Below are positions 1 through 64,000 of a stretch of DNA of 64,000 nucleotides, in pieces (within the stretch, counting starts at the first letter, position 1; every line of letters begins with the position of its first letter). Location of the stretch: contig JALSSR010000035.1 of assembly GCA_026984135.1 (NCBI GenBank), forward strand, positions 6,529-70,528. The letters are read 5' to 3'. The notes beneath the pieces were generated by a model. It was not told the DNA's origin. It ran no database searches and saw only the letters and a list, made by a program, of their open reading frames with translations. The DNA comes from Bacteroidales bacterium. GTDB lineage: Bacteria; Bacteroidota; Bacteroidia; Bacteroidales; JAADJA01. The position numbers and the translations under genes were made by a program.

Positions 1-1
1 C

Positions 2-862
2 ACCGGTTCTTTCGATGTTACTCTGATAGTTTCCGACGGTGAAGAAAGTGATACGTTGACAATCGAAAACTATATTACCGTAAGTGATGTGCCCGGTATG
101 GCTGCAATGCCGACAGGACCTGCCGAATTGTGTATGGATCCTTTAAATACTTCTTATAATACTACCGGTGTGACGGGAGTTACGGAATACGAATGGAAAC
201 TGGAACCTGATAATGCAGGAATGATTTCCGGAACAGGTACTTCGGCAACTGTTGACTGGTCCGAAACCTTTACAGGTGATGCCTCAATCAGTGTTGCAGG
301 TGTTAACTATTGCGGAACGGGTGATTTTTCAGATGTTCTTACCGTTACGGTTTATGAACAACCCGATGTTACACTCGAACCCTTTGAAATGGTTTGTGTT
401 TACGATCCCGCTTTTGAACTCACGGGCGGACAACCTGAAGGAGGTATATATTCCGGTGACGGAGTTACAAATAACATGTTCGATCCCGAAGCAGCCGGTA
501 TAGGTACTCACACAATAACTTATACTTATGAGGATGCCTTCGGATGCTCAAATTATGCAGAGCAGGATATCGTTGTGGATGCTTGTACGGGTATAGGAGA
601 AAACAACCTTGACGGTGTTGTTGTTTATCCTAATCCCAACAGCGGTAGTTTTACTCTGAAGATCAACCTTAACACTTCGGATGTTGTTGATATTAAAATT
701 TACAATGCATTGAATGAGGTTGTGTTCAGTAAGAACAATGTTGAAACAAGCCGGCAATTCTCACGGAAAATTGATTTGAACGATTTTGCAAAAGGACTCT
801 ACTATCTGCAAATTACAGGTACAGAGACTAATATTGTTAAAAAGATCATCGTTCAAAAGTAA
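2..862 (+). CDS. T9SS-sorted surface protein, 5' end cut by the window edge (tail of a PKD domain, Cys-containing Ig-like domains, T9SS C-terminal sorting domain)
   Basis: The frame is open from base 2 (TGSFDVTLIVSDGEESDTL is the end of a PKD domain). The C-terminus VVVYPNPNSGSFTLKI...GLYYLQI...KKIIVQK is a typical T9SS CTD. It is a close paralog of 52948..54471. Confidence 0.75.
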   Translation, partial: TGSFDVTLIVSDGEESDTLTIENYITVSDVPGMAAMPTGPAELCMDPLNTSYNTTGVTGVTEYEWKLEPDNAGMISGTGTSATVDWSETFTGDASISVAGVNYCGTGDFSDVLTVTVYEQPDVTLEPFEMVCVYDPAFELTGGQPEGGIYSGDGVTNNMFDPEAAGIGTHTITYTYEDAFGCSNYAEQDIVVDACTGIGENNLDGVVVYPNPNSGSFTLKINLNTSDVVDIKIYNALNEVVFSKNNVETSRQFSRKIDLNDFAKGLYYLQITGTETNIVKKIIVQK

Positions 863-884
863 AATTTTCTGAATTTAAATTTTT

Positions 885-920
885 AAAAACCCCTGTTGCG
901 AGAAACAATGGGGGTTTTTG
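885..920. terminator. Bidirectional rho-independent terminator between convergent genes
   Basis: AAAAACCCCTGTTG-CGAGAAA-CAATGGGGGTTTTT forms a stem (with G-U pairs) flanked by an A-run and a T-run. Confidence 0.55.
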
Positions 921-983
921 TTTATTTCTTCTTGCTTCGCAATTCTTGCCGAATGCAGATGAGTGCTGAAGTAGTATTGTAAA

Positions 984-2375
984 TCAAAAATTTAATTTAA
1001 ACCTCAAAAAGGCAAAATTTATCTGTTGCTTTTCATTCAAACCCGTCATTGCATTGGGAAACTTTCCTTTGAAAAACTGATAGATGAAGCTGAATTCCAG
1101 ATTATCCGAAAGGGAGTAGTCTAAACCCGGGTTGAGAAAATAGCCGTTTATTTTCGGGTAATACATTCCGGCAAAGGTAACATTGAATAGCGGTGTTACC
1201 GGGTATTGAATACTTCCGAAAATATTCCAGGGAGTAAAGGAGAGATATCTGGCATTGAGGTTTGAGGTATAAAAAGTTGCAAAGTTCGATATCGGATTGT
1301 CTTTGGTTATTTTGGTATAAAGCACCTGAGCCGTAATACTTAATGAATTGCTAAACAAGTAATCCAGCGAAACGGTTGCACTCAAACTTGCTTCACGGGT
1401 TGTGTCGCTATTGTCAATGGGATTGAAATATGTGGCTTCGCCCCTGAATCCGAGGTTTTTTATTGCACCGGCCCAGCCCAGTCCCGCAACATAGTCCCGC
1501 TGCTCCATCTCTCCGAGAATAAACTGAAAATCATAGTTCCATTTGTTTATCAGCCATTTGCCGGCCAATGTCATTCTTTTTTCATAATTTATTGACGAGG
1601 CTATCTCAACAGAGGAAGCCGCTCCCGTGTAATATTGTACTCTTACGGCATCACTGCCCGGCTTTTCAACATAATCGAAATCAAAATAGGAATAGGTGTT
1701 AAAAATATCATTCGGGTTCCATACAAGTGTTCTTCCCCAGTTGATACGTTGGCGCCCGAGTTTAAAATCAACATTTTTGAAACTGTATTTCACATAGAGC
1801 CGATCTAAGGTGGTATTTAATAAGAAATTTTTCTCTGATAAAACGTTCCGGTTCATTTTCAGATAGCCATTGTCCGATTTTATCATTTTTGAATAATCGG
1901 GGAAAAGCAGTACGGAATTTCCATAAATAAAGCGGGTACGAAGCTGTGCAGAGAAAGAGAGATTTCCGGTTGGGAAATAATCAAAATTCAGCCGGTTGTG
2001 AAGTTGGTTGTCAATTACCCAGATGTTGGAAATGGAATCGAACATATTAGTGTTCATATAAGAGATGTAACCGCTGAGTGTAAATTTATGCGGTTTTTGT
2101 GATTGGGCGGGGGAGAAGGAGAGAAGGGAGACTATGAAAAAAACAGGTATCGCGCAGTGGTGCAGTGATGTGGCGAAAGAAAAAGGTGTCACGCGGCGAC
2201 GCAGCGACGCAACGAAAGGGAAAAGTGTCACGCGGCGACGCAGCGACGCTGCGGAAAGAAAGGGTGTCAGGTGGCGATGCAGCGACGCAAAGTGGTAAAA
2301 AGGTTTATTGCTACAATCTACAGACATATAAGATTTTAATTTCTCTATTAAATATTTTATAATGTTGATTATCAT
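984..2375 (-). CDS. Putative outer-membrane beta-barrel protein, last gene of the LolA-like/ABC export operon; start codon uncertain
   Basis: It has a signal-like segment (AIPVFFIVSLLSFSPAQSQ), alternating beta-strand-like sequence rich in Y/F/N/G, and a C-terminal ...FAFLRFKLNF ending in Phe. It lies 18 bp downstream of the ABC ATPase gene. Confidence 0.5.
   Translation of the reverse strand: MIINIIKYLIEKLKSYMSVDCSNKPFYHFASLHRHLTPFLSAASLRRRVTLFPFVASLRRRVTPFSFATSLHHCAIPVFFIVSLLSFSPAQSQKPHKFTLSGYISYMNTNMFDSISNIWVIDNQLHNRLNFDYFPTGNLSFSAQLRTRFIYGNSVLLFPDYSKMIKSDNGYLKMNRNVLSEKNFLLNTTLDRLYVKYSFKNVDFKLGRQRINWGRTLVWNPNDIFNTYSYFDFDYVEKPGSDAVRVQYYTGAASSVEIASSINYEKRMTLAGKWLINKWNYDFQFILGEMEQRDYVAGLGWAGAIKNLGFRGEATYFNPIDNSDTTREASLSATVSLDYLFSNSLSITAQVLYTKITKDNPISNFATFYTSNLNARYLSFTPWNIFGSIQYPVTPLFNVTFAGMYYPKINGYFLNPGLDYSLSDNLEFSFIYQFFKGKFPNAMTGLNEKQQINFAFLRFKLNF
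2165..2300. repeat. GC-rich tandem repeat, period 39 bp, 3 copies
   Basis: GTGTCACGCGGCGACGCAGCGACGC occurs at 2186-2210 and 2225-2249, and GTGTCAGGTGGCGATGCAGCGACGC at 2264-2288. The repeat lies inside the 5' part of ORF 984..2375. Confidence 0.85.
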
Positions 2376-2393
2376 TATTATATGACTCTTTCT

Positions 2394-3074
2394 TTATTCG
2401 TTGGCAATAACTTTTCCGTCTTCCAGATTAATCAGTCTTTTTGCTTTTTTCATTACCCTGGCGTCGTGTGTTGCGAAGATAAAAGTTATATTTTCTTCTT
2501 TGTTGAGTTTCTCCATTATTTCCAGTAGTTTTTCGGTAGCTTTGGAGTCTAAGTTGGCCGTAGGTTCGTCGGCAAGGATGAATTTCGGTTTTGAGGCAAG
2601 GGCACGCGCCACGGCAACTCTTTGTTGTTGTCCGCCCGAAAGTTTGGATGGTCTGGAATCCGCCCTGTCACCTATTCCCACGGCTTCGAGGAGCGCCATA
2701 GCACGTTCCAGCCGCTCTTTTTTCGGACGGTGTTGAAGATGCATTATAAACTCCACATTTTCGCGGGCAGTAAGTACCGGGATTAAATTGTATGCCTGAA
2801 AAACAAATCCGATATTTTTCATTCTGAAATCGGTCAGTTTAGATTCGCTTAATTCTCCAATATTGACTCCGTCAATAATTATTTCTCCCTTTGTAGGTGA
2901 ATCCAATCCTCCGAGAAGGTTTAACAAAGTGGTTTTGCCGCAGCCCGAAGGCCCGACTATTGCCGAAAATTCACCCTGTTCAAAGCTTAAATCTATGCCG
3001 TTAACGGCATAAACAGGTATCTCGCTGTTTTCGTTATAGATTTTGTGCAGGTTTTTTATTTCTATGATACTCAT
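2394..3074 (-). CDS. ABC transporter ATP-binding protein (LolD/MacB/FtsE-like)
   Basis: Walker A is GPSGCGKTT, the signature is LSGGQQQRVAVARAL, and Walker B is ILADEPT. Confidence 0.92.
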   Translation of the reverse strand: MSIIEIKNLHKIYNENSEIPVYAVNGIDLSFEQGEFSAIVGPSGCGKTTLLNLLGGLDSPTKGEIIIDGVNIGELSESKLTDFRMKNIGFVFQAYNLIPVLTARENVEFIMHLQHRPKKERLERAMALLEAVGIGDRADSRPSKLSGGQQQRVAVARALASKPKFILADEPTANLDSKATEKLLEIMEKLNKEENITFIFATHDARVMKKAKRLINLEDGKVIANE

Positions 3075-3281
3075 ATCTTTATGTTTGTTTTAATTTACTA
3101 TATAATCCATATAATTACCAGGATTCACGATAACAAAACGAGCATCGGGATAAGCTTTTTTCCACATTCCCGGAGCTTTCACTTTGATATTCGGATTCCA
3201 TTTTAACTCAATTCCCGTTAAACCGTTGTCCTTTTCTTCTATCCCACTCGTCGCCTTATAAAAATACTATATCCCCTCTAA

Positions 3282-3345
3282 TTGACGGAAAAGATATACT
3301 TTCCGTCAGTTGAGTGACGGAAAAGACATACTTTCCGTCAGTTCA
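3282..3345. repeat. Tandem duplication (period 32 bp) of a perfect hairpin
   Basis: TGACGGAAAAGATATACTTTCCGTCA at 3283-3308 and TGACGGAAAAGACATACTTTCCGTCA at 3315-3340. Each has 9-bp arms, TGACGGAAA/TTTCCGTCA. Confidence 0.85.
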
Positions 3346-3375
3346 TCAAAAAAGAACTTCAAATATATCTCTCTT

Positions 3376-3439
3376 TCGCCCCATCGCCCCATCGCTCCTT
3401 CGCTCCTTCGCCCCCTCGCCCTCTCGCCCCTTCGCCCTC
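3376..3439. repeat. Degenerate 8-bp tandem array (TCGCCCYN, 8 units); G-tract rich on the minus (transcribed) strand
   Basis: The units read tcgcccca tcgcccca tcgctcct tcgctcct tcgccccc tcgccctc tcgcccct tcgccctc. The array lies immediately 3' of the permease stop codon (3444). Confidence 0.85.
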
Positions 3440-3443
3440 TCCT

Positions 3444-4862
3444 CTACTCACTACGTATCGCCTCGGCAGGCTTCAGTCTGATAGCATGCCAGGCCGGATA
3501 AACCGATGCTAAAATACCGGTAAGTATAACCATTACCGCTACCTGAACATACTCGATAAAACCCACTGTGGGATAAATTATCGAAGGATAGCCTATAGCC
3601 TGAAGCCCTTGGCTGATGGAGCTTAAATCAATTCCGTTATGATTTAAAATTGTTACAGTAATCCAACTTAAAAGAATTCCTGCGACACCTCCGGTCAATG
3701 AAAGAAAAACCGTTTCATACATTATCATCGTAAATACCCGTTTACGGTTCATACCTATGGCAATGAGCATTCCGATTTCGCGAACTCTTTCAAGCACGAC
3801 CATCAACATCGTGTTAACAATTCCAAAGCCAAGTGCCAGAAGGATTATCCCGACAAAAACAAAAAGCATAAAATCAAGCCAGGTTGATTGCATAGCCAAT
3901 TCGGGGGAAAGCGTTTTCCATTCCGCAACATCAATACCCGTTTCGGCAACGGACCGGATTTGCTTTTTATATTGCTCATAAACATCAGACCCGAGAATCC
4001 GGTTCATTTCCCTGTCAAACTCATCATAAGAATACTCTTTGTCAGCTTTAAATGATTTCAGTTCATCGTAAATATTTTCAGGTATGGAATCATTTCTTGC
4101 ACGTAACAATGCATTGTCATCAATTTTGAATTTTGTATATTTTTCTTTTAGAGATTGTATTATTTCACCTGTTTCCATCATATCCTTCATCAGTACGGCT
4201 ATCTCATGAGCCTGATTATCGGTGAATCCGAATATCTTAACGGCATCATCATAGCGTATGAAAACATTCGATTCGTCGAAGCCCGTATTTTGAGTGCGAA
4301 AAATTCCCACAACCCTGAAAACCGGCTGTATTGATTCTCCGTTAACGTCAATTGCATTTATCATCAGTTTACTGCGAACATGCACTTTCAGTTTTTCAGC
4401 CGTTTTTTGCCCGATGAGAATGGGATTTCGTTTCATACCCTCAAAATAGCTACTTGTGGAATCAATCAGATGTTTATAAAGTTCGGATACTTTTTTTTCG
4501 TTATCAGGTTGAATTGCAACCAGCATAGATCCGGCAGCAGATCTGTTGGAGCTAACCATAACCTCCATTTTAAAACGCTTGCTCACAGCTTCCACACCTT
4601 GATTTCCGCGAATGTCCTTCATCAATGAATCCGCATTGTTCAAAACATATTTGATTTCATTATTTTCAAGATATTCCGCTTGATGCAACTGTAATGAGGA
4701 GACCTCTATTTTGATAGCATCGTTGAGCCTTCCCAGTAAGAGGCCGTTCATAAATGCCACGGCCACAATACCTCCGAGTAGCCCGAAACATATTGCCATT
4801 ATCACCACCAAACTCCGTACTTTGTTACGCCATATATTTTTCCATGCAATTGATAGTATCAT
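3444..4862 (-). CDS. ABC transporter permease, FtsX/MacB-like, with a large periplasmic domain
   Basis: The N-terminus WKNIWRNKVRS plus a TM helix, a long soluble domain, and a C-terminal FtsX-type 3-TM bundle ending AIRLKPAEAIR. Confidence 0.85.
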   Translation of the reverse strand: MILSIAWKNIWRNKVRSLVVIMAICFGLLGGIVAVAFMNGLLLGRLNDAIKIEVSSLQLHQAEYLENNEIKYVLNNADSLMKDIRGNQGVEAVSKRFKMEVMVSSNRSAAGSMLVAIQPDNEKKVSELYKHLIDSTSSYFEGMKRNPILIGQKTAEKLKVHVRSKLMINAIDVNGESIQPVFRVVGIFRTQNTGFDESNVFIRYDDAVKIFGFTDNQAHEIAVLMKDMMETGEIIQSLKEKYTKFKIDDNALLRARNDSIPENIYDELKSFKADKEYSYDEFDREMNRILGSDVYEQYKKQIRSVAETGIDVAEWKTLSPELAMQSTWLDFMLFVFVGIILLALGFGIVNTMLMVVLERVREIGMLIAIGMNRKRVFTMIMYETVFLSLTGGVAGILLSWITVTILNHNGIDLSSISQGLQAIGYPSIIYPTVGFIEYVQVAVMVILTGILASVYPAWHAIRLKPAEAIRSE

Positions 4863-4873
4863 AATAACATAGT

Positions 4874-6094
4874 TTACGAATGAATAGCATCTATAATTTT
4901 AAATCCGGTTATTTTTATTATTGAATATAACACGGCAATAACCAGCAGTGCCAGCACCACATAGAACTGATTCAGGAAAATCCCGAAGTCTTTTGAAAAA
5001 GCAAGGACAGGTTCAATCCCGAATTGTTCGTAAATATCTTTCATCTCGCCTCCGATTTTTATTGGAGATCTGTAATAATATGAAACAATCCCTGTGCTGA
5101 TAAGCTCTCCTGTCAGTGCTCCCACAAGACCGAGCAAGATAGTTTCGACGAAGACTATCATTGCAAGATAGTACCTGTGCATTCCGAGTGCGACCATAAC
5201 TCCGAATTCCTTACGCCTCTCGGCGGTCATCATAATTATTGTACCGAGGATACCGAAAAATATTACAACATATAAAATACCAAGCATTATTTGTCCGCTG
5301 ACACTGTCACTTTCAATTTGCTGTTTCAACTCCTTGTTCATATCCGTCCAGCTTAATGCAACGAATCTGCCCGAATCAATTATCTTTTTTACTTCAGGTA
5401 ATACCTTATCAATATTATTCTTGCTATTGATATTCACAACCATCGAGGTCAACATTCCGTCGGCGCCATAGAAGTCCTGTACCCTTTTGAGCGAACCGAT
5501 TATCAATATCCTGTCTAATTTGGGATTAGGTATTTTTACAATTCCTCTGACCGGGAAAACATCGGCGGCCGTGACAGCGTGATATCCCTGACTTAGTAGC
5601 ACTACCGTATCACCCACATTTACACCCATATAACCTGCAAGGCGTTGTGAAAGCAAAATACCCTCATCATCTTTCGTCAGGAAACTGCCTTTGACAACTT
5701 TATGCGAAATTTGTGTCATTTGATTATCAAGAAAAGGGTCAATACCTTGAAAAATAGCTCCTTTTGTTTTATTGCCGTACGAAATCAGCGCAAAGGATTC
5801 AAGCCGTGGCAAAACACCTGTGACATCCGGCAATTTTGAAATTTCCTTTCGCAGTAACAAGGAGTCGGGCATAAGGTCGTCAATGGTTTTATCTTTCCAA
5901 TATGCACTGTCCTGCACTTGTATAAACCCGGAATATTGTCTGACGGCACTGTCTATCATTCTGTCGTAAGTTCCGAGTTGCATCGAACGCATCACAACAC
6001 CGAAAATAACGGCAAACATTAACGACGATGCTGTGATGACGGTTCGGCGTTTATTACGCCAGATATTGCGCCAGGCCAGTTTTATGATTTCCAT
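4874..6094 (-). CDS. ABC transporter permease, FtsX/MacB-like
   Basis: The N-terminus is WRNIWRNKRRT. It has the same topology as the neighbouring permease and is 12 bp from it. Confidence 0.85.
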   Translation of the reverse strand: MEIIKLAWRNIWRNKRRTVITASSLMFAVIFGVVMRSMQLGTYDRMIDSAVRQYSGFIQVQDSAYWKDKTIDDLMPDSLLLRKEISKLPDVTGVLPRLESFALISYGNKTKGAIFQGIDPFLDNQMTQISHKVVKGSFLTKDDEGILLSQRLAGYMGVNVGDTVVLLSQGYHAVTAADVFPVRGIVKIPNPKLDRILIIGSLKRVQDFYGADGMLTSMVVNINSKNNIDKVLPEVKKIIDSGRFVALSWTDMNKELKQQIESDSVSGQIMLGILYVVIFFGILGTIIMMTAERRKEFGVMVALGMHRYYLAMIVFVETILLGLVGALTGELISTGIVSYYYRSPIKIGGEMKDIYEQFGIEPVLAFSKDFGIFLNQFYVVLALLVIAVLYSIIKITGFKIIDAIHS

Positions 6095-6098
6095 AATA

Positions 6099-6860
6099 TT
6101 ATCTGATTCGTTTCATATTTTGTTGTGAAAAGAATGATTCGTCAAGAGGTTTGTTAAAGATAATATCTTTTAATACCACAACGGTTTTATTTCCCGGATT
6201 GTCTTCCGGAATTATTTCAAACTTTGACGGTAATCTCTTACCTCCGAATGTTTTTATCTCAGATGCTATTTCCGTTTTTACGAGGTACATATCATCATCG
6301 TACGATTCCGTTTTGAGTGTAAAAAAATCATCTTTGCTTATCCAGCTTACTTTCTTTCCCCACACGACATCATCATCATTTTTAGGTACGGATTCGATAA
6401 CATAACAATCCATATTCTCAAATTTCTCCGTTTTCAATATTTTATGATTGAATTTCGATACTAAGGACCCCTCGTTCATCATATCGTCGTTAGTGTAATC
6501 CGAACCCATCCAACCCTGCGACATTGCCGAAGGAGGGAGTTTTATCATCCTTGATATTCTCGGTATATAATTCCACATTTCATTTTTACGCTTCATAAAA
6601 ACCTGTCCCTTTTCTTTTGCGGGAGCAGTTATCAAAACCATAGAGTAAGCGGTTCCTTTGGTCCACATTTTCATACTGATACTTCTTTTCCATGTAGGTC
6701 TGACCAGGGTCATATCCATACTGCCTTCACTTGTTTCGCCGTATCGAAGGTCATTTGCTTTTTTGATAATTTCGACGGCTGTCAAATCTGTTTTTTGTTG
6801 CAGGAAAAGTCCCGAAGCAAAAATTAAGGCCAGAATCGGTAATATTGTTCTATTTCTCAT
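6099..6860 (-). CDS. Outer-membrane lipoprotein-sorting (LolA-like) protein
   Basis: It has a signal peptide and matches the remembered pattern of the LolA-like family (...MWNYIPRISRMIKLPPSAMSQGWMGSDYTNDDM...). It sits next to FtsX permeases, as is usual for this family. Confidence 0.7.
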   Translation of the reverse strand: MRNRTILPILALIFASGLFLQQKTDLTAVEIIKKANDLRYGETSEGSMDMTLVRPTWKRSISMKMWTKGTAYSMVLITAPAKEKGQVFMKRKNEMWNYIPRISRMIKLPPSAMSQGWMGSDYTNDDMMNEGSLVSKFNHKILKTEKFENMDCYVIESVPKNDDDVVWGKKVSWISKDDFFTLKTESYDDDMYLVKTEIASEIKTFGGKRLPSKFEIIPEDNPGNKTVVVLKDIIFNKPLDESFFSQQNMKRIR

Positions 6861-7434
6861 TTTTAAAATATATCTGTTTAAAACGTTTTATACAGTATTC
6901 TTTGGGGAACTCATCGGGCAAAAAAAGATAATTGAGGCTTATACCGTCAAGGATGAATCTGAAAAAGAAGGCCTCGTCCATAGGATTTTCAAAACCAAGT
7001 TGTGCCATTAATTTTGCAAAATCTTCCATAATCGGCTCCGAAAGTTCATTCATCTTGTCTTTTAAAATTTCAAAAACATCCTTTTTCATTAAAACGGAGA
7101 AATAAACCTTGAAAACCTCCTCCAGTTCATCCATCACATTAAAAGTTGTTTCGACCAGTTTCAGCAGATTTTCTTTGGGTGTCAAATTTTCATCAATAAT
7201 GAATTTATCAAAAATTTTTCGGTATCCGTCATACATTATTTCCGTAAGGAGTTCTTCTTTGCTATCGAAATAATTATATATCAGGCCTTTGGAGACACCC
7301 GATTCTTTTGCAATTACCGAAATGGAAGTGCCGTGATAACCCTTTTCCGAAATTACCTTTAAGGCCGCATCCATAATGATCTGCTTCTTCTTGTTGCGGA
7401 TATTTTCAAATTGTTCTGCTGTTCTTGGTGACAT
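6850..7434 (-). CDS. TetR/AcrR family transcriptional regulator
   Basis: The N-terminal HTH is GYHGTSISVIAKESGVSKGLIYNYFDSKEELL. It is the first gene of the operon and overlaps the next gene by 11 nt. Confidence 0.9.
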   Translation of the reverse strand: MSPRTAEQFENIRNKKKQIIMDAALKVISEKGYHGTSISVIAKESGVSKGLIYNYFDSKEELLTEIMYDGYRKIFDKFIIDENLTPKENLLKLVETTFNVMDELEEVFKVYFSVLMKKDVFEILKDKMNELSEPIMEDFAKLMAQLGFENPMDEAFFFRFILDGISLNYLFLPDEFPKEYCIKRFKQIYFKNEK

Positions 7435-7602
7435 ATTTATAAATCAACAAACATTTATGACTGAACGACCGGTCAAAAATAAAAAATATTTTTGATTTGA
7501 ATGGATTATTTTTATTTTTTTATCCTTTTAACTTTAAAACAACTTGAATGGGATAGTTTTAAGGATTTGAACAGAGGTAGTCAAGCTGAATTTTGTTTAA
7601 AG

Positions 7603-9402
7603 CTATTCAAAAGGTTTAATATCCTTGATATTAAGCTGTAGTTTGACGGTTCCGTTCCACTCGTTTTCTTCTATATGGAAACAAATATTGAACGGACCGT
7701 TTTTGACAATATCATAGGCATCGCTTTGTTGAAAAGCAATTGCGGAAACGGGATATCCTCTAATGTGGGGGTGTACGACATCAAGTTTCAAATGATTTTT
7801 TCCCACAATACGCGAAAAACCCGTGTCTATAACATTCTCGGTCATAAATACGGGCGACATATTTCCGGGGCCAAACGGTGCGAATTGCTTAAGTATCCTG
7901 AAGAACTTTTTATTTATATCGTTGAGACAAATATTTGCATCAATTTCTATCTCCGGAGTCAACATATTTTCCTGAATTGTTGATGCAACATACTCTTCAA
8001 ATCTTTTTTGAAATGCAACCAGGTTTTCAGGTTTTAAGGAAAGACCGGCAGCATATTTATGCCCGCCGAAATGCTCAAGCAGGTCGCTGCAGGCATCTAT
8101 GGCATCATAAACATCAAAATCTTTCACCGACCTTGCCGACCCGGTTATCAGTCCGTTGGATTTTGTTAAAACCACTGTGGGACGATAAAACGATTCGATT
8201 AACCTTGAAGCCACGATTCCGATTACTCCTTTATGCCACGATTCATTATAAACAACGGTTGTTTTTGCCTCAAGCAATTTTTTATCGTTTTTTATCATTT
8301 CGTTCGCCTCAAGGGTTATCTGAAAATCAAGATTTTTTCTTTCCGTGTTAAAGTCGTCAATTTGTTTTGCAAGATCCTCAGCCTCTTCAAGCGATTGGGC
8401 AAGTAAAAGTTTAACGGAATTTTCCGCATCTTCAATCCTTCCGGCAGCATTAATCCTGGGGCCCACAAGGAAAACCAGATCACTGATGGTCATATTTTTG
8501 GTGAAAGCAGGTTCGCCGTTATTGTTTTCATTCTTTTTGGAGACATTGCTGAATTTCAATATGGCTTCTATTCCCGGTCTCGGATTACTGTTAACAAGTT
8601 TTAACCCGTAATAAGCCAGGATCCTGTTTTCACCGGTAATCTTTACAATATCCGAGGCAATACTTACAACAACAAGGTCAAGGTATTTTTCAATTGTTTT
8701 AAAGGGAATATTATTCTTAACTGCAAATGCATGAACAAGCTTAAACCCAACGCCGCAACCCGAAAGCTCATCGAAAGGATAGGTGCTGTCGGCTCTTTTG
8801 GGGTCCAACACAGCAACTGCATCCGGAAGTTTATCACCCGGACGGTGATGGTCGCCGATTATGTAGTCAATACCTTTGCTTTTTGCATAAGCAATCTTTT
8901 CGACGGCTTTAATTCCGCAATCCAAAACAATTACAAGAGAGAAATTATTTTCGGCGGCATAGTCAATACTTTTATACGAAATACCATAACCCTCATCATA
9001 TCTGTCGGGGATGTAGTATTCGATATTGTCATAGTAGTTGCTTAAAAAAGAATAGACCAGTGCTACGGCAGTAGTTCCGTCAACATCGTAATCGCCGTAA
9101 ATCATTACTTTTTCCTCATTTCGTATTGCAGCTTCAATACGTTCGATTGCAACCTTCATATCATTCATCAGGAAAGGGTCGTGAAGGTCGTTCAGAGACG
9201 GGCGAAAGAATGATTTTGCATCTTCAAAAGTTTTTATTTCACGCTGTGCAAGCAAATTTGCAAGAGTAGAGTTTATGTTCAGCACCTCCGATAAGTGCTG
9301 AACCACACTACTTTCACCTTGTTTTTTTAGTACCCAGCGTTTCACTATAACTTGATTTTTTTGAAACCGTAAAGATATAGAATATTCGGTTGTACTTGTC
9401 AA
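7603..9402 (-). CDS. recJ: Single-stranded-DNA-specific exonuclease RecJ (start codon uncertain; TTG in the track)
   Basis: DHH-family motifs are present (GDYDVDGTT, DCG, GDHH, GGH..AAG) and the length is RecJ-like. Confidence 0.9.
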   Translation of the reverse strand: MTSTTEYSISLRFQKNQVIVKRWVLKKQGESSVVQHLSEVLNINSTLANLLAQREIKTFEDAKSFFRPSLNDLHDPFLMNDMKVAIERIEAAIRNEEKVMIYGDYDVDGTTAVALVYSFLSNYYDNIEYYIPDRYDEGYGISYKSIDYAAENNFSLVIVLDCGIKAVEKIAYAKSKGIDYIIGDHHRPGDKLPDAVAVLDPKRADSTYPFDELSGCGVGFKLVHAFAVKNNIPFKTIEKYLDLVVVSIASDIVKITGENRILAYYGLKLVNSNPRPGIEAILKFSNVSKKNENNNGEPAFTKNMTISDLVFLVGPRINAAGRIEDAENSVKLLLAQSLEEAEDLAKQIDDFNTERKNLDFQITLEANEMIKNDKKLLEAKTTVVYNESWHKGVIGIVASRLIESFYRPTVVLTKSNGLITGSARSVKDFDVYDAIDACSDLLEHFGGHKYAAGLSLKPENLVAFQKRFEEYVASTIQENMLTPEIEIDANICLNDINKKFFRILKQFAPFGPGNMSPVFMTENVIDTGFSRIVGKNHLKLDVVHPHIRGYPVSAIAFQQSDAYDIVKNGPFNICFHIEENEWNGTVKLQLNIKDIKPFE

Positions 9403-9463
9403 GATTTTTTGTGAATAATGCCCATTTTTACATAACTAACAGATTAAAAGAGAAATAAAAAAA

Positions 9464-10714
9464 TCAAAAAGTTGTCCTCATAGCCTCGACCGGGTCAAGG
9501 CGTGAGGCCGACCAGGAGGGAACAATACCTGCTGCAAGTCCGATAATCGCAGATACCGACAAACTGATAATTATATTACCTGTAGTAAGTTTTAATGGGA
9601 AGGGGATTATGTCGTAACTATTTGAGATTAAAATGAGTGAATAAATTATCAGAAGACCGATGAGGCCACCGAAGAGTGAAAGAAAAACCGACTCGAAAAG
9701 AAACTGGAAAAGGATAAAAAACCTTTTTGCACCGAGAGCCATTTGGATTCCTATCTGGTTTGTTCTCTCTTTAACCGACACAAACATAATATTTGCTATT
9801 CCGAATCCGCCCACAAGCAGTGAAAATCCACCTACTATCCATCCTACCATAGCAAAGACGGCAAATATCTGATCAAAGCCCTGCGATATTACACTTGTTT
9901 CGTTTATTGCAAAATTATTTTCGGCATCCGGTTTCAATCTTCTTACCGAGCGCATTATGCCCGTAAGCTCATCTCTTAGTTCGTCATTGCTAACCATAGG
10001 TTTTGCCATAACCACAATGGCACCGCCGGAACCTTCAACGTTTATATGATTACGGGCAAAGTTCACAGGAATAATAACCCTTTCGTCATCTGAATTCCCG
10101 AACATATCATCACCTTGTTTTTTCATCACACCGATAACCTTTAATTTGCTTCCGAATATTTTAATCGTCCGTCCTACGGGATCAAGTCCCTGGTAAAGAT
10201 TTTCGGCAATATCCGCACCTATTATGGCTACGTTTCTTCCTGTCTGCGACTCCATTGACGTAAAATAGCGGCCTTCCTGCAAATCAAAAGGCATTACCCG
10301 ATTATAATCGTGTGAAACAGCAATGACACCCACATCCTCAATACTGTTGTTCTTGTATTTTACAGTCCTGTTGGCACCGATAATAAAGGCACTATTTTCG
10401 GATGCCGTGCTTCGCTTTTGAATTTGTTTAAGTTCTTTTAAAGAAGGATCGGGGCGTTTCATTATCTTCCACCATTGTATATCGGGACCCATCATCCATG
10501 GCCATTTCTGAATAAAAAGGACATTACTTCCGAGACTGTTTATGCTCGATTTGACGGCAATTTCCATTGAGTCGAAAATTGTCAGAACGGAAATTACAGA
10601 AAATATTCCGATAGTAATCCCAAGCAATGAAAGCAGTGTTCTGACTTTATTTACTACGATTGATTGTAGTGCAAAACGGTAGCTTTCCCTGAATAATTTT
10701 AAAAATATTAGCAT
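9464..10714 (-). CDS. ABC transporter permease, FtsX/MacB-like (stand-alone)
   Basis: It has the MacB-type topology and a C-terminal FtsX domain ending SASRLDPVEAMR. Confidence 0.85.
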   Translation of the reverse strand: MLIFLKLFRESYRFALQSIVVNKVRTLLSLLGITIGIFSVISVLTIFDSMEIAVKSSINSLGSNVLFIQKWPWMMGPDIQWWKIMKRPDPSLKELKQIQKRSTASENSAFIIGANRTVKYKNNSIEDVGVIAVSHDYNRVMPFDLQEGRYFTSMESQTGRNVAIIGADIAENLYQGLDPVGRTIKIFGSKLKVIGVMKKQGDDMFGNSDDERVIIPVNFARNHINVEGSGGAIVVMAKPMVSNDELRDELTGIMRSVRRLKPDAENNFAINETSVISQGFDQIFAVFAMVGWIVGGFSLLVGGFGIANIMFVSVKERTNQIGIQMALGAKRFFILFQFLFESVFLSLFGGLIGLLIIYSLILISNSYDIIPFPLKLTTGNIIISLSVSAIIGLAAGIVPSWSASRLDPVEAMRTTF

Positions 10715-10821
10715 AACAGTAAGTTATCAAAAATGATTGTGTAAAAATAAGATAAACCTTTGAATAATCGAATAGAATTTAATTGTTACTTTGTAGCAGT
10801 GATTATTTGGAGTTTTAGATT

Positions 10822-10875
10822 GTGGTCATTAGGTGGTCATTAAGTAGTCATTAGGTGGTCATTGGTAGTCATTAA
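10822..10875. repeat. Tandem repeat of 10-11 bp units (GTRGTCATTRR), about 5 copies
   Basis: The units read gtggtcattag gtggtcattaa gtagtcattag gtggtcattg gtagtcattaa. Confidence 0.8.
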
Positions 10876-10902
10876 GTATTTATTATGTGGTTCAGCAGCG
10901 AA

Positions 10903-11033
10903 GCAAATGACAGAAAAGCAAATGACAGAAAAGCAAATGACAGAAAAGCAAATGACAGAAAAGCAAATGACAGAAAAGCAAATGACAGAAAAGCAAATGA
11001 CAGAAAAGCAAATGACAGAAAAGCAAATGACAT
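10903..11033. repeat. Perfect 15-bp tandem repeat GCAAATGACAGAAAA, 8 full copies plus a partial ninth
   Basis: Unit starts fall at 10903, 10918, ... 11008, with a truncated unit at 11023. The array ends 34 bp before the purH ATG. Confidence 0.95.
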
Positions 11034-11066
11034 AATCATTTAACAAACAATAAAATTAAACCTCAG

Positions 11067-12581
11067 ATGAAAAAAATTAAAAGTGCACTCATTTCGGTTT
11101 ATCACAAGGAGAGGCTTGATGAAATAGTTAAGCGTCTTGGAAACCTGGATATTAAGATTTATTCGACGGGCGGAACATACGATTTTATAAAAAAACTGGG
11201 TGTGGAGGCCACAACCGTTGAATCGCTTACATCATACCCGTCTATTCTCGGTGGCAGAGTGAAAACACTGCATCCCAAGGTTTTCGGAGGAATTCTCGGT
11301 CGCAGGGAAAATGAGAACGATATGAAGCAATTTGCCGAATACGGTATTCCCGAAATTGATCTTGTGGTTGTTGATCTTTATCCTTTTGAGGAGACTGTTG
11401 CCTCTACCGATAATGAGTCCGAAATAATTGAAAAAATAGACATCGGAGGAATATCTCTTATCAGGGCAGCCGCAAAAAATTATAAAGATGTCATTATTGT
11501 CCCTTCCTTTGCTCAGTATGACGACCTTATCAAACTTCTTGATGAGAAAAACGGAAGTTCCGATATTAACGACAGAAGATATTTTGCAACTCAGGCATTC
11601 AATGTTTCATCGCATTACGATACTGCTATTTTCAATTATTTTAACAAAGATGATGAGCTTGCTTTTAAGCAAAGTTTCACAAAATCCCGCGTTTTACGAT
11701 ATGGTGAGAACCCGCATCAGAAAGGGCTGTTTTTCGGCAATTTGGATGATGTTTTTGAACAGCTTCACGGGAAAGCCATTTCATACAATAACATCGGTGA
11801 CCTGGATGCAGCCGTTAATCTGATTATGGAGTTTGATGATCCGACGTTTGCCGTATTGAAACATAACAATGCCTGTGGTATAGCAACCCGTGAAAAACTG
11901 ATTGATGCATGGAAAGATGCTCTTGCGGGAGATCCTGTTTCGGCTTTTGGCGGGGTTTTAATAACCAATCGTGAGGTTGATGCCGAGACAGCTGAAGAGA
12001 TAAATAAACTCTTTTTCGAGATTATTTTGGCACCGGGGTATGAAAATAATGCACTGGAACTGCTTAAGTCAAAGAAAAATAGAATAATTTTGCAAAAGAA
12101 ATCCTATGATTTCCCGGTAAAACAATTCAGATCGGTTATGAACGGAGTTATTGTGCAGGACAGAGATTTAAATACGGAAAAGGAAGATGACCTTAAAGTT
12201 GTAACAAAAGTTGCGCCTTCACGTTATGAGATTGAAGACCTGTTGTTTGCAAATAAAGTTGTGAAGCACACAAAATCCAACACAATCGTGCTGGTTAAAA
12301 ACAAGCAATTGTGTGCGAGTGGAGTAGGGCAGACTTCAAGGGTTGACGCTCTTAAACAAGCTATTGAGAAGGCTAATTCTTTCGGGTTTGATTTAAACGG
12401 TGCCGTTATGGCTTCGGATGCTTTTTTCCCGTTTGCCGATTCGGTTGAGATAGCTGATAAAGCCGGTATTAAAGCGGTTATTCAGCCCGGTGGATCAATC
12501 AGGGATAAAGACTCAATAGAATACTGCGATGAACACGGTATGAGTATGGTTTTTACAGGTGTGCGTCATTTTAAACATTAA
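11067..12581 (+). CDS. purH: Bifunctional AICAR transformylase / IMP cyclohydrolase
   Basis: It has the N-terminal MGS-like domain (ALISVYHKERL...STGGT), the YGENPHQ motif, and the C-terminal ...FTGVRHFKH. Confidence 0.95.
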   Translation: MKKIKSALISVYHKERLDEIVKRLGNLDIKIYSTGGTYDFIKKLGVEATTVESLTSYPSILGGRVKTLHPKVFGGILGRRENENDMKQFAEYGIPEIDLVVVDLYPFEETVASTDNESEIIEKIDIGGISLIRAAAKNYKDVIIVPSFAQYDDLIKLLDEKNGSSDINDRRYFATQAFNVSSHYDTAIFNYFNKDDELAFKQSFTKSRVLRYGENPHQKGLFFGNLDDVFEQLHGKAISYNNIGDLDAAVNLIMEFDDPTFAVLKHNNACGIATREKLIDAWKDALAGDPVSAFGGVLITNREVDAETAEEINKLFFEIILAPGYENNALELLKSKKNRIILQKKSYDFPVKQFRSVMNGVIVQDRDLNTEKEDDLKVVTKVAPSRYEIEDLLFANKVVKHTKSNTIVLVKNKQLCASGVGQTSRVDALKQAIEKANSFGFDLNGAVMASDAFFPFADSVEIADKAGIKAVIQPGGSIRDKDSIEYCDEHGMSMVFTGVRHFKH

Positions 12582-12595
12582 AAACATTTAAGAAT

Positions 12596-13618
12596 ATGGG
12601 CTTATTTTCATTCTTTACCAAAGATATTGCAATTGACCTCGGAACAGCGAATACCATTATCATTTATAATGACAAGGTCGTGCTGGATGAGCCTTCTATT
12701 GTAGCAATAGAAAGAAACACGGGCAGAATTATTGCCGTTGGCAAAAAGGCAATGATGATGCATGGCAAAACTCACGAAAATATCAAAACCATTCGCCCTT
12801 TACGCGACGGTGTTATTGCCGATTTTCAGTCTGCCGAATTTATGATCAGGGAGATGATCAAAATGATATGGTCGAAAAAGCCGTTGTTTCCGCCGGCATT
12901 GAAAATGGTTATTTGCATCCCCTCCGGTATAACCGAGGTGGAGGAAAGAGCCGTCAGGGATTCGGCAGAGCAAGCAGGTGCCAAAGATGTTAAACTCATT
13001 CATGAACCGATGGCTGCGGCTATTGGAATCGGAATAGACGTTATGGAACCGACAGGCAATATGATTATTGACATCGGAGGTGGTACAAGCGAAATTGCGG
13101 TTATTGCTCTTGGTGGAATTGTGAACAATAAGTCAATCCGGATTGCAGGCGATGACTTCAACTCCGACATAGAAGAGTATATGCGTAAGCAACATAATAT
13201 CAACATTGGCGAAAGAACAGCCGAGAGAATAAAAATCGAAGTGGGTGCGGCTATGACGGAAATTGATAATCCGCCTGAGGAATATGCAGTTCACGGCAGG
13301 GATATGTTGACGGGTATTCCGAAAGAGATAAAGGTAAACTATTCGGAAATAGCACATTGCCTTGACAAATCAATATCAAAAATTGAGGCTGCAGTGCTTC
13401 ATGCATTGGAGATGACTCCTCCGGAGTTGTCTGCCGATATTTTCAGAACAGGTATTTACCTTGCCGGTGGAGGCTCGATGTTAAGAGGCCTTGACAAAAG
13501 GATACATCTTAAAACAAAGCTTCCGGTTCATGTTGCCGAAGACCCGCTAAGAGCTGTTGCAAGAGGTACCGGTATTGCTTTGAAAAATTTCGACAGGTTT
13601 ACGTTCCTTATTAAGTAG
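12596..13618 (+). CDS. mreB: Rod shape-determining protein MreB
   Basis: Actin-like ATPase motifs are present: DLGTANT, DIGGGTSE, LAGGGSMLRGL. Confidence 0.95.
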   Translation: MGLFSFFTKDIAIDLGTANTIIIYNDKVVLDEPSIVAIERNTGRIIAVGKKAMMMHGKTHENIKTIRPLRDGVIADFQSAEFMIREMIKMIWSKKPLFPPALKMVICIPSGITEVEERAVRDSAEQAGAKDVKLIHEPMAAAIGIGIDVMEPTGNMIIDIGGGTSEIAVIALGGIVNNKSIRIAGDDFNSDIEEYMRKQHNINIGERTAERIKIEVGAAMTEIDNPPEEYAVHGRDMLTGIPKEIKVNYSEIAHCLDKSISKIEAAVLHALEMTPPELSADIFRTGIYLAGGGSMLRGLDKRIHLKTKLPVHVAEDPLRAVARGTGIALKNFDRFTFLIK

Positions 13619-13701
13619 GATACAAGAAATACTGAGTTGTTCTTTGTTTGTGCAGATAATCCGGCTTTGAAGATTTTTTAACTTATCAGTAATTTTTTAT
13701 T

Positions 13702-14523
13702 GTGCGACATTTTTTTGCATACATATTCAGGCATTATTTCTTTTTCCTGTTCCTCATCCTTGAGTTGTCAGCGTTTTCATTTATTCTGCAAAACAACTTT
13801 CAGCGTGCGGCATTTTTAAACTCCACCGGATCTTTTACAGGATCAATAATAAATTCATACAACAATATAATCGAGTACCTTTCGCTTAAGAAAGCCAATA
13901 CAAATCTTGTTAAAGAAAACGAAATTCTTAGGAATATAATTGCCGGAAAAGGCGGTAAAACCCGGAATTTCGTAAACAATTATGTTTCGGATTCATCATT
14001 CAGATATATTGGTGCCAAAGTAATTAAGAACAGTATTAACAGGCAAAAAAATTATCTGATGCTCAACAGGGGCTCAAAAGACGGTATTAGTGTTGATATG
14101 GGAGTTGTATCTGCCGACGGAGTGGTTGGTACCGTTATCCGGGTCTCGGATAATTATTCGCTTGTGATGTCGGTTCTGAATATTAGTAACAGGATAAATG
14201 CACGTATAAAAAAGAACGGACATACGGGAACAATTGAATGGGACGGAAAGAATTACAGAAAAGGTGTTTTAATTGATATCCCTACCCATATTGTATTGTA
14301 TCGCGGCGACACTGTTGTCACCAGTGGCAACTCTAATATTTTTCCCGAGAATATTATGATAGGTACGGTTGATGAATATTTTTCGGAAAAGGGTCATAAA
14401 TTTAATACTGCAACCGTTGATTTCTCGGTTGACTATAACAATGTTTATTACGTTTATGTCATTTCTAATCTGATGCGAGAGGAGCAACTTAAATTGGAGG
14501 AGGGAGTTGAAAATGAGAAATAG
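13702..14523 (+). CDS. mreC: Rod shape-determining protein MreC (GTG start)
   Basis: It lies after mreB and has an N-terminal TM helix, a coiled segment (LVKENEILRN) and a beta-rich C-terminal domain. Confidence 0.8.
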   Translation: MRHFFAYIFRHYFFFLFLILELSAFSFILQNNFQRAAFLNSTGSFTGSIINSYNNIIEYLSLKKANTNLVKENEILRNIIAGKGGKTRNFVNNYVSDSSFRYIGAKVIKNSINRQKNYLMLNRGSKDGISVDMGVVSADGVVGTVIRVSDNYSLVMSVLNISNRINARIKKNGHTGTIEWDGKNYRKGVLIDIPTHIVLYRGDTVVTSGNSNIFPENIMIGTVDEYFSEKGHKFNTATVDFSVDYNNVYYVYVISNLMREEQLKLEEGVENEK

Positions 14524-15025
14524 TTTTATAACATACATATTTCGTTTTATAATTCTGGTACTGGTTCAGGTTACAATCCTTGATAATATAAATTTCGGCG
14601 GATACATTAACCCTTACCTCTATGTTTATTTTATTTTGTTACTACCGTTTGAAGTACCCGGATGGATATTACTTATTTCTGCTTTTTTAATGGGTTTAAG
14701 TATAGATATGTTTGAAAACACTATGGGAATAAATGCTGCTGCTACGGTGTTAATGGCGTTTTTCAGACCAACGGTTTTAAGAAGTCTCTCTTCGGGAAAG
14801 GATTATGAAAAGGGTTCAAAACCTTCAATCGGATACAACGGATTCAGGTGGTTTTTTACTTATTCGTTAATTTTGATATTTATTCATCATGTCGCTCTGT
14901 TTTATCTTGAGGTATTCAGGTTTACACATTTTTTTGCAACACTTCAGCGAACCTTGCTGAGCACTATATTTACATTGATATTAATAATTATTGTTCAATA
15001 TATTTTTGAAAAACCTGAGAGGTAA
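14507..15025 (+). CDS. mreD: Rod shape-determining protein MreD
   Basis: A small polytopic membrane protein that overlaps mreC by 17 nt. Confidence 0.7.
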   Translation: MKMRNSFITYIFRFIILVLVQVTILDNINFGGYINPYLYVYFILLLPFEVPGWILLISAFLMGLSIDMFENTMGINAAATVLMAFFRPTVLRSLSSGKDYEKGSKPSIGYNGFRWFFTYSLILIFIHHVALFYLEVFRFTHFFATLQRTLLSTIFTLILIIIVQYIFEKPER

Positions 15026-15161
15026 AGAATTAATCTTTGCATTAGTCTTATAATCAGTAAATTATGAGTGGATTTCTTTTATTTTATACAAAAGCATTTT
15101 TTGATTACTTTTTTTTATATATTTACCCCGTAAAAATTGACATTGTTTCTCAGGTACCATT

Positions 15162-18100
15162 ATGGCAGTAAATAAGAATGATATCACCTTTTGGCTCGAG
15201 CTATTTGAGGAGGGCCCCGATATGTTTTTTATTGTGGATGTTTCAGGACGAATTAACTCTGTAAACCTCTTTGGTGCCGGGCATTTGGGTTATACCAAGG
15301 AAGAACTCACAGGGAAATCGGTTTGGAAAGTAGTCTATAAGGATGACCTTCCTTACGTTAAGTCAAAAATAGCGGAAATTATTCGGAATAAAACAGAATT
15401 GGGTGAACTTGAATTCCGGAAGATTACCAAAGACGGCAAGTTACTTTTTGTTCACGAACGTACAAAGCTGTTGTTAAATAGCAATAATGAGGTAGAAAAA
15501 ATTCTTATTATTTGCCGTGATATTTCCGAAAGAAAAGTTACGGAAGATAAGTTAATCGAAGAAGAAGAAAAATACAGAACACTTGCAAATAATATTAATG
15601 TAGGGTTATACAGAAGCACAGCCGACAAAAATGGTCATTTTATAGAAGTTAATCCCGCACTGGTTGAAATGTTTGGATACGAAAGCAAAGAGGAGTTTAT
15701 GAAATTGACCGTAAGTGATCTTTATATGAATCCGGAAGACAGGGCGGAATTTCAGGAAGTTATTTCCAAACAGGGATCTGTTAAAGGCAGAAAGGTCTTA
15801 TTAAAACATTTTGATGGTACTACTTTTCCCGCATCAATATCCACCGTCGTCGTCAAAGATAAAAACGGGAAACCGAAATATTATGACGGAATAGTTGAAG
15901 ATGTTTCCTATATGGAAAAAGCCCAAGAGAATATAAGGAAAAGGGAGGAACAATACAAAAGCCTTTTTAACCTTTCTCCCAGCGGCGTAATATTGCTTGA
16001 CAAATCAGGGACAATAATTGATGTTAACCCTGCCTATTCGGAGATTTTCGGTTATGATATTGATGAGCTTGCAGGACAAAAAGTTGATATGCTTGTACAT
16101 CCCGACTTCAAATCGGAAGTAAAAGAGAATATTCAAAGGATACTTAATGGAGAAGTGTTAAGAAAAGTTGTTAAAAGTGTCGCAAAAGACGATTCAATAG
16201 TATACCTTGAATTATTTGAAAAAAGAATTGAACTACCTGACGGTAGTTTTGGTGTGCTTAGTATTGCCAATGATATCACAGAAAGGGTGTTGATTGAGAA
16301 AAAGTTAAAAAAAGAGCATCATCTGTCCGAATATTACAGGAAACTTTTTGAAGGAGTTATTTCAGCAACACCGTATCCAATCTTTTTCAAAGACAAAGAG
16401 GGTAATTATCTCGGATGTAATAATGCTTTTACTGAACAATTGGGTGTTACTTTTGATGAGGTTGCAGGTAAAAAAGTATATGAAATTTGGCCGGATGAAA
16501 AATCCATGGAATACCATCGCGAGGATATGGATTTGATGAAAAATCCTCGGAAGGTGGTTTCTGAAAGAATAATTAAGGATAAAAACGGGAACAATAGAAC
16601 AGTCCTTTTCAGTAAAGATGTTTTTTATGATGAAAACGGAAATGTTGCAGGGCTTGTAGGGGCCTATGCTGATATTACTGAAAGAAAAAGGATAGAGGAG
16701 GAATTAAGAGAAAGTGAAGAAAAGTACAGATTAATTGTTGAAAAGCAGACCGATCTGGTAGTTAAGGTTGATAAAGAAGGCCGATACCTGTTTGTCAGTC
16801 CTTCATATTGCAGAACCTTCGGCAAAACGGAAGAGGAACTTCTCGGAAAATCGTTTATGCCTTTGGTTCATAAAGATGATGTTGAAAATACAAAAAAAGC
16901 TATTGAGGCATTAAGTAAACCGCCGTATAAAGTTTATCATGAACAGAGGGCATTAACCAAAGATGGATGGCGCTGGTTATCGTGGGTTGATGATGCTGTT
17001 TTGGATGAAAACAACAATGTGAAAGAGATTATCGGAGTTGGAAGGGATATAACCGAAATCAAGAAAAATCAGGAGGCAGTCAAACTTTCCGAACAGAGTT
17101 ATAAGAACCTGTTTAACTCTACCAATGATGCTATTTATGTGCTGAATGAAAAGGGAGAGTTTATTGATGTTAACAAAGGTGCCGAGAAAATGTACGGCTA
17201 TCCTCACGAGTTTTTTATCGGAAAAACTCCTGTTGACCTCTCTGCGCCGGGCTTGAATGACCTTGACGATACTTTTGAGCGATTAGTTAAAGCGTTTAAT
17301 GGAGAACCACAACAATTCGAGTTTTGGGGTTTGGCCAAATCCGGTAGAATTTTTCCCAAGGAAGTTAAATTATACCCGGGAACATATTTTGGAGAAAAAG
17401 TGATAATTACTTTTGCGCAGGATATTACGGAACGTTTGAAAGCGGAAGAGGAGATTAGAAAACTTTCCCGTGCCATTGAACAAAGTCCTACTATTTTTGT
17501 GATAACCGACCTTGTTGGAAACATTGAATATGTTAATCCTGCATTTTCAGATATTACCGGATATTCCAAAGAAGAAGCTATCGGGGAAAACCCTCGTATT
17601 TTGAAATCGGGGAAAACTCCGGAAGAGCTTTATAAAGAGTTATGGGAAACATTATCTTCAGGTAATGAATGGCACGGGCAATTCATAAATCGTAAGAAAA
17701 ACGGTGAACTGTACTGGGAGTCGGCAAATATTTATCCCTTGAAAAATGAAGCAGGAAACATAACTCATTTCATTGCCATTAAAGAGGATATCACAATTCA
17801 AAAGAAACTTGAACAGGAACTTATTGATGCAAAGGAAAAAGCGGAGGAATCCGACAGGCTCAAATCGGCATTCCTGGCAAATATGTCTCATGAAATTAGA
17901 ACACCTATGAATGCCATTCTTGGATTTTCCCAGTTACTCGCTGATGAAAACATAACAAATATTGATAAAAAGCAATTTATTAATCTCATTCATACCAGCG
18001 GCAACTCCCTGATGAATATAATAAATGATATTATTGATATTTCAAGAATCGAAGCAGGTGAGTTCAAGGTTATTAAAAAAATATATGATGTTGATAATAT

Positions 18101-18551
18101 ACTGAACAAAATTTTTATTGAATTTAATCATATTCTTTCTTCTAATGAGGAGAAAAAGGATTTGGAACTTATCTATCGTAAAAATCCGGATATTGATAAT
18201 CGTTTTATTAATACCGATGTGGAAAGATTAAATCAGGTATTCAGGAACATCATTACAAATGCAATAAAATTCACGGCTTATGGTACTATTGAATTTGGCT
18301 GTGATTTTGACAATGACGGTTATTACAGATTTTATATCAAAGATTCCGGAATTGGAATTCCTGCTGATAAACATATGTTAATTTTTGAAAGTTTCAGGCA
18401 GGTTGATGAAACCGAAACAAGAACTTTTGGCGGAACAGGGCTTGGCCTGGCTATTTCGAAAAAAATTGTAGAGATTTTGGGTGGTAAGATATGGGTCGAA
18501 TCCGAAGAGGGAAAAGGTTCGGTTTTTATATTCACTCATCCTGCCGACTAA
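15162..18551 (+). CDS. Multi-PAS sensor histidine kinase (no receiver domain)
   Basis: About seven PAS/PAC-like repeats (recurrent ...DITERK... PAC ends) precede HisKA (FLANMSHEIRTPMN) and HATPase_c (DSGIGIP...GGTGLGLAI). Confidence 0.9.
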   Translation: MAVNKNDITFWLELFEEGPDMFFIVDVSGRINSVNLFGAGHLGYTKEELTGKSVWKVVYKDDLPYVKSKIAEIIRNKTELGELEFRKITKDGKLLFVHERTKLLLNSNNEVEKILIICRDISERKVTEDKLIEEEEKYRTLANNINVGLYRSTADKNGHFIEVNPALVEMFGYESKEEFMKLTVSDLYMNPEDRAEFQEVISKQGSVKGRKVLLKHFDGTTFPASISTVVVKDKNGKPKYYDGIVEDVSYMEKAQENIRKREEQYKSLFNLSPSGVILLDKSGTIIDVNPAYSEIFGYDIDELAGQKVDMLVHPDFKSEVKENIQRILNGEVLRKVVKSVAKDDSIVYLELFEKRIELPDGSFGVLSIANDITERVLIEKKLKKEHHLSEYYRKLFEGVISATPYPIFFKDKEGNYLGCNNAFTEQLGVTFDEVAGKKVYEIWPDEKSMEYHREDMDLMKNPRKVVSERIIKDKNGNNRTVLFSKDVFYDENGNVAGLVGAYADITERKRIEEELRESEEKYRLIVEKQTDLVVKVDKEGRYLFVSPSYCRTFGKTEEELLGKSFMPLVHKDDVENTKKAIEALSKPPYKVYHEQRALTKDGWRWLSWVDDAVLDENNNVKEIIGVGRDITEIKKNQEAVKLSEQSYKNLFNSTNDAIYVLNEKGEFIDVNKGAEKMYGYPHEFFIGKTPVDLSAPGLNDLDDTFERLVKAFNGEPQQFEFWGLAKSGRIFPKEVKLYPGTYFGEKVIITFAQDITERLKAEEEIRKLSRAIEQSPTIFVITDLVGNIEYVNPAFSDITGYSKEEAIGENPRILKSGKTPEELYKELWETLSSGNEWHGQFINRKKNGELYWESANIYPLKNEAGNITHFIAIKEDITIQKKLEQELIDAKEKAEESDRLKSAFLANMSHEIRTPMNAILGFSQLLADENITNIDKKQFINLIHTSGNSLMNIINDIIDISRIEAGEFKVIKKIYDVDNILNKIFIEFNHILSSNEEKKDLELIYRKNPDIDNRFINTDVERLNQVFRNIITNAIKFTAYGTIEFGCDFDNDGYYRFYIKDSGIGIPADKHMLIFESFRQVDETETRTFGGTGLGLAISKKIVEILGGKIWVESEEGKGSVFIFTHPAD

Positions 18552-18682
18552 AAGAATAATCCTTTAAAATATACCCTGAACCGGTAAACTTTCAAATATG
18601 CAACTTTCTAATTAGCACGTTTGTCTTTATTTATACAATTATATAAATAGTATGATAATTAAACCTGTTTTATGAATTGTAT

Positions 18683-18690
18683 TATATTTG
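18683..18690 (+). promoter_or_regulatory. Bacteroidota-type -7 promoter box TAtaTTTG
   Basis: It matches TAnnTTTG and lies 25 nt upstream of the ATG at 18715. Confidence 0.4.
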
Positions 18691-18714
18691 GCAACTTTTA
18701 CAAATTTATCGAAT

Positions 18715-21700
18715 ATGAGAAAACAACTACTTTTTGTCTTATTGTCTCTGATCTTTTCACTTTCTTATGCCGACGGATGGCGCAAAGATGAAATGCAGGT
18801 AAGAATTCAGGTATCCTCCCAACAGCAGGTTACACAATTGAAAAAACTAAATATTAATTTTGAAATTGCCGATTATTCAACAGGCGAGATCAGAGCTTTT
18901 GTAACACCCGGTGAGTTACAAAAGTTACAAGGCCTTAATTTGCAATATCAGGTTGAAATTGAAAATCTGAATGACCATTTTAAGAATTTTTGGATAACGG
19001 AAGATTCATATCATTCATACCAGCAAATAATTGATCTTGCCGACAGTCTCGAAACGGAGTTTCCCGCAATATGCAAAAAGTACAACTTCGGTACGGATGC
19101 ATCAGGCCAATATGACCTGGTTGCATTAAAAATCAGCGATAATGTTCTAACCGATGAGCCTGAAGCCGAGGTAATGTTTGATGCCGGAATACATGGAGAT
19201 GAAATCGGAGGCCCTGAAAATGTGATCAGATTTGCACGCGACCTTTGCATAGGTTACGGTGACGATCCCACAATAACAAACCTTATAGACAATCGTGAAA
19301 TATGGCTCTACCTGATGGTTAATCCCTGGGGTAGGGAAAATATGAGCCGTTATAATTCCAATGGCGTTGATATGAACCGTGACTGGGGATATATGTGGGA
19401 TGGATGGGGAAGCAGTACAGGAGCATATTCGCAACCGGAAGTAAAAGCATTACGTGAATGTATGTATAATAATCAGTTTGTTGTGCACACAACATATCAC
19501 AGCGGTACCGTTTATATATCACTACCCTGGAGCTATAGGTCAAGCTCTCCACCTGACTGGGCGCATATCTATCAACTCGGCGGTGTTTACTCAAACAGTT
19601 CAAATTATCCGAATCTCCCTTACGGACAGGGAAACACAGGGATGTATGCTATAAACGGAAGTTCTAAAGATTCAAACTATGGTGTTCAGGGCTCAATTTC
19701 CTGGTCAATGGAGATTTCGGATAACAAGCAACCTCCCGCATCTCAGATAATGACTTATTACAACTATAACTATCCTGCAATGATGGCAATGATTGAATAT
19801 TCGGGATACGGAGTGCAGGGTACGGTCACGGATGCAAATACCGGAGAGCCCGTTACCGCTGTTGTTTTTGTAAATGATTATATGCCGACATTCACCGACC
19901 CCACGGCAGGTGATTATCATAAATATGTACTTCCCGGAACTTATACAATTAAAATTGTTGCCAACGGATATCAGACACAAACAATTGATAATATCACCGT
20001 AACATCAAATAACGCAACAACCACCGATTTTCAGCTTGTACCTGAGGACGGGCAGTATGTTTATAAGTTTTCCGCATCTCAAATACCGGGAAATAACGAG
20101 GCTGACGAGGGAAACACTCCTGCCGTTATAGGAGCTCCTGACAACATCAATTATTCCATCGGCAAAAACGGCTGGTGTGTTCTTGATATGCAGTATCCCG
20201 TTATTGATGGCCCCGGCCCCGATCTGATTGTTTATGAAGGAGATACTTCTCCCGAAGGTTTCACCTGCTACGTCGGGGAAACCATTGACGGTCCCTGGCT
20301 GAGTCTCGGTACCGGAAACGGAACAACGGAATTTGATATTGCGGCTTCCGCTCTTCCCGAAGCTCAATTTGTAAAAATCGTTGATGACGGCGACGGCTCA
20401 GGAAATGTGGCGGATGCCGGATTTGACCTTGATGCTATCGAGGCACTGGAGCCTGTCTCCGGAGTTTATCTTGCAATGTATGATTATACTGTTGACGATT
20501 CAAACGGCAACAACAACGGGAAAATTGATCCGGGAGAAACGGTTGACATTATCGTTACTTTGAAGAATAACGGAGACATTACTGCGGAAAATGTTTCGGG
20601 TGAGATATCCACAACTTCACCTTACCTGATAATTGATGAAAGTAACGCCTCATTCGGAACGCTGGCACAAAGCGAAACGGGAGAAGGTACTTTTACGGTT
20701 ACGGCTAACGCAGCTACTCCTACGGGACAGCCTGCCGATATTGATCTCAATGTAACCTCAAACGGCGGGTCATATTCAAATGATTTTACAATGGGATTTG
20801 TCATAGGACAGATACCGGTGGTAATAATTGACCTCGACGGTAACCATAACTCCGGTCCTGCAATGCAAACTGCAATAGAGGCCAACGGACTTGCTGCTGA
20901 ATATACAACATCTTTTCCTTCATCCCTCGATATCTACAGCTCCATATTTGTTTGTCTTGGTGTTTATAGCGACAACCACACGCTTTCCGCAACGGAGGGA
21001 CAGGCATTAGCAGATTTTTTAAATAACGGAGGCTCGCTATATATGGAAGGAGGTGATACCTGGTACTATGATGATCAGACCGCCGTACATCCGATGTTTA
21101 ATATTGATCCCCAGGAAGACGGAAGCAGTGATCTGTTAACCGTAGAAGGTCAGACAGGCACTTTTACCGAAGGTATGTCGTTTAATTATAGTGGAGATAA
21201 CAGTTGGATTGATCATATAGGTGCAAACTCACCTGCTTACGTTGTTTTTGAGAATAGCAATCCCTCTTACGGAACTGCCGTTGCTTATGATGCCGGTTCT
21301 TACAAAACAATAGGCGCTTCCCACGAATTCGGCGGTTTAACCGACGGAACGTCTCCTTCCACAAAAGCCGAACTGATGGCGGAATATTTGAATTTCTTCG
21401 GGTTAAATGCCTCTTTGCAAGCTTCTTTCTCTGCAAGTGCAACCGATATTTGTGAAGAAGAGACCTTAGATTTTACCGATCTCTCAACAGGCAATGTTAT
21501 AAGTTGGGAATGGACTTTTGAAGGTGGAACACCCGAAACCTCTACAATGGAGAATCCCACCGTAATGTATTACAATTCAGGTTCGTTCGATGTTACTTTA
21601 GCCGTTTCCGACGGATCAAATACAAGTACGTTGACTATTGAGGATTACATAACTGTAAGTACTTCTCCTGAAATACCGGCAAAACCGGAAGGTGAAGAAT

Positions 21701-22209
21701 TAGTTTGTACAAACTTACCATCCATGCTGGTCCAGGAATATACTACCACAGGCTCAACAAATGCCAATAGCTACGAATGGTTGCTGGAACCTGCTGATGC
21801 AGGTGAAATTACAGGTAGCGGAACCACTGCAACTGTAAATTATATACAATATTGGCAAGGTGACGTATCAATCAGCGTGAAAGCTGTTAACGATTGCGGT
21901 GAAAGTGATTATTCGGAATCTTTTGTCATCAATTGTGATATCTGTGGAGGTGTCGAAGAAGATAACCTTAATAAAATCAGTATCTTCCCGAATCCCGGCA
22001 ACGGATCATTCATAATTAACTTGAATGAACCGATTAATAAAAATATATCTGTAAAAGTGTACAATTCCATTGGTGAAGTAGTGTTTGAAAAAAATGATAT
22101 TACTTCGGGTCAGATTAATATCAATCTTGGTGAAACTAATCCCGGATTGTATTATGTCATTATTAAAAATGATAGATTTACAGTCAATAAAAAAATAATT
22201 GTTAATTAA
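18715..22209 (+). CDS. T9SS-secreted M14 zinc carboxypeptidase, multidomain (M14 + CarboxypepD_reg-like + CARDB-like + unknown ~200-aa module + PKD + T9SS CTD)
   Basis: The signal peptide MRKQLLFVLLSLIFSLSYA starts at the ATG at 18715 (the track's TTG at 18688 is less likely). M14 features are the HxxE zinc motif (GIHGDEIGG), NPWGRE, NRDW and a later HSG. The PKD domain contains FDVTLAVSDG and the CTD reads ISIFPNPGNGSF...GLYYVII. Confidence 0.85.
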   Translation: MRKQLLFVLLSLIFSLSYADGWRKDEMQVRIQVSSQQQVTQLKKLNINFEIADYSTGEIRAFVTPGELQKLQGLNLQYQVEIENLNDHFKNFWITEDSYHSYQQIIDLADSLETEFPAICKKYNFGTDASGQYDLVALKISDNVLTDEPEAEVMFDAGIHGDEIGGPENVIRFARDLCIGYGDDPTITNLIDNREIWLYLMVNPWGRENMSRYNSNGVDMNRDWGYMWDGWGSSTGAYSQPEVKALRECMYNNQFVVHTTYHSGTVYISLPWSYRSSSPPDWAHIYQLGGVYSNSSNYPNLPYGQGNTGMYAINGSSKDSNYGVQGSISWSMEISDNKQPPASQIMTYYNYNYPAMMAMIEYSGYGVQGTVTDANTGEPVTAVVFVNDYMPTFTDPTAGDYHKYVLPGTYTIKIVANGYQTQTIDNITVTSNNATTTDFQLVPEDGQYVYKFSASQIPGNNEADEGNTPAVIGAPDNINYSIGKNGWCVLDMQYPVIDGPGPDLIVYEGDTSPEGFTCYVGETIDGPWLSLGTGNGTTEFDIAASALPEAQFVKIVDDGDGSGNVADAGFDLDAIEALEPVSGVYLAMYDYTVDDSNGNNNGKIDPGETVDIIVTLKNNGDITAENVSGEISTTSPYLIIDESNASFGTLAQSETGEGTFTVTANAATPTGQPADIDLNVTSNGGSYSNDFTMGFVIGQIPVVIIDLDGNHNSGPAMQTAIEANGLAAEYTTSFPSSLDIYSSIFVCLGVYSDNHTLSATEGQALADFLNNGGSLYMEGGDTWYYDDQTAVHPMFNIDPQEDGSSDLLTVEGQTGTFTEGMSFNYSGDNSWIDHIGANSPAYVVFENSNPSYGTAVAYDAGSYKTIGASHEFGGLTDGTSPSTKAELMAEYLNFFGLNASLQASFSASATDICEEETLDFTDLSTGNVISWEWTFEGGTPETSTMENPTVMYYNSGSFDVTLAVSDGSNTSTLTIEDYITVSTSPEIPAKPEGEELVCTNLPSMLVQEYTTTGSTNANSYEWLLEPADAGEITGSGTTATVNYIQYWQGDVSISVKAVNDCGESDYSESFVINCDICGGVEEDNLNKISIFPNPGNGSFIINLNEPINKNISVKVYNSIGEVVFEKNDITSGQININLGETNPGLYYVIIKNDRFTVNKKIIVN

Positions 22210-22275
22210 TATTACAGACTAAGATTAAGTGGTAAAGAAAAGTCACGAATTTTCTTTATCCTAAAAAAAAAATTT

Positions 22276-25200
22276 ATGAAAAAGCTATATCTGTTAACTA
22301 CACTGATTACGATTTTCTTTACTGTTAATGCTGAAAACATCAGATATCCCGATCACTGGGGGAAACAAGGATTATCTGTGGTTTCACAAAACAGTAATTC
22401 CGTAACAATCAATTTTTCAATTGAATCATTTGGTATTTCAAACAAACTGCTCAACGGGAAAACGGTTCAGGAAATATCCCTGTCCGGTGTTTTTCTTCCC
22501 GGGACAGAGGGAGCACCAAATCTTCCGGCAATGAGCCGTTTTATTGCAATTCCCGAAGGAGCAAATGCAGAACTGGCAATTATCAGCTTCAGAAAGGAAA
22601 TTTTTGAGAATGTTGATATTGAACCTTCACCGGTAATTCCCTGGGACACCGAAGAAGGACCGCTGAAGTACAAAAAAGATTATGAGATTTACTCTGAGGA
22701 TGCTTTTTATCCTGATAATCCGTTTCAACTTTCGGAAAGGACGGAATTGAGAGGAGTGGATGCCGTTATTTTGGGAATAACTCCGTTTCAATATAATCCG
22801 GTTACAAAACAGTTAATTGTTTATCGCGATTTAAAGGTTATGATTTCGTTTAAAGGAGGAAATGGTAATTTTGGTGATGACCGGTTAAGAAGTCGTTGGT
22901 GGGATCCCATTCTCAGAGATGCTTTCCTGAACGAAAGTTCAATCCCTGCTATTGATTATAACAAATTGTCATCGGGTAAGGATGAAACAGGTTGTGAATA
23001 CCTTATAATAACTCCTAACGGAGCTGAGTTTCAGCAGTGGGCTGATTCTTTGAAGGTTTTCCGTACAAATCAGGGCATCCTCACAAAAGTTGTTACTCTT
23101 GATGAAATTGGAGGTAACAATGTCAACACAATTGAGAATTATTTGAATGATGCATATAATACGTGGGATATTCCACCGGCAGCCTGCCTTATAATGGCTG
23201 ACTTCGGTACTAATCCCGAGAACAGGATAATTGCACCAATCTGGGATAATTATTGTGCTTCGGATAATATATGGGGAGATGTCAACAACAATAATCTTCC
23301 GGATATTGTGATGGCAAGGATGACCGCTCAAAATGCGGAACAGTTGGAAACTATGGTTACAAAGGTTATTGATTATGAAAGAAATCCGCCATCTTCAGAG
23401 TATTTTTACATGCACCCTGTTACAGCACTGGGATTTCAAACGGAAAGATGGTTTCAAATATGTTCTGAGGCAGTAGCAGGATTTTGGGAAAATGAACTGG
23501 GAAAAGAGACCGTTAGAATCAATAAGACCTATCAGGGAAATCCTATGACTGATCCCTGGTCAACGGCATCTAACACAGGAGTAGTCTTAAATGTTTTCGG
23601 GCCTAACGGTCTCGGGTATATACCTTCTGCCCCTGCACAGGTCGGTTGTACATGGAGCGGAAGCGCCGGTGATGTTACAGACGCCATTAATGCGGGTTCT
23701 TTTATGCTTCAACACCGTGATCACGGTGGTGAAACCGGATGGGGAGAACCCTCTTTTCACAGTAGTGATATCAGCAGCCTGACGAATACTGATTTAACAT
23801 TCATCTGGTCGGTTAACTGCCTGACCGGCAAATATAACCTGTCGGGTGAATGCTTTGCCGAAAAGTTTCACAGATATAAATATAACGGACAAAATGCAGG
23901 TTGTAACGGAATTGTTGCTGCTTCGGAGGTTTCCTATTCTTTTGTTAACGACACATATGTGTGGGGAGCCTATGATAATATGTGGCCTGACTTTCTGCCA
24001 CAATATGGCAGTAATCCTGAATACAGAGGGATATTGCCTGCCTTTGCCAATGCAGCAGGAAAAATATTCCTGTGGCAGTCAAGTTGGCCTGCAAATCCTG
24101 ATAATAAAGAGGTAACCGTTAATCTTTTCCATCTTCATGGAGATGCCTTTATGACTGTATATTCCGAAATGCCGCAGGAACTTACCGTTCTGCAAAATGA
24201 AGTATTACTTGGAGGACAGTCATTTATAACAATTACGGCGGATACGGCAGCATTAATAGGAATAACACTCAATGGCGAACTGATTGGCTCGGCAATTGCA
24301 ACTGGTGAGCCAATTGATATTCCCATACAGCCACTGACACCCGGAGAAGAGATTCTCGTGACGGTTACTAAACAAAACTTTTTCAGATACGAGCAATCCG
24401 TTGAGGTCGTGTCTCCCGATATTCCGTATGTCGTTTATAAATCGCATACTCTTAATGATGAGGCCGGAAACAATGATGGGAAAATGGATTATGGTGAGAC
24501 GATCATGCTTACTGTAGAACTTCAGAATATCGGATTGGTTCAGGCAGATAATGTATCTGCTACATTGAGTGCTGATAATGAATATGTTGAAATTACCGAT
24601 GGCTCTGAGGTTTATGGGAATATGACGGCTAATGCAACAATATCCATGACTGATGCTTTTGCTTTTAATGTGGCTAATGACATTCCCGATGATCAAAATA
24701 TTGTTTTTACCCTTGAAGCGACTGATGGTGCGGAGATATGGACAAGTCATATTGTCTTAAAATCGCATGCTCCCATACTTGAATTCATTGATTTTTCTGT
24801 TTCCGATGCTTCCGGAAATAATAACGGACGGATTGAACCGGGTGAAACCGGTGAGATAACGGTAACAGTTGGGAACAACGGCTCTTCCGATGCATTAAAT
24901 GTCATTGGCGAACTTATCAGCAATAATGAATATATTGAAGTTACTAACTCTTCACAATCATACGGAACGCTTTCCGGAAATTTAGTTGTTCAGAAAACAT
25001 ATACTATCACTGCCGACCCGGATACACCCGAAGGTTTTCAGTCTGTTTTCGATTTTAATATTTCAGCCGATTTGGGAATAACCGGATTTGGTGATTTTTA
25101 TATTGTTATTGGCAGATATACTGCCCTTATCCTTGATCTGGATACCAAGAATTACTCCGGCCCCGGAATTTATGAGACATTTAATGACATGGATATATTT

Positions 25201-26025
25201 TCAGAATATACCACGGAGTTTCCTGATGACCTTAATCTGTATAAAAATATCTTTGTGTGTTTAGGCATCCATTTTACAGGACATACATTAACAAATAGTG
25301 AAGGTAATAAACTCAAAGAATATCTCTTAAACGGCGGAAACCTTTATATGGAGGGAAGAATTACCTGGTCTGAAGATCCTGCAACACCTGTGCATCCCTA
25401 TTTTAATATAGCTTCTCAGGATACATCGTGGTTTCAGTATGAGTTCATTCAGGGAATAGAGGGAACATTTACCGGTGGAGTTAATTTTGAATACGATGGT
25501 GAAAATGCTATCGGTCACTATGCTTTAGCTCCTGAAGGTAATGCCTTTGCCGTTTTTCAAACTCAGGAACCGGAATATATTTGCGGAATTGCCAATGATG
25601 CCGGGGACTACAAAACAATAGGAACCTCATTCGAATTCGGGAAGATGCTGGACGGAGAGTCACCTTCGACAAGGGTTGAGCTTATGCAACAGGTACTGAA
25701 CTGGTTTGACGGTATGGTAACCGGAAATGAAATAGCAGATAATATAAGTTCGGACAAAAGTATGTCGGTTTTCCCCAATCCTTTTAACACTGAAACGACC
25801 ATTAGTATCGAATTGCAATCGGGCTCTGATGCCACACTGAAGATTATAAACAGTGAGGGACAGGAAATACGGACACTGATTGATAATAAAACTCTTTCAT
25901 CCGGAAAAACAGATGTAACCTGGGACGCTAAAAACCGTTATGGTAAGGATGTCCCTCCGGGATTATACTTCGGAATTCTTACAACGGATTCAAAGACAGA
26001 AATATTAAAACTTATAATTCAATAA
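22276..26025 (+). CDS. T9SS-secreted gingipain-like C25 cysteine peptidase (paralog 1)
   Basis: It has a C25-like layout: a propeptide region, ...ACLIMADFG...ASDNIWGDV...PDIVMARM, a His motif MLQHRDHGGETGWGEP and a Cys motif FIWSVNCLTGKYN. This is followed by CARDB-like domains, the shared ~200-aa module, and the CTD (SVFPNPFNTETTI...GLYFGIL). Confidence 0.8.
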   Translation: MKKLYLLTTLITIFFTVNAENIRYPDHWGKQGLSVVSQNSNSVTINFSIESFGISNKLLNGKTVQEISLSGVFLPGTEGAPNLPAMSRFIAIPEGANAELAIISFRKEIFENVDIEPSPVIPWDTEEGPLKYKKDYEIYSEDAFYPDNPFQLSERTELRGVDAVILGITPFQYNPVTKQLIVYRDLKVMISFKGGNGNFGDDRLRSRWWDPILRDAFLNESSIPAIDYNKLSSGKDETGCEYLIITPNGAEFQQWADSLKVFRTNQGILTKVVTLDEIGGNNVNTIENYLNDAYNTWDIPPAACLIMADFGTNPENRIIAPIWDNYCASDNIWGDVNNNNLPDIVMARMTAQNAEQLETMVTKVIDYERNPPSSEYFYMHPVTALGFQTERWFQICSEAVAGFWENELGKETVRINKTYQGNPMTDPWSTASNTGVVLNVFGPNGLGYIPSAPAQVGCTWSGSAGDVTDAINAGSFMLQHRDHGGETGWGEPSFHSSDISSLTNTDLTFIWSVNCLTGKYNLSGECFAEKFHRYKYNGQNAGCNGIVAASEVSYSFVNDTYVWGAYDNMWPDFLPQYGSNPEYRGILPAFANAAGKIFLWQSSWPANPDNKEVTVNLFHLHGDAFMTVYSEMPQELTVLQNEVLLGGQSFITITADTAALIGITLNGELIGSAIATGEPIDIPIQPLTPGEEILVTVTKQNFFRYEQSVEVVSPDIPYVVYKSHTLNDEAGNNDGKMDYGETIMLTVELQNIGLVQADNVSATLSADNEYVEITDGSEVYGNMTANATISMTDAFAFNVANDIPDDQNIVFTLEATDGAEIWTSHIVLKSHAPILEFIDFSVSDASGNNNGRIEPGETGEITVTVGNNGSSDALNVIGELISNNEYIEVTNSSQSYGTLSGNLVVQKTYTITADPDTPEGFQSVFDFNISADLGITGFGDFYIVIGRYTALILDLDTKNYSGPGIYETFNDMDIFSEYTTEFPDDLNLYKNIFVCLGIHFTGHTLTNSEGNKLKEYLLNGGNLYMEGRITWSEDPATPVHPYFNIASQDTSWFQYEFIQGIEGTFTGGVNFEYDGENAIGHYALAPEGNAFAVFQTQEPEYICGIANDAGDYKTIGTSFEFGKMLDGESPSTRVELMQQVLNWFDGMVTGNEIADNISSDKSMSVFPNPFNTETTISIELQSGSDATLKIINSEGQEIRTLIDNKTLSSGKTDVTWDAKNRYGKDVPPGLYFGILTTDSKTEILKLIIQ

Positions 26026-26055
26026 ATAAATACAAATAATTTCAACTTTGTAACT

Positions 26056-29000
26056 ATGAAAATTTCATTTAAAAATTTCAGATTTACTGCCCTGCTTTTA
26101 GTGGCAGTCACTTTTTTAGCAACGGCTTTAAAAGCCGATGAAGTGAAGTATGACGACAGTTGGGGAAAGCAAGGCTTTTCCGTAACTACTCAAAAATCGT
26201 CGGGATTGACAATTAACTATTCAATCAACTCATTCAGATTACAAAACAGCCTGATTAACGGCGAAGCAATGACAAAGATCGAGCTTCCTGGCGTTATGCT
26301 CCCAAATAATGAAGGTGCACCTGATTTGCCGGGAACAGGCCGCTATATTGCTATTCCTAATGGTGCAAAAGCTTCGGTAAAAGTTATTGCAACAAGAACC
26401 GAAAAATTCACCGGTGTTGAGGTTGCCCCTTCACCGAGAATTCCCTGGGATACCGAAGACGGGCCTCTGGATTACAATAAGGATCAGGAAATATATTCGG
26501 CTGATCAGCTATATCCTGCTAATCCGGTTATCCTTTCCGAACCTGATGTCATAAGGGGTGTTGATGTTATTATGCTGGGAATTACTCCGTTTCAATATAA
26601 TCCGGTCACAAAAGAGCTCATTGTTTACAGAGATTTTAAAATTGAAGTAACTTACGAAGGCGGAAACGGTCAGTTTGGTGATAACAGACTGCGCAGTCGC
26701 TGGTGGGATCCGATGCTGAAAGATATGATCCTCAACAGTGAATCTCTCGCAAAAGTTGATTATAACAACCTTTATAAAGGTGCAACAAAAGAGACCGGTT
26801 GTGAATACCTTATCATAACTGCAAATAATGCAACTTATCAAAGTTGGGCCGACTCAATTAAAGAATTCAGGACGAAGCAGGGAATACTTACAAAAGTTGT
26901 TACTGTTGATGAGGTTGGAGGAAACAATGTCAATGCCATTGAAAGTTATGTTAATGATGCTTACAACACCTGGGACATTCCACCGGCAGCCTGTCTTCTT
27001 ATCGGTGATTACGGTTCCAACGGGGATATGAATATTATGGCTCCCATTTGGGATAACTATTGTGCTTCCGATAATATTTATGCGGACGTAACTAACAATA
27101 AAATGCCGGATATTGTATTTGCAAGAATACCTGCCGGAAATACATCCGAACTGGAAATTGAAGTAACCAAGTTTCTTAATTATGAAAGAAATCCGCCGAC
27201 AAGCGAATATTTTTATAATCATCCCATCACAGCCCTCGGTTTCCAGACCGAGAGATGGTTTCAAATCTGCTCCGAAGCTGTTGCCGGTTTCTGGGAAAAT
27301 GAACAAGGTAAAAGCACAGTCAGGATCAATAAAACATATCAGGGTAATCCTAACAGCGATCCATGGTCAACTGCAACAAATACGAGTACAGTGGTAAATA
27401 CTTTCGGACCTAATGGTCTCGGCTATATTCCGGCTACTCCCGGACAGGTAAACTGTACATGGTACGGTAGTGCAAGCGACGTAGTAAATGCCATAAACAG
27501 CGGAGCATTTATGCTTCAACATCGTGACCACGGTTATGAGCAAGGCTGGGGTGAGCCCTCTTTCGGAAGTAGTAATATCAACAGTCTAAATAATACCGAC
27601 CTCACGTTTATTTGGTCAATAAACTGTCTTACGGGAAAGTACAATCTGTCGAGCGATTGCTTTGCCGAAAAATTCTTACAACGTACTTCGGGTGGAAATA
27701 ATGCTGGAGCACTGGCCATTGTTGCAGCTTCGGAAGTTTCGTACTCCTTTGTTAACGATACTTATGTTTGGGGTTGCTATGACAATATGTGGCCTGACTT
27801 TTTGCCGACTTACGGAACCACACCGGATTCCAGGGGCGTTTTACCTGCTTTTGCAAGTGCTGCCGGAAAATATTTCCTGCAACAGTCAAGCTGGCCGTAC
27901 AACTCCGGAAATAAAGAAGTTACCTACAACCTTTTTCATATGCTGGGTGATGCTTTTACAACGGTTTACTCTGAAGTCCCGCAGCTTCTTACTGTAACTC
28001 ACGAACCCATATTCTTCTCGGGACTGACCTCTTTTGAAATTACTGCCGACGAAGGCTCCTTGATAGCCTTAACCGTTGATGGTGAAATTATTGGTACCGG
28101 AGAAGGAACAGGATCTCAAATTGCAATTCCCATTGAATCACAAATGCCGCAAAGTACAATTATTGTTACCGTTACAAAACAAAATTACTATCGCTATGAA
28201 TCTCAGGTGGAGGTTCTTCCTCCGACCGGGCCGTATATCGTTAAGGATTCATATTATATAACTGATGATGGTGTTCTTGTAAATGGGGATATGAATCCGG
28301 ACGAGAATATTGAGCTTACGGTTACTTTGAAAAATATTGGAGTTGAACTTGCTGAAAATGTTTCGGTTATGCTTTCTTCAGATGATCCGTATATTACGAT
28401 AACAGATGACAATGAGGTTGCCGGAAATATTTCATCGGGTGCACTGGTAACCATTGAGAACGGCTTTTCCTGGTATGTCCATAACGATATTCCGGATTTG
28501 CATTCCGTACTCTTTACTTTGACTTCAACAGACGGAGACAATACCTGGGAGACTCAGTTCAGTATCAATGCCTTTTCACCTGTTTTGGAAATAGGTGATT
28601 TCATAATTGATGACTCAGAAGGAAACAATAACGGAAGACTTGACCCCGGTGAAACTGCCGTTGTAAAGATAGAAACAACAAATAACGGCTCTTCCTTTGC
28701 ATTGACTACACATGGTATGCTTACGGCAACATCTCCGTTTATAACAATGGAAAACAATACTTACGATATGAATGTAATTGCAATTGGTTCAACCAAAACG
28801 GCGGAATTTACAATTACCGCCGATGCAAATGCACCCAATGGAACTGCATATCTGCTGCAATATAAGGCTCAATCTTTGGGATTTATCGTTGACAATGTCT
28901 ATTCACAAAATATCGGCTTTGCTTCCGAAGACTGGGAGACAGGCGATATGACTAAATATGACTGGCAAACATCCGGCGATGCCGACTGGACAATTTCGGA

Positions 29001-30384
29001 AGAGTCGCCTTACGAAGGAACATATTGTGTTAAGACAGGTGCCATAGGTGACGGAGAAAATACCGCACTTTCAATTAATTATGTTGTGGGAGAGAACGGT
29101 ACAATTTCATTCTACTACAAAGTCTCATCACAGCAAAATTATGATAAGCTGAAGTTTTATGTTGACAATACCGTCAAAGCACAGTGGTCGGGTGAAATTG
29201 ACTGGACACAGGTTACTTATTACAACATTTCTCCGGGAGAACATACTTTTAAATGGGCTTACATCAAAAGTGCAAATACCTCAAGCGGCAGCGACTGCGG
29301 ATGGATTGATATGATCTATCTGCCGGATCCTGTCACTGTTACGGCTTTTGCAGGTGATGATGCTTCCCTTTGCGAAAATGAAGTGTTCAATTGTGAAGGA
29401 TTCGGTTCTCCTTCGGCTACTTTTGAATGGGCTACATCGGGAACAGGAACCTTTGAGGATGTAACCGACCCGGCAACAGTTTATATTCCGGGTGAGGAAG
29501 ATTATCAGTCCGGCTCGGTTGTCCTTACCTTGACTGCTACCGGCTCCGGACAGACTTCAAGTGATGATTTGACACTCTCGCTTCATTATGCTCCTGTCGC
29601 TGAGGCAGGTAATACTCTTGAAGCCTGCAGTAATTCGTTTATTCCTGATGCATTGGCGGAAAACTATCAATCAATTATATGGACAACAACAGGCGATGGA
29701 ACATTTGATGACAACACTTTGGTTACTCCCGAGTATGTTGCAGGCGAAACCGATATTTCAAATGGTGAAGTAACCCTGATAATGACGGTTAACGGATATG
29801 CACCCTGCGGTACAGTGACCGACACATTGGTTGTTTCGGTAACGGCAGCACCCGAAACCTTTGCCGGTGATGACCACGACATCTGTGAAGGACAAACTTA
29901 CACTATTTCCGATGCTCTTGCCGAAAACTATAACGATATTTTATGGGAAACATCCGGTGACGGATCTTTTGACGATGCAACGGTTATGAATCCGGTTTAC
30001 ACTCCCGGTCCCAATGATATTGATGCTGAAGAGGTAACATTGACAATGACTGCATCCGGAAATGGGGTTTGTGAAGCTATTAGCGATGATATGTTGCTGA
30101 CTATCAAATGTCTCGGAATTGATGATAATTATCTTAGCTCTAAAATCTCCGTATTCCCCAATCCAAATACCGGAGATTTTACAATTGATATTGATGCCGA
30201 AATTAATGATCCGGTGAATATCAAAATCCTCAATTCGCTTGGAAATACGGTTTACACTATTGATGATGTTAAAATTAATAACAACAGGAGTGTCCCGCTT
30301 AATATTGATGTTAAGGCAGGGCTATATTATTTATATATTGAAAACGATGAACATTCAATTGTTAAAAAAGTAATTATACAATAA
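26056..30384 (+). CDS. T9SS-secreted gingipain-like C25 cysteine peptidase (paralog 2) with jelly-roll-like domain and three ~75-aa Cys repeats
   Basis: The catalytic region is highly similar to 22276..26025 (HRDHGYEQGWGEP; FIWSINCLTGKYN). The C-terminal half differs. The CTD reads SVFPNPNTGDFTI...GLYYLYI. Confidence 0.8.
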   Translation: MKISFKNFRFTALLLVAVTFLATALKADEVKYDDSWGKQGFSVTTQKSSGLTINYSINSFRLQNSLINGEAMTKIELPGVMLPNNEGAPDLPGTGRYIAIPNGAKASVKVIATRTEKFTGVEVAPSPRIPWDTEDGPLDYNKDQEIYSADQLYPANPVILSEPDVIRGVDVIMLGITPFQYNPVTKELIVYRDFKIEVTYEGGNGQFGDNRLRSRWWDPMLKDMILNSESLAKVDYNNLYKGATKETGCEYLIITANNATYQSWADSIKEFRTKQGILTKVVTVDEVGGNNVNAIESYVNDAYNTWDIPPAACLLIGDYGSNGDMNIMAPIWDNYCASDNIYADVTNNKMPDIVFARIPAGNTSELEIEVTKFLNYERNPPTSEYFYNHPITALGFQTERWFQICSEAVAGFWENEQGKSTVRINKTYQGNPNSDPWSTATNTSTVVNTFGPNGLGYIPATPGQVNCTWYGSASDVVNAINSGAFMLQHRDHGYEQGWGEPSFGSSNINSLNNTDLTFIWSINCLTGKYNLSSDCFAEKFLQRTSGGNNAGALAIVAASEVSYSFVNDTYVWGCYDNMWPDFLPTYGTTPDSRGVLPAFASAAGKYFLQQSSWPYNSGNKEVTYNLFHMLGDAFTTVYSEVPQLLTVTHEPIFFSGLTSFEITADEGSLIALTVDGEIIGTGEGTGSQIAIPIESQMPQSTIIVTVTKQNYYRYESQVEVLPPTGPYIVKDSYYITDDGVLVNGDMNPDENIELTVTLKNIGVELAENVSVMLSSDDPYITITDDNEVAGNISSGALVTIENGFSWYVHNDIPDLHSVLFTLTSTDGDNTWETQFSINAFSPVLEIGDFIIDDSEGNNNGRLDPGETAVVKIETTNNGSSFALTTHGMLTATSPFITMENNTYDMNVIAIGSTKTAEFTITADANAPNGTAYLLQYKAQSLGFIVDNVYSQNIGFASEDWETGDMTKYDWQTSGDADWTISEESPYEGTYCVKTGAIGDGENTALSINYVVGENGTISFYYKVSSQQNYDKLKFYVDNTVKAQWSGEIDWTQVTYYNISPGEHTFKWAYIKSANTSSGSDCGWIDMIYLPDPVTVTAFAGDDASLCENEVFNCEGFGSPSATFEWATSGTGTFEDVTDPATVYIPGEEDYQSGSVVLTLTATGSGQTSSDDLTLSLHYAPVAEAGNTLEACSNSFIPDALAENYQSIIWTTTGDGTFDDNTLVTPEYVAGETDISNGEVTLIMTVNGYAPCGTVTDTLVVSVTAAPETFAGDDHDICEGQTYTISDALAENYNDILWETSGDGSFDDATVMNPVYTPGPNDIDAEEVTLTMTASGNGVCEAISDDMLLTIKCLGIDDNYLSSKISVFPNPNTGDFTIDIDAEINDPVNIKILNSLGNTVYTIDDVKINNNRSVPLNIDVKAGLYYLYIENDEHSIVKKVIIQ

Positions 30385-30403
30385 TTTGAACTTGCTAAAA
30401 ACA

Positions 30404-30441
30404 AAAAGCTCTACCCTTATGGGTGGAGCTTTTTGTTTTTT
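30404..30441 (+). terminator. Rho-independent terminator after the peptidase genes
   Basis: AAAAAGCTCTACCC-TTAT-GGGTGGAGCTTTTTGTTTTTT. Confidence 0.7.
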
Positions 30442-30488
30442 AGATTCAATCTAAATTATTTTTTTCTTTTAATATATTCAGTTTTTTG

Positions 30489-30496
30489 TATATTTG
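30489..30496 (+). promoter_or_regulatory. Bacteroidota-type -7 promoter box TAtaTTTG
   Basis: It matches TAnnTTTG and lies 40 nt upstream of the ATG at 30536. Confidence 0.4.
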
Positions 30497-30535
30497 CCAC
30501 TTTCACAATTAGTTTTAACCTAAATATTTGTATTT

Positions 30536-32176
30536 ATGAAAAGAAAATTACTTGCATTTGTTTTTGCCCTTGTTGCAACTGTTGCTTTCTCGCAGACGGT
30601 TCCACGGGATAAAGTTGTTATTGAGATCGGCACGGCCACTTGGTGAACTTACTGTCCATATGCAGCAGCAGCGGCTGACGATATGATAGCAAACGGTTTT
30701 GATGTTGCCGTACTCGAACATCACGTATCTTCATCCTATTCAGGTTTTACAAACCAATATTCCCAGGCAAGGATAAGCTATTACGGAATAGGTGGAATTC
30801 CGGAATCCATTTTCGACGGAGTATTAAGTGTTCTGGGTGGTGGTTCTAGTACTTATAATTCATTTGTTTCAAAATATAACCAGCGAATTGCGATACCTTC
30901 GGATTTTACTATTTTGGTAAACGGCATGAATGAAGGACTTGATTACACCGTAGTGCTAACTATGGAAAATGTTGTACCGAATTCAAGTTCCAATTTAGTG
31001 GCTCATCTTGCTATAAACGAGTCGGGACTTCAATATCAGGGTACTACATACAATTTTGTAACCAGGATGTTTGTTCCTAATGCAAACGGTACTGATGTTG
31101 ATTTTTCATCTAATCCGATGCAAACGGTTACTCTGAATTTCAGTATGGATCCTTCCTGGAATCTTGAGAACTGTGAGTTTATAGCATTTATTCAGGATAA
31201 CTCCTCAAAAGAAATACTTCAGGCAACAAAAGTTCCGGTACTTGATATAGTTCCGTTGACAACAAACAATGCAGCCATACAAAATATGGATATGGTACCT
31301 GTAACTAATTGCGCCGGTGATGTAGCACCCCTTGTAACTATTTCGAACCAGGGAGCACAGAGTTTAACATCACTGAATATCAATTATGTTGTAAACGGTG
31401 AAGCTTCCGAGACTTATGCCTGGACAGGTGATCTTGCATTTCAGGCTACGGAGGATGTACAGTTACCCCCGCTTTCATTTGAAATTCAGGATGATAACGA
31501 CCTGGTAGTTTACGTTACAGATCCTAACGGAAATGATGATGAGGACACTTCAAACGATACTATTGCCACTTCCTTCACCTCTGCTGTTCAGACAGTTCCC
31601 TACATCTTTCTGTTCATAAAACTTGACGACAACCCACAGGAGATAACCTGGGAATGTAAAGATTCGGAAGGACAGGTTCTTTTTAGTCACGGGCCCTATT
31701 CCACCCCCAATGCTTTTATAAAAGATACGCTCTTTATTACCGATAACGGATGTTATACATTTGAGATCAATGATGCCGGTGGTGACGGACTTACAGGTGC
31801 CGGATTTTACAGGCTGACCGGTGGCGACGGTACTGAGATTATCTTTAACACTGATTTTGAAGGAAGCAACGAACTGGTACAGTTTGGTGTGCTTGGTACC
31901 GGTGTGGAATCACTAAGCACCGAAGATTCTTTCAGCATATTCCCAAATCCGTTTGAAGACTATACTAATGTTAGTTTCTCAATGAACAAATCTGACAATG
32001 TGGAATTGAAAGTATATGATATTACGGGTAAGGTTGTATTCGGTAGTAAGCCCGAAATGTTAAATGCAGGCAGCCACTCTGTAAAAATTGATGCCGGTAA
32101 TTTTAATTCGGGTATCTATTTTGTCAGTCTTAAAATTGGTGATGAACTTATGACGAAAAAAATAACAGTAAATTAA
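30536..32176 (+). CDS. T9SS-secreted thioredoxin-fold protein with an in-frame TGA (30644..30646) at the first position of a WCxxCP-type redox motif; selenoprotein candidate, or a pseudogene
   Basis: The ATG at 30536 is in frame with track ORF 30683..32176 (147 nt apart). The upstream part encodes a signal peptide, MKRKLLAFVFALVATVAFSQ, then ...VVIEIGTATW-[TGA]-TYCPYAAAAADDM.... A later GIPESIFDG fits the thioredoxin cis-Pro loop. The CTD at the end reads FSIFPNPFEDYTNVSF...GIYFVSL. Confidence 0.65.
30657..30685 (+). promoter_or_regulatory. Candidate SECIS-like stem-loop downstream of the in-frame UGA
   Basis: CATAT(G)CAGC-AGCAGCG-GCTG(ACG)ATATG forms 5+4 bp around a small internal loop, with a 7-nt G-containing apical loop about 21-27 nt after the UGA. 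Confidence 0.3.
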
Positions 32177-32198
32177 AAAATCATTGATTATATTTTAA

Positions 32199-32227
32199 AG
32201 CGATATCCTTGTGGTATCGCTTTTTTT
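32199..32227. terminator. Bidirectional terminator between convergent genes
   Basis: AAAGCGATA-TCCTTGTGG-TATCGCTTTTTTT. Confidence 0.55.
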
Positions 32228-32242
32228 GTTTCCAGAATGGAA

Positions 32243-35170
32243 CTATTTTTCTATGGGAACACTTATAATAACCCTTGTGCCTGCAGGATTACCGTTCTTA
32301 TCGTAAAGATCTTCTATTTCCTGTCTGATACTGATTTTATATATTTTGTAGTAGAGGTTATAAATGCTACTCATAATGGCCAGCCCTTTTCCGGTACTGA
32401 ATTGTTTATTTTGTGATGCCTTAATCCTTCCGATACCGTTGTCTTGAATGATAATATCTATCTGATTATCAAGTTTGATTACATTAACTTTTAGCTCCTT
32501 ATTTCCACTATTGTTTTTTAAACCGTGTTTAACGGCATTTTCAACATAATTTTGGATTATCATTTTCGGTACAGTCATTTTGAGATTTACATCTTTATTG
32601 ACATTAATAGTAAAATGAAAATCGTCTTTAAACCTTATTTTTTCAATATCAAGGTAGTTTCGTGTAAAATCAATTTCACTTTCAAGGCTTCTTGAGATTT
32701 TATCAGAAAATTCCAGTGATGTCCTCAACAACTTTGAAAATTGGACAAAATAGCGGTATGCCATCTCTTTGTCCTCGTTATATATTGCCGAACTTATTGA
32801 ATTAAGAGCGTTGAACGTAAAGTGCGGATCCATCTGGCTGCGTATTGTCTTTAGTTGAAGTTCCCATAGTTGATTTTCTGTTTTTTGCTGTTGCTCACGA
32901 CGTTTTCTGCGGTAATTCAATATCAGGTATCCGGCAGTCAGAAAAAGTAAAATAATCAATATGTTGATAAATATTTTAAAGGATAAAGTTTGCCAGAATG
33001 CGGGAATAATTTCAAAAGACGCTTCTGCAAGGTCACCCCAGATTCCGTCCACATTCCTTGCCATTACTTTGAATGAGTATTTGCCGGGTGGCAGGTTTGT
33101 ATATGAGGCATATCTCTCGGAGGTAGTTCTTGACCAGTTTTTATCATATCCTTCAAGCCTGTATTTGTATATTATTTTTTCAGGTGCGTAAAAATGAATA
33201 GCATGGAAATCAATGCGTAAATTTTTCTGAAAGTATTCCAAAGTAATTGCCGTATCAGGAATTTTGTAGTCGTATATTGTATCAACAATTTCATTTTCCG
33301 GTGCCGAAACAAATATTTGTTGAATAACGACCTTGGGTTTTGTTGTATCTTTTTTTAATTTTTCAGGATAAAACTTAACAACTCTGTCGGAAGCCGCTAC
33401 ATAGATATTGTTCTCATAATCTTTTAATATTCCGTTTCTTATGCAATCGAAACCTAAAAAACCTTTCGACTCATCCAGTATTTCAATATTTACAGTCGAA
33501 TCATTATAGAATCTTTTCAAATCTAATATCGCCAGGCCATAGTTAACACCCATTATCAATTTTGAATCACCTCTTTCCGTGAAGGAAGAGACCTGTGAAG
33601 TAAGGATGTCTTGACCGATTTTACTGAATCTCTTATAATCAAAAAAATACAATCCCGATGTTGTGCCAAGCCACATGTTTTTCCGGTCATCCATAAAGAT
33701 TGATACTGCACCATGATTATAGTTAAATTGTTCGTTTGGGAACTTTATGAAATTTTTTCCGTCATATATTGTTAATGTGTACTCTCCTCCAAGCCAGTAA
33801 CGCCCGTATTTATCTTGTGCAATTGTTTTTATGAAATTAATGTTTTTATCAAAATCCTCTTTTATTACCACAGGCTTTTTATTTTGATCCACTATTACCA
33901 GTCCCCTGGTCGAGGCAAAAAGAAACCGCCCGTTAATAGTATCTTCATAGGCATCAAGTACGGAGCCTTTAGGAAAACCTTTTAAAATTGAAAATCCGGT
34001 ATTGTCATATTTAAGAACACCGTCTTCTTTTACGGGGAAATATAAAGAGTTATTACTTGCTTTTATGGCTCCGGTATAGAAGTATCTTCCGTTAAATAAA
34101 GAATAAACATTTTTATAATTTGTTACCCTTTTTATTTGTTTTCCATCAAAAACAGTAAGTCCGTCGCCGTAAGATGCAAACCAAATATTGTTTTTCTTAT
34201 CTTCAACTATTGACCAGATATATTCATTTGCTTTGCATTCAGGTGTGAAATTTTCAAATGCATCGTTAATCTTTCTGTAAAACCCCGTCTCCGTAGCTAT
34301 CCAAAGATTATCGTTACGATCAATCAAAATCCGGTTTATATAATTAAACTTCTTTTTGAAATATACTCCAACGCTATCGTCAAGCAAGATCAATTTTTTT
34401 TTGTTTTCAGCTAAATAAAGTCGCCCTTTTTTATCAATATCAAATAGGTCAATAATCCTGTCCTTATAATGACAGACTAAATGGAAAGTATTATCTTTCG
34501 GGTTATACTTGTATATTTTATGGTTATTATATGAATAAATATTACCTGCTTTGCCTTTTTTGAGTAGGGCTTGAGACCCTTCTTTTACCACCGTTACAGA
34601 GTTTTCGGTTATATGAAATATTTTTCCGTGTTTACAACTTACAAAATATTCGCTATCCTTTATTTTCACTATATTTTTGATCCCCATTTTACTCAAATCG
34701 TAAAAGCGTTTTATGATTGCAGAATCATATTTTTCAATTAATACCGGCATTAAGGAGTTCGTAGTAATTAAAAATTCCGTTTCAGTGAACTTTGTAATAA
34801 TCAGGCTATAATTGAAAGGACTGATTGTGTCGGCTCTTAAAACAACTTTTATTTTTCCGTTTTCAAGTCTCGATATACCTGCTTTTGAGCAAAAATAGAT
34901 ACGGCCTTTTTCATCTTCAAATATATCCTTAATAATATTTGACATAAGACCGTCATTGATAGTGTAGTTATAAAACTCTTTACCGTCGAACCGGCTTACG
35001 CCACCCTTTGTACCAAGCCAGATATAACCTTTACTATCTTGAAAAACAGATAATACCTGATTTTGAACAAGCCCATCCTTTACAGTGTAGTGTCTGTAAC
35101 TGTATTCCTGCGAAAAGAGCGGGTAAGCCATAAAGCCAAAAAGAAGGAGATATATAAGTTTCCGTACCAT
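32243..35170 (-). CDS. Sensor histidine kinase with periplasmic two-component-regulator propeller repeats (LytS/YehU-type His_kinase)
   Basis: The N-terminal half has many repeats of the type GLxxNxVxxIxxDxxGxIWxGT. It is followed by a Y_Y_Y-like region (YKYRLEGYDKNWS), a TM helix, QMDPHFTFNALNSISS (LytS-type H box) and an HATPase domain. Confidence 0.85.
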   Translation of the reverse strand: MVRKLIYLLLFGFMAYPLFSQEYSYRHYTVKDGLVQNQVLSVFQDSKGYIWLGTKGGVSRFDGKEFYNYTINDGLMSNIIKDIFEDEKGRIYFCSKAGISRLENGKIKVVLRADTISPFNYSLIITKFTETEFLITTNSLMPVLIEKYDSAIIKRFYDLSKMGIKNIVKIKDSEYFVSCKHGKIFHITENSVTVVKEGSQALLKKGKAGNIYSYNNHKIYKYNPKDNTFHLVCHYKDRIIDLFDIDKKGRLYLAENKKKLILLDDSVGVYFKKKFNYINRILIDRNDNLWIATETGFYRKINDAFENFTPECKANEYIWSIVEDKKNNIWFASYGDGLTVFDGKQIKRVTNYKNVYSLFNGRYFYTGAIKASNNSLYFPVKEDGVLKYDNTGFSILKGFPKGSVLDAYEDTINGRFLFASTRGLVIVDQNKKPVVIKEDFDKNINFIKTIAQDKYGRYWLGGEYTLTIYDGKNFIKFPNEQFNYNHGAVSIFMDDRKNMWLGTTSGLYFFDYKRFSKIGQDILTSQVSSFTERGDSKLIMGVNYGLAILDLKRFYNDSTVNIEILDESKGFLGFDCIRNGILKDYENNIYVAASDRVVKFYPEKLKKDTTKPKVVIQQIFVSAPENEIVDTIYDYKIPDTAITLEYFQKNLRIDFHAIHFYAPEKIIYKYRLEGYDKNWSRTTSERYASYTNLPPGKYSFKVMARNVDGIWGDLAEASFEIIPAFWQTLSFKIFINILIILLFLTAGYLILNYRRKRREQQQKTENQLWELQLKTIRSQMDPHFTFNALNSISSAIYNEDKEMAYRYFVQFSKLLRTSLEFSDKISRSLESEIDFTRNYLDIEKIRFKDDFHFTINVNKDVNLKMTVPKMIIQNYVENAVKHGLKNNSGNKELKVNVIKLDNQIDIIIQDNGIGRIKASQNKQFSTGKGLAIMSSIYNLYYKIYKISIRQEIEDLYDKNGNPAGTRVIISVPIEK

Positions 35171-35406
35171 TTGAAAATTTAAAATGCCACAAATAAATGA
35201 AGGTGTCAGGTTTAGAAATCCTAATCCCGGCAGTATGCTATAGTTGTTTTAAATTGGCAATAAAATTATAAATTTTCACTGAAAACAAGTACTTTTTTTA
35301 TCTTTCAAATCAAACTTTTTCTCTGCGAATAATAAATAACTCCTGCCGTTTACCGGCTAAACCCCTACGTTTACGTATTTTTTTTGCTTTTCGATAAAGA
35401 ATATTG

Positions 35407-35414
35407 TATCTTTG
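35407..35414 (+). promoter_or_regulatory. Bacteroidota-type -7 promoter box TAtcTTTG
   Basis: It matches TAnnTTTG and lies 44 nt upstream of the ATG at 35458. Confidence 0.4.
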
Positions 35415-35457
35415 TATAAAAGGAATTAGAAACCATTAATCACAAAAATCTACAATT

Positions 35458-35964
35458 ATGAAAACACGTTTGTTAACCACAATCACGGCATTAATAATCT
35501 TCACCGGACATTTAATGTCACAGGAAATCCTTCCCGATTTTAATCTTTACACTCTGGAAGGAATTAAGTTGTCAACTCAAAGAATTGTAAATGACTCGAT
35601 GCCGACAATTATGGTATTTTGGAAAACCTATGATGATAAATGTTGTAATGAGCTCGTTGACCTGAATGATGTGTTTGTCGGAAAGCTCAAAGATAAAGGG
35701 GTAAGGGTAGTTGCTGTTTGTGTTGATAACACAGGAAATATGGATCAGGTCAGGACTTTTATTTATGGTCATGATATTGAGTTTGATGTTTATTTTGACA
35801 AAAATGAAGAGTTTATGCGTGCTATGAGCATCCCGACAGTACCGTTCACAATACTGTTTGATAAATATACCCAACCTTATTGCAAATACCTTGGTTATTG
35901 TCCTGCCATTGATGAAATGCTATGCAAAAAAGTAGAGGAATCATTGGCATTGAGAGTGGAATAG
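35458..35964 (+). CDS. TlpA/redoxin-like thioredoxin-fold protein with a degenerate active site
   Basis: It has a signal peptide and a redoxin-like pattern (LPDFNLYTLEG...IMVFWKTYDDKCCNE...VVAVCVD...IPTVPFTILFD). WKTYDDKCC takes the place of the usual WxxWCxPC. Confidence 0.6.
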   Translation: MKTRLLTTITALIIFTGHLMSQEILPDFNLYTLEGIKLSTQRIVNDSMPTIMVFWKTYDDKCCNELVDLNDVFVGKLKDKGVRVVAVCVDNTGNMDQVRTFIYGHDIEFDVYFDKNEEFMRAMSIPTVPFTILFDKYTQPYCKYLGYCPAIDEMLCKKVEESLALRVE

Positions 35965-36000
35965 AATATAATATCTTCGTTTAAAAATAAAAAGAGGGTT

Positions 36001-36405
36001 TTGTCATTTCCTATGGATGTGGGTTCGGAGGATTCGATAAAAAAGGTGAAATCGGAGCTTGATAACCTGGGTGTAACGGTTAAGTATCTGATAAACAATG
36101 CAGGAATATATTTTATTCATCCGGTTTCGGAAATGACCGGGGAAATGCTTGATAAGATAATGAAAGTTAATACTTACGTGAAAAACAGCAAATATCAGGT
36201 GCCTTTGAGAAAGTTTATTGACAAAGCAATAAATAACGTGGGAAAGACCGTTGAGCCCGGTGAAGTTGCCGCTATTGTAAAAAAGGCTCTTGCCGCATCT
36301 AATCCCAAAAGGGTTTACAATATCAACCGCAACAAAACAATAACGTTTATGTCGCTTTTGCCGCAAAGAACAGTTGATTACTTAATCCGAAAAATATTTA
36401 GATAA
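36001..36405 (+). pseudogene. Short-chain dehydrogenase/reductase remnant (N-terminal Rossmann part and catalytic Ser-Tyr-Lys region missing)
   Basis: It keeps ...MDVGSEDSIKKV...YLINNAGI...MKVNTY (the SDR NNAG segment) and then jumps directly to a C-terminal tail. There is no TGxxxGxG and no YxxxK. Confidence 0.55.
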
Positions 36406-36546
36406 CATATTGTTTATTAGAAGGTTTGTAAAGCTGTTCATTTAATGCTCTTTAAAAGAAGGAGCACATTCTGATTTTCAGTATCAATTGGTTGTCGGTT
36501 TCTGTAATATGATAATTGTCTTTTTTTTATTTTAACAAAATTCACT

Positions 36547-37479
36547 CTACCACCTCGCTTTATATCCCCGCGTATCAACGTGAATAAAATATGTATGGGC
36601 GGAGTTTTTTTTATATTTTCCCATACCGCCAATCAATTCTTTATTTCCGGGAGTATTGTCCATTTGCCGAATGATTTTTGCTATCACTTCGGCATCAGCC
36701 ATTGTATGTTTTCCGTCATAGTTCAAATCATCAATAATTCCGTCATTATCATTATCAATATAAATGTCGGCAGCGTCTCCGAAAACGTGCCTGCTGAACT
36801 TTACATTCCCGATGGACTTGTTATAATAGGGCGTTCTGTACCCGCTCATAATAAACAAGGTACTTACATTAATTCCCTCTTTGTGCAGCTCACCGACAAG
36901 ATACTCCAGTTTCAGGAGCAGTTTCGGATTGAGCAGTATATATTTGGGCCAGCCCGAACTTTGTTTGCACAAAAACTGTTTCAGTTGAAAATGCGGAGTT
37001 ATGTAAATATCTTTGTTTTTTTCGGTAACTTCTATAAATCCGTCAGGCTTTTTGTAGTTGTCTCTTCCCTTATATTTCTCTGGATAAATTCCTATTCTGT
37101 AACCGTTAAGATATTCCCCTTTCATTTTTGAAGCCGGTACTAAAACAAAAATTGTGATTATTGCCGATTGCCCGGAAGTATTGTCTGCGATAGTTAGCTC
37201 ATACTCACCACTTTTCGACGGGGCTTTAATTATCCACTTCCCCGAAGATTCGGGTATTGCATTACCATTGGTTACAGAAATTGATAGATTATCAATATTG
37301 TCGGATTCAACATCAAGTTCTACTGTTTTGCCCGGCATAACGGGATAAAAAAAACGTTTCAGGGTTATCTCTTTCTCATTACCTATTTTATATTTAATAT
37401 TTCCCGGAAATGCTCTAACTGACAGAACCAGAACCGAGAGTGCAATAAAACTTGTTATCAGAAAACTATTTTTCATCAT
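36547..37479 (-). CDS. DUF882 / peptidase M15A-like (YcbK-like) peptidoglycan peptidase
   Basis: It has a signal peptide plus the motifs SGYRTPYYN, FSRHVFGDAADIYID and YFIHVDTRG (a zinc ligand pattern of the M15/YcbK type). Confidence 0.75.
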   Translation of the reverse strand: MMKNSFLITSFIALSVLVLSVRAFPGNIKYKIGNEKEITLKRFFYPVMPGKTVELDVESDNIDNLSISVTNGNAIPESSGKWIIKAPSKSGEYELTIADNTSGQSAIITIFVLVPASKMKGEYLNGYRIGIYPEKYKGRDNYKKPDGFIEVTEKNKDIYITPHFQLKQFLCKQSSGWPKYILLNPKLLLKLEYLVGELHKEGINVSTLFIMSGYRTPYYNKSIGNVKFSRHVFGDAADIYIDNDNDGIIDDLNYDGKHTMADAEVIAKIIRQMDNTPGNKELIGGMGKYKKNSAHTYFIHVDTRGYKARW

Positions 37480-37527
37480 AAAATATTGAAATCAAAAACG
37501 GTTAAACGTCTTGCAGCGGTATTTATT

Positions 37528-39159
37528 TTATGACTTTTTATACTCAATGGGTTTATTCAATTCCTTTAAAACGGCAGGATCTCTGTCATAAATATCCTTA
37601 TTGAAATATAAATTGTTTTGTCTGTCGGCTCCGGCTGTCCAATATAACAATATGATATCAATGGGTTTTTTAAGGTTTATTCTCGTAGTTTTCTCTGAAG
37701 CCAGAATTTCGTTAATTTTTCCCATATTCCACACATCCGGTTCGTCTATAAGGTTTATTAACAATTGCCATTTTTTTTCAAGCCTGATACAGCCATGGCT
37801 AAAGGCTCTTTTTTCGTTTGCAAAGAGACTTCTTGCCGGTGTGTCGTGAAGATATACGGAATATTCATTGGGGAAAATAAACTTTACCTGACCAAGTGCG
37901 TTATGAGGACCAGCCTTTTGCATTATTGTATATGGAAAATTGCCGGCCGAAAGTTTACTGAAATCTATTGTTGAAGGGTTAATTTCTCTGCCGCTTCTAT
38001 CCATTATTACCATATTTTTTCTGGCGAGATAACCCGGATCTTTTTTCAATTTGGGCAGAGTTTCCTTGGTTGCAATTGAATATGGCAGTGTCCAGGTGGG
38101 ATTAATAATTATATATCTCATCTTCCCTTTAAAAATAGGTGTTTCATGATAATGCTTTCCAACGATCACTCTTGAATAGTAGATGATTGAATCATTTCTC
38201 AGCCTTCTGATATTATAACCTGCAATATTAACAACAAGAAAGTCGTCAGGGAGATGATGCATCACCCATCTTGCTCTTTCCAGATTCACTCTTATCTCGG
38301 CAATCCGCTGTTCTACAGGTATATTCATAGCTGCCAGCGTTCCCTTGCCGATAACTCCATCCTGATTGAGGTTATGTCTGAATTGAAATTTCTTAACGGC
38401 ATTGACCATAATTGAATCATAAACAGTATCGTTTTCGATATTAAAAGATGAAGGATGGTCACCTGTAATAGTAAGATATTTTCTGATAACAGGTATCCTG
38501 TCATCCTTTGCTCCCGGTTTAAGCACATCACCATCGGGAATTTCCGGCCAACCACCATTTTTTGCAAGTTCCCTATAATTTTTTAAACCTTTTCGCAGAT
38601 AATCGTACATGAAATTATTCGGCTTAAAGGAATTAATAACTTCCGAAAGATTTTTATTTTTAAGTGTTGAATAGAGCAGGCTATCACCATTACCGGGTAA
38701 TTTATTAGACGGTACATCCCATCCGGGCCTTATCTTCGACTGATCAACTTTACCCAAAATGAGATGAGATGCATATAATAAAATGCCATCGGTCATCAAC
38801 ATATCAAGATCTGCAAGTTTATATGGGTCGGGATTGCTTTTTACCTCCTCTATCAGCTTTTTTATGTTGTTCAAATGATAGTCATCAGGCATTAAACCTT
38901 CATTATATGAGTCTTCAAGAATGGAAATAACTTCATTGAAATTCTTTTTATCACTCCAGGCAGGATTATAATCGTTTAACTCATAATATTTTGTCAAGAC
39001 TTCCTGAGCATAAAGAATAATTCCGTCGGCTGACACGGATTTTTTTTCACGGCCTGCATTAACCTTTTTATTTATGATTTCATTAATTGACTCGGATTGT
39101 GCAAATTCAAATCCGGAAATAAAAACAACTGACAATAGGATAAAAACAATTTTTTTCAT
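37528..39159 (-). CDS. L,D-transpeptidase, YcbB/LdtD-like, with a PG-binding domain
   Basis: The PG_binding_1 motif is VKKFQFRHNLNQDGVIGKGTLAAMN. The YkuD catalytic motif is VYLHDTP...FSHGCIRL. Confidence 0.88.
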   Translation of the reverse strand: MKKIVFILLSVVFISGFEFAQSESINEIINKKVNAGREKKSVSADGIILYAQEVLTKYYELNDYNPAWSDKKNFNEVISILEDSYNEGLMPDDYHLNNIKKLIEEVKSNPDPYKLADLDMLMTDGILLYASHLILGKVDQSKIRPGWDVPSNKLPGNGDSLLYSTLKNKNLSEVINSFKPNNFMYDYLRKGLKNYRELAKNGGWPEIPDGDVLKPGAKDDRIPVIRKYLTITGDHPSSFNIENDTVYDSIMVNAVKKFQFRHNLNQDGVIGKGTLAAMNIPVEQRIAEIRVNLERARWVMHHLPDDFLVVNIAGYNIRRLRNDSIIYYSRVIVGKHYHETPIFKGKMRYIIINPTWTLPYSIATKETLPKLKKDPGYLARKNMVIMDRSGREINPSTIDFSKLSAGNFPYTIMQKAGPHNALGQVKFIFPNEYSVYLHDTPARSLFANEKRAFSHGCIRLEKKWQLLINLIDEPDVWNMGKINEILASEKTTRINLKKPIDIILLYWTAGADRQNNLYFNKDIYDRDPAVLKELNKPIEYKKS

Positions 39160-39188
39160 ATTTTAATTGTTTGATTTTTAAATTTTTG

Positions 39189-39196
39189 CAAAAGTA
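39189..39196 (-). promoter_or_regulatory. Bacteroidota-type -7 promoter box TActTTTG (minus strand)
   Basis: The reverse complement of CAAAAGTA matches TAnnTTTG, about 30 nt upstream of the ATG at 39159. Confidence 0.4.
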
Positions 39197-39256
39197 ATAA
39201 GAATATTTCTATCCCACTTTTTTAAGTTTGAGATTTTTACTATCTTCGCCACGTAA

Positions 39257-39379
39257 ACTGGTTCTTATCAGGTTTGCCTGCCTTTGTCGTCAGACAGGCA
39301 ACACAAAGCTGCTTAGAACCAGTTAATACTCGAAAGAAAACAAGTTTGCTTTTTGCAAACCTATTTTCTTTCGGTATAA
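39257..39379. repeat. Dispersed structured element, copy A (two hairpins; possible ncRNA or regulatory repeat)
   Basis: The blocks ACTGGTTCTTatCAGGTTTGC...CTTAGAACCAGTTAaTACTCGAAAGAAA...TTGCAAACCTatTTTCTTTCGGTATAA are shared with 58540..58640. Both stems (CTGGTTCT/AGAACCAG and CGAAAGAAA/TTTCTTTCG) are preserved. Confidence 0.7.
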
Positions 39380-39398
39380 ACCATTTAAAACTGCTGTT

Positions 39399-41636
39399 AT
39401 GAAAAAGAGTTTATTTTTCATTTTTTTACTGGTTCCGGTATTTTCATTGTTATCTGTTTCACAAACTTATGTTGATCTTACCGACAATATGCAGATAGAA
39501 AGTAATTCTTGGATAATGATAAACCCCGGAAATTACACCATACCCGATATGGGGAATGACGGGCTTATTCAAATTGACGGCAAGGAAAATATCATTATTG
39601 ACGGTGACGGTGTAACCGTTGACGGTACAAACTACCAGGGATATATGATAAAGATCAATAACTCCTCAAACATAAAGATCAGACATTTTGATGCGGTACG
39701 TAATTACTATTATGCGGTTTACATAACCAATTCGGATCATATTCAGATAAATGACAATGATTTTTCGTGGAATAAGGTTGATTCCACCGGCTGGATAAGT
39801 ATCTGGACAGATTATCAGAATGCTCTCGGCGGAGGTGTGATGATGTATCAGTCCGGCAAGGCTCAGATATTTGATAACAATATGAAGTTTCAGAACGACG
39901 GTGTTGCCCTTTATCATTGCGACAGCATATCGGTTCAGAATAATGACTTTTCGTGGAACACCTCCTTCGGGATCAGAATGTATTTTACCGATACTTGTAA
40001 TATTCAAAATAATAACTGCTCTCATGTTAACCGTCCTTTCACCGACCCCAGCGATTGTGCTGCAATATTGTTGATTGTCTCCAATGAAAACTATGTTGCA
40101 TACAATGATTTTTCTTTTTCGGGCGACGGTATTTTCCTTGGGCAGTTTCAGTATTCGCAAATTCCCAACAACAACTATTTCGGATATAACGAATGTTCAT
40201 ACTCGCCGCATAACGCAATAGAAGCAACTTTTGCCGACGGGAACGTTTTTGAATATAATAACTGCAATTACAGCCATTACGGACTGTGGCTCGGATACTC
40301 TTTCAATTCAATCGTAAGGTTCAATGAAATCAACGGGAATCAATATGCCGGAATTGCCATTGACCGCGGGTTTAATAACCTGATGGAAAATAATGAGATA
40401 AAGTATAATCCCACGGGTATCCTGCTTTGGGAAGGCGACCCGATACCGCCCTATCAGGATCAATACTCGCAGGATTATATGATTGCCGGAAATAACATTG
40501 AAGGAAACGGGGTTGCAGTTTCGCTGGACAATACGGAACAGACGGCATTGGTTTCAAACACGATAAACAATAACCGGAACGGGATATACATTACCGGTGA
40601 TGCTGAAAACGACACCTTGATTTACAACGAATTTTACAATACCGCGGTTTATCATATCGAAAACAGGTCAACGGATGATATTCGCGCATACGACAACGGC
40701 TACATTGTTGACGACACGGGAATTATTGCCTGTAAAATATTCGATAAGGAAGATGACCCGGCTTACGGTGAGGTGTTATGGCAACCTTTTTTGCCGGGCG
40801 AAGACCCTCAGTTTCAATACGATCATCCGCAGGATATGGCAGAGCCTGATGCCGTATGGTACGCATATCCCGAAGCTTGCTGGGGGTACGGGGATACTGT
40901 TCCGACTACAGTGGAATGGGATTATACCGAAAAGGTTAAGGGAGAGGCTTCCGTGCATGTTGCAACCGGCAACGGATGGGATATCGGGGTAATGTACAGG
41001 CCTGACGGTGATTCCATTGCTTCGTGGGCATTGACGGAGCAGGATACTCTTGTCTTTTGGATCAAGTCCGTTAATAACTCCCAATATGGATTTCAGTTTT
41101 GTAATGTGGTACTCGGCGATTATTGCGGTAACTATTACAATTTTTCGGCCTCGGCTTCTACCATCCTCAATCCTTCAATAGGCCAATGGAAAGAGATAAG
41201 AATGCCCCTTGCAGGTGTTTGGCCCTGGGCAAGAACCGCCTTCGGTGACATATCTTTTGATGATATCAACTATGTAGAGATACATGCCGATACCTGGGAT
41301 TACGGATTTGAACTTTGGATTGACGGAGTGACCTTTAATCCGCTTACTACCGGTGTTTTTTATAACGGAAAAGAGGCAAGCACTTTCAATGTTAAAATAT
41401 ATCCCAACCCTCTAACAAATATATCGGTTTTGAAATTTTATTTGTCACAAAAAAGTACCGTATCATTATCAATATCGGATGTTCACGGAAGGGAAATAAC
41501 GCTTCTCAATAATATTTTTATGGAAAAGGGTACCCATAAGATTTTGCTGGACAGGAAGAACTTTGCACCCGGTTTTTATACTTACAGACTTTCTGACGGT
41601 AAATTTTTCACACAGGGAAAGTTTATAGTTAGATAG
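39399..41636 (+). CDS. T9SS-secreted right-handed parallel beta-helix repeat protein (NosD/pectate-lyase-like fold)
   Basis: It has a signal peptide, many repeats of the type N.I.NN.......GI.L..S..N.I and the CTD VKIYPNPLTNISVLKF...GFYTYRL. Confidence 0.75.
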   Translation: MKKSLFFIFLLVPVFSLLSVSQTYVDLTDNMQIESNSWIMINPGNYTIPDMGNDGLIQIDGKENIIIDGDGVTVDGTNYQGYMIKINNSSNIKIRHFDAVRNYYYAVYITNSDHIQINDNDFSWNKVDSTGWISIWTDYQNALGGGVMMYQSGKAQIFDNNMKFQNDGVALYHCDSISVQNNDFSWNTSFGIRMYFTDTCNIQNNNCSHVNRPFTDPSDCAAILLIVSNENYVAYNDFSFSGDGIFLGQFQYSQIPNNNYFGYNECSYSPHNAIEATFADGNVFEYNNCNYSHYGLWLGYSFNSIVRFNEINGNQYAGIAIDRGFNNLMENNEIKYNPTGILLWEGDPIPPYQDQYSQDYMIAGNNIEGNGVAVSLDNTEQTALVSNTINNNRNGIYITGDAENDTLIYNEFYNTAVYHIENRSTDDIRAYDNGYIVDDTGIIACKIFDKEDDPAYGEVLWQPFLPGEDPQFQYDHPQDMAEPDAVWYAYPEACWGYGDTVPTTVEWDYTEKVKGEASVHVATGNGWDIGVMYRPDGDSIASWALTEQDTLVFWIKSVNNSQYGFQFCNVVLGDYCGNYYNFSASASTILNPSIGQWKEIRMPLAGVWPWARTAFGDISFDDINYVEIHADTWDYGFELWIDGVTFNPLTTGVFYNGKEASTFNVKIYPNPLTNISVLKFYLSQKSTVSLSISDVHGREITLLNNIFMEKGTHKILLDRKNFAPGFYTYRLSDGKFFTQGKFIVR

Positions 41637-41800
41637 AGTGTTAAAAAACTGTTAAAAACGGAAATTAGCATACGGAAAAATCATTTTTGATATACTTTTG
41701 CAAAACCTGATTAATTTCAGGGAAGTTAAAATGTCAACTATATTACCTCCATACATTATAGTTGATTAATTTTTTCATAATTCGATTCTTTTGGGTTTGG

Positions 41801-41831
41801 CGGAGTCTGTGTTCACAGGCTCCGTTTTTTT
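41801..41831 (+). terminator. Rho-independent terminator
   Basis: CGGAGTCTGTG-TT-CACAGGCTCCG followed by TTTTTTT. Confidence 0.55.
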
Positions 41832-41933
41832 GTATAAATTTTTACCACAAAAACTCAAAACCCACGAAAAAAGTTCTAAAAAAATCACAGGGTATAGCAG
41901 TAAATAACTTAAATTTCGCAAGTGGTTATGTTT

Positions 41934-42055
41934 GCCACGAATACACGAATTATATATGTTTTGTAATTGAGTACAATGAATTTCTTCCTTTCTTTACTAA
42001 AGGTAAAAAAGTAAAATTTGACATTATTTATTATTTTTATTCGTGCATTCGTGGC
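41934..42055. repeat. 17-bp inverted repeat pair (GCCACGAATACACGAAT / ATTCGTGCATTCGTGGC) enclosing about 88 bp of AT-rich DNA
   Basis: The arms lie at 41934-41950 and 42039-42055 with one mismatch. It belongs to the CACGAA/CACAAAG word family seen elsewhere in the window. Confidence 0.7.
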
Positions 42056-42133
42056 TATTGCATCCATAATATTTTACTTGAGAAAGTTGAATTAATAACC
42101 TTTTGTGGTATTGTGTTTTAGTGGTATTAAGTT

Positions 42134-42141
42134 TACCTTTG
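42134..42141 (+). promoter_or_regulatory. Bacteroidota-type -7 promoter box TAccTTTG
   Basis: It matches TAnnTTTG and lies 19 nt upstream of the ATG at 42160. Confidence 0.4.
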
Positions 42142-42159
42142 CCGTCCATTTTTGAGGGT

Positions 42160-43956
42160 ATGAAGCAAGATAAAAAAAAGATATACAAAGAACTACTTGA
42201 AAAGTATGAGACACTTTTCGGACAAAGCCGTAAAAGAGGCAGGCAATTGTCACTGTTGCGCCTTGCGGTTTTTCTTTCCGGAATTATTTTTATTTACATA
42301 TTTGCCGCGTCCGGCTCCGTGCCGGGTGTCGTAATCAGTTTAGTATCAACTGTTCTGGCCTTTGTCTTCATTGTGAAATATCATTCGGAAATACTTAATA
42401 AAAAGAGACTTTATCAGGCTTTCATTAAAGTCAATGAGGATGAATTAAAAGCGTTCGAAGGAGAAACAGGTCAGTTCAGGGACGGAAAAGAGTTCAACAA
42501 TCCCGACCATCCGTTCGTCAACGACATTGATATTTTCGGGAAACGTTCGGTTTTTCAGTTTCTTGACAGGTCTGCCACTCATCCCGGATATGAAAAACTT
42601 GCGGGATGGCTGCTGAAGCCGGAATCGGATAAAGAGGTCATTTTAAAGCGGCAGGAAGCTGTGGCAGAACTTAAAGAGAAACTTGACCGGAGACAAAAAT
42701 TCAGAGCCACGGGCCTTACACTTGATGATGACGGTACGGGAAGGCAACGTATTGTAAACTGGATAAAACGGGAGCCGCTGTTTTCTAATCCCGTTTACAA
42801 AATACTTGTTTTTATCATTCCACTTATTACGGTTTTATTGTCGGTATTGCTTTCAACCGGCCATATTGGGTTTCAGCTTTTTATGATTTGGTTACTTATA
42901 CCCTGGGGAATTGCAGGTGGCGTTAGCGGTCGTACAAACCGGAGGCATGAGATGGTAAGCAAAACCTCGGCAATACTTAATAATTATTCACTGTTGCTTG
43001 CCGAAATTGAGAACCTTGAAGTAAATTCCACGTTGGTTAATGAGCTAAAGATGAGTCTGATGGCAGACAGTCAATCCTCTTGCAAAAGCATTAAAAAGCT
43101 GTCGAAAATACTGAACGCTCTTGATCACAGGATGAATCTGATAGCCTGGGCTTTCCTGAATGGACTTTTTCTTTGGGATATCCTGCAAATGATGCGTCTT
43201 GAGAGTTGGCAAAAGAAAAACAGGGAGAATGTTGAAAAATGGTTTGATGTGATTGCCGAGATGGATGCACTTAACAGCCTTGCAAACTACTATTTCAATA
43301 ATGATGATTATATCTTCCCGGAAATTCTTGACGGAGAGTTTTCAATAAGATCCCAAAATCTTGGACATCCGCTTATAAAAAGGGAACAGCTTGTCGGCAA
43401 CGATGTTAATATTGCGAAAGGAGAGTTTATAATTGTCACAGGTGCAAATATGGCGGGCAAGAGCACTTATCTGCGAACCGTCGGTGTGAATCTTATTCTG
43501 GCTATGACGGGAGCGCCGGTGTGTGCCGAAAGCTTTGTGTTTAAACCCGTTGAGCTTTTTACAAGCATCCGCACCTCCGACTCCCTGACTGAAAACGAAT
43601 CGTACTTCTATGCCGAGTTGAAGCGTTTGAAGAGAATCATAGATGAGATAAAATCGGGAAAGGAGATATTTATTATCCTTGATGAGATATTGAAGGGAAC
43701 GAACTCAAAAGACAAACATACCGGTTCGGAGGCCCTTTTAAAGCAGTTAATTCAATACGGAGCAACGGGAATTATCGCAACACACGATGTAGCACTTGGT
43801 ATTCTGGAAAAATTGTTTCCGGGAAACATCAAAAACAGATGTTTTGAGGTTGACATTACAAACGACAAACTCACTTTCGACTACAAACTCCGCCCCGGAG
43901 TGTCGCAAAATATGAATGCTACAATTTTGATGAGGCAGATGGGGATCACAGTGTGA
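42160..43956 (+). CDS. Membrane-anchored MutS-related protein (MutS domain V ATPase only)
   Basis: The likely start is MKQDKKK at 42160, in frame with the track ORF. TM helices sit in the N-terminal half. Walker A is GANMAGKSTYLR, DEILKGTN is MutS-type, and the end reads ATHD. Confidence 0.8.
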   Translation: MKQDKKKIYKELLEKYETLFGQSRKRGRQLSLLRLAVFLSGIIFIYIFAASGSVPGVVISLVSTVLAFVFIVKYHSEILNKKRLYQAFIKVNEDELKAFEGETGQFRDGKEFNNPDHPFVNDIDIFGKRSVFQFLDRSATHPGYEKLAGWLLKPESDKEVILKRQEAVAELKEKLDRRQKFRATGLTLDDDGTGRQRIVNWIKREPLFSNPVYKILVFIIPLITVLLSVLLSTGHIGFQLFMIWLLIPWGIAGGVSGRTNRRHEMVSKTSAILNNYSLLLAEIENLEVNSTLVNELKMSLMADSQSSCKSIKKLSKILNALDHRMNLIAWAFLNGLFLWDILQMMRLESWQKKNRENVEKWFDVIAEMDALNSLANYYFNNDDYIFPEILDGEFSIRSQNLGHPLIKREQLVGNDVNIAKGEFIIVTGANMAGKSTYLRTVGVNLILAMTGAPVCAESFVFKPVELFTSIRTSDSLTENESYFYAELKRLKRIIDEIKSGKEIFIILDEILKGTNSKDKHTGSEALLKQLIQYGATGIIATHDVALGILEKLFPGNIKNRCFEVDITNDKLTFDYKLRPGVSQNMNATILMRQMGITV

Positions 43957-44003
43957 TGATGTACGATTTGTAAAAACAAATTGATTTTGTAATATATAAA
44001 TGA

Positions 44004-44153
44004 CAAAATACCATTCAAAGGGAATATGGTAATATGTTAAAGATAAAAGACAACTATCCGAAATATGTGATTTCGATGGATGAATTCCGGGGGAATAGTT
44101 ATGAAGGTATCAGGCATATGCATCTTCGGGAATTTTTAAGCAGGGAGTGGTAA
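44004..44153 (+). pseudogene. 3'-terminal remnant of an AAA-ATPase (DUF4143-type) gene
   Basis: The open frame encodes ...QREYGNMLKIKDNYPKYVISMDEFRGNSYEGIRHMHLREFLSREW*. This resembles, from memory, the extreme C-terminus of the widespread ATPase/DUF4143 family. No upstream part is present. Confidence 0.45.
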
Positions 44154-44168
44154 AAACAGATTTCCGTT

Positions 44169-46472
44169 TTATTTCACAAGCACCTTCTCACTCCCCAAAC
44201 TCATATTGCCGGTTTTTACTTTAATAAGATATATACCTTTATTTAAATCACTGACGTTAACAGTTAACAATTCGGTATTTGCAGGGAAATTGATCTCTTT
44301 TACAACCTGCCCATAAATATCATATATAAAAATACTTTTAGATGAATTAAGATTGTTTCCGGGATAATGTATTGTAAACAAATTGTTTGCAGGATTGGGA
44401 AAGATTGAAAAGCCGGTATTCAGCCGTTCGGGGACTCCGGTAAGGTTCACCGCAATTGTCAATGATCCTGAGAACTCACTTTCACCGCAAACGTTGGCGG
44501 CTTTCACTTTCAATTCCACCGTCCCCGAAAAAGTCTGATCCCAGAATATCTTTGCTTTGTTAATGGTGTCGGCTTCCACCAAAATACCCGCTGAATCGGG
44601 GGTCATCTCCCAGATAAACTCTTCTGCATTTACCGAGGATGTTTCATAAAATGAAAAAGGATTATTTGAGGTTATTACGTACTCCGGTCCTTCGGGAATG
44701 GAAGGGACATCGGGCTGGTAAACCACTTTTATATAGCCGGATTTCGTTATTTCATCGCTGTCGGTCCCGTCCGAAACGGTAAGTGTAACGTCATAGATAC
44801 CCGTATTGTCGTATGTTACAACAGGATTTTGATCCGTAGAGGTTGCAGGAGTTCCGCCGGGAAAACTCCAATCCCACGAAATAATGTTTCCTGTTGAAAG
44901 GTCTGTAAACTGAACGGGTGCGCCCTCGCAGGTTTCCAGCGGGGAAGCTATAAAAGCCGCATTTAGTAACGACTTGTCAATATAAACACCATCGTGGCGG
45001 ACATTGTATTGAAGGATTGAAAGTTCATTTACGTCGGGATGAAAATCCGCATCCGCATCCCAGAGGTAGAGGTAGCAATCATTACTTCCGGTAATATCCA
45101 CACCACCTCCCGAGATATCCGTAATACCGTCATTGTTAACATCGGCAACAAAAGGATTCATAAAGAAAGTCGAGCCGCCGTCAACAAGCAGAGGCCAGCC
45201 GTCCATTACCGTTCCGTCTGCATTATAGCCGAGATATTTACCCTCGCCGGTATTGTCGTCCCACATAAGTTCTATTTCATCGTCACCGTCAAGGTCGGTT
45301 AACAAAATTTGAGTATTTATTGACCAGATAAGTTGTGTGGGCCAACCCGAAAGATTATTACCCTCACTGTTCCACACATAAACACGAGATGCAGGAGAGC
45401 CGCTTAACACCTGATCTCCGATGGCGACGTCGGGGCTTCCGTCGCCGTCAATATCTCCGATGGCGGCGGGCCCGTAAATCCATTGTGCCGTATATCTCGG
45501 CCATCCTGATAACAGGGTTCCGTCGTTTTTTAAAATGTGAACGGCACCGTTACCTGCCGTTAAAGAATGGTCTCCAACGGCAATCTCCCTGACACCGTCA
45601 CCGTCCATATCGGCAAGGACAGGCGAAGAGTACGAGAAAACCCTGTCGTTACCGGGTGTGTAAGGAAATCCTTCGAGGATGTTTCCGTTAACATCCACCG
45701 CATAAACACTGTAATACGATTCACCAACTATCTCAGGAATATCATCACCCGTGATATCCCCGACAGCCACGGATGAAGCGGGAATATAATCCATCTCCAC
45801 CGGAAATCCCGGGAAATCGGTTCCGTCACCATAGTAAGCAGCAATATACCCTGTAGGATAAGCTCTTTCTTCCACAATTATTTCCAAAACATCATCTCCG
45901 TTAAGGTCGGCAAGCACGGGAGTTTTAGTTGCTCCGCCGTTTAACAGGAAAGGATTTCCGTATGTCAACGTGCCGTCTTTTTCAAAAACATAAACCTTTC
46001 CGCTGCTTCCTGTGGCGGCCGTTGCAACGGAAACCACTATTTCACCTTCGCTGTCACCGTCAACATCACCGAAAGCGGGAGCACCGTTGGGCGGAAGAGC
46101 AAGCGATTGCGGCCAGCCGTCAACTACGGTTCCGTCAATGTTAAACGCATACACCTCTTGCCCGATACAGTAAACTATTTCCAAATCAGGATCATCATCA
46201 AGGTTGCACCACACACCGCCTCTGTTTGAATCTCCGTTATAAGTCACCGGCCAGCCCGGGAAAACGGTTATCTCTTCGGTATTTTTCGTACCTTCAAAAT
46301 TTGCCGCAATGTCATCTTTTACAAGCACTTTATTATTTACATCCGGCATTGCCGTTTGTTTATACTTATCCGGCAACTCCTTAAAATCAACTACTTTTGT
46401 TTGGGAGTAGGTTAATAATGAGGTTATTAACACTGATAAAGTCAAGCCTAATCTTAGTATTGATGTTTTCAT
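44169..46472 (-). CDS. T9SS-secreted FG-GAP/VCBS-repeat (beta-propeller) protein with PKD domain
   Basis: It has repeated calcium-binding-like motifs (DLNGDDVLEI, GDITGDDIPEI, DMDGDGVREI, GDIDGDGSPDV, DLDGDDEIEL, DVNNDGITDI), a PKD domain (YDVTLTVSDG) and the CTD FSIFPNPANNLFTI...GIYLIKV. Confidence 0.85.
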   Translation of the reverse strand: MKTSILRLGLTLSVLITSLLTYSQTKVVDFKELPDKYKQTAMPDVNNKVLVKDDIAANFEGTKNTEEITVFPGWPVTYNGDSNRGGVWCNLDDDPDLEIVYCIGQEVYAFNIDGTVVDGWPQSLALPPNGAPAFGDVDGDSEGEIVVSVATAATGSSGKVYVFEKDGTLTYGNPFLLNGGATKTPVLADLNGDDVLEIIVEERAYPTGYIAAYYGDGTDFPGFPVEMDYIPASSVAVGDITGDDIPEIVGESYYSVYAVDVNGNILEGFPYTPGNDRVFSYSSPVLADMDGDGVREIAVGDHSLTAGNGAVHILKNDGTLLSGWPRYTAQWIYGPAAIGDIDGDGSPDVAIGDQVLSGSPASRVYVWNSEGNNLSGWPTQLIWSINTQILLTDLDGDDEIELMWDDNTGEGKYLGYNADGTVMDGWPLLVDGGSTFFMNPFVADVNNDGITDISGGGVDITGSNDCYLYLWDADADFHPDVNELSILQYNVRHDGVYIDKSLLNAAFIASPLETCEGAPVQFTDLSTGNIISWDWSFPGGTPATSTDQNPVVTYDNTGIYDVTLTVSDGTDSDEITKSGYIKVVYQPDVPSIPEGPEYVITSNNPFSFYETSSVNAEEFIWEMTPDSAGILVEADTINKAKIFWDQTFSGTVELKVKAANVCGESEFSGSLTIAVNLTGVPERLNTGFSIFPNPANNLFTIHYPGNNLNSSKSIFIYDIYGQVVKEINFPANTELLTVNVSDLNKGIYLIKVKTGNMSLGSEKVLVK

Positions 46473-46597
46473 ATTATGATATATTTTAATTCAGCCTTAA
46501 AAGTACAAAAATAATGAAAATAAAAAGTTTCTTTTTTCCCGGAAAGATAAAAATATATACTTTTGACCTCAATGGAAATGACAGAGGAATTGGATTT

Positions 46598-46765
46598 ATG
46601 TCGAAAAAGGTTAAAATAGCGTTGGCTTCCGCACTTCAGCTCGGATTGATTGCTTCCATAGGCAGTTTCGTGGGTTGGCCCTATATGGATTATGTTTTGA
46701 AAGCTACTTTTGTTGCCGTTATATTAACCGTAATATTTTTTATTTACGATATGTCAAAGGATTAA
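46598..46765 (+). CDS. Small hypothetical membrane protein (two predicted TM helices)
   Basis: The ATG at 46598 is in frame with the track ORF. The sequence MSKKVKIALASALQLGLIASIGSFVGW...ATFVAVILTVIFFIY is hydrophobic. No homology was recognised. Confidence 0.35.
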   Translation: MSKKVKIALASALQLGLIASIGSFVGWPYMDYVLKATFVAVILTVIFFIYDMSKD

Positions 46766-46778
46766 AATATTTGCACTT

Positions 46779-47222
46779 ATGTTATCAAACGCTTCAAAAT
46801 ATGCTATTCGTGCGGTTTTATTCCTTGCGGAAAACAGCTCTTCAAAAAATAAATTCGGTTCAAAGCAGATATCAGCAGCATTGGATGTGCCCCAGCATTT
46901 CATAGCCAAGATACTTCAAAAACTTGTCAAATCCGGCATTATTTCTTCGGGAAAGGGACCCGGCGGCGGCTTTTATACCACTCCCGAAAATCTGAAAAAG
47001 AACGTCCTTGACATTCTGAAAGTAATTGAAAAAGGTGACATCTTCGACGAATGTTTCCTCGGATTGCCGGTCTGTGGCGACGAAAACCCTTGTCCTGTGC
47101 ACGATATAGTATCAAAATTCAAGGATGCCCTGCTCGTTAAATTCGGGAATCAGGATATAAAATCCTTTTCGGATGAAGTGAAACGCGAAGGAACGTTGAT
47201 AACACTTAAGAATGTACTGTAA
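46779..47222 (+). CDS. Rrf2-family transcriptional regulator (NsrR/IscR-like, three-Cys cluster ligands)
   Basis: The N-terminus is MLSNASKYAIRAVLFLA and the Cys triad is CFLGLPVCGDENPCPVH. It sits directly upstream of the nor genes. Confidence 0.85.
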   Translation: MLSNASKYAIRAVLFLAENSSSKNKFGSKQISAALDVPQHFIAKILQKLVKSGIISSGKGPGGGFYTTPENLKKNVLDILKVIEKGDIFDECFLGLPVCGDENPCPVHDIVSKFKDALLVKFGNQDIKSFSDEVKREGTLITLKNVL

Positions 47223-47316
47223 AACGATAACAGTATTGCCGGTTTGTTTTCCAATGTCTTTCGTATGAATTATCTAAAACACAAATTTTTTTTCTTGCCC
47301 GTATAAAATTTCTTTT

Positions 47317-47324
47317 TACCTTTG
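47317..47324 (+). promoter_or_regulatory. Bacteroidota-type -7 promoter box TAccTTTG for the nor operon
   Basis: It matches TAnnTTTG and lies 65 nt upstream of the norC ATG. Confidence 0.4.
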
Positions 47325-47329
47325 CAAAA

Positions 47330-47353
47330 ATAAAAGACAAATTAGTCTTTTAT
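47330..47353. promoter_or_regulatory. Perfect 9-bp inverted repeat ATAAAAGAC-N6-GTCTTTTAT; candidate operator (Rrf2/NsrR-type)
   Basis: The palindrome starts 6 nt after the -7 box and lies before norC. Confidence 0.4.
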
Positions 47354-47388
47354 TACACAAACGGAATTATAAACAAAAACTTTAAATT

Positions 47389-47838
47389 ATGTTATCAAAA
47401 AAACAAGCGAAGGCGTTTTTTTTGGCAGGCTCGTTGGTCACATTCTTTATTTTCATAGGATTGACCGTTTTCTCCCTGTCGAAATCGCAGGATCAGAGCA
47501 ACTCTGAAAACATTACTGCCGAGGTTGCCCGGGGTAAACATATTTGGGAAAAGAACAATTGTATGGGTTGCCATACAATAATGGGTGAGGGTGCTTATTA
47601 TGCTCCGGAATTGACCAATGTTATTGAAAGACGCGGTGAGGTTTATGTAAAGACCGTACTGATGTCGAAAACTCCCTGGGCTCCGCGGGGCCGTAAAATG
47701 GTTGCTTACGCAATGAGTGAGCAGGATGCCAATGATGTGATCGCATTCTTCAAATGGATCGGCGATATTAATTTGAACGGATTTGAAAAGGTTGACCGAA
47801 CAGTGTCGCCTTTGGCTAAAGACAAAATGAAAAATTAA
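47389..47838 (+). CDS. norC: Nitric-oxide reductase small subunit (cytochrome c, NorC-like)
   Basis: It has an N-terminal TM anchor, a single CMGCH heme c site, a length of about 150 aa, and sits directly upstream of norB. Confidence 0.8.
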   Translation: MLSKKQAKAFFLAGSLVTFFIFIGLTVFSLSKSQDQSNSENITAEVARGKHIWEKNNCMGCHTIMGEGAYYAPELTNVIERRGEVYVKTVLMSKTPWAPRGRKMVAYAMSEQDANDVIAFFKWIGDINLNGFEKVDRTVSPLAKDKMKN

Positions 47839-47850
47839 AAAAACGGAGTT

Positions 47851-49182
47851 ATGAAATACAAATCACAAAAAGTAGCATATTGGTTTTTTGCATTGTCAAT
47901 GTTACTATTGGTAATACAATTAACCTACGGATTCATTATGGGTTTTGCACGTCTCGGTTTCGACGGACTGCACGAGATTATACCATTCAACACGGCACAC
48001 ACCGTGCACATTAACACGTTGGTAGTGTGGCTTTTATCCGGCTTTATGGGAGCCGCTTATTACATTATTCCCGAAGAGAGTGAAAATGAACTTTGGTCGG
48101 TGAAACTTGCTTATGTTCAGTTGATTTCGCTTGCTCTTGTAGGTGTGGCTGCATTGGCGGGTTATCATTTCAACATTTGGGAAGGAAGAAAATTCCTTGA
48201 GATACCGCGTGAACTTGACTGGCTTGTAGCCATTAACGTAATTTTATTCCTTGTCATTTTGCTTATGACTATCATCAAAGGGAAAAAGCAGAGTACTACC
48301 GCCTGGGTTTTGTTCGGCGGACTTCTCGGAGCGGCTTTGTTTTATCTTCCGGGGATGATATCATTCGATTCGCAGGTTTTGGATTCTTTCTTCCGCTGGT
48401 GGGTTGTCCACCTCTGGGTTGAAGGTGTTTGGGAATTGATAATGGGAGGTATTCTGGCATTTCTTCTCATCAAACTTACCGGTGTTGACCGCGAGGTTAT
48501 CGAAAAGTGGCTTTATGTTGTCATCGGGCTCACTTTTCTTTCCGGAATTCTCGGAACGGGTCACCACTATTACTATATAGGTGTTAATAAAATCTGGCTC
48601 ATTGTTGGTGGTATCTTTTCGGCAATGGAGCCGCTGGCTTTCCTTGCAATGGCACTGTGGGCGGTTAATATGTACAGAAAAGGAGAAAAGAAACATCCCA
48701 ACAAACTTGCCATTTACTGGACACTCGGTGCAGCCATCGTTTCATTCCTCGGTGCAGGTGTTTTGGGACTTGCGCACACTTTGCCGCAAACCAATCTATA
48801 CACACACGGTACCCTTGTTACCGCAATGCACGGTCATCTTGCTTTTTGGGGTGCTTATGCTATGATAGTTCTTGCAATGATTACTTATACTCTGCCCAAT
48901 TTGACGGGACGTAAACTTTACGATCATCCGCGCGGCAGGGCTGCTTTCTGGTTGTCAAACATTGGTATGTTCGCTATGGTTGCGGCATTTGCCGCTGCCG
49001 GTGTGGCTCAGGTATATCTTGAAAGGATAAATGGTTATGATTTCGGTGACGTACAGAATGAGATAAAAGTGCATTTCTGGGTGCTGATAATGGGAGCAAC
49101 GGTTCTTACGACCGGTCTTATCTTGTATATCATTGATTTTATCAAATACGGTTTACCTAACGATGAGGCTCTGACTAAATAG
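47851..49182 (+). CDS. norB: Nitric-oxide reductase large subunit (heme-copper oxidase family, NorB)
   Basis: It is a 12-TM protein with WWVVHLWVEG, GHHYY and HGHLAFWG histidine motifs. Confidence 0.85.
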   Translation: MKYKSQKVAYWFFALSMLLLVIQLTYGFIMGFARLGFDGLHEIIPFNTAHTVHINTLVVWLLSGFMGAAYYIIPEESENELWSVKLAYVQLISLALVGVAALAGYHFNIWEGRKFLEIPRELDWLVAINVILFLVILLMTIIKGKKQSTTAWVLFGGLLGAALFYLPGMISFDSQVLDSFFRWWVVHLWVEGVWELIMGGILAFLLIKLTGVDREVIEKWLYVVIGLTFLSGILGTGHHYYYIGVNKIWLIVGGIFSAMEPLAFLAMALWAVNMYRKGEKKHPNKLAIYWTLGAAIVSFLGAGVLGLAHTLPQTNLYTHGTLVTAMHGHLAFWGAYAMIVLAMITYTLPNLTGRKLYDHPRGRAAFWLSNIGMFAMVAAFAAAGVAQVYLERINGYDFGDVQNEIKVHFWVLIMGATVLTTGLILYIIDFIKYGLPNDEALTK

Positions 49183-49216
49183 TACGGGAAAATTCAAGAA
49201 ATGAATCGGATTAATT

Positions 49217-49256
49217 GAAGAGGTTGTCGTATGACAATCTCTTCATTATTTTATTG
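49217..49256 (+). terminator. Intra-operon stem-loop between norB and norQ (possible attenuator or partial terminator)
   Basis: GAAGAGGTTGTC-GTAT-GACAATCTCTTC (a 12-bp stem with one G-U pair) is followed by ATTATTTTATT. Confidence 0.4.
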
Positions 49257-49280
49257 TATTATTGCAAATAAAAAACAAAA

Positions 49281-50054
49281 ATGAAAGCACCTTATTACAG
49301 AGCGGTAGGTAAAGAGATTGAAGTTTTTGAAAAGGCTTTTGAGAATAATTTACCGGTTCTTTTAAAGGGTCCTACGGGCACGGGAAAGTCGCGGTTTGTG
49401 GAGTTTATGGCTCATAGTTTGAAAAAGGAGATGCTGACCGTAGCTTGCCACGAAGAGACTTCGTCAACCGACCTTATCGGGAGATATATCATTAAAGGAA
49501 CCGAAACCGTTTGGCTCGACGGACCGTTGACTTCAGCAGTCAGGAACGGTTACATCCTCTATCTTGATGAAATTGCCGAAGCCCGCCCTGATGTGATAGT
49601 TGCAATTCATCCTCTGACAGACCATCGCCGTACTCTTTACATTGACAAACTCGGCGAAACTGTGAAAGCCCACGATGATTTTATGCTAATTGCTTCTTTC
49701 AATCCGGGATATCAAAAGGGTTTTAAGGAACTGAAACCTTCCACAAAACAGAGATTCATTGCTTTGTCGTTTAATTTTCCCGAAGAACAAATAGAGAGGG
49801 AAATTTTGATTAACGAAACCGGTATTGACAAAGATACGGCTAAAAAATTGGTTAATATTGCAACAAAAATCAGGAATCTCACCGAACTGGGATTGACCGA
49901 AACGGTTTCAACACGTTTGCTTGTGGATGCCGCCAAACTTATACATTCCGGCTTGCCAAAAAGACTTGCGGTCCATTCCGCTGTTATCGAACCTCTCAGC
50001 GACGAGCACGAGATAGTCGAAGCAATGAAAGATTTGTCTAACCTGCTGATATAA
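49281..50054 (+). CDS. norQ: MoxR/CbbQ-type AAA ATPase NorQ
   Basis: Walker A is GPTGTGKS, Walker B is LYLDEI, and the length and position are typical. Confidence 0.85.
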   Translation: MKAPYYRAVGKEIEVFEKAFENNLPVLLKGPTGTGKSRFVEFMAHSLKKEMLTVACHEETSSTDLIGRYIIKGTETVWLDGPLTSAVRNGYILYLDEIAEARPDVIVAIHPLTDHRRTLYIDKLGETVKAHDDFMLIASFNPGYQKGFKELKPSTKQRFIALSFNFPEEQIEREILINETGIDKDTAKKLVNIATKIRNLTELGLTETVSTRLLVDAAKLIHSGLPKRLAVHSAVIEPLSDEHEIVEAMKDLSNLLI

Positions 50055-50059
50055 AATCA

Positions 50060-51829
50060 ATGAGCCTTGACGAATATCTTTTCGGTCTGTTTTCAAATTA
50101 TTTGAAAAAAAGAAAACGGATATCCGTTGCAAAACGGGAAGAGACCGTTAATCTTGAAGATATAAAAGGCCGGCTGACAATTCTTGCAAATGCCGTAACG
50201 GGAGAACCTGTCGGGATATTCCCCGCCGAAAGGGAAGGCGGATACAAAAACAATAATTTTTTCCTGCCGTCATACTTCGGCGAAATGCCTACTTTGGAAC
50301 AAAATCTGAATTTTTTCCTTTTCAGAGTGCTTTATTTGTCGGTACAAAAAAGGATGAACCTGAATTACAATAACGGCGAAAACGTTACTCTTGAAGATGC
50401 CAGACAAAAGGCGCTGGAATCTTCACCGGAAGTTTTGAAGGCTCTTTTTGACGAATTTACGGCTTTGAAGCCTCTTTTTGATGAATTAAAAAGGCATTTC
50501 GATACGTCGGCCTCAACATCCGGTAAGCCTGCCGATTATTCATACCTTTTCGGCAAATGGATGACCAACATACCGGAAACCGGCAATAATGATGTTTTGA
50601 AAAATTTTGACGACAGAACCAAAAAAGCATTTGAGCAAAAGGTGGAAACAATTATGAATGCCGCCAATCCGGTTGAGGAGATGAGAACACTGCAGGTTGA
50701 TAAAAAGCAACAGGAAGATCAGGTGGTTCACAACTACTTTGAAAAGATAGAAACTCTTGAAGAGCATAAAGGCGGGATTTGGAAAGACTTTGACGGTGAC
50801 GACGAAATGGAAGAGCATAAAAATGCCCTTGATGAATTGAAAATGCAGAATACAGTCAGAACAGACGATGATACACACTCGGTTTTCCAAACCGAATTCA
50901 TTGAAAATATTACCGTTGCAGAGAGTACCGAAATAAAAGCCGACGACTTTTTCATAACCTATGATGAGTGGGACTACTCAAGCAGGAGATATAAACGGGA
51001 TTTTTGCAAACTTTTCCCTAAAACGGTTACGGAAAGCGATATCCCATACTATAACAACACCATAAAAGAGCATACAGTAACTCTCACGGCATTGCGAAAA
51101 ATGATGACCAATATGAACAACAGGTACAGGGAACAGCGACGTCAGACTGAAGGTGATGATTTCGACCCGGATGCTTTGACCGATTATGTTGTGGATGTGA
51201 AAACAGGTCATACGCCCTCGGAAAAAATATATTTGTCGAAACGGAAAAAAGAGAAGAGTTTGTCAATCTTGCTTTTGCTCGATATTAGCTTGTCAAGCGA
51301 CGGATATGCTTCGGGAAACAGGATTATTGACGTGGAAAAACAGGTCTCCATTCTTTTCGGTGAGATACTTTCCGAATTTGATGTGGACTTCTCCATCAAT
51401 GCTTTTTTCTCAAAAACACGGAATTATTCCACTTTTGTGAATCTAAAATCGTTCGATACCGGTTGGGATAAAGCAAAATATAAGATAGGAACCGTGCAGC
51501 CTCAAGGCTATACGCGCATAGGTACGGCGTTGAGGCATTCGGGTAGCCTGCTGGAAAAGAGGGAAACACAAAGTAAATGGATTGTTCTGCTCTCCGACGG
51601 CAAACCCAACGATTACGACCGATACGAAGGAAAATACGGTATAAATGACGTTAAACAGGCTCTTTACGAACTAAAGCAAAAACAGATAAACTCTTACGCC
51701 CTCGCCATTGAGGCACAGGCAAAATATTATCTTCCCGTGATGTTCGGACAAAACCATTATCGCATTTTGACAAACCCGATGGAGCTTTTGGATGCTCTTG
51801 TCAAACTATATGAGAAAATAAGAAAATAA
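50060..51829 (+). CDS. norD: NorD-like von Willebrand factor A domain protein
   Basis: The C-terminal VWA domain carries a MIDAS motif (LLLDISLSSD) plus ...LLSDGKPND. It follows norQ. Confidence 0.8.
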   Translation: MSLDEYLFGLFSNYLKKRKRISVAKREETVNLEDIKGRLTILANAVTGEPVGIFPAEREGGYKNNNFFLPSYFGEMPTLEQNLNFFLFRVLYLSVQKRMNLNYNNGENVTLEDARQKALESSPEVLKALFDEFTALKPLFDELKRHFDTSASTSGKPADYSYLFGKWMTNIPETGNNDVLKNFDDRTKKAFEQKVETIMNAANPVEEMRTLQVDKKQQEDQVVHNYFEKIETLEEHKGGIWKDFDGDDEMEEHKNALDELKMQNTVRTDDDTHSVFQTEFIENITVAESTEIKADDFFITYDEWDYSSRRYKRDFCKLFPKTVTESDIPYYNNTIKEHTVTLTALRKMMTNMNNRYREQRRQTEGDDFDPDALTDYVVDVKTGHTPSEKIYLSKRKKEKSLSILLLLDISLSSDGYASGNRIIDVEKQVSILFGEILSEFDVDFSINAFFSKTRNYSTFVNLKSFDTGWDKAKYKIGTVQPQGYTRIGTALRHSGSLLEKRETQSKWIVLLSDGKPNDYDRYEGKYGINDVKQALYELKQKQINSYALAIEAQAKYYLPVMFGQNHYRILTNPMELLDALVKLYEKIRK

Positions 51830-51888
51830 TTTTACTACCCGAAGAAGAAGTATTATGAATGGATTAATCAAAAATTTTACAATTAGAT

Positions 51889-52470
51889 ATGGAACAGGCA
51901 AAAGTTGATTACAAAAACATTTTTTACCCGCCGGGTGGTATTTTGATATGGATTTTGATAATCCTTGAGTTGATTACCTTCGGAGCCGCTTTAGTAGCTC
52001 TGACGGTTTCAAGCAAGGATGATCCGGCTCAGTTTCACCGTTCGCGACTGATGCTTAATGTGGTTTACGGAACTGTTAATACCCTGTTCCTGTTGACCAG
52101 CGGCTATTTTATGGCGGTTTCCATAAGAAGCTTGAAACTGAACGATATAAAAAGATCGGCATTTTATATAAAACTGGCCATGAGCGGCGGGGTCCTGTTT
52201 CTTTTTTTAAAAGGTGTGGAGTATTCCGAAAAGTTTTCCCACGGCATTACATTGGGATACAACACCTTTTTTAACTTTTACTGGTTGCTCACCGGTTTTC
52301 ATGTGATACATGTTATCGTCGGACTTGTGATCCTTATATTTATCTATTCCGGACTGAAAAAGAAAAAGGAAGAATACGATATCCTTGATGCCGAAGCCGG
52401 TGCCGCTTTCTGGCATCTGTGTGATCTTATATGGCTTTTGCTCTTCCCGATGCTGTATCTTGTTTTATAA
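51889..52470 (+). CDS. norE: Cytochrome c oxidase subunit III-like membrane protein (NorE-like)
   Basis: It is a 5-TM protein with the CoxIII-like motifs GFHVIHVIVG and FWHLCDLIW. Confidence 0.7.
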   Translation: MEQAKVDYKNIFYPPGGILIWILIILELITFGAALVALTVSSKDDPAQFHRSRLMLNVVYGTVNTLFLLTSGYFMAVSIRSLKLNDIKRSAFYIKLAMSGGVLFLFLKGVEYSEKFSHGITLGYNTFFNFYWLLTGFHVIHVIVGLVILIFIYSGLKKKKEEYDILDAEAGAAFWHLCDLIWLLLFPMLYLVL

Positions 52471-52489
52471 ACCGAAAAATATTTGAAAG

Positions 52490-52738
52490 ATGAAATTAAC
52501 ACACGAAAAAATAATAATAGTCCTTTACGTTATCACACTTATAACGGCAATATCTTCAAGGACGGTCAATAACCTCTATTTTGCCGCAATGCTTATACTC
52601 GCTTTATCTGCAGTGAAATTTTTTCTTGTCTTTTTCCAGTTTATGGATATGAAACATGCCAATTCATTCTGGAAAGCATTTATTATAGTTTTCCTCGTGG
52701 GTTTTACAGGCGCAGTAAGTATAATATTGAACCTTTAG
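52490..52738 (+). CDS. Small 3-TM membrane protein (prokaryotic cytochrome oxidase subunit IV-like / NorF-like)
   Basis: It is an 82-aa hydrophobic protein directly after the CoxIII-like gene. The family assignment rests on context. Confidence 0.5.
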   Translation: MKLTHEKIIIVLYVITLITAISSRTVNNLYFAAMLILALSAVKFFLVFFQFMDMKHANSFWKAFIIVFLVGFTGAVSIILNL

Positions 52739-52750
52739 ATATAAGTTTTC

Positions 52751-52812
52751 TTGTTGGTGACAACACCAACAATAGGCAGAGTGATATAAGTTGTTGGTGA
52801 CAGTACCAACAA
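52751..52812. repeat. Tandem duplication (period 40 bp) of a 22-nt hairpin
   Basis: TTGTTGGTG-ACAA-CACCAACAA at 52751-52772 and TTGTTGGTG-ACAG-TACCAACAA at 52791-52812, located between convergent genes. Confidence 0.8.
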
Positions 52813-52947
52813 AAGGTAGAATTTTTAAATACCGGATATTGCCACGAAGTCACAAAGGCTCGAAGAATTACAAAGTTTAGCTTGTAATAAAGAGAGCATC
52901 TGTTTTTCAAAAATACCTATTCAATCATTATTTTGCCTGTGTGTTGT

Positions 52948-54471
52948 TTATTTATTAATGACGATCTTTCTGACAATATTCTTCGTTGAGGTTGTTATAT
53001 GCACAAAATATAACCCCTTTGAAAAGTCGTTAAGATTGACATTTTCAAAGTATCCACCGTTGGTTTTGACATTTTCATGGGAATAAACAACTTGATTCAA
53101 TGAATTTATGACGGCAATGTTAACAACGTCATTATCAATTATTTTAATTGTAAAAACTCCATTATTGGGATTGGGATAAATAAGGATACCGTCGTTGTAA
53201 GCCGTTTCGTCAACGCCTGTGCAGGGGTCAACATAGATATCGGCCGTTGCCGTATTACTGCATCCGAAGATGTCCTCGTAGTAATAAGTTATGGTATGAG
53301 TTCCCACACCTGCAGCTTGCGGGTCGAAAACATTATCCGTAACACCGTCACCGGAATAGGTTCCGCCCGAGGGGTTGCCGCCTGTTAGCGTAAAGGGTGG
53401 TTCCTGAATACAGACATTATCAAACGGATCGAGAGTAACATTGGGAGCTTCGTAAACTGTTATTGTCAGGTCTTGGGAGAATTCACCCTGACCGCAATAA
53501 TTTTCGCCTGCAACCCTGATTGTGGCATCGCCGAGAAAAGTATCGTTCCAGTTAACAACGGCGGAAGTTCCGTTTCCGGTTATAACACCAGCGTCGTCGG
53601 GCAAAAGCAGCCAGATATAATCGGTTGCTCCCGTACTGCCAATCGTATTGTAGGAAGTGTTGAAGGGGTTAAGGCATAATTGAGTCAAACCCATTGGCAT
53701 TGGAGGAGGTGCAGGTACTTCATTCACTTCAATGTAGTCTGTCATTATGAGAGTATCCGATTCAAAACCGTCGGAAACGAACAGAGTAACGTCAAACACT
53801 CCCACATTGGGATACATTACAGTCGGGTTTTGCATTGTGGAGTTTGCCGGCTGACCTCCTTCAAAGGTCCAGTACCAGGTTGTGATGGGACCTACAGAGA
53901 GATCTGTAAAATCTACGGTTTCATCAACGCAGGTTTGTGTTGCGCTGGCCGAAAAACCTGCTGCTATTTCCATGGGAGGAAAAACAATATAATCAATCCA
54001 GGCCGCATCAGCTCCATTCGATACGGACGCGTCTTTATCGTATTCCCATTTGAAAGTATGTGTGCCGACGGAAACGAGATAAGCGACCTGTTGCCAGCCT
54101 ATTTCGCCCGACCACGAATCAATCTCGGTATTATCAATGTAAAACTTCAGAAAATCATAATTTGATTCGGAAGAAACTTTCATCCAGAAAGAGATTGTAT
54201 CCGTAGCATAAACATCATACTGAAGCGATAGCCAGGATGTTTGACTATTGTTTATGTCACCGGATTTAACACAATAAACACCCTCATAAGGATTTTGGTC
54301 TGTTATTTCCCACGGTTGAGTACCTCCGGTTTCCCAGTCAAACTGTGTCATGCCGCCTGATTCCCAGTCTTCTATGCTTTCGCCTTTAATATTAAAATTT
54401 TGAGCCGTTAAACTGCTGAACATTACAGCAACAAGTAATGTAATCAGAAATGTAGTTTTTTTCATAGTCAT
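52948..54471 (-). CDS. T9SS-secreted protein: jelly-roll-like domain + PKD + Cys-containing Ig-like domains + CTD
   Basis: It has a signal peptide, then EDWESGGMTQFDWETGG...FLKFYIDNTEIDSWSGE...AAWIDYIVFP (the same domain as in 26056..30384). The PKD domain contains FDVTLFVSDG and the CTD reads ILIYPNPNNGVFTI...GLYFVHI. Confidence 0.8.
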   Translation of the reverse strand: MTMKKTTFLITLLVAVMFSSLTAQNFNIKGESIEDWESGGMTQFDWETGGTQPWEITDQNPYEGVYCVKSGDINNSQTSWLSLQYDVYATDTISFWMKVSSESNYDFLKFYIDNTEIDSWSGEIGWQQVAYLVSVGTHTFKWEYDKDASVSNGADAAWIDYIVFPPMEIAAGFSASATQTCVDETVDFTDLSVGPITTWYWTFEGGQPANSTMQNPTVMYPNVGVFDVTLFVSDGFESDTLIMTDYIEVNEVPAPPPMPMGLTQLCLNPFNTSYNTIGSTGATDYIWLLLPDDAGVITGNGTSAVVNWNDTFLGDATIRVAGENYCGQGEFSQDLTITVYEAPNVTLDPFDNVCIQEPPFTLTGGNPSGGTYSGDGVTDNVFDPQAAGVGTHTITYYYEDIFGCSNTATADIYVDPCTGVDETAYNDGILIYPNPNNGVFTIKIIDNDVVNIAVINSLNQVVYSHENVKTNGGYFENVNLNDFSKGLYFVHITTSTKNIVRKIVINK

Positions 54472-54619
54472 TAATTTTATAAATTTAATTTGAGGGCAAA
54501 GTTACAAAATATTGATAATATTTTAATAAGACAAAAATTATTATACCTGTGAATGATTAGGTTTAAAAGTAAAATTACTTCCGGTTAGTAATTTTTATTC
54601 TCCGGATTGTACTAAACTT

Positions 54620-55846
54620 TTATATTTTCCTAAAAACCACCGCTTCCGATAAATAGTTCTTAGGGTTAATTTCGGACGAAATGATACTTCCCTTGAACTT
54701 GACCTTTATCTGATCTTCATTCACTCCCATTGATATCAGGGTTTTGGAAACGGCATCCGTTTTCATTTCTCCGTACTCTTTATTTTCCTTTTCTTTTTTT
54801 GATTGTGAAAAGTAAACATCAATATCCAGTTTCATTTCAGGATTTTTAATAAGTACGACAGCCACCTGTGACAACTCGGAGATACTTGGTCCTGTCAGTT
54901 TACTTGCATTAATGGAATAATCAATGTTATAAGATATGTATTTCCCGTCTTTGATCTGGTCAACAATGGGTTTTTGATTCTTTGCAAGTATGAAATTCTT
55001 GAAAAATACGGGAGTTATTGCATAATAATCAATCGTTATCCCCGAGGGATTGATATCGTCCTGATATGTTATCATCTTTTTTTCGTTCAGATAAACATTT
55101 ATCAATCCTTTATCGAATGAAACCGACAATCTGTACCAGTTTGACATACCGTTATCATCATAGGCCATAACCGGATATCTGCTTAGAGAATCTTTATATG
55201 AAACAATATTTTTATTGATGACAATGGGTTGGATTTCACTGTTTTTTGTCTCTATACCGTAAAAATAAACCGAAATGGGTTTTGCATACGGTGTAACGGG
55301 CATCATAAAATCAAACTCAAATGTAAAATTATCGGGCAGATAATCCTTTTGGTAATTTTCCGTTTTCGGACTTAAATAGCCTTTGCCCGAGACCAGAATG
55401 GATTTTCCCTGATCCAGCTCGTCAACACTTACTTTGCCCTTTGATTTTGTGTCAATAACCCAGTTGGAGGGGCTTTTTCTTTTCTCTTCGTAATTGAAAG
55501 GTTTGTCGTAAAAAATAAGGTCTTCGCCTCTGACAAATGTCAATTTCTGCCACTGTACATCCGATGCTTCAATCAGGTTGTTATCTATGAACATCTCCAC
55601 TTCTCCGTAATAGGGGTCGTACCAAGTTTCCATTTTGTTAACGCCTTCTTCGGCATGTTTCAAACCTTCGGCTTCAGCATCTTCGGCGTGTTTCATTCCT
55701 TCCTGCTCTGCTTTTTTGGCATGCTCCTTACCTATATCTTCACCTTTGTGCTTGTAGTGGTTTTTAATCTTATTTTGTATTCCGAACTGACCGTACGAAC
55801 CAACGGAAATTAATGCTGCAACAGCAATAAATAATAATTTTTTCAT
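54620..55846 (-). CDS. Hypothetical secreted protein with an N-terminal His/Glu-rich repeat
   Basis: It has a signal peptide and a KHAEDAEAEGLKHAEEG-type repeat. No confident family was recognised. Confidence 0.4.
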   Translation of the reverse strand: MKKLLFIAVAALISVGSYGQFGIQNKIKNHYKHKGEDIGKEHAKKAEQEGMKHAEDAEAEGLKHAEEGVNKMETWYDPYYGEVEMFIDNNLIEASDVQWQKLTFVRGEDLIFYDKPFNYEEKRKSPSNWVIDTKSKGKVSVDELDQGKSILVSGKGYLSPKTENYQKDYLPDNFTFEFDFMMPVTPYAKPISVYFYGIETKNSEIQPIVINKNIVSYKDSLSRYPVMAYDDNGMSNWYRLSVSFDKGLINVYLNEKKMITYQDDINPSGITIDYYAITPVFFKNFILAKNQKPIVDQIKDGKYISYNIDYSINASKLTGPSISELSQVAVVLIKNPEMKLDIDVYFSQSKKEKENKEYGEMKTDAVSKTLISMGVNEDQIKVKFKGSIISSEINPKNYLSEAVVFRKI

Positions 55847-56053
55847 TTTCGATTTTTTTGTTATTAATTGTAAATCAATGAATTGAAATCGCTGCGTAGT
55901 TTATCAAAGAGAATAAAAACAGAAAGGTATAATTACCTTATAATGATTTGCAAATTCGGGGGCAAATGTAAACAATTTTTTTCAGTGCCGCGAAATTATA
56001 TTAGGAATAAGTTCATTGCATTAAAACCTGATGCCTTTTGCGGTTCTTAGTGT

Positions 56054-56112
56054 CTTTGAGCCTTAGTGGCAAAATAGCGGAAAATCAACCACAAAGACAC
56101 AAAGGCTCAAAG
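56054..56112. repeat. Inverted pair of the 15-mer CACAAAGGCTCAAAG
   Basis: CTTTGAGCCTTAGTG at 56054-56068 pairs with CACAAAGGCTCAAAG at 56098-56112 (one mismatch). A third copy, CACAAAGGCTCGAAG, lies at 52851-52865. Confidence 0.75.
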
Positions 56113-56194
56113 AAAACACAAGGAAAAACTCACAAAACGGGCTCATCACATTTCCCATAGGGTCAGTTGTTCCGACCTTTGATCTTACCGGCTT

Positions 56195-58522
56195 CTAGAA
56201 CTGAACTCTGTAATTCAGAATAGGTACAAAACCCATTTGAGAAATTGTTTCGACAGAACCTTTATATGGATCATAATAGTCATTGATGACATTCAACCGG
56301 TTGGTAACATTTTGTATGTCAAATTCAATGGTGTGAGTAGCTTTTTTTCTGTTTCTTTTCAGATAAATCTTCAGGTCGAAGCGGATAAAGTCAGGCCATT
56401 GTTTTGAGAAAGCCTGCTTTTAATCTCTCACGGTATAGCCTTCGGCACGTGATTTTTCCAAATCTACCGGTGTTGCCCACTGACCACCCGACCATGTTCC
56501 TTTGATATTTACACCCAATATTCTCTTTTTTGTTCCCGAACCGAAGTGGAAATCTTTCCCGCCCGTCACATTTAAAATATAACGGGTATTAAATCGAGTA
56601 TTTCGCAAAATACCGTCAAGTGCTTTATACTTTGAATCGAACAACGAAAGGGTAACCATATAGTAATATTTTCGTGAAAAATACTTTTCCAGTGTAACCT
56701 CAACACCGTAGTTTCTGCCTGTTCCTTTATTGACAAGATGCCTGTTGGTATATCCGAAACTGTAATTCAGCATCGAAAAACTGCTTGTATCACTGTTCTC
56801 AACCGGCACATCAAACAGATGCTGATAGTACAACTCCACTTTCAGGAACAGATTTTCATTCAGCAGATTTTCATATCCTGCAACGAAATGTGCCGCTTTA
56901 ATAAAATCGAGCTCTTTGTTGGGCAAAAATGCCGGTCCATCATGCACAGGCTCTTGTACGAAATAGCTTGATAACGATTCCATTTTACTGTGGAGTCCCA
57001 ATCCGATATTCAATGCCTGCGATACGGCAAATTGCCATTTCAATCCTATTCTCGGTTCAATGGTGTAATTTCCGTTAAGGAAAAGATACATACTGTGCAG
57101 TCCTGTTATGAGAGTGACGTTTCTGTTGAATCTGTGTTTCCAGTCAACGAATGATTCGAGAAGTGTTGTGGAGCCGTTTATGTTAACATCGGGAATCAAT
57201 TTTTCATTTTCGTAATCATATCTGTCGGAAACCAGATCATACAGCATAAAACTGCTTTGAGTACCTATTCTCAGCAAATTGGCTGCATTTATTTTTTTAT
57301 TGAAAACCATTGATATTTTCGATGTTTTATATCTCAGATCATCTATGGCTTTTGAAATAAAAATGTTGTTTGTATCGGGCTCCTTGAAGTTCCAGTTGTT
57401 TCCCGATGCAGTGAATGCAACTATTGTTTGCAGGTAAGCGCTTTGATTGAAAAAGAACAGGTTTTTAAGTCCGATAACACTCATATCCGTACGGTAATCA
57501 TTGGTAAAATGATTTTCCTCTTCGTGAACATTACTTACTCCTCCGATTCCGAAAAAGCTGAATGTTCCGAGATGTTTTGTGGGAGCACTGATTTTAAATG
57601 TGAGGTCTTGAAAGTAGGGTATGGCATCACCCACAAGGTTTATCCCCAGAGCTTTAATGGCAGCAAGAGATGAAAAGCGGTAATTTACGAGATAGGACGC
57701 CGGGTTTTTGCGGCTGAAAGGCCCCTCGAAGGTGCAGTCGAGTCCGAGGAAACCGGCCTGAAGTGAATACTCTCTTTGTTGGTTGTTTCCATTACGCAGT
57801 TTCATATCAAAGACACCGGAGTATGCATTGCCGAATTCTGCGGGAAAAGCGCCTGTAAAAAAGTCGGAATTTGACAGTACTGCGGCATTAAGAATACTCA
57901 GTCCGCCTCCCGAAGAACCCTCCTCGGCGTAATGGTTGGGATTGGGTATGTCAAGACCTTCCAACCGCCAGGCCATTCCTTTGGGTGAGTTGCCGCGGAT
58001 GATAATGTCGTTGGAGCCGCTGGGGTTCATAGAAACACCGGCATACGAAGATACTGCCCTTGCCACGTCGTTGATAGTTCCGGCGAGATGATCCATACCA
58101 TCCACATTGAATTTCATTACACTCACCGTTGCCATCTTGTTCAGTGCCTCGGCTTTATTCACATTGGCTTTTACAACAACTTCCTTAAGATTTTGTACCG
58201 TTTCGGAAAGATAGATATTCAAGACCTTTTCCTTGCCGGAATTAAGTTGTATGTTGCGTAAGGTCACCTCATTATAGCCGAGATAAAAAACTTTGATATT
58301 ATAAATTCCTACGGGAAGTTTACCAAAGGTGAAATATCCGTTTTCGTCGGTTGTTGTTCCGATGAGCGGGTCCGAACCGTCAATTATCAGGTTTGCGCCC
58401 GGCAACGGGATACGCGAATCTTTATCCATAACCCTGCCTCTGACGGTTTGGGTTATCTGCTGGCCATATCCGGCTATTGCAACGGAAAACAGAAAAAATA
58501 TTATTATTCCTTTGCTTTTCAT
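56195..58522 (-). pseudogene. TonB-dependent receptor (CarboxypepD_reg-like N-domain + plug + barrel) interrupted by one in-frame TAA at 56420..56422
   Basis: The track ORF ends ...AEGYTVRD*. The same frame continues KQAFSKQWPDFIRFDLKIYLKRNRKKATHTIEFDIQNVTNRLNVINDYYDPYKGSVETISQMGFVPILNYRVQF* (stop at 56195-56197), which is a typical terminal barrel strand ending in Phe. Confidence 0.7.
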
Positions 58523-58539
58523 CTCCGGAGTGTTTTTAT

Positions 58540-58640
58540 ACTGGTTCTTGACAGGTTTGCAAAAACAAACCTTCTTAGAACCAGTTATACTCGAAAGAAA
58601 TCAACCAATAAAGTTGCAAACCTGATTTCTTTCGGTATAA
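58540..58640. repeat. Dispersed structured element, copy B (two hairpins)
   Basis: ACTGGTTCTTGACAGGTTTGCAAAAACAAACCTTCTTAGAACCAGTTATACTCGAAAGAAATC...GATTTCTTTCGGTATAA. It lies between the stop of 58682..59788 and the start of the TonB-dependent receptor gene. Confidence 0.7.
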
Positions 58641-58681
58641 CAAAATTAATAAAAACAATCCGAAAAACAAGCAACTGTTTT

Positions 58682-59788
58682 TTATTTATGCATTATCTTT
58701 TCGGTGGAGATAATCTCTCCGGAACTATTGAACACCTTTACGATAAGCACACCTTTAGCAATTCTTTTCAGAGAGACCGGATTTTTTCCGGGTGATAACT
58801 CCATACTTAGCAGCAAAACTCCTTGTTCGTTATAAACAGAAACATAAGGTTGCCGTGTTCCTGCCGGGATTTCAACGAATACTTTGTTTCCCGTAGGGTT
58901 GGGGAAGATACGGGCAGCTTTTTGCGAAACATCCGAAGGGTTTTCGTTTCCCGTAAGCTGACTGCAATCAACATTTTCCAAAATAAAATCACCATCATTA
59001 CTGGCTGTTCCTTTCCAGCATTGGCCGTCGGGAGATTTCAAAATTAAGCCTTCAAAGGAATCTTGAATAAATATGCTACCATTTTGGAAAACGAAATTCT
59101 TATCTGTCTCTGTAGTGAATTCGAAATTACTTTCAGGTTTAGCCTTAATTGAATGATTTTCATCTCCGATCATTAATTTCCCGGAGTATTGCTGACTCGT
59201 TGTTTCAAGGAATAAGGAAGCATCCTCATTATCATCCGCTCTTATGTGTAATTTAGCTTCAGGAGACGTAACATTACCAATGCCAATACGTCCTGTTTTA
59301 TCAATAGCATAAGATTTCCTAATAAATAGAGTGGGATAAACACTACCAAAACCAAATATCATTGAATACTCAGTAGTATTTTCAAGAAATTGTGAGCCCA
59401 GTGGACCAAATCCAAAAGTGATTGAACCAGTGGCTGTTGATTTAACATTAACTCCGAAAGCATAAGAATCATCCCCATCCGAAATGGCAGAAGTTCCAAT
59501 AGCAAATGAACGATATTTCAATGCTTCAGCTCCTACACCTAAACCAATTGAATAATCTCCCAGTGCTTTTGCTTTAAAACCGGCAGCAAATGAAGTATTT
59601 CCAATAGACTCACTTTGGTTTCCAACTGCCAGAGAATAATCACCGCTTGCAATATTTCCCTCACCAATTGCACTTGCAGTGCCTGATATTGTGTTAGAAT
59701 TGCAGTAAATGCAACTTTGCGCATTTACTTGTACCGATAAAAACAGCCCGAAGAAAGCCGTTAGCAAAATTGAAATTGTTGTTTTCAT
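58682..59788 (-). CDS. T9SS-secreted protein with YadA-head (Hep/Hag)-like repeats
   Basis: It has a signal peptide and repeats of the type SxAxGxxxxAxGxxSxAxG (TASAIGEGNIASGDYSLAVGNQSESIGNTSFAAGFKAKALGDYSIGLG). The CTD reads RIFPNPTGNKVFVEI...GVLIVKV. Confidence 0.55.
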   Translation of the reverse strand: MKTTISILLTAFFGLFLSVQVNAQSCIYCNSNTISGTASAIGEGNIASGDYSLAVGNQSESIGNTSFAAGFKAKALGDYSIGLGVGAEALKYRSFAIGTSAISDGDDSYAFGVNVKSTATGSITFGFGPLGSQFLENTTEYSMIFGFGSVYPTLFIRKSYAIDKTGRIGIGNVTSPEAKLHIRADDNEDASLFLETTSQQYSGKLMIGDENHSIKAKPESNFEFTTETDKNFVFQNGSIFIQDSFEGLILKSPDGQCWKGTASNDGDFILENVDCSQLTGNENPSDVSQKAARIFPNPTGNKVFVEIPAGTRQPYVSVYNEQGVLLLSMELSPGKNPVSLKRIAKGVLIVKVFNSSGEIISTEKIMHK

Positions 59789-60061
59789 AGTTTTATGATT
59801 TATTGATTTTTAATCCATTTTTCAAGTATGTAAGTTAGAGTGATATTTAATTTATATTCAGATTGTTTTGATAAAGAATGGATACAAAAGTATAAAAAAA
59901 AAATTTTAATTTTCAAAATCGCCGGAAAGTTTTTTTTGTGGGAATATATTGTTTATTGTCATTTGGGGGATGTTTCGATAGCGGTGATTTCTTTAATTTA
60001 TTTCAGTACGATGAAATTTTCTTTTTTAACATCTCTTAACCCTCACATCCACAATTTTATG

Positions 60062-60069
60062 TAATTTTG
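60062..60069 (+). promoter_or_regulatory. Bacteroidota-type -7 promoter box TAatTTTG
   Basis: It matches TAnnTTTG and lies 24 nt upstream of the dut ATG. Confidence 0.4.
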
Positions 60070-60092
60070 CACGCTTTAAAGCTGATAGCAAT

Positions 60093-60524
60093 ATGCAAAT
60101 AAAAATAGTCAATAAATCGAAACACAAATTGCCGGCGTACGAAACCAAGGCTTCGGCGGGAGTTGACCTGCGTGCTGACCTTGATGCTCCGGTAGTTTTG
60201 AAACCGCTTGAAAGAAGTCTTATACCCACAGGTCTGTTCATTGAGCTCCCGGCAGGTTACGAAGCCCAGATAAGACCGAGAAGCGGCTTAGCCATTAAAA
60301 AGGGTATCACTCTTTTAAATACACCGGGCACAATTGATGCGGACTACAGGGGTGAAATAAAAATAATACTTGCAAACATTTCCAATGAAGAATTTGTTGT
60401 TAACGATGGTGAACGGATAGCACAGATGGTAATTGCGCGTCACGAGCAGGCCGAATGGATAGAGGTGGAAAAACTGGAAGAGACCGAGCGCGGTGCCGGC
60501 GGATTCGGTAGCACCGGAGTTTGA
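60093..60524 (+). CDS. dut: dUTP diphosphatase
   Basis: The motifs [21 protein letters not shown] and a C-terminal [10 protein letters not shown] are present. The gene ends in TGA. Confidence 0.95.
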
Positions 60525-60579
60525 CAATCTTTTTGGTTATTGTGTAAGCACCTGAAATACAGAGCTAAAATTAATATAT

Positions 60580-62307
60580 ATGCGTTATAAATTCCGAACA
60601 GTTTTATTTTTTATTATACCGTTACTGGTTTTTTCCTGTAAATCGGGAGAGAAACTATCATCGGCGTCGGGGGAGAAGGAGGGAAAACCCAAAGACAATT
60701 CTTCTGTTTATTATGATGCTACAAAAGCATACATAACGGGTGATTATGATGAAGCCGCCAAATTATACAAGAAGTGTATTGAGTTAAATCCCAATGATGC
60801 CGCCGCAATGTTTGAACTGGCAAAGATCAGCCTGATGAAAAACAACAGACACGAAGCATTAATATATGCACGGCAGGCAACGAAAATTGATTCCGGCAAC
60901 AAGTTCTATCTCCTGCTTTATGGTAGTTTGTTGCAATCATTCGAACAATATGATGCTGCGGTGGATGTCTTTAAAAGGGTTTTGGAATTGAATCCCAATA
61001 ATCCGGATTATTACAACAGGCTTGCGATAGCATATATATATGCTGACAAAATAGATAAGGCCATTGAAACATTCGATAAACTTGAAGAAAAGATAGGCAT
61101 CACCGAGGAGGTGTCAATGAAGAAAAAAGAGCTTTACCTTCAGGAAAAGAAGCCTGAAAAAGCCATTGCCGAAATAGAAAAACTCATTGAGCACTACCCC
61201 AAGGAGGTTAAGTATTGGGGAGTAATTGCGGAATTGTATATGTCGGCGGGAATGGACGACAAAGCCCTTGAGGCATACCGTAAAATTGAAGAACTTGATC
61301 CGGATGATCCGTACATTCACGTTTCGCTGGCAGACTATTACAAAAAGAACAGGGACTTTGAAAAGGCTTTTGAGGAGTTGAAAAAAGGTTTCTCCAACAA
61401 AAACCTTGATATTGATACCAAAGTTCAAATATTGCTTTCGTACTACACTGCCAATGAGTATTATGAAGACAACAAGGATGAAGCGTTTCAGCTTGCAGAA
61501 ATATTGATAAAAGTACATCCCGATGATCCCAAAGCCTGGTCTATCTATGGTGACCTGCTATATCAGGACAATCGTTTTGAAGATGCCCGTATGGCTTTTC
61601 GCAAGGTAATCTCAATGGACAGCAGTAAATATGTGGTTTGGGAACAGCTTCTTTTCATTGAATCACAACTTGAAGATAACGATGCATTGCTTGACGAGAG
61701 TTTGCGAACCATTGACCTTTTTCCTGAGATGCCTTTGCCCTATCTTTTTGCCGGAGGTGTGTACTATATGAAAAAGGAGTGGGATAAGTGTATTGATATC
61801 TTGAGCACGGGTGTTAGCTATGTTGTTGATAATGACCAATTGAAAGAGCAGTTTCTTACCTATCTCGGAGATGCATATAATCAGGTTGGAGATTATGAAA
61901 AATCGGATAAGTGTTATGACGATGTTTTGAAAATAAATCCGGATAACAGTTTTGTCCTGAATAATTATGCATATTATCTTTCATTGAGAGATAGAGATCT
62001 CGACAAAGCCGCCGAAATGGCTAAAAGGTCGGTTGATTTGAAACCCAACAGCTCCGCCAATCTTGATACTTACGGCTGGGTTTTATATAAAAAAGGAAAT
62101 TATAGTGATGCCGAATATCTCGTAAAACAGGCTCTTGACAACGGAGGCGATAAGGATGCCGATGTGCTTGAGCATTACGGCGATATCTTGTGGAAACTCG
62201 ACAAAAAAGAGGAGGCTCTGAAGTATTGGGAAAAGGCGAAAAATACAGGTGGCGGAGGTTCTGAAAACCTGGATATGAAAATAAAACAGAAAAAATTGGT
62301 GGAGTAA
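60580..62307 (+). CDS. Tetratricopeptide-repeat lipoprotein
   Basis: It has a lipoprotein-like signal (LLVFSC) and many TPR units (A..YKK.IELNPND...). Confidence 0.8.
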   Translation: MRYKFRTVLFFIIPLLVFSCKSGEKLSSASGEKEGKPKDNSSVYYDATKAYITGDYDEAAKLYKKCIELNPNDAAAMFELAKISLMKNNRHEALIYARQATKIDSGNKFYLLLYGSLLQSFEQYDAAVDVFKRVLELNPNNPDYYNRLAIAYIYADKIDKAIETFDKLEEKIGITEEVSMKKKELYLQEKKPEKAIAEIEKLIEHYPKEVKYWGVIAELYMSAGMDDKALEAYRKIEELDPDDPYIHVSLADYYKKNRDFEKAFEELKKGFSNKNLDIDTKVQILLSYYTANEYYEDNKDEAFQLAEILIKVHPDDPKAWSIYGDLLYQDNRFEDARMAFRKVISMDSSKYVVWEQLLFIESQLEDNDALLDESLRTIDLFPEMPLPYLFAGGVYYMKKEWDKCIDILSTGVSYVVDNDQLKEQFLTYLGDAYNQVGDYEKSDKCYDDVLKINPDNSFVLNNYAYYLSLRDRDLDKAAEMAKRSVDLKPNSSANLDTYGWVLYKKGNYSDAEYLVKQALDNGGDKDADVLEHYGDILWKLDKKEEALKYWEKAKNTGGGGSENLDMKIKQKKLVE

Positions 62308-62320
62308 TAATTAGTTTGAA

Positions 62321-63145
62321 GTGAAGATTTATAAAGAAATAAAGATCTTATTGGCTGTTGTCTTGTTTTTTGCTGTTTTTCAATCCTGTAAAACATCAAG
62401 AAGCGTAGTAAAAAAACCGTTGAAAGAGTATGGAGCCGATTATCTCTTCGAAAAGTTGAAAGAGAACCAATTCAGGTTTGAATATCTGGTTGCAAAATTC
62501 AACATCGAACTCATAATAGACGGCAAGAAAAATACATTGAAAGGCCAATTGAGGATAAGACGCGACAGTGCTATATGGATTTCGTTATCACCTGCGCTTG
62601 GTATTGAAATGGCAAGGATTCTTATCACTAATGATTCCGTTAAATTCCTGAACCGTCTTAAAAAAACCTACTTCCTCGGTGATAACAGGTTTGTAACGGA
62701 TTTTCTTAATTCCAATGTGGATTATGATGTGTTGCAGTCATTAATTCTCGGTAATGACCTGACATATTATGATGACGGTAAATTTCACGCAAGTTACGAC
62801 AGCAAAGAGTATCACCTTGTTACGGCGGGAAGACACAAGCTTAAAAAATATGTGAAGACAGCCGAAGATGCCGGTCGTATTTTTATTCAGAACATCTATC
62901 TCAATCCCGAGACTTTTAAGATTACGCGGATGAAGATAAAGGAGACAGTGGAGAACAGCAGGAAGCTCGAAGCCAGATATTCCGATTTCAGGGATGTTGA
63001 CGGACAACTGTTCCCGGAAACAATACTTTATAAACTTTCGGCCGACAAACCCATTGACATTAAATTGCAATACTCAAGAATAACTACTGACAAACCCACA
63101 AAATTTCCGTTTAAAATTCCTTCAAAATATTCACGTATTCAATAA
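62321..63145 (+). CDS. DUF4292-like (LolB-like) outer-membrane lipoprotein (GTG start)
   Basis: It has a lipoprotein signal (FAVFQSC). Its position between the TPR protein and the EnvC-like gene matches the usual Bacteroidota order. The family call comes from context and memory. Confidence 0.6.
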   Translation: MKIYKEIKILLAVVLFFAVFQSCKTSRSVVKKPLKEYGADYLFEKLKENQFRFEYLVAKFNIELIIDGKKNTLKGQLRIRRDSAIWISLSPALGIEMARILITNDSVKFLNRLKKTYFLGDNRFVTDFLNSNVDYDVLQSLILGNDLTYYDDGKFHASYDSKEYHLVTAGRHKLKKYVKTAEDAGRIFIQNIYLNPETFKITRMKIKETVENSRKLEARYSDFRDVDGQLFPETILYKLSADKPIDIKLQYSRITTDKPTKFPFKIPSKYSRIQ

Positions 63146-63191
63146 TAGCTTAACTTTGAAGTTTTTTACCTGTTTGAAAAGGAGTAATAAA

Positions 63192-64000
63192 ATGAGGAAT
63201 ACGGAAAATAAAAAGAATGCCTTTTACACCGCTGCTTTACTTTTCCTGATATGGCTTACAGTTAATAGCCCTGTTTATTCTCAAGATAAAAAAGCTAAAC
63301 TACAGGCTTCAAAACAACAAATCGAAAAGGAGATTGAATATAACAATAAACTTCTGAAAGAGACCAAAAAAACAAAAAAAATCACACTGAATCAGTTGAT
63401 TATCTTAAAACGGCAGATATCAAGCCGCGAAAAACTCATTCAAAATATTAACTCCCAGATTAAAACTGTTGATGAACAGATATCGCTTAACAATGAAATC
63501 CTGAAAGAGTTGAACAGCGACCTGAAAAATCTGAAGGATGAGTATGCAAAGATGATTTTTTACGCTTATAAAAACCGTAACACCTATGATAAGCTGATGT
63601 TTGTTTTTTCTTCAAAAGACTTTAATCAGGCATATAAAAGGATCAAGTATTTTCAGCAATATACGGCTTACAGGCGAAATCAGGCAGAGCTTATAATTAA
63701 AACCGAAAATGAGATAAACAAAACTATTGAAAAGCTTAAAGGAGTAAAGGCCGAAAAAGTACTTTTGGTTCAATCGCTTGAGGATGAAAAGAATAATCTT
63801 AACCTTGAAAAGAAACAGCAGAATAGCACATTCAGAAAACTGACTTCAAAAGAGAAGGAATTAAAGGCGGCAATAAGAAAAAAAGAGAAGGCAGCACGTA
63901 AATTGGAGAAAGAAATTGAAAAGATAATTGCCGAGGAGATCAGGCTTGCATCGAAAAAGTCGGGGACGACCGAAACATCCGGGTTTGCACTCACCCCTTC
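63192..64000 (+). CDS. Murein hydrolase activator EnvC-like / M23 peptidase family protein, 3' end beyond the window
   Basis: The ATG is at 63192 and the frame stays open to the window end. It has a signal peptide followed by a long Lys/Glu-rich coiled coil, typical of EnvC N-termini. The M23 domain itself is not in the window. Confidence 0.6.
   Translation, partial: MRNTENKKNAFYTAALLFLIWLTVNSPVYSQDKKAKLQASKQQIEKEIEYNNKLLKETKKTKKITLNQLIILKRQISSREKLIQNINSQIKTVDEQISLNNEILKELNSDLKNLKDEYAKMIFYAYKNRNTYDKLMFVFSSKDFNQAYKRIKYFQQYTAYRRNQAELIIKTENEINKTIEKLKGVKAEKVLLVQSLEDEKNNLNLEKKQQNSTFRKLTSKEKELKAAIRKKEKAARKLEKEIEKIIAEEIRLASKKSGTTETSGFALTP

What the first reader, a model, noticed from the sequence alone, without database searches (positions are those of the whole stretch)
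18683..32176. 13.5-kb island of four consecutive T9SS-secreted enzymes (M14 carboxypeptidase, two C25 gingipain-like peptidases, thioredoxin-fold protein) flanked by two orphan sensor kinases
Seen directly:
- Four same-strand genes of 1164, 1249, 1442 and about 546 codons each carry a signal peptide and a T9SS sorting domain.
- The first three are separated by only 66 and 30 bp and are followed by a strong terminator (30404..30441), so they probably form one operon.
- The fourth gene has its own TAnnTTTG box.
- The island sits between a multi-PAS histidine kinase (15162..18551) and a propeller/LytS-type kinase (32243..35170). No response regulator is present anywhere in the window.

Established knowledge: C25 peptidases are best known as Porphyromonas gingipains.

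Inference: an exopeptidase, two endopeptidases and a redox protein exported together suggests a dedicated extracellular protein-degradation or protein-processing module.
Basis: partly seen in the sequence, partly recalled or inferred. Interest (0 to 1): 0.55.

Follow-up and report, generated by a model that had tools for sequence, protein, structure and literature searches.

The report
Secreted protease cluster hiding a selenoprotein
A conserved Bacteroidales gene cluster encodes a carboxypeptidase and two gingipain-like proteases for type IX secretion, and the thioredoxin-like gene beside them, truncated by gene callers in every database copy examined, reads as a selenocysteine protein.

Summary
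The four-gene T9SS cargo cluster is real. It comprises an M14 carboxypeptidase, two C25 peptidases and an Omp28/HBP35-like thioredoxin-fold protein. Catalytic residues are canonical. The order M14, C25, C25, Omp28-like recurs in many Bacteroidales MAG loci at 46-84% identity. Genes 1-3 look like one operon. Gene 4 has its own terminator-plus-promoter spacer, and relatives keep this arrangement.

It occupies the first Cys position of the redox motif (W-U-T-Y-C). The same TGA occurs in 19 distinct loci, and the protein sequence is conserved on both sides. Full-length homologues have Cys there. The strongest synonymous-site constraint in the whole gene lies just 3' of the TGA, over a conserved SECIS-like hairpin. 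Gene 4 is therefore almost certainly a T9SS-exported UxxC selenoprotein. Databases list it as a 497-aa fragment with no signal peptide.

Omp28-related selenoproteins are already known (GOS_C, NCBIfam NF045500). This clade scores far below that model's cutoff. Every evaluable Sec-type locus sits directly downstream of a C25 gene.

Not tested: Sec machinery in the genome and the protein's redox role. The downstream kinase is not conserved. Verdict: new variant of a known kind, moderate interest.

The parts
15162..18551 (+). Multi-PAS HisKA/HATPase sensor kinase with no receiver domain. It is an upstream neighbour and is only partly conserved with the cluster.
   Evidence: Pfam finds 7 PAS stretches plus HisKA and HATPase_c. 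A 60%-identical C-terminal part lies just upstream of the M14 gene in L007. It is absent upstream of the M14 gene in L012 and L074.
18683..18690 (+). TATATTTG (Bacteroidetes-type TAnnTTTG box), 25 nt before the gene 1 ATG. Candidate promoter of the M14-C25-C25 operon.
   Evidence: The motif alone is not enriched in the window (84 matches against 76 expected).
18715..22209 (+). Gene 1, a T9SS-secreted M14B (CPD/CPG70-like) metallocarboxypeptidase. Layout: signal peptide, M14 domain, transthyretin-like domain, Ig-like domain, GATase1-like domain, PKD domains, CTD.
   Evidence: Pfam M14 E 6.7e-41, plus CarboxypepD_reg, PKD and Por_Secre_tail. HGDE160, NRD221, H262 and E333 align to the human CPD catalytic motifs. 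Called as 1164 aa in public assemblies.
22276..26025 (+). Gene 2 (C25a), a gingipain-family cysteine peptidase zymogen. Layout: signal peptide, C25 propeptide, C25 catalytic domain, Ig/CARDB-like domains, GATase1-like domain, CTD.
   Evidence: Pfam Propeptide_C25 7e-24 and Peptidase_C25 6e-42. His483/Cys515 align to RgpB His211/Cys244. TIGR04183 scores 33.9 bits against a cutoff of 23.
26056..30384 (+). Gene 3 (C25b), a second gingipain-family zymogen. It is 59% identical to C25a over residues 13-929 and has a different C-terminal half carrying three Cys-containing repeats before the CTD.
   Evidence: Pfam Propeptide_C25 and Peptidase_C25 4.9e-45. His492/Cys524 sit in the same HRDHG...NCLTG motifs. 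CTD confirmed.
30397..30440 (+). Intrinsic terminator ending the M14-C25-C25 unit. It is a 20-bp stem with a 4-nt loop followed by a U-run.
   Evidence: -32.5 kcal/mol, z = -9.0, 0 of 200 shuffles as stable. Hairpins of -16 to -38 kcal/mol lie at the same place in 14 related loci.
30489..30496 (+). TATATTTG box 40 nt before the gene 4 ATG. Candidate own promoter of gene 4.
   Evidence: In 15 of 15 loci a TAnnTTTG box starts 40-50 nt before the orthologous ATG.
30536..32176 (+). Gene 4, an Omp28/HBP35-like thioredoxin-fold selenoprotein (546 aa with U37). Layout: signal peptide, Trx-like domain with W-U-T-Y-C, Omp28 beta-sandwich, Ig-like domain, beta-sandwich, T9SS CTD.
   Evidence: Translation. 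Pfam Omp28 44.7 bits (GA 34.9) and Por_Secre_tail. NF045500 Omp28_seleno 75.9 bits. Cys homologues. Fold.
30644..30646 (+). In-frame TGA, read as selenocysteine (U37), at the first position of the CxxC redox motif.
   Evidence: The same codon is TGA in 19 distinct loci. The aligned codon is TGT or TGC in 20 of 20 Cys-form loci. TGA ends 3 of 35 large ORFs in the window, so it is a normal stop here.
30662..30679 (+). Candidate bacterial SECIS core. The stem is G19-CAGC23 paired with G31CUG34-(A)-C36, with a 7-nt loop AGCAGCG starting 20 nt after the UGA. A possible lower stem extends to about 30652..30689.
   Evidence: The four core pairs hold in 19 of 19 sequences (GC to GU in 4). MFE of the 60 nt from the UGA is -12.4 kcal/mol. 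The gene's highest synonymous-site conservation is at codons +2..+19, p = 0.0004. This constraint is absent in Cys forms. The hairpin fits the bSECIS model of PMC13188914.
32197..32223 (+). Terminator-like hairpin after gene 4, between the two convergent genes.
   Evidence: 11-bp stem followed by TTTTTGTTT.
32243..35170 (-). Reg_prop/Y_Y_Y/LytS-type His_kinase/HATPase sensor kinase, convergent with gene 4. Not part of the conserved cluster.
   Evidence: Pfam. No homologue lies next to the cluster in any related locus. In L003, L004, L006 and L067 the Trx-like gene follows gene 4 directly.
35458..35964 (+). Exported AhpC-TSA/Redoxin-fold protein (168 aa) with FWKTYDDKCC where WCxxC is expected. 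It is the conserved downstream neighbour of gene 4 in relatives.
   Evidence: Pfam and sequence. Copies 67-71% identical lie about 200 nt after the selenoprotein gene in L003, L004, L006 and L067.

Best explanation
This is a conserved Bacteroidales gene cluster for cell-surface or extracellular proteolysis exported by the type IX secretion system.

Shown:
- An operon encodes a CPG70-like M14B carboxypeptidase and two gingipain-family (C25) zymogens. All have intact catalytic residues, signal peptides and type-A CTDs.
- Immediately downstream, after a terminator and its own TAnnTTTG promoter box, lies a gene for an HBP35/Omp28-like thioredoxin-fold protein.
- Its redox motif is U-x-x-C. The first position is an in-frame UGA.

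Inferred with high confidence: SelB and tRNA-Sec decode that UGA as selenocysteine, directed by a small hairpin about 20 nt downstream (a SECIS inside the coding region). The full 546-aa protein crosses the inner membrane through its signal peptide and the outer membrane through the T9SS.

Inferred with lower confidence: on the surface it acts as a thiol-disulfide oxidoreductase that serves the neighbouring cysteine peptidases. It could keep or restore their catalytic cysteines in the reduced state. It could also open disulfide bonds in protein substrates so the endopeptidases can cut and the carboxypeptidase can trim the products. The second route mirrors how CPG70 trims gingipain products in P. 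gingivalis.
For: Architecture and catalytic residues.

Synteny:
- The order M14, C25, (C25), Omp28-like recurs in L003-L005, L066, L007-L009, L012/L074, L013, L021, L011/L070 and L015.
- All 18 Sec-type loci with at least 590 bp of upstream sequence have a C25 gene ending within 600 bp.
- The terminator-plus-promoter spacer is conserved in 15 of 15 loci.

Selenocysteine:
- TGA occurs at the identical codon in 19 distinct loci spanning 46-84% aa identity.
- The 36 codons 5' of it, holding the signal peptide and first beta-strand, are conserved as protein while varying synonymously.
- Without them the 497-aa remainder would have a T9SS CTD but no signal peptide.
- Cys occupies this position in 20 of 20 full-length homologous loci and in the full-length database proteins inspected.
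- Cys and Sec paralogues sit in tandem in L008 and L013.
- TGA is an ordinary rare stop in the window.
- The top eight synonymous-constraint windows of the whole gene all lie around the TGA, mostly just after it. Pairwise codon identity is 0.79 there against 0.45 elsewhere, p = 4e-4.
- Ala codons +6 and +7 are GCA in 37 of 37 Sec-form cases and mixed in Cys forms.
- That region forms an invariant hairpin fitting the published bSECIS model.

Family context:
- The best NCBIfam hit is 'Omp28-related selenoprotein' NF045500. This is GOS_C, a predicted UxxC Trx-fold selenoprotein.

Fold and function by analogy:
- The AF2 model of a 53%-identical Cys homologue (pLDDT 89) has a Trx fold with CxxC at the start of helix 1.
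- Its best PDB match is P. gingivalis HBP35 (E 1.6e-10; profile hit at the CxxC region).
- HBP35 is a T9SS cargo with demonstrated CxxC-dependent disulfide-reductase activity (PMC2907840).
- CPG70 and the gingipains cooperate in P. gingivalis (PMC5445135).
Against: - No selA, selB, selD or tRNA-Sec gene is in the window or in about 1.7 Mb of fetched loci. The rest of the genome could not be searched.
- The SECIS hairpin has no covariation because its four core pairs are invariant. The lower stem is not in one register. Subfamily B loops lack a G in the first two loop positions.
- The window hairpin region as a whole is not more stable than shuffles (z = +0.56).
- Gene 4 is transcribed separately from the peptidases.
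- P. gingivalis hbp35 mutants keep normal Rgp and Kgp activity. This argues against an obligatory Trx-to-gingipain dependence in that species.
- No extracellular electron donor is evident.
- T9SS cargo genes are dense in this genome (8 in 64 kb), so some clustering is expected.
- C25 and M14 substrate specificities were not determined.
Confidence: 0.7

Rival explanations
1. The TGA in gene 4 is a true stop. The gene is either a pseudogene or a 497-aa protein starting at ATG 30683, as all databases annotate it. The upstream 36 codons would be a meaningless or separate mini-ORF.
For: Gene callers in NCBI, JGI, ENA and Logan all report 486-501-aa products. ENA calls a separate 36-aa ORF. No Sec machinery has been seen. 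TGA is used as a stop elsewhere in the window.
Against: - The identical TGA is kept in 19 distinct loci down to 46% identity. The upstream 36 codons are under protein-level conservation with synonymous change.
- A 497-aa product would carry a T9SS CTD but no signal peptide and no first beta-strand or redox residue of its Trx fold.
- Homologues have Cys exactly there.
- A peak of synonymous constraint and a hairpin lie right after the TGA in Sec forms only.
Confidence: 0.05
2. Gene 4 is a real selenoprotein, but its job is heme or metal acquisition or general surface redox defence, as proposed for HBP35 hemin binding. It would not service the neighbouring peptidases. The adjacency to C25 genes would reflect a shared nutrient-acquisition regulon or simple inheritance within one clade.
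For: HBP35, the best structural match, binds hemin and is needed for growth under hemin limitation, while its loss does not change gingipain activity. Gene 4 has its own promoter and terminator. More distant Cys-type homologues are often not adjacent to C25 genes.
Against: C25 adjacency holds for all 18 evaluable Sec-type loci and for the nearest Cys-type loci across about 46-84% identity, despite other rearrangements. No heme-binding motif or heme-uptake gene was seen in the cluster. Sequence similarity to HBP35 is confined to the CxxC region.
Confidence: 0.2
3. The four genes are just neighbouring T9SS cargo genes in a cargo-rich genome with many C25 paralogues. There is no functional module.
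For: Eight CTD genes lie in 64 kb. Related loci carry up to five C25 paralogues within 20 kb, so any gene there is likely to be next to one. The kinases flanking the cluster are not conserved.
Against: The specific order and orientation (M14, C25a-type, C25b-type, Omp28-like) and the spacer architecture are retained between genomes with only 46-60% protein identity. The functional pairing of an M14B carboxypeptidase with C25 endopeptidases has an experimental precedent in CPG70 and the gingipains.
Confidence: 0.1

Closest known systems
GOS_C / NCBIfam NF045500 'Omp28-related selenoprotein' (Zhang & Gladyshev 2008, PMC2398784; catalogued in PMC13188914)
   Same: Same superfamily, and it is the best NCBIfam hit (residues 25-247). 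It has a Trx-like fold, a UxxC motif with Sec at the first position, many Cys homologues and no known function.
   Different: The window protein and all tested clade members score 56-94 bits against a cutoff of 200. They are not covered by that curated model, and the NCBI-sourced copies in the hit list are the truncated length. This clade adds an Ig-like domain, a beta-sandwich and a T9SS type-A CTD. It is syntenic with C25 peptidase genes. The papers read say nothing about secretion route or genomic context.
HBP35 (PG0616) of Porphyromonas gingivalis, PDB 5Y1A
   Same: Both are T9SS cargo with an N-terminal thioredoxin-like domain carrying the redox motif, followed by a beta-rich domain and a CTD. 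HBP35 is the top Foldseek hit (E 1.6e-10, TM 0.59 on the target). A profile hit covers the CxxC region. HBP35 has measured disulfide-reductase activity that depends on its two Cys.
   Different: HBP35 uses Cys, not Sec. It is shorter (344 aa). It is not encoded next to the gingipain genes (own knowledge, not tested here). Its mutants keep gingipain activity. Sequence similarity outside the active-site region is undetectable.
Gingipains RgpB/Kgp (peptidase family C25)
   Same: Genes 2 and 3 have the C25 propeptide, the catalytic domain with an aligned His/Cys dyad, the Ig-like domain and a T9SS CTD. They are zymogen-type secreted cysteine endopeptidases.
   Different: Similarity is low (E 1e-16 to RgpB). 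The S1 specificity residues (Asp163 in RgpB, Asp516 in Kgp) could not be aligned, so Arg or Lys specificity is unknown. There are no haemagglutinin/adhesin domains. CARDB-like, GATase1-like and Cys-repeat domains are present instead. The source is an uncultured environmental Bacteroidales organism.
CPG70 (PG0232), the Arg/Lys-specific M14 carboxypeptidase of P. gingivalis
   Same: M14 catalytic domain plus PKD domains plus a T9SS CTD. In P. gingivalis it trims C-terminal Arg and Lys left by gingipain cleavage, which is a precedent for M14 and C25 cooperation.
   Different: Here the M14 gene is physically in an operon-like unit with the C25 genes. It also carries an extra GATase1-like domain. 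Its specificity was not tested.
Omp28 family (Pfam PF11551; NCBIfam NF033782 lipoprotein Omp28)
   Same: The beta-sandwich following the Trx domain matches PF11551 above its gathering score.
   Different: NF033782 scores only 27 bits against a cutoff of 150. The protein has a type-I-looking signal peptide and a T9SS CTD rather than a lipoprotein signal.

Membership tests
Bacterial selenoprotein (Sec-UGA decoding) | In-frame TGA conserved at the same codon in orthologues, with coding conservation on both sides | tested here: met
   19 distinct loci have TGA at the aligned codon. The upstream 36 codons and the downstream 509 codons are conserved as protein.
Bacterial selenoprotein (Sec-UGA decoding) | Homologues with Cys at the position of the TGA | tested here: met
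   TGT or TGC in 20 of 20 Cys-form loci. The full-length database homologues inspected have WCxYCP.
Bacterial selenoprotein (Sec-UGA decoding) | bSECIS stem-loop just 3' of the UGA: loop of 3-9 nt, stem of at least 4 bp, G in the first two loop positions, spacing of 16-37 nt, MFE at or below -7.5 (PMC13188914) | tested here: inconclusive
   The window hairpin meets all four criteria: 4+1 bp stem, loop AGCAGCG, 20-nt spacing, -12.4 kcal/mol. It coincides with the gene's peak of synonymous constraint. However, the stem shows no covariation and subfamily B loops lack the early G.
Bacterial selenoprotein (Sec-UGA decoding) | selA, selB, selC (tRNA-Sec) and selD present in the same genome | not testable with these tools
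   None found in the window or in the fetched loci. The rest of the MAG cannot be searched here.
Bacterial selenoprotein (Sec-UGA decoding) | TGA is otherwise a stop (no code 4 or 25 reassignment) | tested here: met
   Of 35 large ORFs, 22 end in TAA, 10 in TAG and 3 in TGA. Homologues have Cys, not Trp or Gly, at this site.
NCBIfam NF045500 Omp28_seleno (equivalog domain) | Score at or above the curated cutoff of 200 bits | tested here: not met
   75.9 bits for the window protein and 56-94 bits for six other clade members. It is a relative, not a member of the curated equivalog.
Thioredoxin-fold oxidoreductase | beta-alpha-beta-alpha-beta-beta-alpha fold with C/UxxC at the N-terminus of helix 1 | tested here: met
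   AF2 model of the 53%-identical Cys homologue P0011: E27-33, CxxC 37-40, H40-52, E57-63, H74-82, E90-93, E97-100, H109-120, pLDDT above 90. Top PDB match is HBP35. The window protein itself could not be submitted.
Thioredoxin-fold oxidoreductase | Thiol-disulfide oxidoreductase activity | not testable with these tools
   Known only by analogy to HBP35.
Peptidase family C25 (gingipain-like) | Pfam PF01364 above the gathering score, plus the propeptide PF08126 | tested here: met
   144.6 and 154.8 bits (GA 23). Propeptide 84.5 and 78.8 bits.
Peptidase family C25 (gingipain-like) | Catalytic His and Cys aligned to RgpB His211 and Cys244 | tested here: met
   C25a His483/Cys515. C25b His492/Cys524 in identical motifs.
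Peptidase family C25 (gingipain-like) | S1 pocket acidic residue giving Arg or Lys specificity | not tested
   The region was not aligned by HMMER.
Peptidase family M14, subfamily B (CPD/CPN/CPG70-like) | Zn ligands HxxE...H, substrate-binding NR, catalytic Glu, followed by a transthyretin-like domain | tested here: met
   HGDE160, NRD221, H262 (YHSG), E333 (SMEIS) and residues 367-441 align to human CPD. The best PDB relatives are CPD, CPN and CPM.
T9SS type-A cargo | C-terminal sorting domain TIGR04183/PF18962 above cutoff, plus an N-terminal signal peptide | tested here: met
   TIGR04183 scores 34.4, 33.9, 37.6 and 48.0 bits (cutoff 23). Signal peptides were read by eye only.
T9SS sortase PorU (NF033707) | Full-length match at or above 420 bits | tested here: not met
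   Only the CTD region matches (60 bits). The C25 genes are cargo-type, not PorU.

The most novel reading that the evidence does not exclude
A clade of cell-surface selenoproteins exported by the type IX secretion system serves as the dedicated redox partner of gingipain-family cysteine peptidases in anaerobic environmental Bacteroidales. Selenocysteine would give a surface-exposed reductase the nucleophilicity and resistance to over-oxidation needed to keep extracellular cysteine proteases active, or to unfold disulfide-rich substrates, outside the cell. This would be an extracellular, Se-dependent proteolysis system that current annotation misses because the gene is truncated in the database copies examined.
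Probability: 0.3. Interest if true: 0.7.

Novelty: new variant of a known kind. Interest (0 to 1): 0.5.

Why it matters
Annotation. The Sec-form genes examined here are listed in public protein sets as 486-501-aa fragments lacking their signal peptide and active site (more than 40 clusters in one search). NCBI's curated Omp28-selenoprotein model does not reach them. Correcting this adds a distinct, widespread branch to the bacterial selenoproteome.

Biology. In the library searched, no paper links selenocysteine with type IX secretion. If confirmed, this would be a first described example of a selenoprotein routed through the T9SS to the cell surface. Its near-obligate position behind C25 peptidase genes gives a concrete, testable hypothesis for what the long-uncharacterised GOS_C/Omp28-like Trx-fold selenoproteins do.

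Comparative. The P. gingivalis virulence toolkit (gingipains, CPG70, HBP35) has a physically clustered counterpart in environmental Bacteroidales. This may illuminate how those factors cooperate and how the toolkit evolved.

Tried and rejected
- Covariation test of the SECIS hairpin. The four core pairs are invariant and my proposed lower stem pairs in only 26% of cells, so there is no covariation support. I replaced it with a synonymous-constraint analysis.
- Whole-region RNA folding of the 71 nt from 4 nt before the TGA is not more stable than shuffles.
- Sec machinery search. ARAGORN found no tRNA-Sec in the window or the loci. Pfam scans of all window ORFs of 134 aa or more found no SelA, SelB or SelD.
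- A scan for other in-frame-TGA genes in the window found only gene 4.
- The terminator scan tool did not list the 30397..30440 hairpin. Direct folding confirmed it.
- PDB sequence search and Pfam on the M14/C25a shared domain gave nothing. Fold search identified a GATase1-like fold.
- Genetic-code reassignment of TGA was rejected.
- PorU identity of the C25 genes was rejected.
- L065, a distant TGA-containing homologue, was dropped because its frame breaks after the motif.
- Literature searches for 'Omp28 + selenoprotein' and 'selenocysteine + type IX secretion' found nothing relevant.

Full report
**1. Observation.**
The region contains four same-strand genes as described.
- Pfam and NCBIfam give gene 1 (18715..22209) Peptidase_M14, CarboxypepD_reg, PKD and a T9SS C-terminal sorting domain.
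- Genes 2 (22276..26025) and 3 (26056..30384) have Propeptide_C25, Peptidase_C25, the C25 Ig-like domain and a CTD.
- Gene 4 has Omp28 (PF11551) plus a CTD.
- The gaps are 66 and 30 bp.
- A 20-bp hairpin with a U-run follows gene 3 (30397..30440, -32.5 kcal/mol, z = -9).
- TATATTTG boxes precede gene 1 (18683) and gene 4 (30489), and none lies in the short gaps.
- The flanking genes are a 7-PAS HisKA kinase and a Reg_prop/Y_Y_Y/LytS-type kinase.
- No receiver domain occurs in any window ORF of 134 aa or more.
- The same sequence occurs in two independent public assemblies.

**2.
Gene 4 is not one open reading frame.
- From ATG 30536 the frame encodes a signal peptide and a beta-strand, MKRKLLAFVFALVATVAFSQTVPRDKVVIEIGTATW.
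- A TGA follows at 30644-30646, then TYCPYAAAAADDMIANG... and on to the CTD.
- The mechanical ORF, and every database entry, starts at Met50 (497 aa). ENA additionally calls the 36-codon stub.

**3. Evidence that the TGA encodes selenocysteine.**
- (a) A database search returned more than 40 close homologues of 486-501 aa that begin just after this point. The full-length homologues read ...VEIGTGTWCxYCPGAAMGADDL..., with Cys where the window has TGA.
- (b) I fetched DNA from species-representative genomes and metagenomes. The identical in-frame TGA is present in 19 distinct loci at 46-84% protein identity. They form at least three sequence subtypes: W-U-xYCPYAAAAAD, VVEEATGTW-U-S[FY]CPSAA and DAVG-U-PYCPS.
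- (c) The 36 upstream codons are conserved as protein while varying synonymously. Without them the product would have a T9SS CTD but no signal peptide.
- (d) TGA is a normal, rare stop in this window, ending 3 of 35 ORFs. Homologues have Cys, not Trp or Gly, so a genetic-code change is excluded.
- (e) Downstream of the TGA the Sec forms share an invariant hairpin. C20AGC23 pairs with G31YUG34 around a 7-nt loop starting 20 nt after the UGA. For the window sequence this satisfies the published bSECIS model.
- (f) The stem gives no covariation because it never varies. I therefore measured synonymous constraint. In 13 de-replicated Sec-form genes the eight most constrained windows of the whole gene all lie around the TGA, mostly just after it. 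Pairwise codon identity is 0.79 there against 0.45 elsewhere, p = 4e-4.
- (g) The two Ala codons that form the 5' arm are GCA in 37 of 37 Sec-form cases. In Cys forms they are a mixture of GCA, GCT, GCC and GCG.
- (h) L008 and L013 carry a Cys paralogue and a Sec paralogue in tandem.
- The one missing element is the Sec machinery. It is not in the window or in the fetched loci, and it cannot be searched for in the rest of the genome.

**4. What gene 4 is.**
- Its best NCBIfam hit is NF045500, 'Omp28-related selenoprotein' (75.9 bits, cutoff 200).
- This model corresponds to 'hypothetical protein GOS_C', a Trx-fold UxxC selenoprotein predicted from ocean metagenomes in 2008. It is listed among 119 known families.
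- Neither the window protein nor six other members of its clade approach the cutoff, scoring 56-94 bits. The clade is a relative outside the curated family.
- An AlphaFold model of the 53%-identical Cys homologue P0011 (pLDDT 89) shows a canonical thioredoxin fold with the CxxC at the start of helix 1. The Omp28 beta-sandwich, an Ig-like domain, another beta-sandwich and the CTD follow.
- The best PDB match is P. gingivalis HBP35. The family profile also hits HBP35 at the CxxC region.
- HBP35 is a T9SS cargo whose recombinant form reduces insulin disulfides faster than E. coli thioredoxin, and this depends on its two Cys. It also binds hemin.

**5. The peptidases.**
- C25a His483/Cys515 align to RgpB His211/Cys244, and C25b has the same motifs. 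Both keep the inhibitory propeptide.
- They are not PorU, because only the CTD matches that model.
- The M14 domain has the Zn ligands, the NR motif and the catalytic Glu. It is followed by the transthyretin-like domain typical of the CPD/CPN (M14B) subfamily.
- This architecture, M14 plus PKD plus CTD, is that of P. gingivalis CPG70. [quoted passage not shown]
- Substrate specificities were not determined.

**6. Synteny and transcription units.**
- tblastn of the window proteins on all loci shows the order M14, C25, (C25), Omp28-like in every related locus with enough flank. These are L003-L005, L066, L007-L009, L012/L074, L013, L021, L011/L070 and L015.
- All 18 Sec-type loci with at least 590 bp upstream have a C25 gene ending within 600 bp.
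- In 15 of 15 loci the C25-to-Omp28 spacer has a strong hairpin of differing sequence and a TAnnTTTG box starting 40-50 nt before the ATG. A separate transcription unit for gene 4 is therefore itself conserved.
- The Y_Y_Y kinase is not conserved. In L003, L004, L006 and L067 the exported Trx-like gene (window 35458..35964) follows gene 4 directly.
- The PAS kinase recurs only in L007.
- More distant Cys-type homologues are less consistently linked to C25 genes. The linkage is a property of this clade.

**7. Mechanism.**
- Shown: a conserved cluster of T9SS cargo genes with intact active sites, and a conserved UGA/Cys pair at the redox position with an RNA-level constraint behind it.
- Inferred, strong: gene 4 is translated through the UGA as a 546-aa selenoprotein and exported through the Sec translocon and the T9SS.
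- Inferred, weak: it acts on the surface as a thiol-disulfide oxidoreductase supporting the cysteine peptidases, through re-reduction of the catalytic Cys or reduction of substrate disulfides. The M14 enzyme would then trim the products.
- Against the weak step: hbp35 mutants keep gingipain activity, gene 4 is transcribed separately, and no extracellular electron donor is evident.
- A heme- or metal-related role is the main rival.

**8. Novelty and verdict.**
- Each component belongs to a known kind.
- New here is a T9SS-CTD-bearing, C25-linked, Sec-containing branch of the Omp28/HBP35-like family. The curated model does not capture it, and the database copies examined are truncated.
- No paper in the held library connects selenocysteine with type IX secretion.
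- I rate it a new variant of a known kind, of moderate interest.

Noticed in passing
window 20782-21414 (gene 1 residues 690-900) and 25093-25725 (gene 2 residues 940-1150): The M14 protein and C25a share a roughly 310-aa segment at 43% identity. Its last 210 aa have no Pfam or PDB sequence match. They model with pLDDT 92 as a class-I glutamine-amidotransferase-like fold, with best matches to the IFT52 N-domain, the GH42 trimerisation domain and ThuA-like proteins. Cys, Glu and His are nearly invariant (FVCLG, YMEGGD, AVHP), so this could be a second catalytic domain or an oligomerisation domain.
   Followed up: partly
window 35458-35964 (+); L003 8297-8800, L004 7663-8166, L006 2622-3125, L067 2431-2925: An exported AhpC-TSA/Redoxin-fold protein has FWKTYDDKCC in place of WCxxC, so the first redox Cys is replaced by Asp. 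It is the conserved immediate downstream neighbour of the selenoprotein gene in relatives (67-71% identity). In the window the Y_Y_Y kinase gene sits between them. It may be a redox partner.
   Followed up: partly
L008 8031-9680 and 9851-11488; L013 8034-9683 and 9851-11497: A Cys-form and a Sec-form paralogue of the Omp28-like gene lie in tandem in the same genome. Cys forms (L011/L070) are also interspersed among Sec forms at similar identity. This suggests repeated Sec/Cys exchange.
   Followed up: partly
L020 about 9908-10000; L093 about 9854-9960: In two distant homologues, one from a Candidatus Cloacimonas MAG, the TGA is at the Trp position just before an intact CxYC (GTGG-TGA-CPYCP and GTGT-TGA-CQYCP). 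This could be a different Sec position (UCxxC), a TGG-to-TGA mutation or a sequencing error.
   Followed up: no
L015 about 9960-10030; L017 about 9960-9990: The orthologous genes show a frameshift shortly after the redox motif. L015 has an extra base inside the GCAGCAGCA run. These are assembly errors in the repeat or real pseudogenes.
   Followed up: no
window 56-862 (+), 39399-41636 (+), 44169-46472 (-), 52948-54471 (-): Four more T9SS type-A CTD genes lie in the window: a PKD-like protein, a NosD/beta-helix protein, an FG-GAP plus PKD protein and a PKD protein. T9SS cargo is very dense in this genome.
   Followed up: partly
window 47851-52470 (+): A COX1-like protein (443 aa), a CbbQ/NorQ AAA ATPase, a VWA (NorD-like) protein and a COX3-like protein lie in a row. 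This looks like a nitric-oxide-reductase or heme-copper-oxidase accessory cluster.
   Followed up: no
window 36001-36405 (+): A 134-aa ORF matches only positions 54-109 of the short-chain dehydrogenase profile. It lacks the N-terminal Rossmann part and starts 37 nt after the preceding gene, so it is probably a gene remnant.
   Followed up: no
window about 29350-30110 (gene 3 residues about 1100-1350): There are three tandem repeats of about 75 aa with a conserved pattern (C...E/LAENY..I.W.T.GDG.F.D......Y.PG..D......V.LT.TA.G). They have no Pfam match and sit before the CTD of C25b.
   Followed up: no
window 30397-30440: The consensus terminator scan did not list this very strong hairpin-plus-U-run. 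Direct folding gives -32.5 kcal/mol. This is a method caveat for anyone relying on that scan.
   Followed up: yes

What the first reader, a model, noticed from the sequence alone, without database searches (positions are those of the whole stretch)
30536..32176. In-frame TGA replaces the first Cys of a WCxxCP redox motif in a secreted thioredoxin-fold T9SS protein: selenocysteine (UxxC) candidate
Seen directly:
- The ATG at 30536 follows a TAtaTTTG box and opens a frame encoding a clean signal peptide (MKRKLLAFVFALVATVAFSQ).
- That frame continues VPRDKVVIEIGTATW, hits TGA at 30644-30646, and runs on without interruption as TYCPYAAAAADDMIANG... into the 497-aa track ORF. That ORF ends in a T9SS sorting domain.
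- The sorting domain needs Sec-dependent export, so the signal peptide upstream of the TGA has to belong to the same protein.
- The stop falls exactly where thioredoxin-fold proteins carry the nucleophilic Cys (W-C-x-x-C). A cis-Pro-like GIPESIFDG follows at the expected distance.
- TGA is an ordinary stop elsewhere in this window (dut at 60522-60524 and the mutS-related gene at 43954-43956), so a TGA-reassigned genetic code is unlikely.
- A stem-loop follows the TGA: CATAT-G-CAGC [AGCAGCG] GCTG-ACG-ATATG at 30657-30685. Its apical loop lies about 21-27 nt after the UGA, the region where bacterial SECIS elements sit.

Established knowledge: Cys/Sec exchange at the first position of CxxC is the classic signature of bacterial thiol-oxidoreductase-like selenoproteins.

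Inference: a secreted, T9SS-sorted selenoprotein would be unusual. The alternative is a single-base TGY-to-TGA nonsense mutation, which would make this a pseudogene.
Basis: partly seen in the sequence, partly recalled or inferred. Interest (0 to 1): 0.86.

Follow-up and report, generated by a model that had tools for sequence, protein, structure and literature searches.

The report
Unannotated surface-secreted selenoprotein gene in Bacteroidales
The "stop" codon inside this gene almost certainly encodes selenocysteine in the active site of a secreted, thioredoxin-like surface protein; it is an unannotated, divergent relative of a selenoprotein family that was already predicted, so it is real but not a new kind of thing.

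Summary
ATG 30536 opens a signal peptide, the frame meets TGA at 30644-30646, and it runs on uninterrupted to 32176 (546 codons).

The selenocysteine reading is strongly supported by comparison:
- 19 distinct relatives (about 40-82% identical) carry TGA at the same column.
- 75 other relatives carry Cys there (W-C-x-Y-C-P).
- The peptide upstream of the TGA is conserved while its synonymous sites vary freely.
It exceeds both what the peptide alone would encode and what Cys-form genes show.

An AlphaFold model of a Cys ortholog gives a thioredoxin fold with the motif at the N-cap of helix 1. The nearest solved structure is P. gingivalis HBP35, a type IX secretion (T9SS) cargo with proven thioredoxin activity.

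The Sec site is homologous to that of the predicted selenoprotein family GOS_C, curated as NCBIfam NF045500 "Omp28-related selenoprotein". The window protein scores below that model's cutoff (75.9 vs 200 bits), so it belongs to a sister clade.

Not tested: selA/B/C/D in the same genome, because none lie in the sequence available. Public records annotate only the truncated 497-aa ORF.

Verdict: a real selenoprotein gene, a new member of a known kind, of moderate interest.

The parts
30489..30496 (+). TATATTTG, a match to the Bacteroidetes -7 promoter consensus TAnnTTTG, about 40 nt upstream of the ATG
   Evidence: Read directly. The consensus is from established knowledge. Significance was not tested, and the sigma-70 scan is not informative for this promoter type.
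30536..32176 (+). Full selenoprotein coding sequence, 546 codons plus TAA, with Sec at codon 37
   Evidence: One uninterrupted frame apart from the TGA. Full-length Cys-form homologs cover 100% of it.
30536..30592 (+). Signal peptide (residues 1-19), with predicted cleavage before Gln20
   Evidence: The sequence MKRKLLAFVFALVATVAFS|Q. Equivalent signal peptides ending ...A|QQVPR occur in all 19 Sec forms and in the Cys forms. The cleavage site is inferred.
30608..31255 (+). N-terminal Omp28/HBP35-like domain (residues about 25-240): a thioredoxin fold followed by a beta-sandwich
   Evidence: PF11551 44.7 bits against a cutoff of 34.9. NF045500 75.9 bits over residues 25-247. AF2 model of the ortholog P0011. 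5y1a HBP35 is the top hit by sequence and by fold.
30644..30646 (+). UGA codon 37, the proposed selenocysteine and attacking residue of the U-T-Y-C motif
   Evidence: Aligned to Cys in 75 loci and to TGA in 19 distinct sequences. Aligned to U53 of a GOS_C selenoprotein read.
30653..30655 (+). TGT codon 40, the resolving Cys of UxxC
   Evidence: C40 is invariant in alignment A3. It corresponds to C51 of HBP35, which is needed for thioredoxin activity (PMC2907840).
30657..30685 (+). bSECIS-like hairpin. Numbered from the U of UGA as 1: pairs 14-17/39-42, 18-19/36-37 and 20-23/31-34, bulged A35 and A38, apical loop 30667-30673 (AGCAGCG)
   Evidence: 91% of cells are paired against 15-58% in slid controls. 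Four pairs show double-sided changes. Pair 21-33 joins two synonymous sites and is paired in 19 of 19 sequences with three pair types. Spacing is 20 nt, the loop is 7 nt with G at loop position 2, and MFE is -7.4 kcal/mol.
30683..32176 (+). The truncated 497-aa ORF that public gene callers annotate, starting at Met50
   Evidence: It equals P0001. Named relatives are called 'hypothetical', 'T9SS type A sorting domain-containing' or 'Omp28-related outer membrane protein'.
30800..30802 (+). Pro89, the candidate cis-Pro of the thioredoxin fold, just before beta3
   Evidence: Invariant in A2 and A3. The model places it at residue 89, before strand 90-93.
31283..31915 (+). Two middle beta-sandwich domains (residues about 250-460) of unknown function
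   Evidence: AF2 secondary structure of the ortholog. No Pfam match.
31937..32170 (+). T9SS type A C-terminal sorting domain (residues 468-545)
   Evidence: PF18962 at 1.6e-15 and TIGR04183 at 8.9e-13. PDB T9SS CTDs 8glk and 8glj match.
32197..32233 (+). Intrinsic-terminator-like hairpin and T-tract after the gene
22276..30384 (+). Two upstream C25 (gingipain-like) T9SS peptidase genes in conserved synteny; a possible functional partner, not part of the gene
   Evidence: Pfam families. tblastn synteny across Sec- and Cys-form loci.

Best explanation
The gene at 30536-32176 encodes one 546-residue selenoprotein.

**Decoding.** UGA at 30644-30646 is read as selenocysteine. The reading is directed by a small stem-loop in the coding RNA 20 nt downstream (30657-30685), which acts as a bacterial SECIS element bound by SelB with Sec-tRNA(Sec).

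**Export.** The product has a Sec-pathway signal peptide, so it crosses the inner membrane unfolded. Its C-terminal type A sorting domain then takes it through the type IX secretion system. By analogy with other type A cargo, it ends up anchored to the cell surface.

**Activity.** The N-terminal domain is a thioredoxin fold with U37-T-Y-C40 at the N-cap of helix 1 and Pro89 opposite. It most likely works as a thiol:disulfide oxidoreductase cycling through a selenenylsulfide, as its Cys-form relative HBP35 does with C48/C51.

**What is shown:** the conserved in-frame TGA, the Cys/Sec pair, the covarying hairpin, the fold, the sorting domain, and homology to GOS_C and HBP35.

**What is inferred:** actual Se incorporation, SelB dependence, surface anchoring, redox activity, and the physiological substrate. 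The substrate is possibly the neighbouring C25 cysteine proteases or other T9SS cargo.
For: 1. **Cys/Sec pair.** 75 homologous loci have TGY at the column (W-C-x-Y-C-P). Sixteen fetched loci carry TGA there: L001-L004, L028, L081, L082, L085, L087-L095. With the window and the two L091 copies, that is 19 distinct sequences from independent assemblies and habitats.
2. **Truncated gene calls.** About 50 database homologs are called at about 497 aa and start just after the column, which is what gene callers do to selenoprotein genes.
3. **Upstream region is translated.** Upstream codons 21-36 are conserved as amino acids (VPRDKVVIEIGTATW), while their third positions vary (pairwise identity 0.36-0.47). 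This indicates translation in the same frame.
4. **Hairpin covariation.** 91.1% of cells are paired against 15-58% in slid registers. Four pairs and 20 cells carry double-sided changes, reached by 0 of 500 shuffles. RNAalifold independently finds the 6-bp core.
5. **Synonymous pair.** Pair 21-33 joins two third-codon positions and is paired in 19 of 19 sequences (A-U 15, U-A 3, G-C 1).
6. **Synonymous conservation.** Third-position identity in codons 38-52 is 0.74 against 0.49 in the rest of the gene, ranking 8th of 377 windows.
7. **Resampling control.** With each peptide held fixed, Sec forms keep 173 of 190 pairs against a null mean of 142 and a null maximum of 155 in 1000 trials. Close Cys forms show no excess: 168 against 163, p = 0.19.
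8. **bSECIS geometry.** The window's hairpin fits the published model (PMC13188914): 7-nt loop, G at loop position 2, 20-nt spacing, 4+2(+4) bp stem, and -7.4 kcal/mol for the 29-nt hairpin or -8.9 for 33 nt.
9. **TGA is a normal stop elsewhere in the window**.
10. **Precedent.** A GOS_C read from PMC2398784 scores 336.7 bits on NF045500. Its U53 aligns to residue 37 of the window protein: 32% identity, E 2e-11.
11. **Fold.** The AF2 model of ortholog P0011 has pLDDT 91.9 and thioredoxin topology. The best PDB match is HBP35, 5y1a, by sequence (E 2.6e-7) and by fold (E 1.6e-11, TM 0.59).
12. **Experimental analogue.** HBP35 has CxxC-dependent thioredoxin activity and is a T9SS cargo (PMC2907840).
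Against: - No tRNA-Sec, selA, selB or selD was found, but only the 64-kb window and about 300 kb of related loci could be examined. The machinery is untested, not shown absent.
- The window's hairpin alone is weak: -7.4 kcal/mol against the model's threshold of -7.5, fold z = -0.07, and synonymous-resampling p = 0.12.
- 8 of 19 relatives lack a G in the first two loop positions that the consensus bSECIS model asks for. They have GG at loop positions 5-6 instead.
- The 19 sequences are phylogenetically related, so the shuffle statistics overstate independence.
- The Rfam search found no match to this element.
- There is no experimental evidence of Se incorporation for this clade or for GOS_C. 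The 2026 review lists GOS_C under 'predicted', not 'experimentally verified'.
Confidence: 0.87

Rival explanations
1. UGA 30644 is read through without selenocysteine. A near-cognate or suppressor tRNA would insert Cys, Trp or another residue, and the hairpin would act as a general read-through stimulator. The genome would lack Sec machinery.
For: No Sec machinery could be seen in the sequence available. The hairpin is small, and 8 of 19 relatives do not fit the G-in-first-two-loop-positions rule.
Against: The column is the nucleophilic Cys of a CxxC redox motif, and it is homologous to the Sec of a curated selenoprotein family. The geometry (20-nt spacing, 7-nt loop) matches bSECIS. In lineages without Sec machinery, such a TGA would be expected to be replaced by TGY, as in the 75 Cys forms, rather than conserved across about 40-82% protein divergence. 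That expectation is inference.
Confidence: 0.07
2. UGA is a true stop. The locus would make a 36-residue peptide and, separately, a 497-aa protein starting at ATG 30683 that stays in the cytoplasm. This would resemble the internal-start 27 and 29 kDa forms of HBP35.
For: Gene callers choose this model. HBP35 is known to give truncated cytoplasmic products from internal Met codons (PMC2907840). An ATG lies 13 codons after the UGA.
Against: The 36 upstream codons are a signal peptide plus strand beta1 of the thioredoxin fold. They are conserved in frame in all 19 Sec forms with freely varying synonymous sites. The 497-aa product would lack beta1 and the redox motif and still carry a T9SS sorting domain that needs prior Sec-translocon export. 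The start at Met50 is not conserved, because several relatives have Leu or Val there or start elsewhere. A truncated by-product could still coexist with Sec decoding.
Confidence: 0.04
3. The TGA is a recent nonsense mutation or a sequencing or assembly error, which would make the gene a pseudogene.
For: A single TGY-to-TGA change would produce it. One relative, L028, does carry a frameshift later in the gene.
Against: The same TGA appears in two independent assemblies of this genome, ENA and Logan. It also appears in 18 other distinct sequences from other species and habitats, all with intact frames on both sides except L028.
Confidence: 0.01

Closest known systems
GOS_C / NCBIfam NF045500 'Omp28-related selenoprotein', predicted by Zhang & Gladyshev 2008 (PMC2398784) and listed in the 2026 review PMC13188914
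   Same: Both have a signal peptide, an Omp28-like N-terminal domain, and Sec at the homologous column in a U-x-Y-C-P motif just after strand beta1. The window's residue 37 aligns to U53 of a GOS_C read. Both have many Cys-form homologs. Both are predicted only, with no experimental proof of Se.
   Different: Identity is only about 32% over about 115 residues. The window protein scores 75.9 bits against the model's cutoff of 200, while the GOS_C read scores 336.7. None of 8 other relatives tested reaches the cutoff. The window clade adds two beta-sandwich domains and a T9SS type A sorting domain. Whether GOS_C proteins carry such a domain was not determined, because the read is incomplete.
HBP35 of Porphyromonas gingivalis (PDB 5y1a; PMC2907840, PMC3120885)
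   Same: Both have a signal peptide, the thioredoxin-like motif ...E-x-x-T-x-x-W-C-G-Y-C-P-G at the same place, a following beta-sandwich, and a T9SS C-terminal domain. HBP35 is the best PDB match by sequence and by fold. It has CxxC-dependent thioredoxin activity and is a surface-glycosylated T9SS cargo.
   Different: HBP35 has Cys, not Sec. It is shorter (344 aa), with only about 15% identity in the structural alignment. It binds hemin in its C-terminal half, and that property was not tested here. The window protein has extra middle domains.
Omp28 family (Pfam PF11551; NCBIfam NF033782 'Omp28 family outer membrane lipoprotein')
   Same: The domain matches above the Pfam threshold, 44.7 against 34.9 bits.
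   Different: The NF033782 score is far below its cutoff, 27.1 against 150. The window protein has an ordinary signal peptide and a T9SS CTD, not a lipoprotein signal. That last point is read from the sequence.
Exported UxxC thiol-oxidoreductase selenoproteins: DsbA-like, DsbG-like, thiol:disulfide interchange and Trx-like families in the prokaryotic selenoproteome tables
   Same: They share a thioredoxin fold, Sec at the first position of UxxC, a bSECIS just downstream in the coding region, and abundant Cys homologs.
   Different: They are different protein families. In the full-text library searched, no paper links selenocysteine to T9SS cargo: the only paper with both terms is unrelated, and none mentions both Omp28 and selenoprotein.

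Membership tests
Bacterial selenoprotein gene (Sec-UGA plus bSECIS) | In-frame UGA aligned to a conserved Cys in homologs (a Cys/Sec pair) | tested here: met
   75 Cys-form loci and 19 TGA-form sequences at the same column.
Bacterial selenoprotein gene (Sec-UGA plus bSECIS) | UGA-containing orthologs in other organisms, with conserved coding sequence on both sides | tested here: met
   The upstream peptide is conserved while its synonymous sites vary freely.
Bacterial selenoprotein gene (Sec-UGA plus bSECIS) | Downstream stem-loop fitting the bSECIS model: loop 3-9 nt, upper stem at least 4 bp, G in the first two loop positions, 16-37 nt from UGA, MFE of -7.5 kcal/mol or lower | tested here: met
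   In the window the loop is 7 nt (AGCAGCG, G at position 2), the spacing is 20 nt, the stem is 4+2+4 bp, and MFE is -7.4 for 29 nt or -8.9 for 33 nt, which is borderline. Covariation supports the structure. 8 of 19 relatives fail the G rule.
Bacterial selenoprotein gene (Sec-UGA plus bSECIS) | selA, selB, selD and tRNA-Sec present in the same genome | not testable with these tools
   None in the window or in about 300 kb of related loci.
Bacterial selenoprotein gene (Sec-UGA plus bSECIS) | Selenium shown in the protein (75Se labelling or mass spectrometry) | not testable with these tools
   This needs an experiment.
NF045500 Omp28-related selenoprotein (GOS_C) | HMM score at or above the curated cutoff of 200 bits | tested here: not met
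   75.9 bits. Relatives score 36-75 bits. A genuine GOS_C read scores 336.7.
NF045500 Omp28-related selenoprotein (GOS_C) | Sec in a UxxC motif at the family's conserved column | tested here: met
   BLASTP aligns window residue 37 with U53 of JCVI_READ_1092961114687.
HBP35-like T9SS thioredoxin-like cargo | Signal peptide, W-C/U-x-Y-C-P redox motif in a thioredoxin-like domain, and a T9SS CTD | tested here: met
HBP35-like T9SS thioredoxin-like cargo | Structural similarity to 5y1a | tested here: met
   Foldseek top hit with E 1.6e-11 and TM 0.59 normalised to the target. The model is of the Cys ortholog P0011, not of the window protein itself.
HBP35-like T9SS thioredoxin-like cargo | Hemin binding and thioredoxin (insulin-reduction) activity | not testable with these tools
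   Known for HBP35 only.
Thioredoxin fold | beta-alpha-beta-alpha-beta-beta-alpha topology with CxxC at the N-terminus of helix 1 and a conserved Pro before beta3 | tested here: met
   The AF2 model has pLDDT 91.9, with beta1 26-33, motif 37-40, alpha1 40-52, Pro89 and beta3 90-93. Weak profile hits to thioredoxins such as 1fo5, at E 0.006-1.
T9SS type A cargo | C-terminal sorting domain above the curated thresholds | tested here: met
   PF18962 57.5 against 27; TIGR04183 48 against 23.

The most novel reading that the evidence does not exclude
This would be the first recognised selenoprotein that is a type IX secretion cargo. It would be a selenol-based oxidoreductase displayed on the outside of the cell, co-evolved with the adjacent gingipain-like C25 cysteine proteases. 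Its job would be to keep their catalytic thiols reduced, or to manage the disulfides of T9SS cargo, in anoxic habitats. That would mean selenium-dependent redox chemistry operating extracellularly in Bacteroidales.
Probability: 0.25. Interest if true: 0.6.

Novelty: new member of a known kind. Interest (0 to 1): 0.4.

Why it matters
- **Annotation.** Public records for this whole clade call only a truncated 497-aa ORF with no signal peptide and no active site. Correct annotation restores a redox enzyme and flags these Bacteroidales MAGs as probable selenium users.
- **Linking two literatures.** GOS_C, an orphan 'hypothetical' selenoprotein family, now connects to HBP35, a biochemically characterised T9SS thioredoxin-like protein. 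That gives GOS_C-type selenoproteins a testable function.
- **Biology.** If the protein is surface-displayed, it puts a selenoenzyme outside the cell next to cysteine proteases.
- **Limits.** It does not open a new mechanism. The decoding signal, the UxxC motif and the Cys/Sec exchange are all textbook.

Tried and rejected
1. **Looking for Sec machinery.**
   - ARAGORN found no tRNA-Sec in the window or in 20 related loci.
   - Pfam on 20 window ORFs, plus the precomputed families for ORFs around the gene, showed no SelA, SelB or SelD.
   - This is uninformative, because only a small part of any genome was in hand.
   - I considered querying with a SelD sequence. I rejected it because the tool returns the 120 best hits with no genome link.
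2. **Rfam.** Nothing at gathering thresholds across the window. Only a chance lncRNA hit around the site in E-value mode.
3. **Single-sequence folding of the window's RNA.** Not significant. It would have wrongly suggested there was no structure.
4. **Metagenome scan.** Only 2 extra loci.
5. **Profile search with diverse N-terminal domains to reach named GOS_C proteins.** Only 10 hits, none named. The link was made through the 2008 paper's supplement instead.
6. **Scan of the window for other in-frame TGA candidates.** Only 30644 is credible. The rest lie in non-coding frames of known genes or at gene junctions.
7. **Second '36 aa + 477 aa' gene pair in L090.** Checked as a possible further Sec gene. 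It is not one, because the frame has stops.
8. **Reassigned genetic code.** Rejected, because TGA ends 3 of 35 long ORFs and also the dut ORF.
Full report
**1. The observation**

- ATG 30536 opens MKRKLLAFVFALVATVAFSQTVPRDKVVIEIGTATW.
- The next codon is TGA (30644-30646).
- The same frame continues TYCPYAAAAADDMIANG... without another stop to TAA at 32174-32176, 546 codons in all.
- The mechanical ORF list only reports 30683..32176, 497 aa.
- The C-terminus (residues 468-545) is a T9SS type A sorting domain above curated thresholds, and residues 80-235 match Pfam Omp28.
- The window has 39% G+C. Among its 35 long ORFs, 22 end in TAA, 10 in TAG and 3 in TGA. The mutS-related gene and dut both end in TGA. 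TGA is therefore a normal stop here and the code is not reassigned.

**2. Is the TGA conserved?**

A search of 5.8 billion proteins gave 178 homologs. The window's own call (P0001, 497 aa) and about 50 of the closest relatives all begin at 'MIANG...' or nearby, just after the TGA column. Homologs of about 550 aa cover the query fully and read ...EIGTGTW-C-xYCPGAAMGADDL.

I fetched DNA for 80 species-representative genomes, 2 metagenome contigs and 11 exact-protein look-ups.
- At the column aligned to 30644-30646, 75 loci have TGY (Cys). They come from Bacteroidales, WOR-3, Planctomycetota, Hydrothermia and others, plus one archaeal MAG.
- 16 fetched loci have TGA: L001-L004, L028, L081, L082, L085, L087-L095. 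With the window and the two L091 copies, that makes 19 distinct TGA-form sequences.
- Each of these has a signal peptide and the conserved VPR-[DE]-x-V-V-x-E-x-x-T-x-T-W in frame before the TGA, and an open frame after it. The one exception is L028, which is frameshifted about 100 codons later.
- Two independent assemblies of the window's own genome carry the same TGA.

A nonsense mutation or an assembly error is therefore excluded.

**3. Translation across the TGA**

Among 18 Sec-form genes, codons 21-36 are nearly invariant as amino acids. Their third positions are as variable as the gene average: pairwise identity 0.36-0.47 against 0.48-0.49. The stretch before the TGA is thus under protein-level selection in this frame. 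In the structure model it forms strand beta1 of the fold. It cannot be a free-standing 36-residue peptide.

**4. The RNA element**

Positions are numbered from the U of UGA as 1.
- All 19 sequences can form pairs 20-23/31-34 (CAGC/GCUG), 18-19/36-37 with A35 bulged, and 14-17/39-42 with A38 bulged. The loop is 7 nt (24-30).
- On the 19-sequence alignment A1, 91.1% of cells are paired, against 15-58% when the 3' partners are slid by 1-3 columns.
- Four pairs and 20 cells carry changes on both sides, such as CAGC/GCUG to CUGC/GCAG and UA/UA to GG/CC. No shuffle out of 500 reaches this.
- RNAalifold, given no hint, returns the 6-bp core with the bulged A.
- Pair 21-33 links the third positions of two Ala codons, so it is free of amino-acid constraint. 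It is paired in 19 of 19 sequences as A-U (15), U-A (3) or G-C (1).

Three controls address the fact that this RNA is also coding sequence.
- (a) In Cys-form loci the same columns form 6.0 of 10 pairs on average, against 9.1 of 10 in Sec forms.
- (b) Third-position identity in codons 38-52 is 0.74 against 0.49 for the rest of the gene, ranking 8th of 377 windows.
- (c) When synonymous codons are resampled with each peptide held fixed, Sec forms keep 173 of 190 pairs against a null mean of 142 and a null maximum of 155 in 1000 trials. The 23 closest Cys forms show no excess: 168 against 163, p = 0.19.

The null is already high for the 'PYAAAAADD' peptides, at about 8.6 of 10 pairs. The amino-acid sequence of helix 1 therefore seems itself to have been shaped to encode the stem. 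Cys forms read PGAAMGADD there.

Caveats:
- The window's hairpin alone is not significant (z = -0.07; p = 0.12).
- The sequences are related, so the statistics overstate independence.
[quoted passage not shown] The others have GG at loop positions 5-6.
- The window itself fits the published model: 7-nt loop AGCAGCG, 20-nt spacing and a stem of at least 4 bp. Its energy is borderline at -7.4 kcal/mol.

**5. The protein**

An AlphaFold2 model of the full-length Cys ortholog P0011 (53% identical, 49-sequence alignment) has mean pLDDT 91.9.
- It shows beta1 (26-33), the CxxC at 37-40 at the N-cap of alpha1 (40-52), then beta2, alpha2, Pro89, beta3, beta4 and alpha3. This is the thioredoxin topology.
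- A beta-sandwich follows and completes the Omp28-like domain. Then come two more beta-sandwich domains and the sorting domain.
- Pro89, W36, C37, Y39 and C40 are invariant across very diverse relatives.
- The best match in the PDB, by profile (E 2.6e-7) and by fold (Foldseek E 1.6e-11, TM 0.59), is P. gingivalis HBP35 (5y1a). Its N-terminus reads ...VVLEVFTAEWCGYCPG.

HBP35 is a T9SS cargo that is glycosylated on the cell surface. In vitro it reduces insulin faster than E. coli thioredoxin, and a C48S/C51S double mutant loses that activity (PMC2907840). This is the closest experimentally characterised relative, and it supports a thiol:disulfide oxidoreductase function for the motif.

**6. Relation to known selenoproteins**

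- NCBIfam holds NF045500 'Omp28-related selenoprotein'. The window protein hits it over residues 25-247 at 75.9 bits, below the 200-bit cutoff. Eight other relatives score 36-75 bits.
- The 2026 review of the prokaryotic selenoproteome equates NF045500 with 'Hypothetical protein GOS_C', with a UxxC motif and one Sec. It lists the family among those predicted rather than experimentally verified (PMC13188914).
- GOS_C was first reported in 2008 with 74 Sec and 312 Cys sequences, and was described as Trx-like with UxxC (PMC2398784).
- The 2008 supplement gives a GOS_C read...RVVMVEDFTGLN-U-PYCPAASFAIDSL. It scores 336.7 bits on NF045500.
- It aligns to the window protein at 32% identity (E 2e-11), with its U53 on the window's residue 37.

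The Sec site is therefore homologous to that of a known predicted selenoprotein family. The window's Bacteroidales clade is a sister branch outside the curated model, with a different C-terminal architecture.

No paper in the searched library mentions both Omp28 and selenoprotein. The only paper mentioning both selenocysteine and type IX secretion is unrelated. Public records name members of this clade 'hypothetical', 'T9SS type A sorting domain-containing' or 'Omp28-related outer membrane protein', and all are called as truncated ORFs.

**7. Context**

The gene has a Bacteroidetes-type TAnnTTTG box about 40 nt upstream (read directly) and a terminator-like hairpin downstream at 32197-32223.

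It follows two large C25 (gingipain-like) T9SS peptidase genes. C25 genes flank the homolog in most Bacteroidales loci, in both Sec and Cys forms. A functional link to these cysteine proteases is plausible, but it is pure inference.

**8. What remains open**

- None lie in the window or in about 300 kb of related loci.
- No tool gives access to the rest of these genomes.

Read-through without Sec therefore remains a minor rival (about 0.07). A truncated product from Met50 could coexist with Sec decoding, as happens with HBP35.

**9. Verdict**

- The selenocysteine interpretation is supported, with confidence about 0.87.
- It is a new, unannotated member of a known kind: the UxxC thioredoxin-fold bacterial selenoproteins, and specifically the Omp28/GOS_C superfamily.
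- Interest is moderate. The decoding and chemistry are textbook and the family precedent exists. The T9SS surface destination and the link between GOS_C and HBP35 are new and testable.

Noticed in passing
L028:10001-11700 (JAWKKM010000010.1): This Sec-form copy keeps the TGA and the hairpin, but the frame breaks after about codon 135. It is either a pseudogene or an assembly frameshift.
   Followed up: partly
L091:9869-11506 and L091:11513-13156: Two tandem paralogs, each with its own in-frame TGA and hairpin (WUYYCPGAAMGAEDL and WUTYCPGAAMGAADL). These supplied the compensatory CUGC/GCAG stem variants.
   Followed up: partly
L001 with L009 (JAOZOC01); L002 with L010 (CAYOZZ01): The same MAGs carry both a Sec-form gene and a Cys-form paralog of this family, so Sec and Cys versions coexist within one genome.
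   Followed up: no
window:30662-30685 (codons 43-50): Sec forms of the closest clade read P-Y-A-A-A-A-A-D-D where Cys forms read P-G-A-A-M-G-A-D-D. The SECIS stem appears to have reshaped the amino-acid sequence of helix alpha1, because the synonymous-resampling null is already 8.6 of 10 pairs for these peptides.
   Followed up: partly
window:15162-30384: This is a run of very large T9SS cargo genes upstream. An M14 peptidase with PKD domains ends at 22209. Two C25 gingipain-like peptidases follow at 22276-26025 and 26056-30384. The ORF at 15162-18551 was not annotated. Synteny with C25 genes is conserved in most Bacteroidales loci.
   Followed up: partly
window:35458-36405: An AhpC/TSA-redoxin gene (168 aa) is followed by a 134-aa short-chain-dehydrogenase fragment. 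In L088 the equivalent gene is 271 aa and is followed by a SnoaL-like gene that is absent here, which suggests a deletion in the window's genome.
   Followed up: no
window:47851-52470: A cluster of a COX1-like protein (443 aa), a CbbQ/NorQ AAA ATPase, a VWA (NorD-like) protein and a COX3-like protein. It resembles a nitric-oxide-reductase (norBQD-type) locus.
   Followed up: no
L074:2918-3196 (Methanomicrobia MAG JAGGSA01): An archaeal MAG encodes a Cys-form copy of the same domain (FTATWCTYCP) at the C-terminal half of a larger protein. This could be horizontal transfer or bin contamination.
   Followed up: no
window:30683-30685: The ATG 13 codons after the UGA is what gene callers use as the start. 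HBP35 is known to make cytoplasmic truncated forms from internal Met codons, so a truncated by-product here cannot be excluded. This Met is not conserved in all relatives.
   Followed up: partly
window:44169-46472, 52948-54471, 39399-41636, 56-862: Several further genes in the window end in T9SS sorting domains (FG-GAP/PKD, PKD, NosD/beta-helix, PKD_6). The region is rich in T9SS cargo.
   Followed up: no

Follow-up and report, generated by a model that had tools for sequence, protein, structure and literature searches.

A dispersed two-hairpin element of uncultured Bacteroidota, most probably a new family of bacterial MITEs

Bacterial MITEs are non-coding elements of less than 200 bp that are characterized by terminal inverted repeats (TIRs), 5'-TA-3' termini, an AT-rich composition, a target duplication, and highly paired transcripts; in several of them, the TIRs are contiguous over 4-12 bp (PMC2229807). 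RUP of Streptococcus pneumoniae is a 107-bp MITE that is thought to be moved by the transposase of IS630-Spn1 (PMC2229807). Judging by a limited literature search, descriptions of such elements from the Bacteroidota appear to be few.

The two loci considered here lie in the window, which is the whole 64-kb stretch of DNA that was analyzed. A first-pass annotation had reported them as look-alike two-hairpin loci and had offered three readings: a small RNA, a 5' leader or terminator-antiterminator module, or a REP/MITE-like repeat. Both loci are real and fold as tandem hairpins. The last of the three readings stands: the element forms a multi-copy, dispersed family with defined ends and TA flanks, it occurs in both orientations, one orthologous empty site is found, and the element is absent from sister genomes. 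The other two readings are not supported, as Rfam gives no match, 1/30 pairs covaries, and orthologous loci show no conservation. Both loci are very probably copies of one bacterial MITE, a transposable element that is non-autonomous and 99-121 bp long, in the genome of an uncultured member of the Bacteroidota. RUP is the closest analogue of this element, which has the features published for bacterial MITEs (PMC2229807).

Structure and gene context of the two window copies

Copy A, a member of subtype A-long, occupies positions 39256-39376 on the plus strand (121 nt) and scores 112.5 bits with covariance model R1. A mutation of its first base has turned the initial TAC of the family into AAC, so that the copy reads AAC...GTA. 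The TA dinucleotides to its left (39254-39255) and right (39377-39378) are read as the two copies of a duplicated target, a model backed by the empty-site alignment of locus L005 (see below). Hairpin I extends over 39256..39324 of the plus strand in both the RNA and the DNA fold and is closed by the stem CTGGTTCT/AGAACCAG; hairpin II (39326..39377, plus strand) has the closing stem TAC-T-CGAAAGAAA/TTTCTTTCG-GTA. The longer palindromic insert that had been ascribed to copy A is a nested palindrome of 22 nt at about 39278..39299 on the plus strand (CTGCCTTTGTCGTCAGACAGGC, bordered by GC). The subterminal inverted-repeat cores are found at 39269..39277 on the plus strand (CAGGTTTGC) and at 39355..39363 on the minus strand (GCAAACCTA, one mutation away from the family form GCAAACCTG), at equal offsets from the two ends.

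Copy B, a member of subtype B, occupies 58539-58637 on the plus strand (99 nt, 113.7 bits with R1) between TA dinucleotides at 58537-58538 and 58638-58639. Its folded hairpins I and II extend over 58542..58583 and 58584..58641 of the plus strand; in subtype B the inner 5' arm of hairpin II is replaced, which leaves a 19-nt loop as the interior of this hairpin. The left core (CAGGTTTGC) lies at 58552..58560 on the plus strand and the right core (GCAAACCTG) at 58616..58624 on the minus strand.

Pairwise alignment of the two copies yields the identical blocks ACTGGTTCTT, CAGGTTTGC, CTTAGAACCAGTTA, ATACTCGAAAGAAA, TTGCAAACCT, and TTTCTTTCGGTATAA, and the similarity stops sharply at both edges (TAC and GTA). 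The words reported earlier as shared by the two loci are borne out: the long shared words occur at these two loci only in the 64 kb and 0 times in shuffled sequence, and a general repeat scan also links copies A and B (families D13 and D20). Copy B is spanned by shadow ORFs, but no ORF of at least 60 aa is confined to copy A or to copy B.

Copy A lies between an L,D-transpeptidase gene (37528-39159, minus strand) and a beta-helix gene (39399-41636, plus strand), as had been stated; YkuD domains are found in the former, and NosD and Por_Secre_tail domains in the latter, a T9SS gene. A candidate Bacteroidetes-type -7 box (TAAGTTTG, 39223..39230, plus strand), recognized by its motif, is positioned 25 nt left of copy A and reads into it toward the beta-helix gene (ATG 39399). 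A candidate -7 box of the YkuD gene (TACTTTTG) is located at 39189..39196 on the minus strand, with copy A upstream of the box. A CarboxypepD_reg/TonB-dependent-receptor-like gene (56420-58522, minus strand) adjoins copy B, which lies 17 nt upstream of its ATG (58522). This spacing agrees with the earlier account, which also placed the copy right after the stop of the upstream gene; that stop is about 41-45 nt away, with copy B downstream of it. A further candidate -7 box, again a motif match (TAATTTTG, 58641..58648, minus strand), lies 3 nt from copy B and reads through it toward the receptor-like gene. Since each copy is positioned between a candidate -7 box and an ATG, both are probably part of leader RNA, in opposite orientations. 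The earlier positional remark holds: both copies stand close upstream of a start codon, and they probably came to lie in 5' leaders, though through insertion.

Family copies, subtypes, and the empty site

The exact 20-base junction of hairpins I and II served as the query against GTDB species genomes, viral contigs, and JGI metagenome contigs. It has 0 matches in 185,579 species-representative genomes (GTDB), 0 in the viral contigs, and 10 in the JGI metagenome contigs, nine of which are full copies on nine contigs of Ga0256841. One match, L003, was rejected as a family copy, being a chance match within GC-rich coding sequence. The full family comprises at least 11 copies (2 in the window and 9 in the metagenome), plus one truncated copy, a 26-nt left end in L010 that lies beside a duplicated gene fragment. 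Copies are 85-100% identical to one another within the element, while identity in their 60-nt flanks falls to the background level of about 30%, except in the pair L008/L012, whose flanks are partly common to both. The 11 full copies are thus dispersed, highly similar, and set in unrelated flanks, as are those of MITEs. The first-pass annotation had proposed a search with a covariance model; further copies exist (at least 11 full copies in the family), and model R1 detects no diverged copies at the relatives' loci.

Locus L005 is also present in ENA assembly ERZ27262647, which holds the window contig, so the eleven copies are probably from one genome or population; they probably share one organism. 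For neighboring proteins, the best named matches come from MAGs that carry the label Bacteroidales, Bacteroidota, or Chlorobi. In run SRR7968113, two Logan contigs end within the element, 26 nt inside copy B and 31 nt inside copy A. Assembly breaks of this form are typical at multi-copy repeats longer than the assembly k-mer, and the element breaks short-read assemblies. Three B copies at unrelated loci are 99-100% identical (copy B is 100% identical to L005 and 99% to L010), and this identity of subtype B is a mark of recent spread. BLAST against plasmids returns nothing, and against phages only chance 28-nt matches (E = 1). Neither hairpin is found alone in about 180 kb of the organism's DNA; the hairpins always travel together. 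The 22-nt nested hairpin was considered as a separate repeat and rejected, since it is found only inside the element.

Family copies are 98-121 nt long, within the size range of MITEs, and lack coding capacity. All of them end in GTA and all but window copy A, with its mutated first base, start with TAC. A 12-bp inverted repeat, (T)CAGGTTTGCAA, lies 13-24 nt from each end at the same offset; the inverted occurrence of the word AGGTTTGC in the two halves, which had been noted, is confirmed as a subterminal inverted repeat. When the left 24 nt are compared with the reverse complement of the right 24 nt, TAC.G is followed by a mismatch stretch and then by the 11-12-bp match (T)CAGGTTTGCAA. The element therefore has a terminal inverted repeat, as bacterial MITEs do, though an imperfect one: 12-16/24 positions match, and positions 4-12 differ between the ends. 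The 4-12-bp contiguous TIRs of several bacterial MITEs are comparable. Each half holds the complement of its own end, which gives two hairpins rather than one long stem. Hairpin I has the layout TAC-TGGTTCT...AGAACCAG-T-TA and hairpin II the layout TAC-T-CGAAAGAAA...TTTCTTTCG-GTA, and both share a TAC foot with a bulged T.

Three subtypes are distinguished. A-short, the basic form, is represented by five copies of 98-99 nt. A-long (121 nt) is represented by three copies (window copy A, L004, and L006), all of which carry the 22-nt nested palindrome bordered by GC. Subtype B (99 nt) is likewise represented by three copies (window copy B, L005, and L010) and has altered interiors, the inner 5' arm of hairpin II being replaced. 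The right-hand GCAAACCTG is invariant in subtype B despite the loss of its partner inside hairpin II. Its retention without a hairpin partner points to a sequence-specific protein site more than to RNA pairing, and suggests that GCAAACCTG is a candidate protein-binding site.

TA is found on both sides in 9/11 copies; L008/L012 have TT on both sides (TT/TT), and L009 has TT and TA. Because TA is palindromic, most copies fit a target duplication and an inverted terminus equally well. TT is not palindromic, and its presence on both sides of L008/L012 agrees better with a direct duplication than with an inverted repeat. At 7/10 independent sites a T precedes the left TA, and at 8/10 an A follows the right TA, which suggests a preference for T-TA-A targets. 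All copies are intergenic or touch a stop codon. Relative to co-directional genes, the element is in sense orientation in L005 and in antisense orientation in window copy B, L004, and L010; the remaining copies have convergent or divergent neighbors. Ordinary chromosomal genes flank the element (e.g., genes for a tRNA synthetase, peptidases, and transporters, and pnuC).

At L005, the element is flanked by pnuC and an AAA_28 kinase gene. The reading frame of pnuC enters the element (...AAC CGT TAT ACT GGT TCT TGA) and encodes 212 aa. Relatives whose PnuC is 89-90% identical are available in NCBI assemblies GCA_964408535.1 and GCA_054028835.1, in ENA ERZ27262694, and in other samples. They keep the pnuC-AAA_28 pair where the contig reaches (L028, L029, and L033), with a PnuC of 208 aa, an intergenic gap of 60-68 nt, and no element. 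Three excision models for L005 were each compared with relative L029. Removal of TAC...GTA plus one TA gives a gap-free junction (AAACCGTTAAAGTATTGAG vs AAACCATTAAGGCATTAAGG) and returns the TAA stop to the orthologous codon, whereas removal of TAC...GTA only, or of TATAC...GTATA, requires a 2-nt gap. The L005/L029 pair, one empty site at a metagenome locus, thus has the filled- and empty-site pattern expected of an insertion that duplicates TA. The target duplication that characterizes bacterial MITEs is seen here at this single empty site and in the TT/TT flanks of L008/L012.

At the window loci, sister MAG GCA_030592565.1 and one ENA relative keep the YkuD-M15 peptidase neighborhood and lack the element upstream of YkuD; as in the window, the YkuD start is preceded by a -7 box in relatives L035 and L036. 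The divergent neighbor of YkuD differs in the relatives, so copy A has no base-by-base empty site. The receptor-like protein is only about 40% identical to its best reference genomes, and its metagenome homologues (69-72%) are not syntenic; such distant or non-syntenic homologues provide no empty site for copy B.

Mobilization and alternative explanations

The element would insert into TA, with T-TA-A preferred, in AT-rich intergenic DNA and would duplicate the TA. We infer that the mover would be a transposase encoded elsewhere in the genome and acting in trans, a DDE enzyme of the TA-duplicating kind, whose binding sites would be the subterminal repeats and whose cleavage sites would be the TAC/GTA ends. 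DDE transposases of the IS630/Tc1-mariner superfamily typically duplicate a 2-bp TA target; HUH/Y1 enzymes (IS200/IS605, RAYT) are not known to produce a target duplication. Mobilization by a DDE enzyme in trans is favored on these grounds. By Pfam, no transposase is found among the window genes up to 13.7 kb and from 27.5 kb on or among ten ORFs near the metagenome copies, and no long autonomous element bounded by the same ends is found in about 180 kb of the organism's DNA. A copy transcribed within a leader or intercistronic RNA would add two very stable hairpins to it, and these may alter mRNA stability, read-through, or translation as a by-product.

There is a small chance that the element is moved by an uncharacterized transposase that recognizes folded ends yet duplicates TA, or that some copies have been co-opted as RNA regulators. 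A folded-end transposase is conceivable because each end is self-palindromic with a bulged-T TAC foot. Copies inserted between a promoter and a start codon, such as those upstream of the T9SS beta-helix gene, the receptor-like gene, and at the pnuC-kinase junction, might be candidates for co-option, in which case alternative pairing of the four CAGGTTTGC words would constitute the switch.

It is unlikely that the element is REP/REPIN-like or derived from IS200/IS605, with a tyrosine HUH transposase (RAYT/TnpA) that recognizes hairpins folded in single-stranded DNA. Families with self-complementary TIRs have been described in association with tyrosine transposases (PMC3733652), and the element offers several points of agreement: each end folds by itself into a stable hairpin in single-stranded DNA, the TAC foot with its bulged T is common to both hairpins, and each hairpin holds an inverted pair of CAGGTTTGC, as in a REPIN doublet. 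The empty-site alignment, however, favors a 2-bp TA duplication, and REP/REPIN units are palindromes of 20-40 nt with a GTAG/CGTC tag, whereas neither end of this element carries GTAG or CGTC, its ends being TAC and GTA, and its hairpins are 42-69 nt long as folded. IS200/IS605 elements have similar hairpins at their left and right ends and are not known to make a duplication; here a TA duplication is favored and the two hairpins have different stems (CTGGTTCT and CGAAAGAAA). No RAYT (Y1 HUH) transposase gene occurs in the window up to 13.7 kb and from 27.5 kb on or in the scanned ORFs near the metagenome copies.

A functional structured RNA family, in which small RNAs or cis-acting leader or intercistronic regulators would be paralogous copies with hairpins kept by selection, is quite unlikely. 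The folds are very stable on both strands: as RNA, copies A and B reach -53.3 kcal/mol (z -7.8) and -39.8 kcal/mol (z -8.4) on the plus strand and -60.5 kcal/mol (z -9.4) and -44.2 kcal/mol (z -9.3) on the minus strand, and as plus-strand DNA -35.2 kcal/mol (z -9.1) and -25.3 kcal/mol (z -8.7). Both window copies also stand between a candidate -7 box and a start codon that follows closely, and one base pair has changed on both sides. This is the compensatory change described earlier next to the conserved stem of hairpin II (A-T in copy A, T-A in copy B), and it recurs across the family, with A-U in 6 copies and U-A in 5. In the 11-copy alignment it is the sole two-sided change, whereas 23 of the 30 consensus pairs are invariant; covariation, which had been proposed as a check, is accordingly confined to 1/30 stem pairs and fails to support an RNA. 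The change does not follow the subtype split, which indicates differences between founder copies or exchange between copies rather than repeated selection. Substitutions private to a single copy are mostly pair-breaking, and wobble pairs are kept sometimes on one strand and sometimes on the other; the pair-breaking changes fit neutral drift of copies after insertion. A strand-specific RNA was considered because the minus strand folds better, but it was rejected, as the G-U/A-C asymmetries are inconsistent and gene orientations mixed.

The context of the copies also argues against a structured RNA. The element stands in both orientations relative to host transcripts and is absent from the orthologous loci of relatives, and subtype B has spread despite the loss of the inner stem of hairpin II. 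The earlier failure to recognize a named RNA family agrees with Rfam, which gives 0 matches across the whole window at gathering thresholds; at a permissive E-value, the two loci match generic hairpins, mostly microRNA precursors, at 10-29 bits as against gathering thresholds of 35-119. No T-run of an intrinsic terminator follows either outer hairpin on either strand of copies A and B, and the terminator scan matches only within copy A, at the inner stem of hairpin II. The idea of an element-borne promoter was rejected too, as most copies lack a TAnnTTTG box and contain no shared internal promoter motif. Among founder copies, the capacity to form hairpins is maintained, as the A-T/T-A change and the presence of intact hairpins in every subtype show; a role as RNA or as single-stranded DNA would yield the same outcome.

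Chance resemblance, or local duplication of one intergenic segment within the window, might be imagined when only 2 copies are visible in 64 kb, but is refuted by nine more full copies with unrelated flanks on other contigs, by shared words that occur 0 times in shuffles, and by similarity that ends sharply at TAC and GTA.

Significance and comparison with known systems

The element most probably represents a new MITE family, a familiar kind of element, with no sign of a dedicated RNA gene. Its recognition averts a misannotation, as strong double hairpins that recur in a genome could pass for a small RNA or a riboswitch-like leader. The family is documented in a poorly sampled lineage of Bacteroidota, whose nearest species references are about 40% identical on the receptor protein. 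It changes the ends of proteins (e.g., it adds 4 residues to PnuC), and stable hairpins of about 100 nt placed in leaders and intercistronic regions are a likely source of expression differences between strains. The TAC/GTA ends and the conserved 12-bp subterminal repeat provide a handle for finding the transposase responsible. The finding is useful for annotation and for the transposase hunt and will not surprise a specialist.

RUP resembles the element in its length (about 100 bp), lack of coding capacity, intergenic location, highly similar copies, and insertion at TA. Both also have short TIRs (9 bp contiguous in RUP) and stably folded transcripts (PMC2229807). In contrast to the element, RUP belongs to a different phylum, has TIRs that match those of a known IS, and forms one long stem-loop rather than two tandem hairpins; the two have no sequence similarity. 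The Correia/NEMIS elements of Neisseria are likewise bounded by TA, duplicate their target, and insert near genes, with which they are co-transcribed in the form of hairpins. They occur in short and long forms of 107 and 155 bp (PMC2229807), much as the element occurs in forms of 99 and 121 nt that differ by an internal segment. The Correia TIRs, however, are 24-26 bp long and pair with each other, and the long form contains an IHF site, whereas the two ends of the element have only TAC and the 12-bp subterminal repeat in common and pairing takes place within each half; the Correia elements and this element have no sequence similarity.

REP, REPIN, and BIME sequences are also hairpin-forming extragenic repeats, often found downstream of genes or between cistrons and arranged as inverted doublets (PMC3733652). 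The element differs from REP/REPIN in its longer hairpins, in the evidence for TA duplication, and in the presence of two hairpins as one unit. BOX and ERIC repeats are intergenic and have variable internal modules and strong predicted RNA folds. Like the element, BOX (S. pneumoniae) and ERIC (enterobacteria) are modular or imperfectly palindromic repeats of about 100-130 bp (PMC2229807). They are unrelated to it in sequence and lineage, and BOX lacks a clear TIR or target duplication, whereas the element has defined TAC/GTA ends and TA flanks. The unusual trait of the element is that each half pairs with itself, so that two hairpins stand side by side in place of one long stem.

Receptor-like gene beside copy B

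The gene whose ATG lies 17 nt downstream of copy B of the double-hairpin element, a CarboxypepD_reg/TonB-dependent-receptor-like gene, has a full homologous frame that extends over window positions 56198-58522 on the minus strand and is interrupted by a stop codon at 56420-56422. This in-frame TAA is codon 701. Homologues are 777 aa long, and the same-frame alignment continues to about 56198, with 72% identity over 777 aa. It has probably become a pseudogene through this nonsense codon. An assembly error is an unlikely source of the codon-701 TAA because an identical 700-aa product is recorded in NCBI, JGI, Logan, and ENA sources.

Repeated and possibly rearranged DNA around element copies

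A second intergenic repeat family, about 176 nt in length, is often positioned within about 15-40 nt of the double-hairpin element. Members are composed of CACAAAG-type words and an inverted partner (CTTTGAGCCTTAGTGG...CCACAAAGACACAAAGGCTCAAAG), and are found in the window (56000-56175), in metagenome contig L006 (7701-7875), and in the left flanks of the element copies of contigs L007, L008, and L012. The window and L006 copies share 88% identity. The Logan contig L002 also terminates within the ~176-nt repeat.

Between L012 and L008, the element copies match at 100% identity, with about 90 nt of the left flank and 52 nt of the right flank also shared; the element is therefore embedded in a larger repeated unit at these sites. 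Positions 7300-13700 of L012 comprise a 6-kb run of small ORFs (117-225 aa), none with a Pfam match, separated by several repeated segments of 74-258 nt; the L008 locus is at 1880-2125. A further metagenome contig, L010, has a left end of the element that is truncated to 26 nt (7741-7766). Unrelated DNA comes after it, as does a gene fragment (7960-8151) duplicating the C-terminal part of the 1109-aa gene that lies upstream. The arrangement suggests a rearrangement at an element copy.

Other repeats in the window and in L012

Paired short palindromic direct repeats occur in the window (3283-3343 and 52751-52820) and in L012 (about 12690-12730 and 13290-13330). One kind is TGACGGAAAAGA.ATACTTTCCGTCA and the second is TTGTTGGTGACA..ACCAACAA, each present two times; the L012 sequence TTGTCGGT.TTGTCACCGACAA is similar to the second kind. 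These repeats may represent additional small hairpin families of the same genome.

The stretch that separates purH from a MacB/FtsX-type permease gene contains a tandem array (10822-11065), in which three 11-nt units (GTGGTCATTAG) are followed by about ten 15-nt units (AAGCAAATGACAGAA). By coordinate offset, the ENA contig begins within this array, at about 10930. Two neighboring paralogous genes have 72-80% DNA identity over 22611-24188 and 26415-27995, at a spacing of 3804-3807 nt, and the second gene copy (26056-30384) encodes Peptidase_C25 (gingipain-like) and Por_Secre_tail domains.

The pnuC 3' end in the sister lineage

In L005, the double-hairpin element sits at the pnuC-AAA_28 junction. 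The matching site in the sister lineage is occupied by another repeat, GGCATTAAGG(N)ACATTAAG...CTTAACTCCTTAATGG, located directly after the pnuC stop codon in loci L027-L033 (e.g., L030 3454-3720) and overlapping that codon. This repeat is tandemly amplified in L030, and in L033 it alters the C-terminus of PnuC. The 3' end of pnuC has the appearance of an insertion hot spot for repeats.
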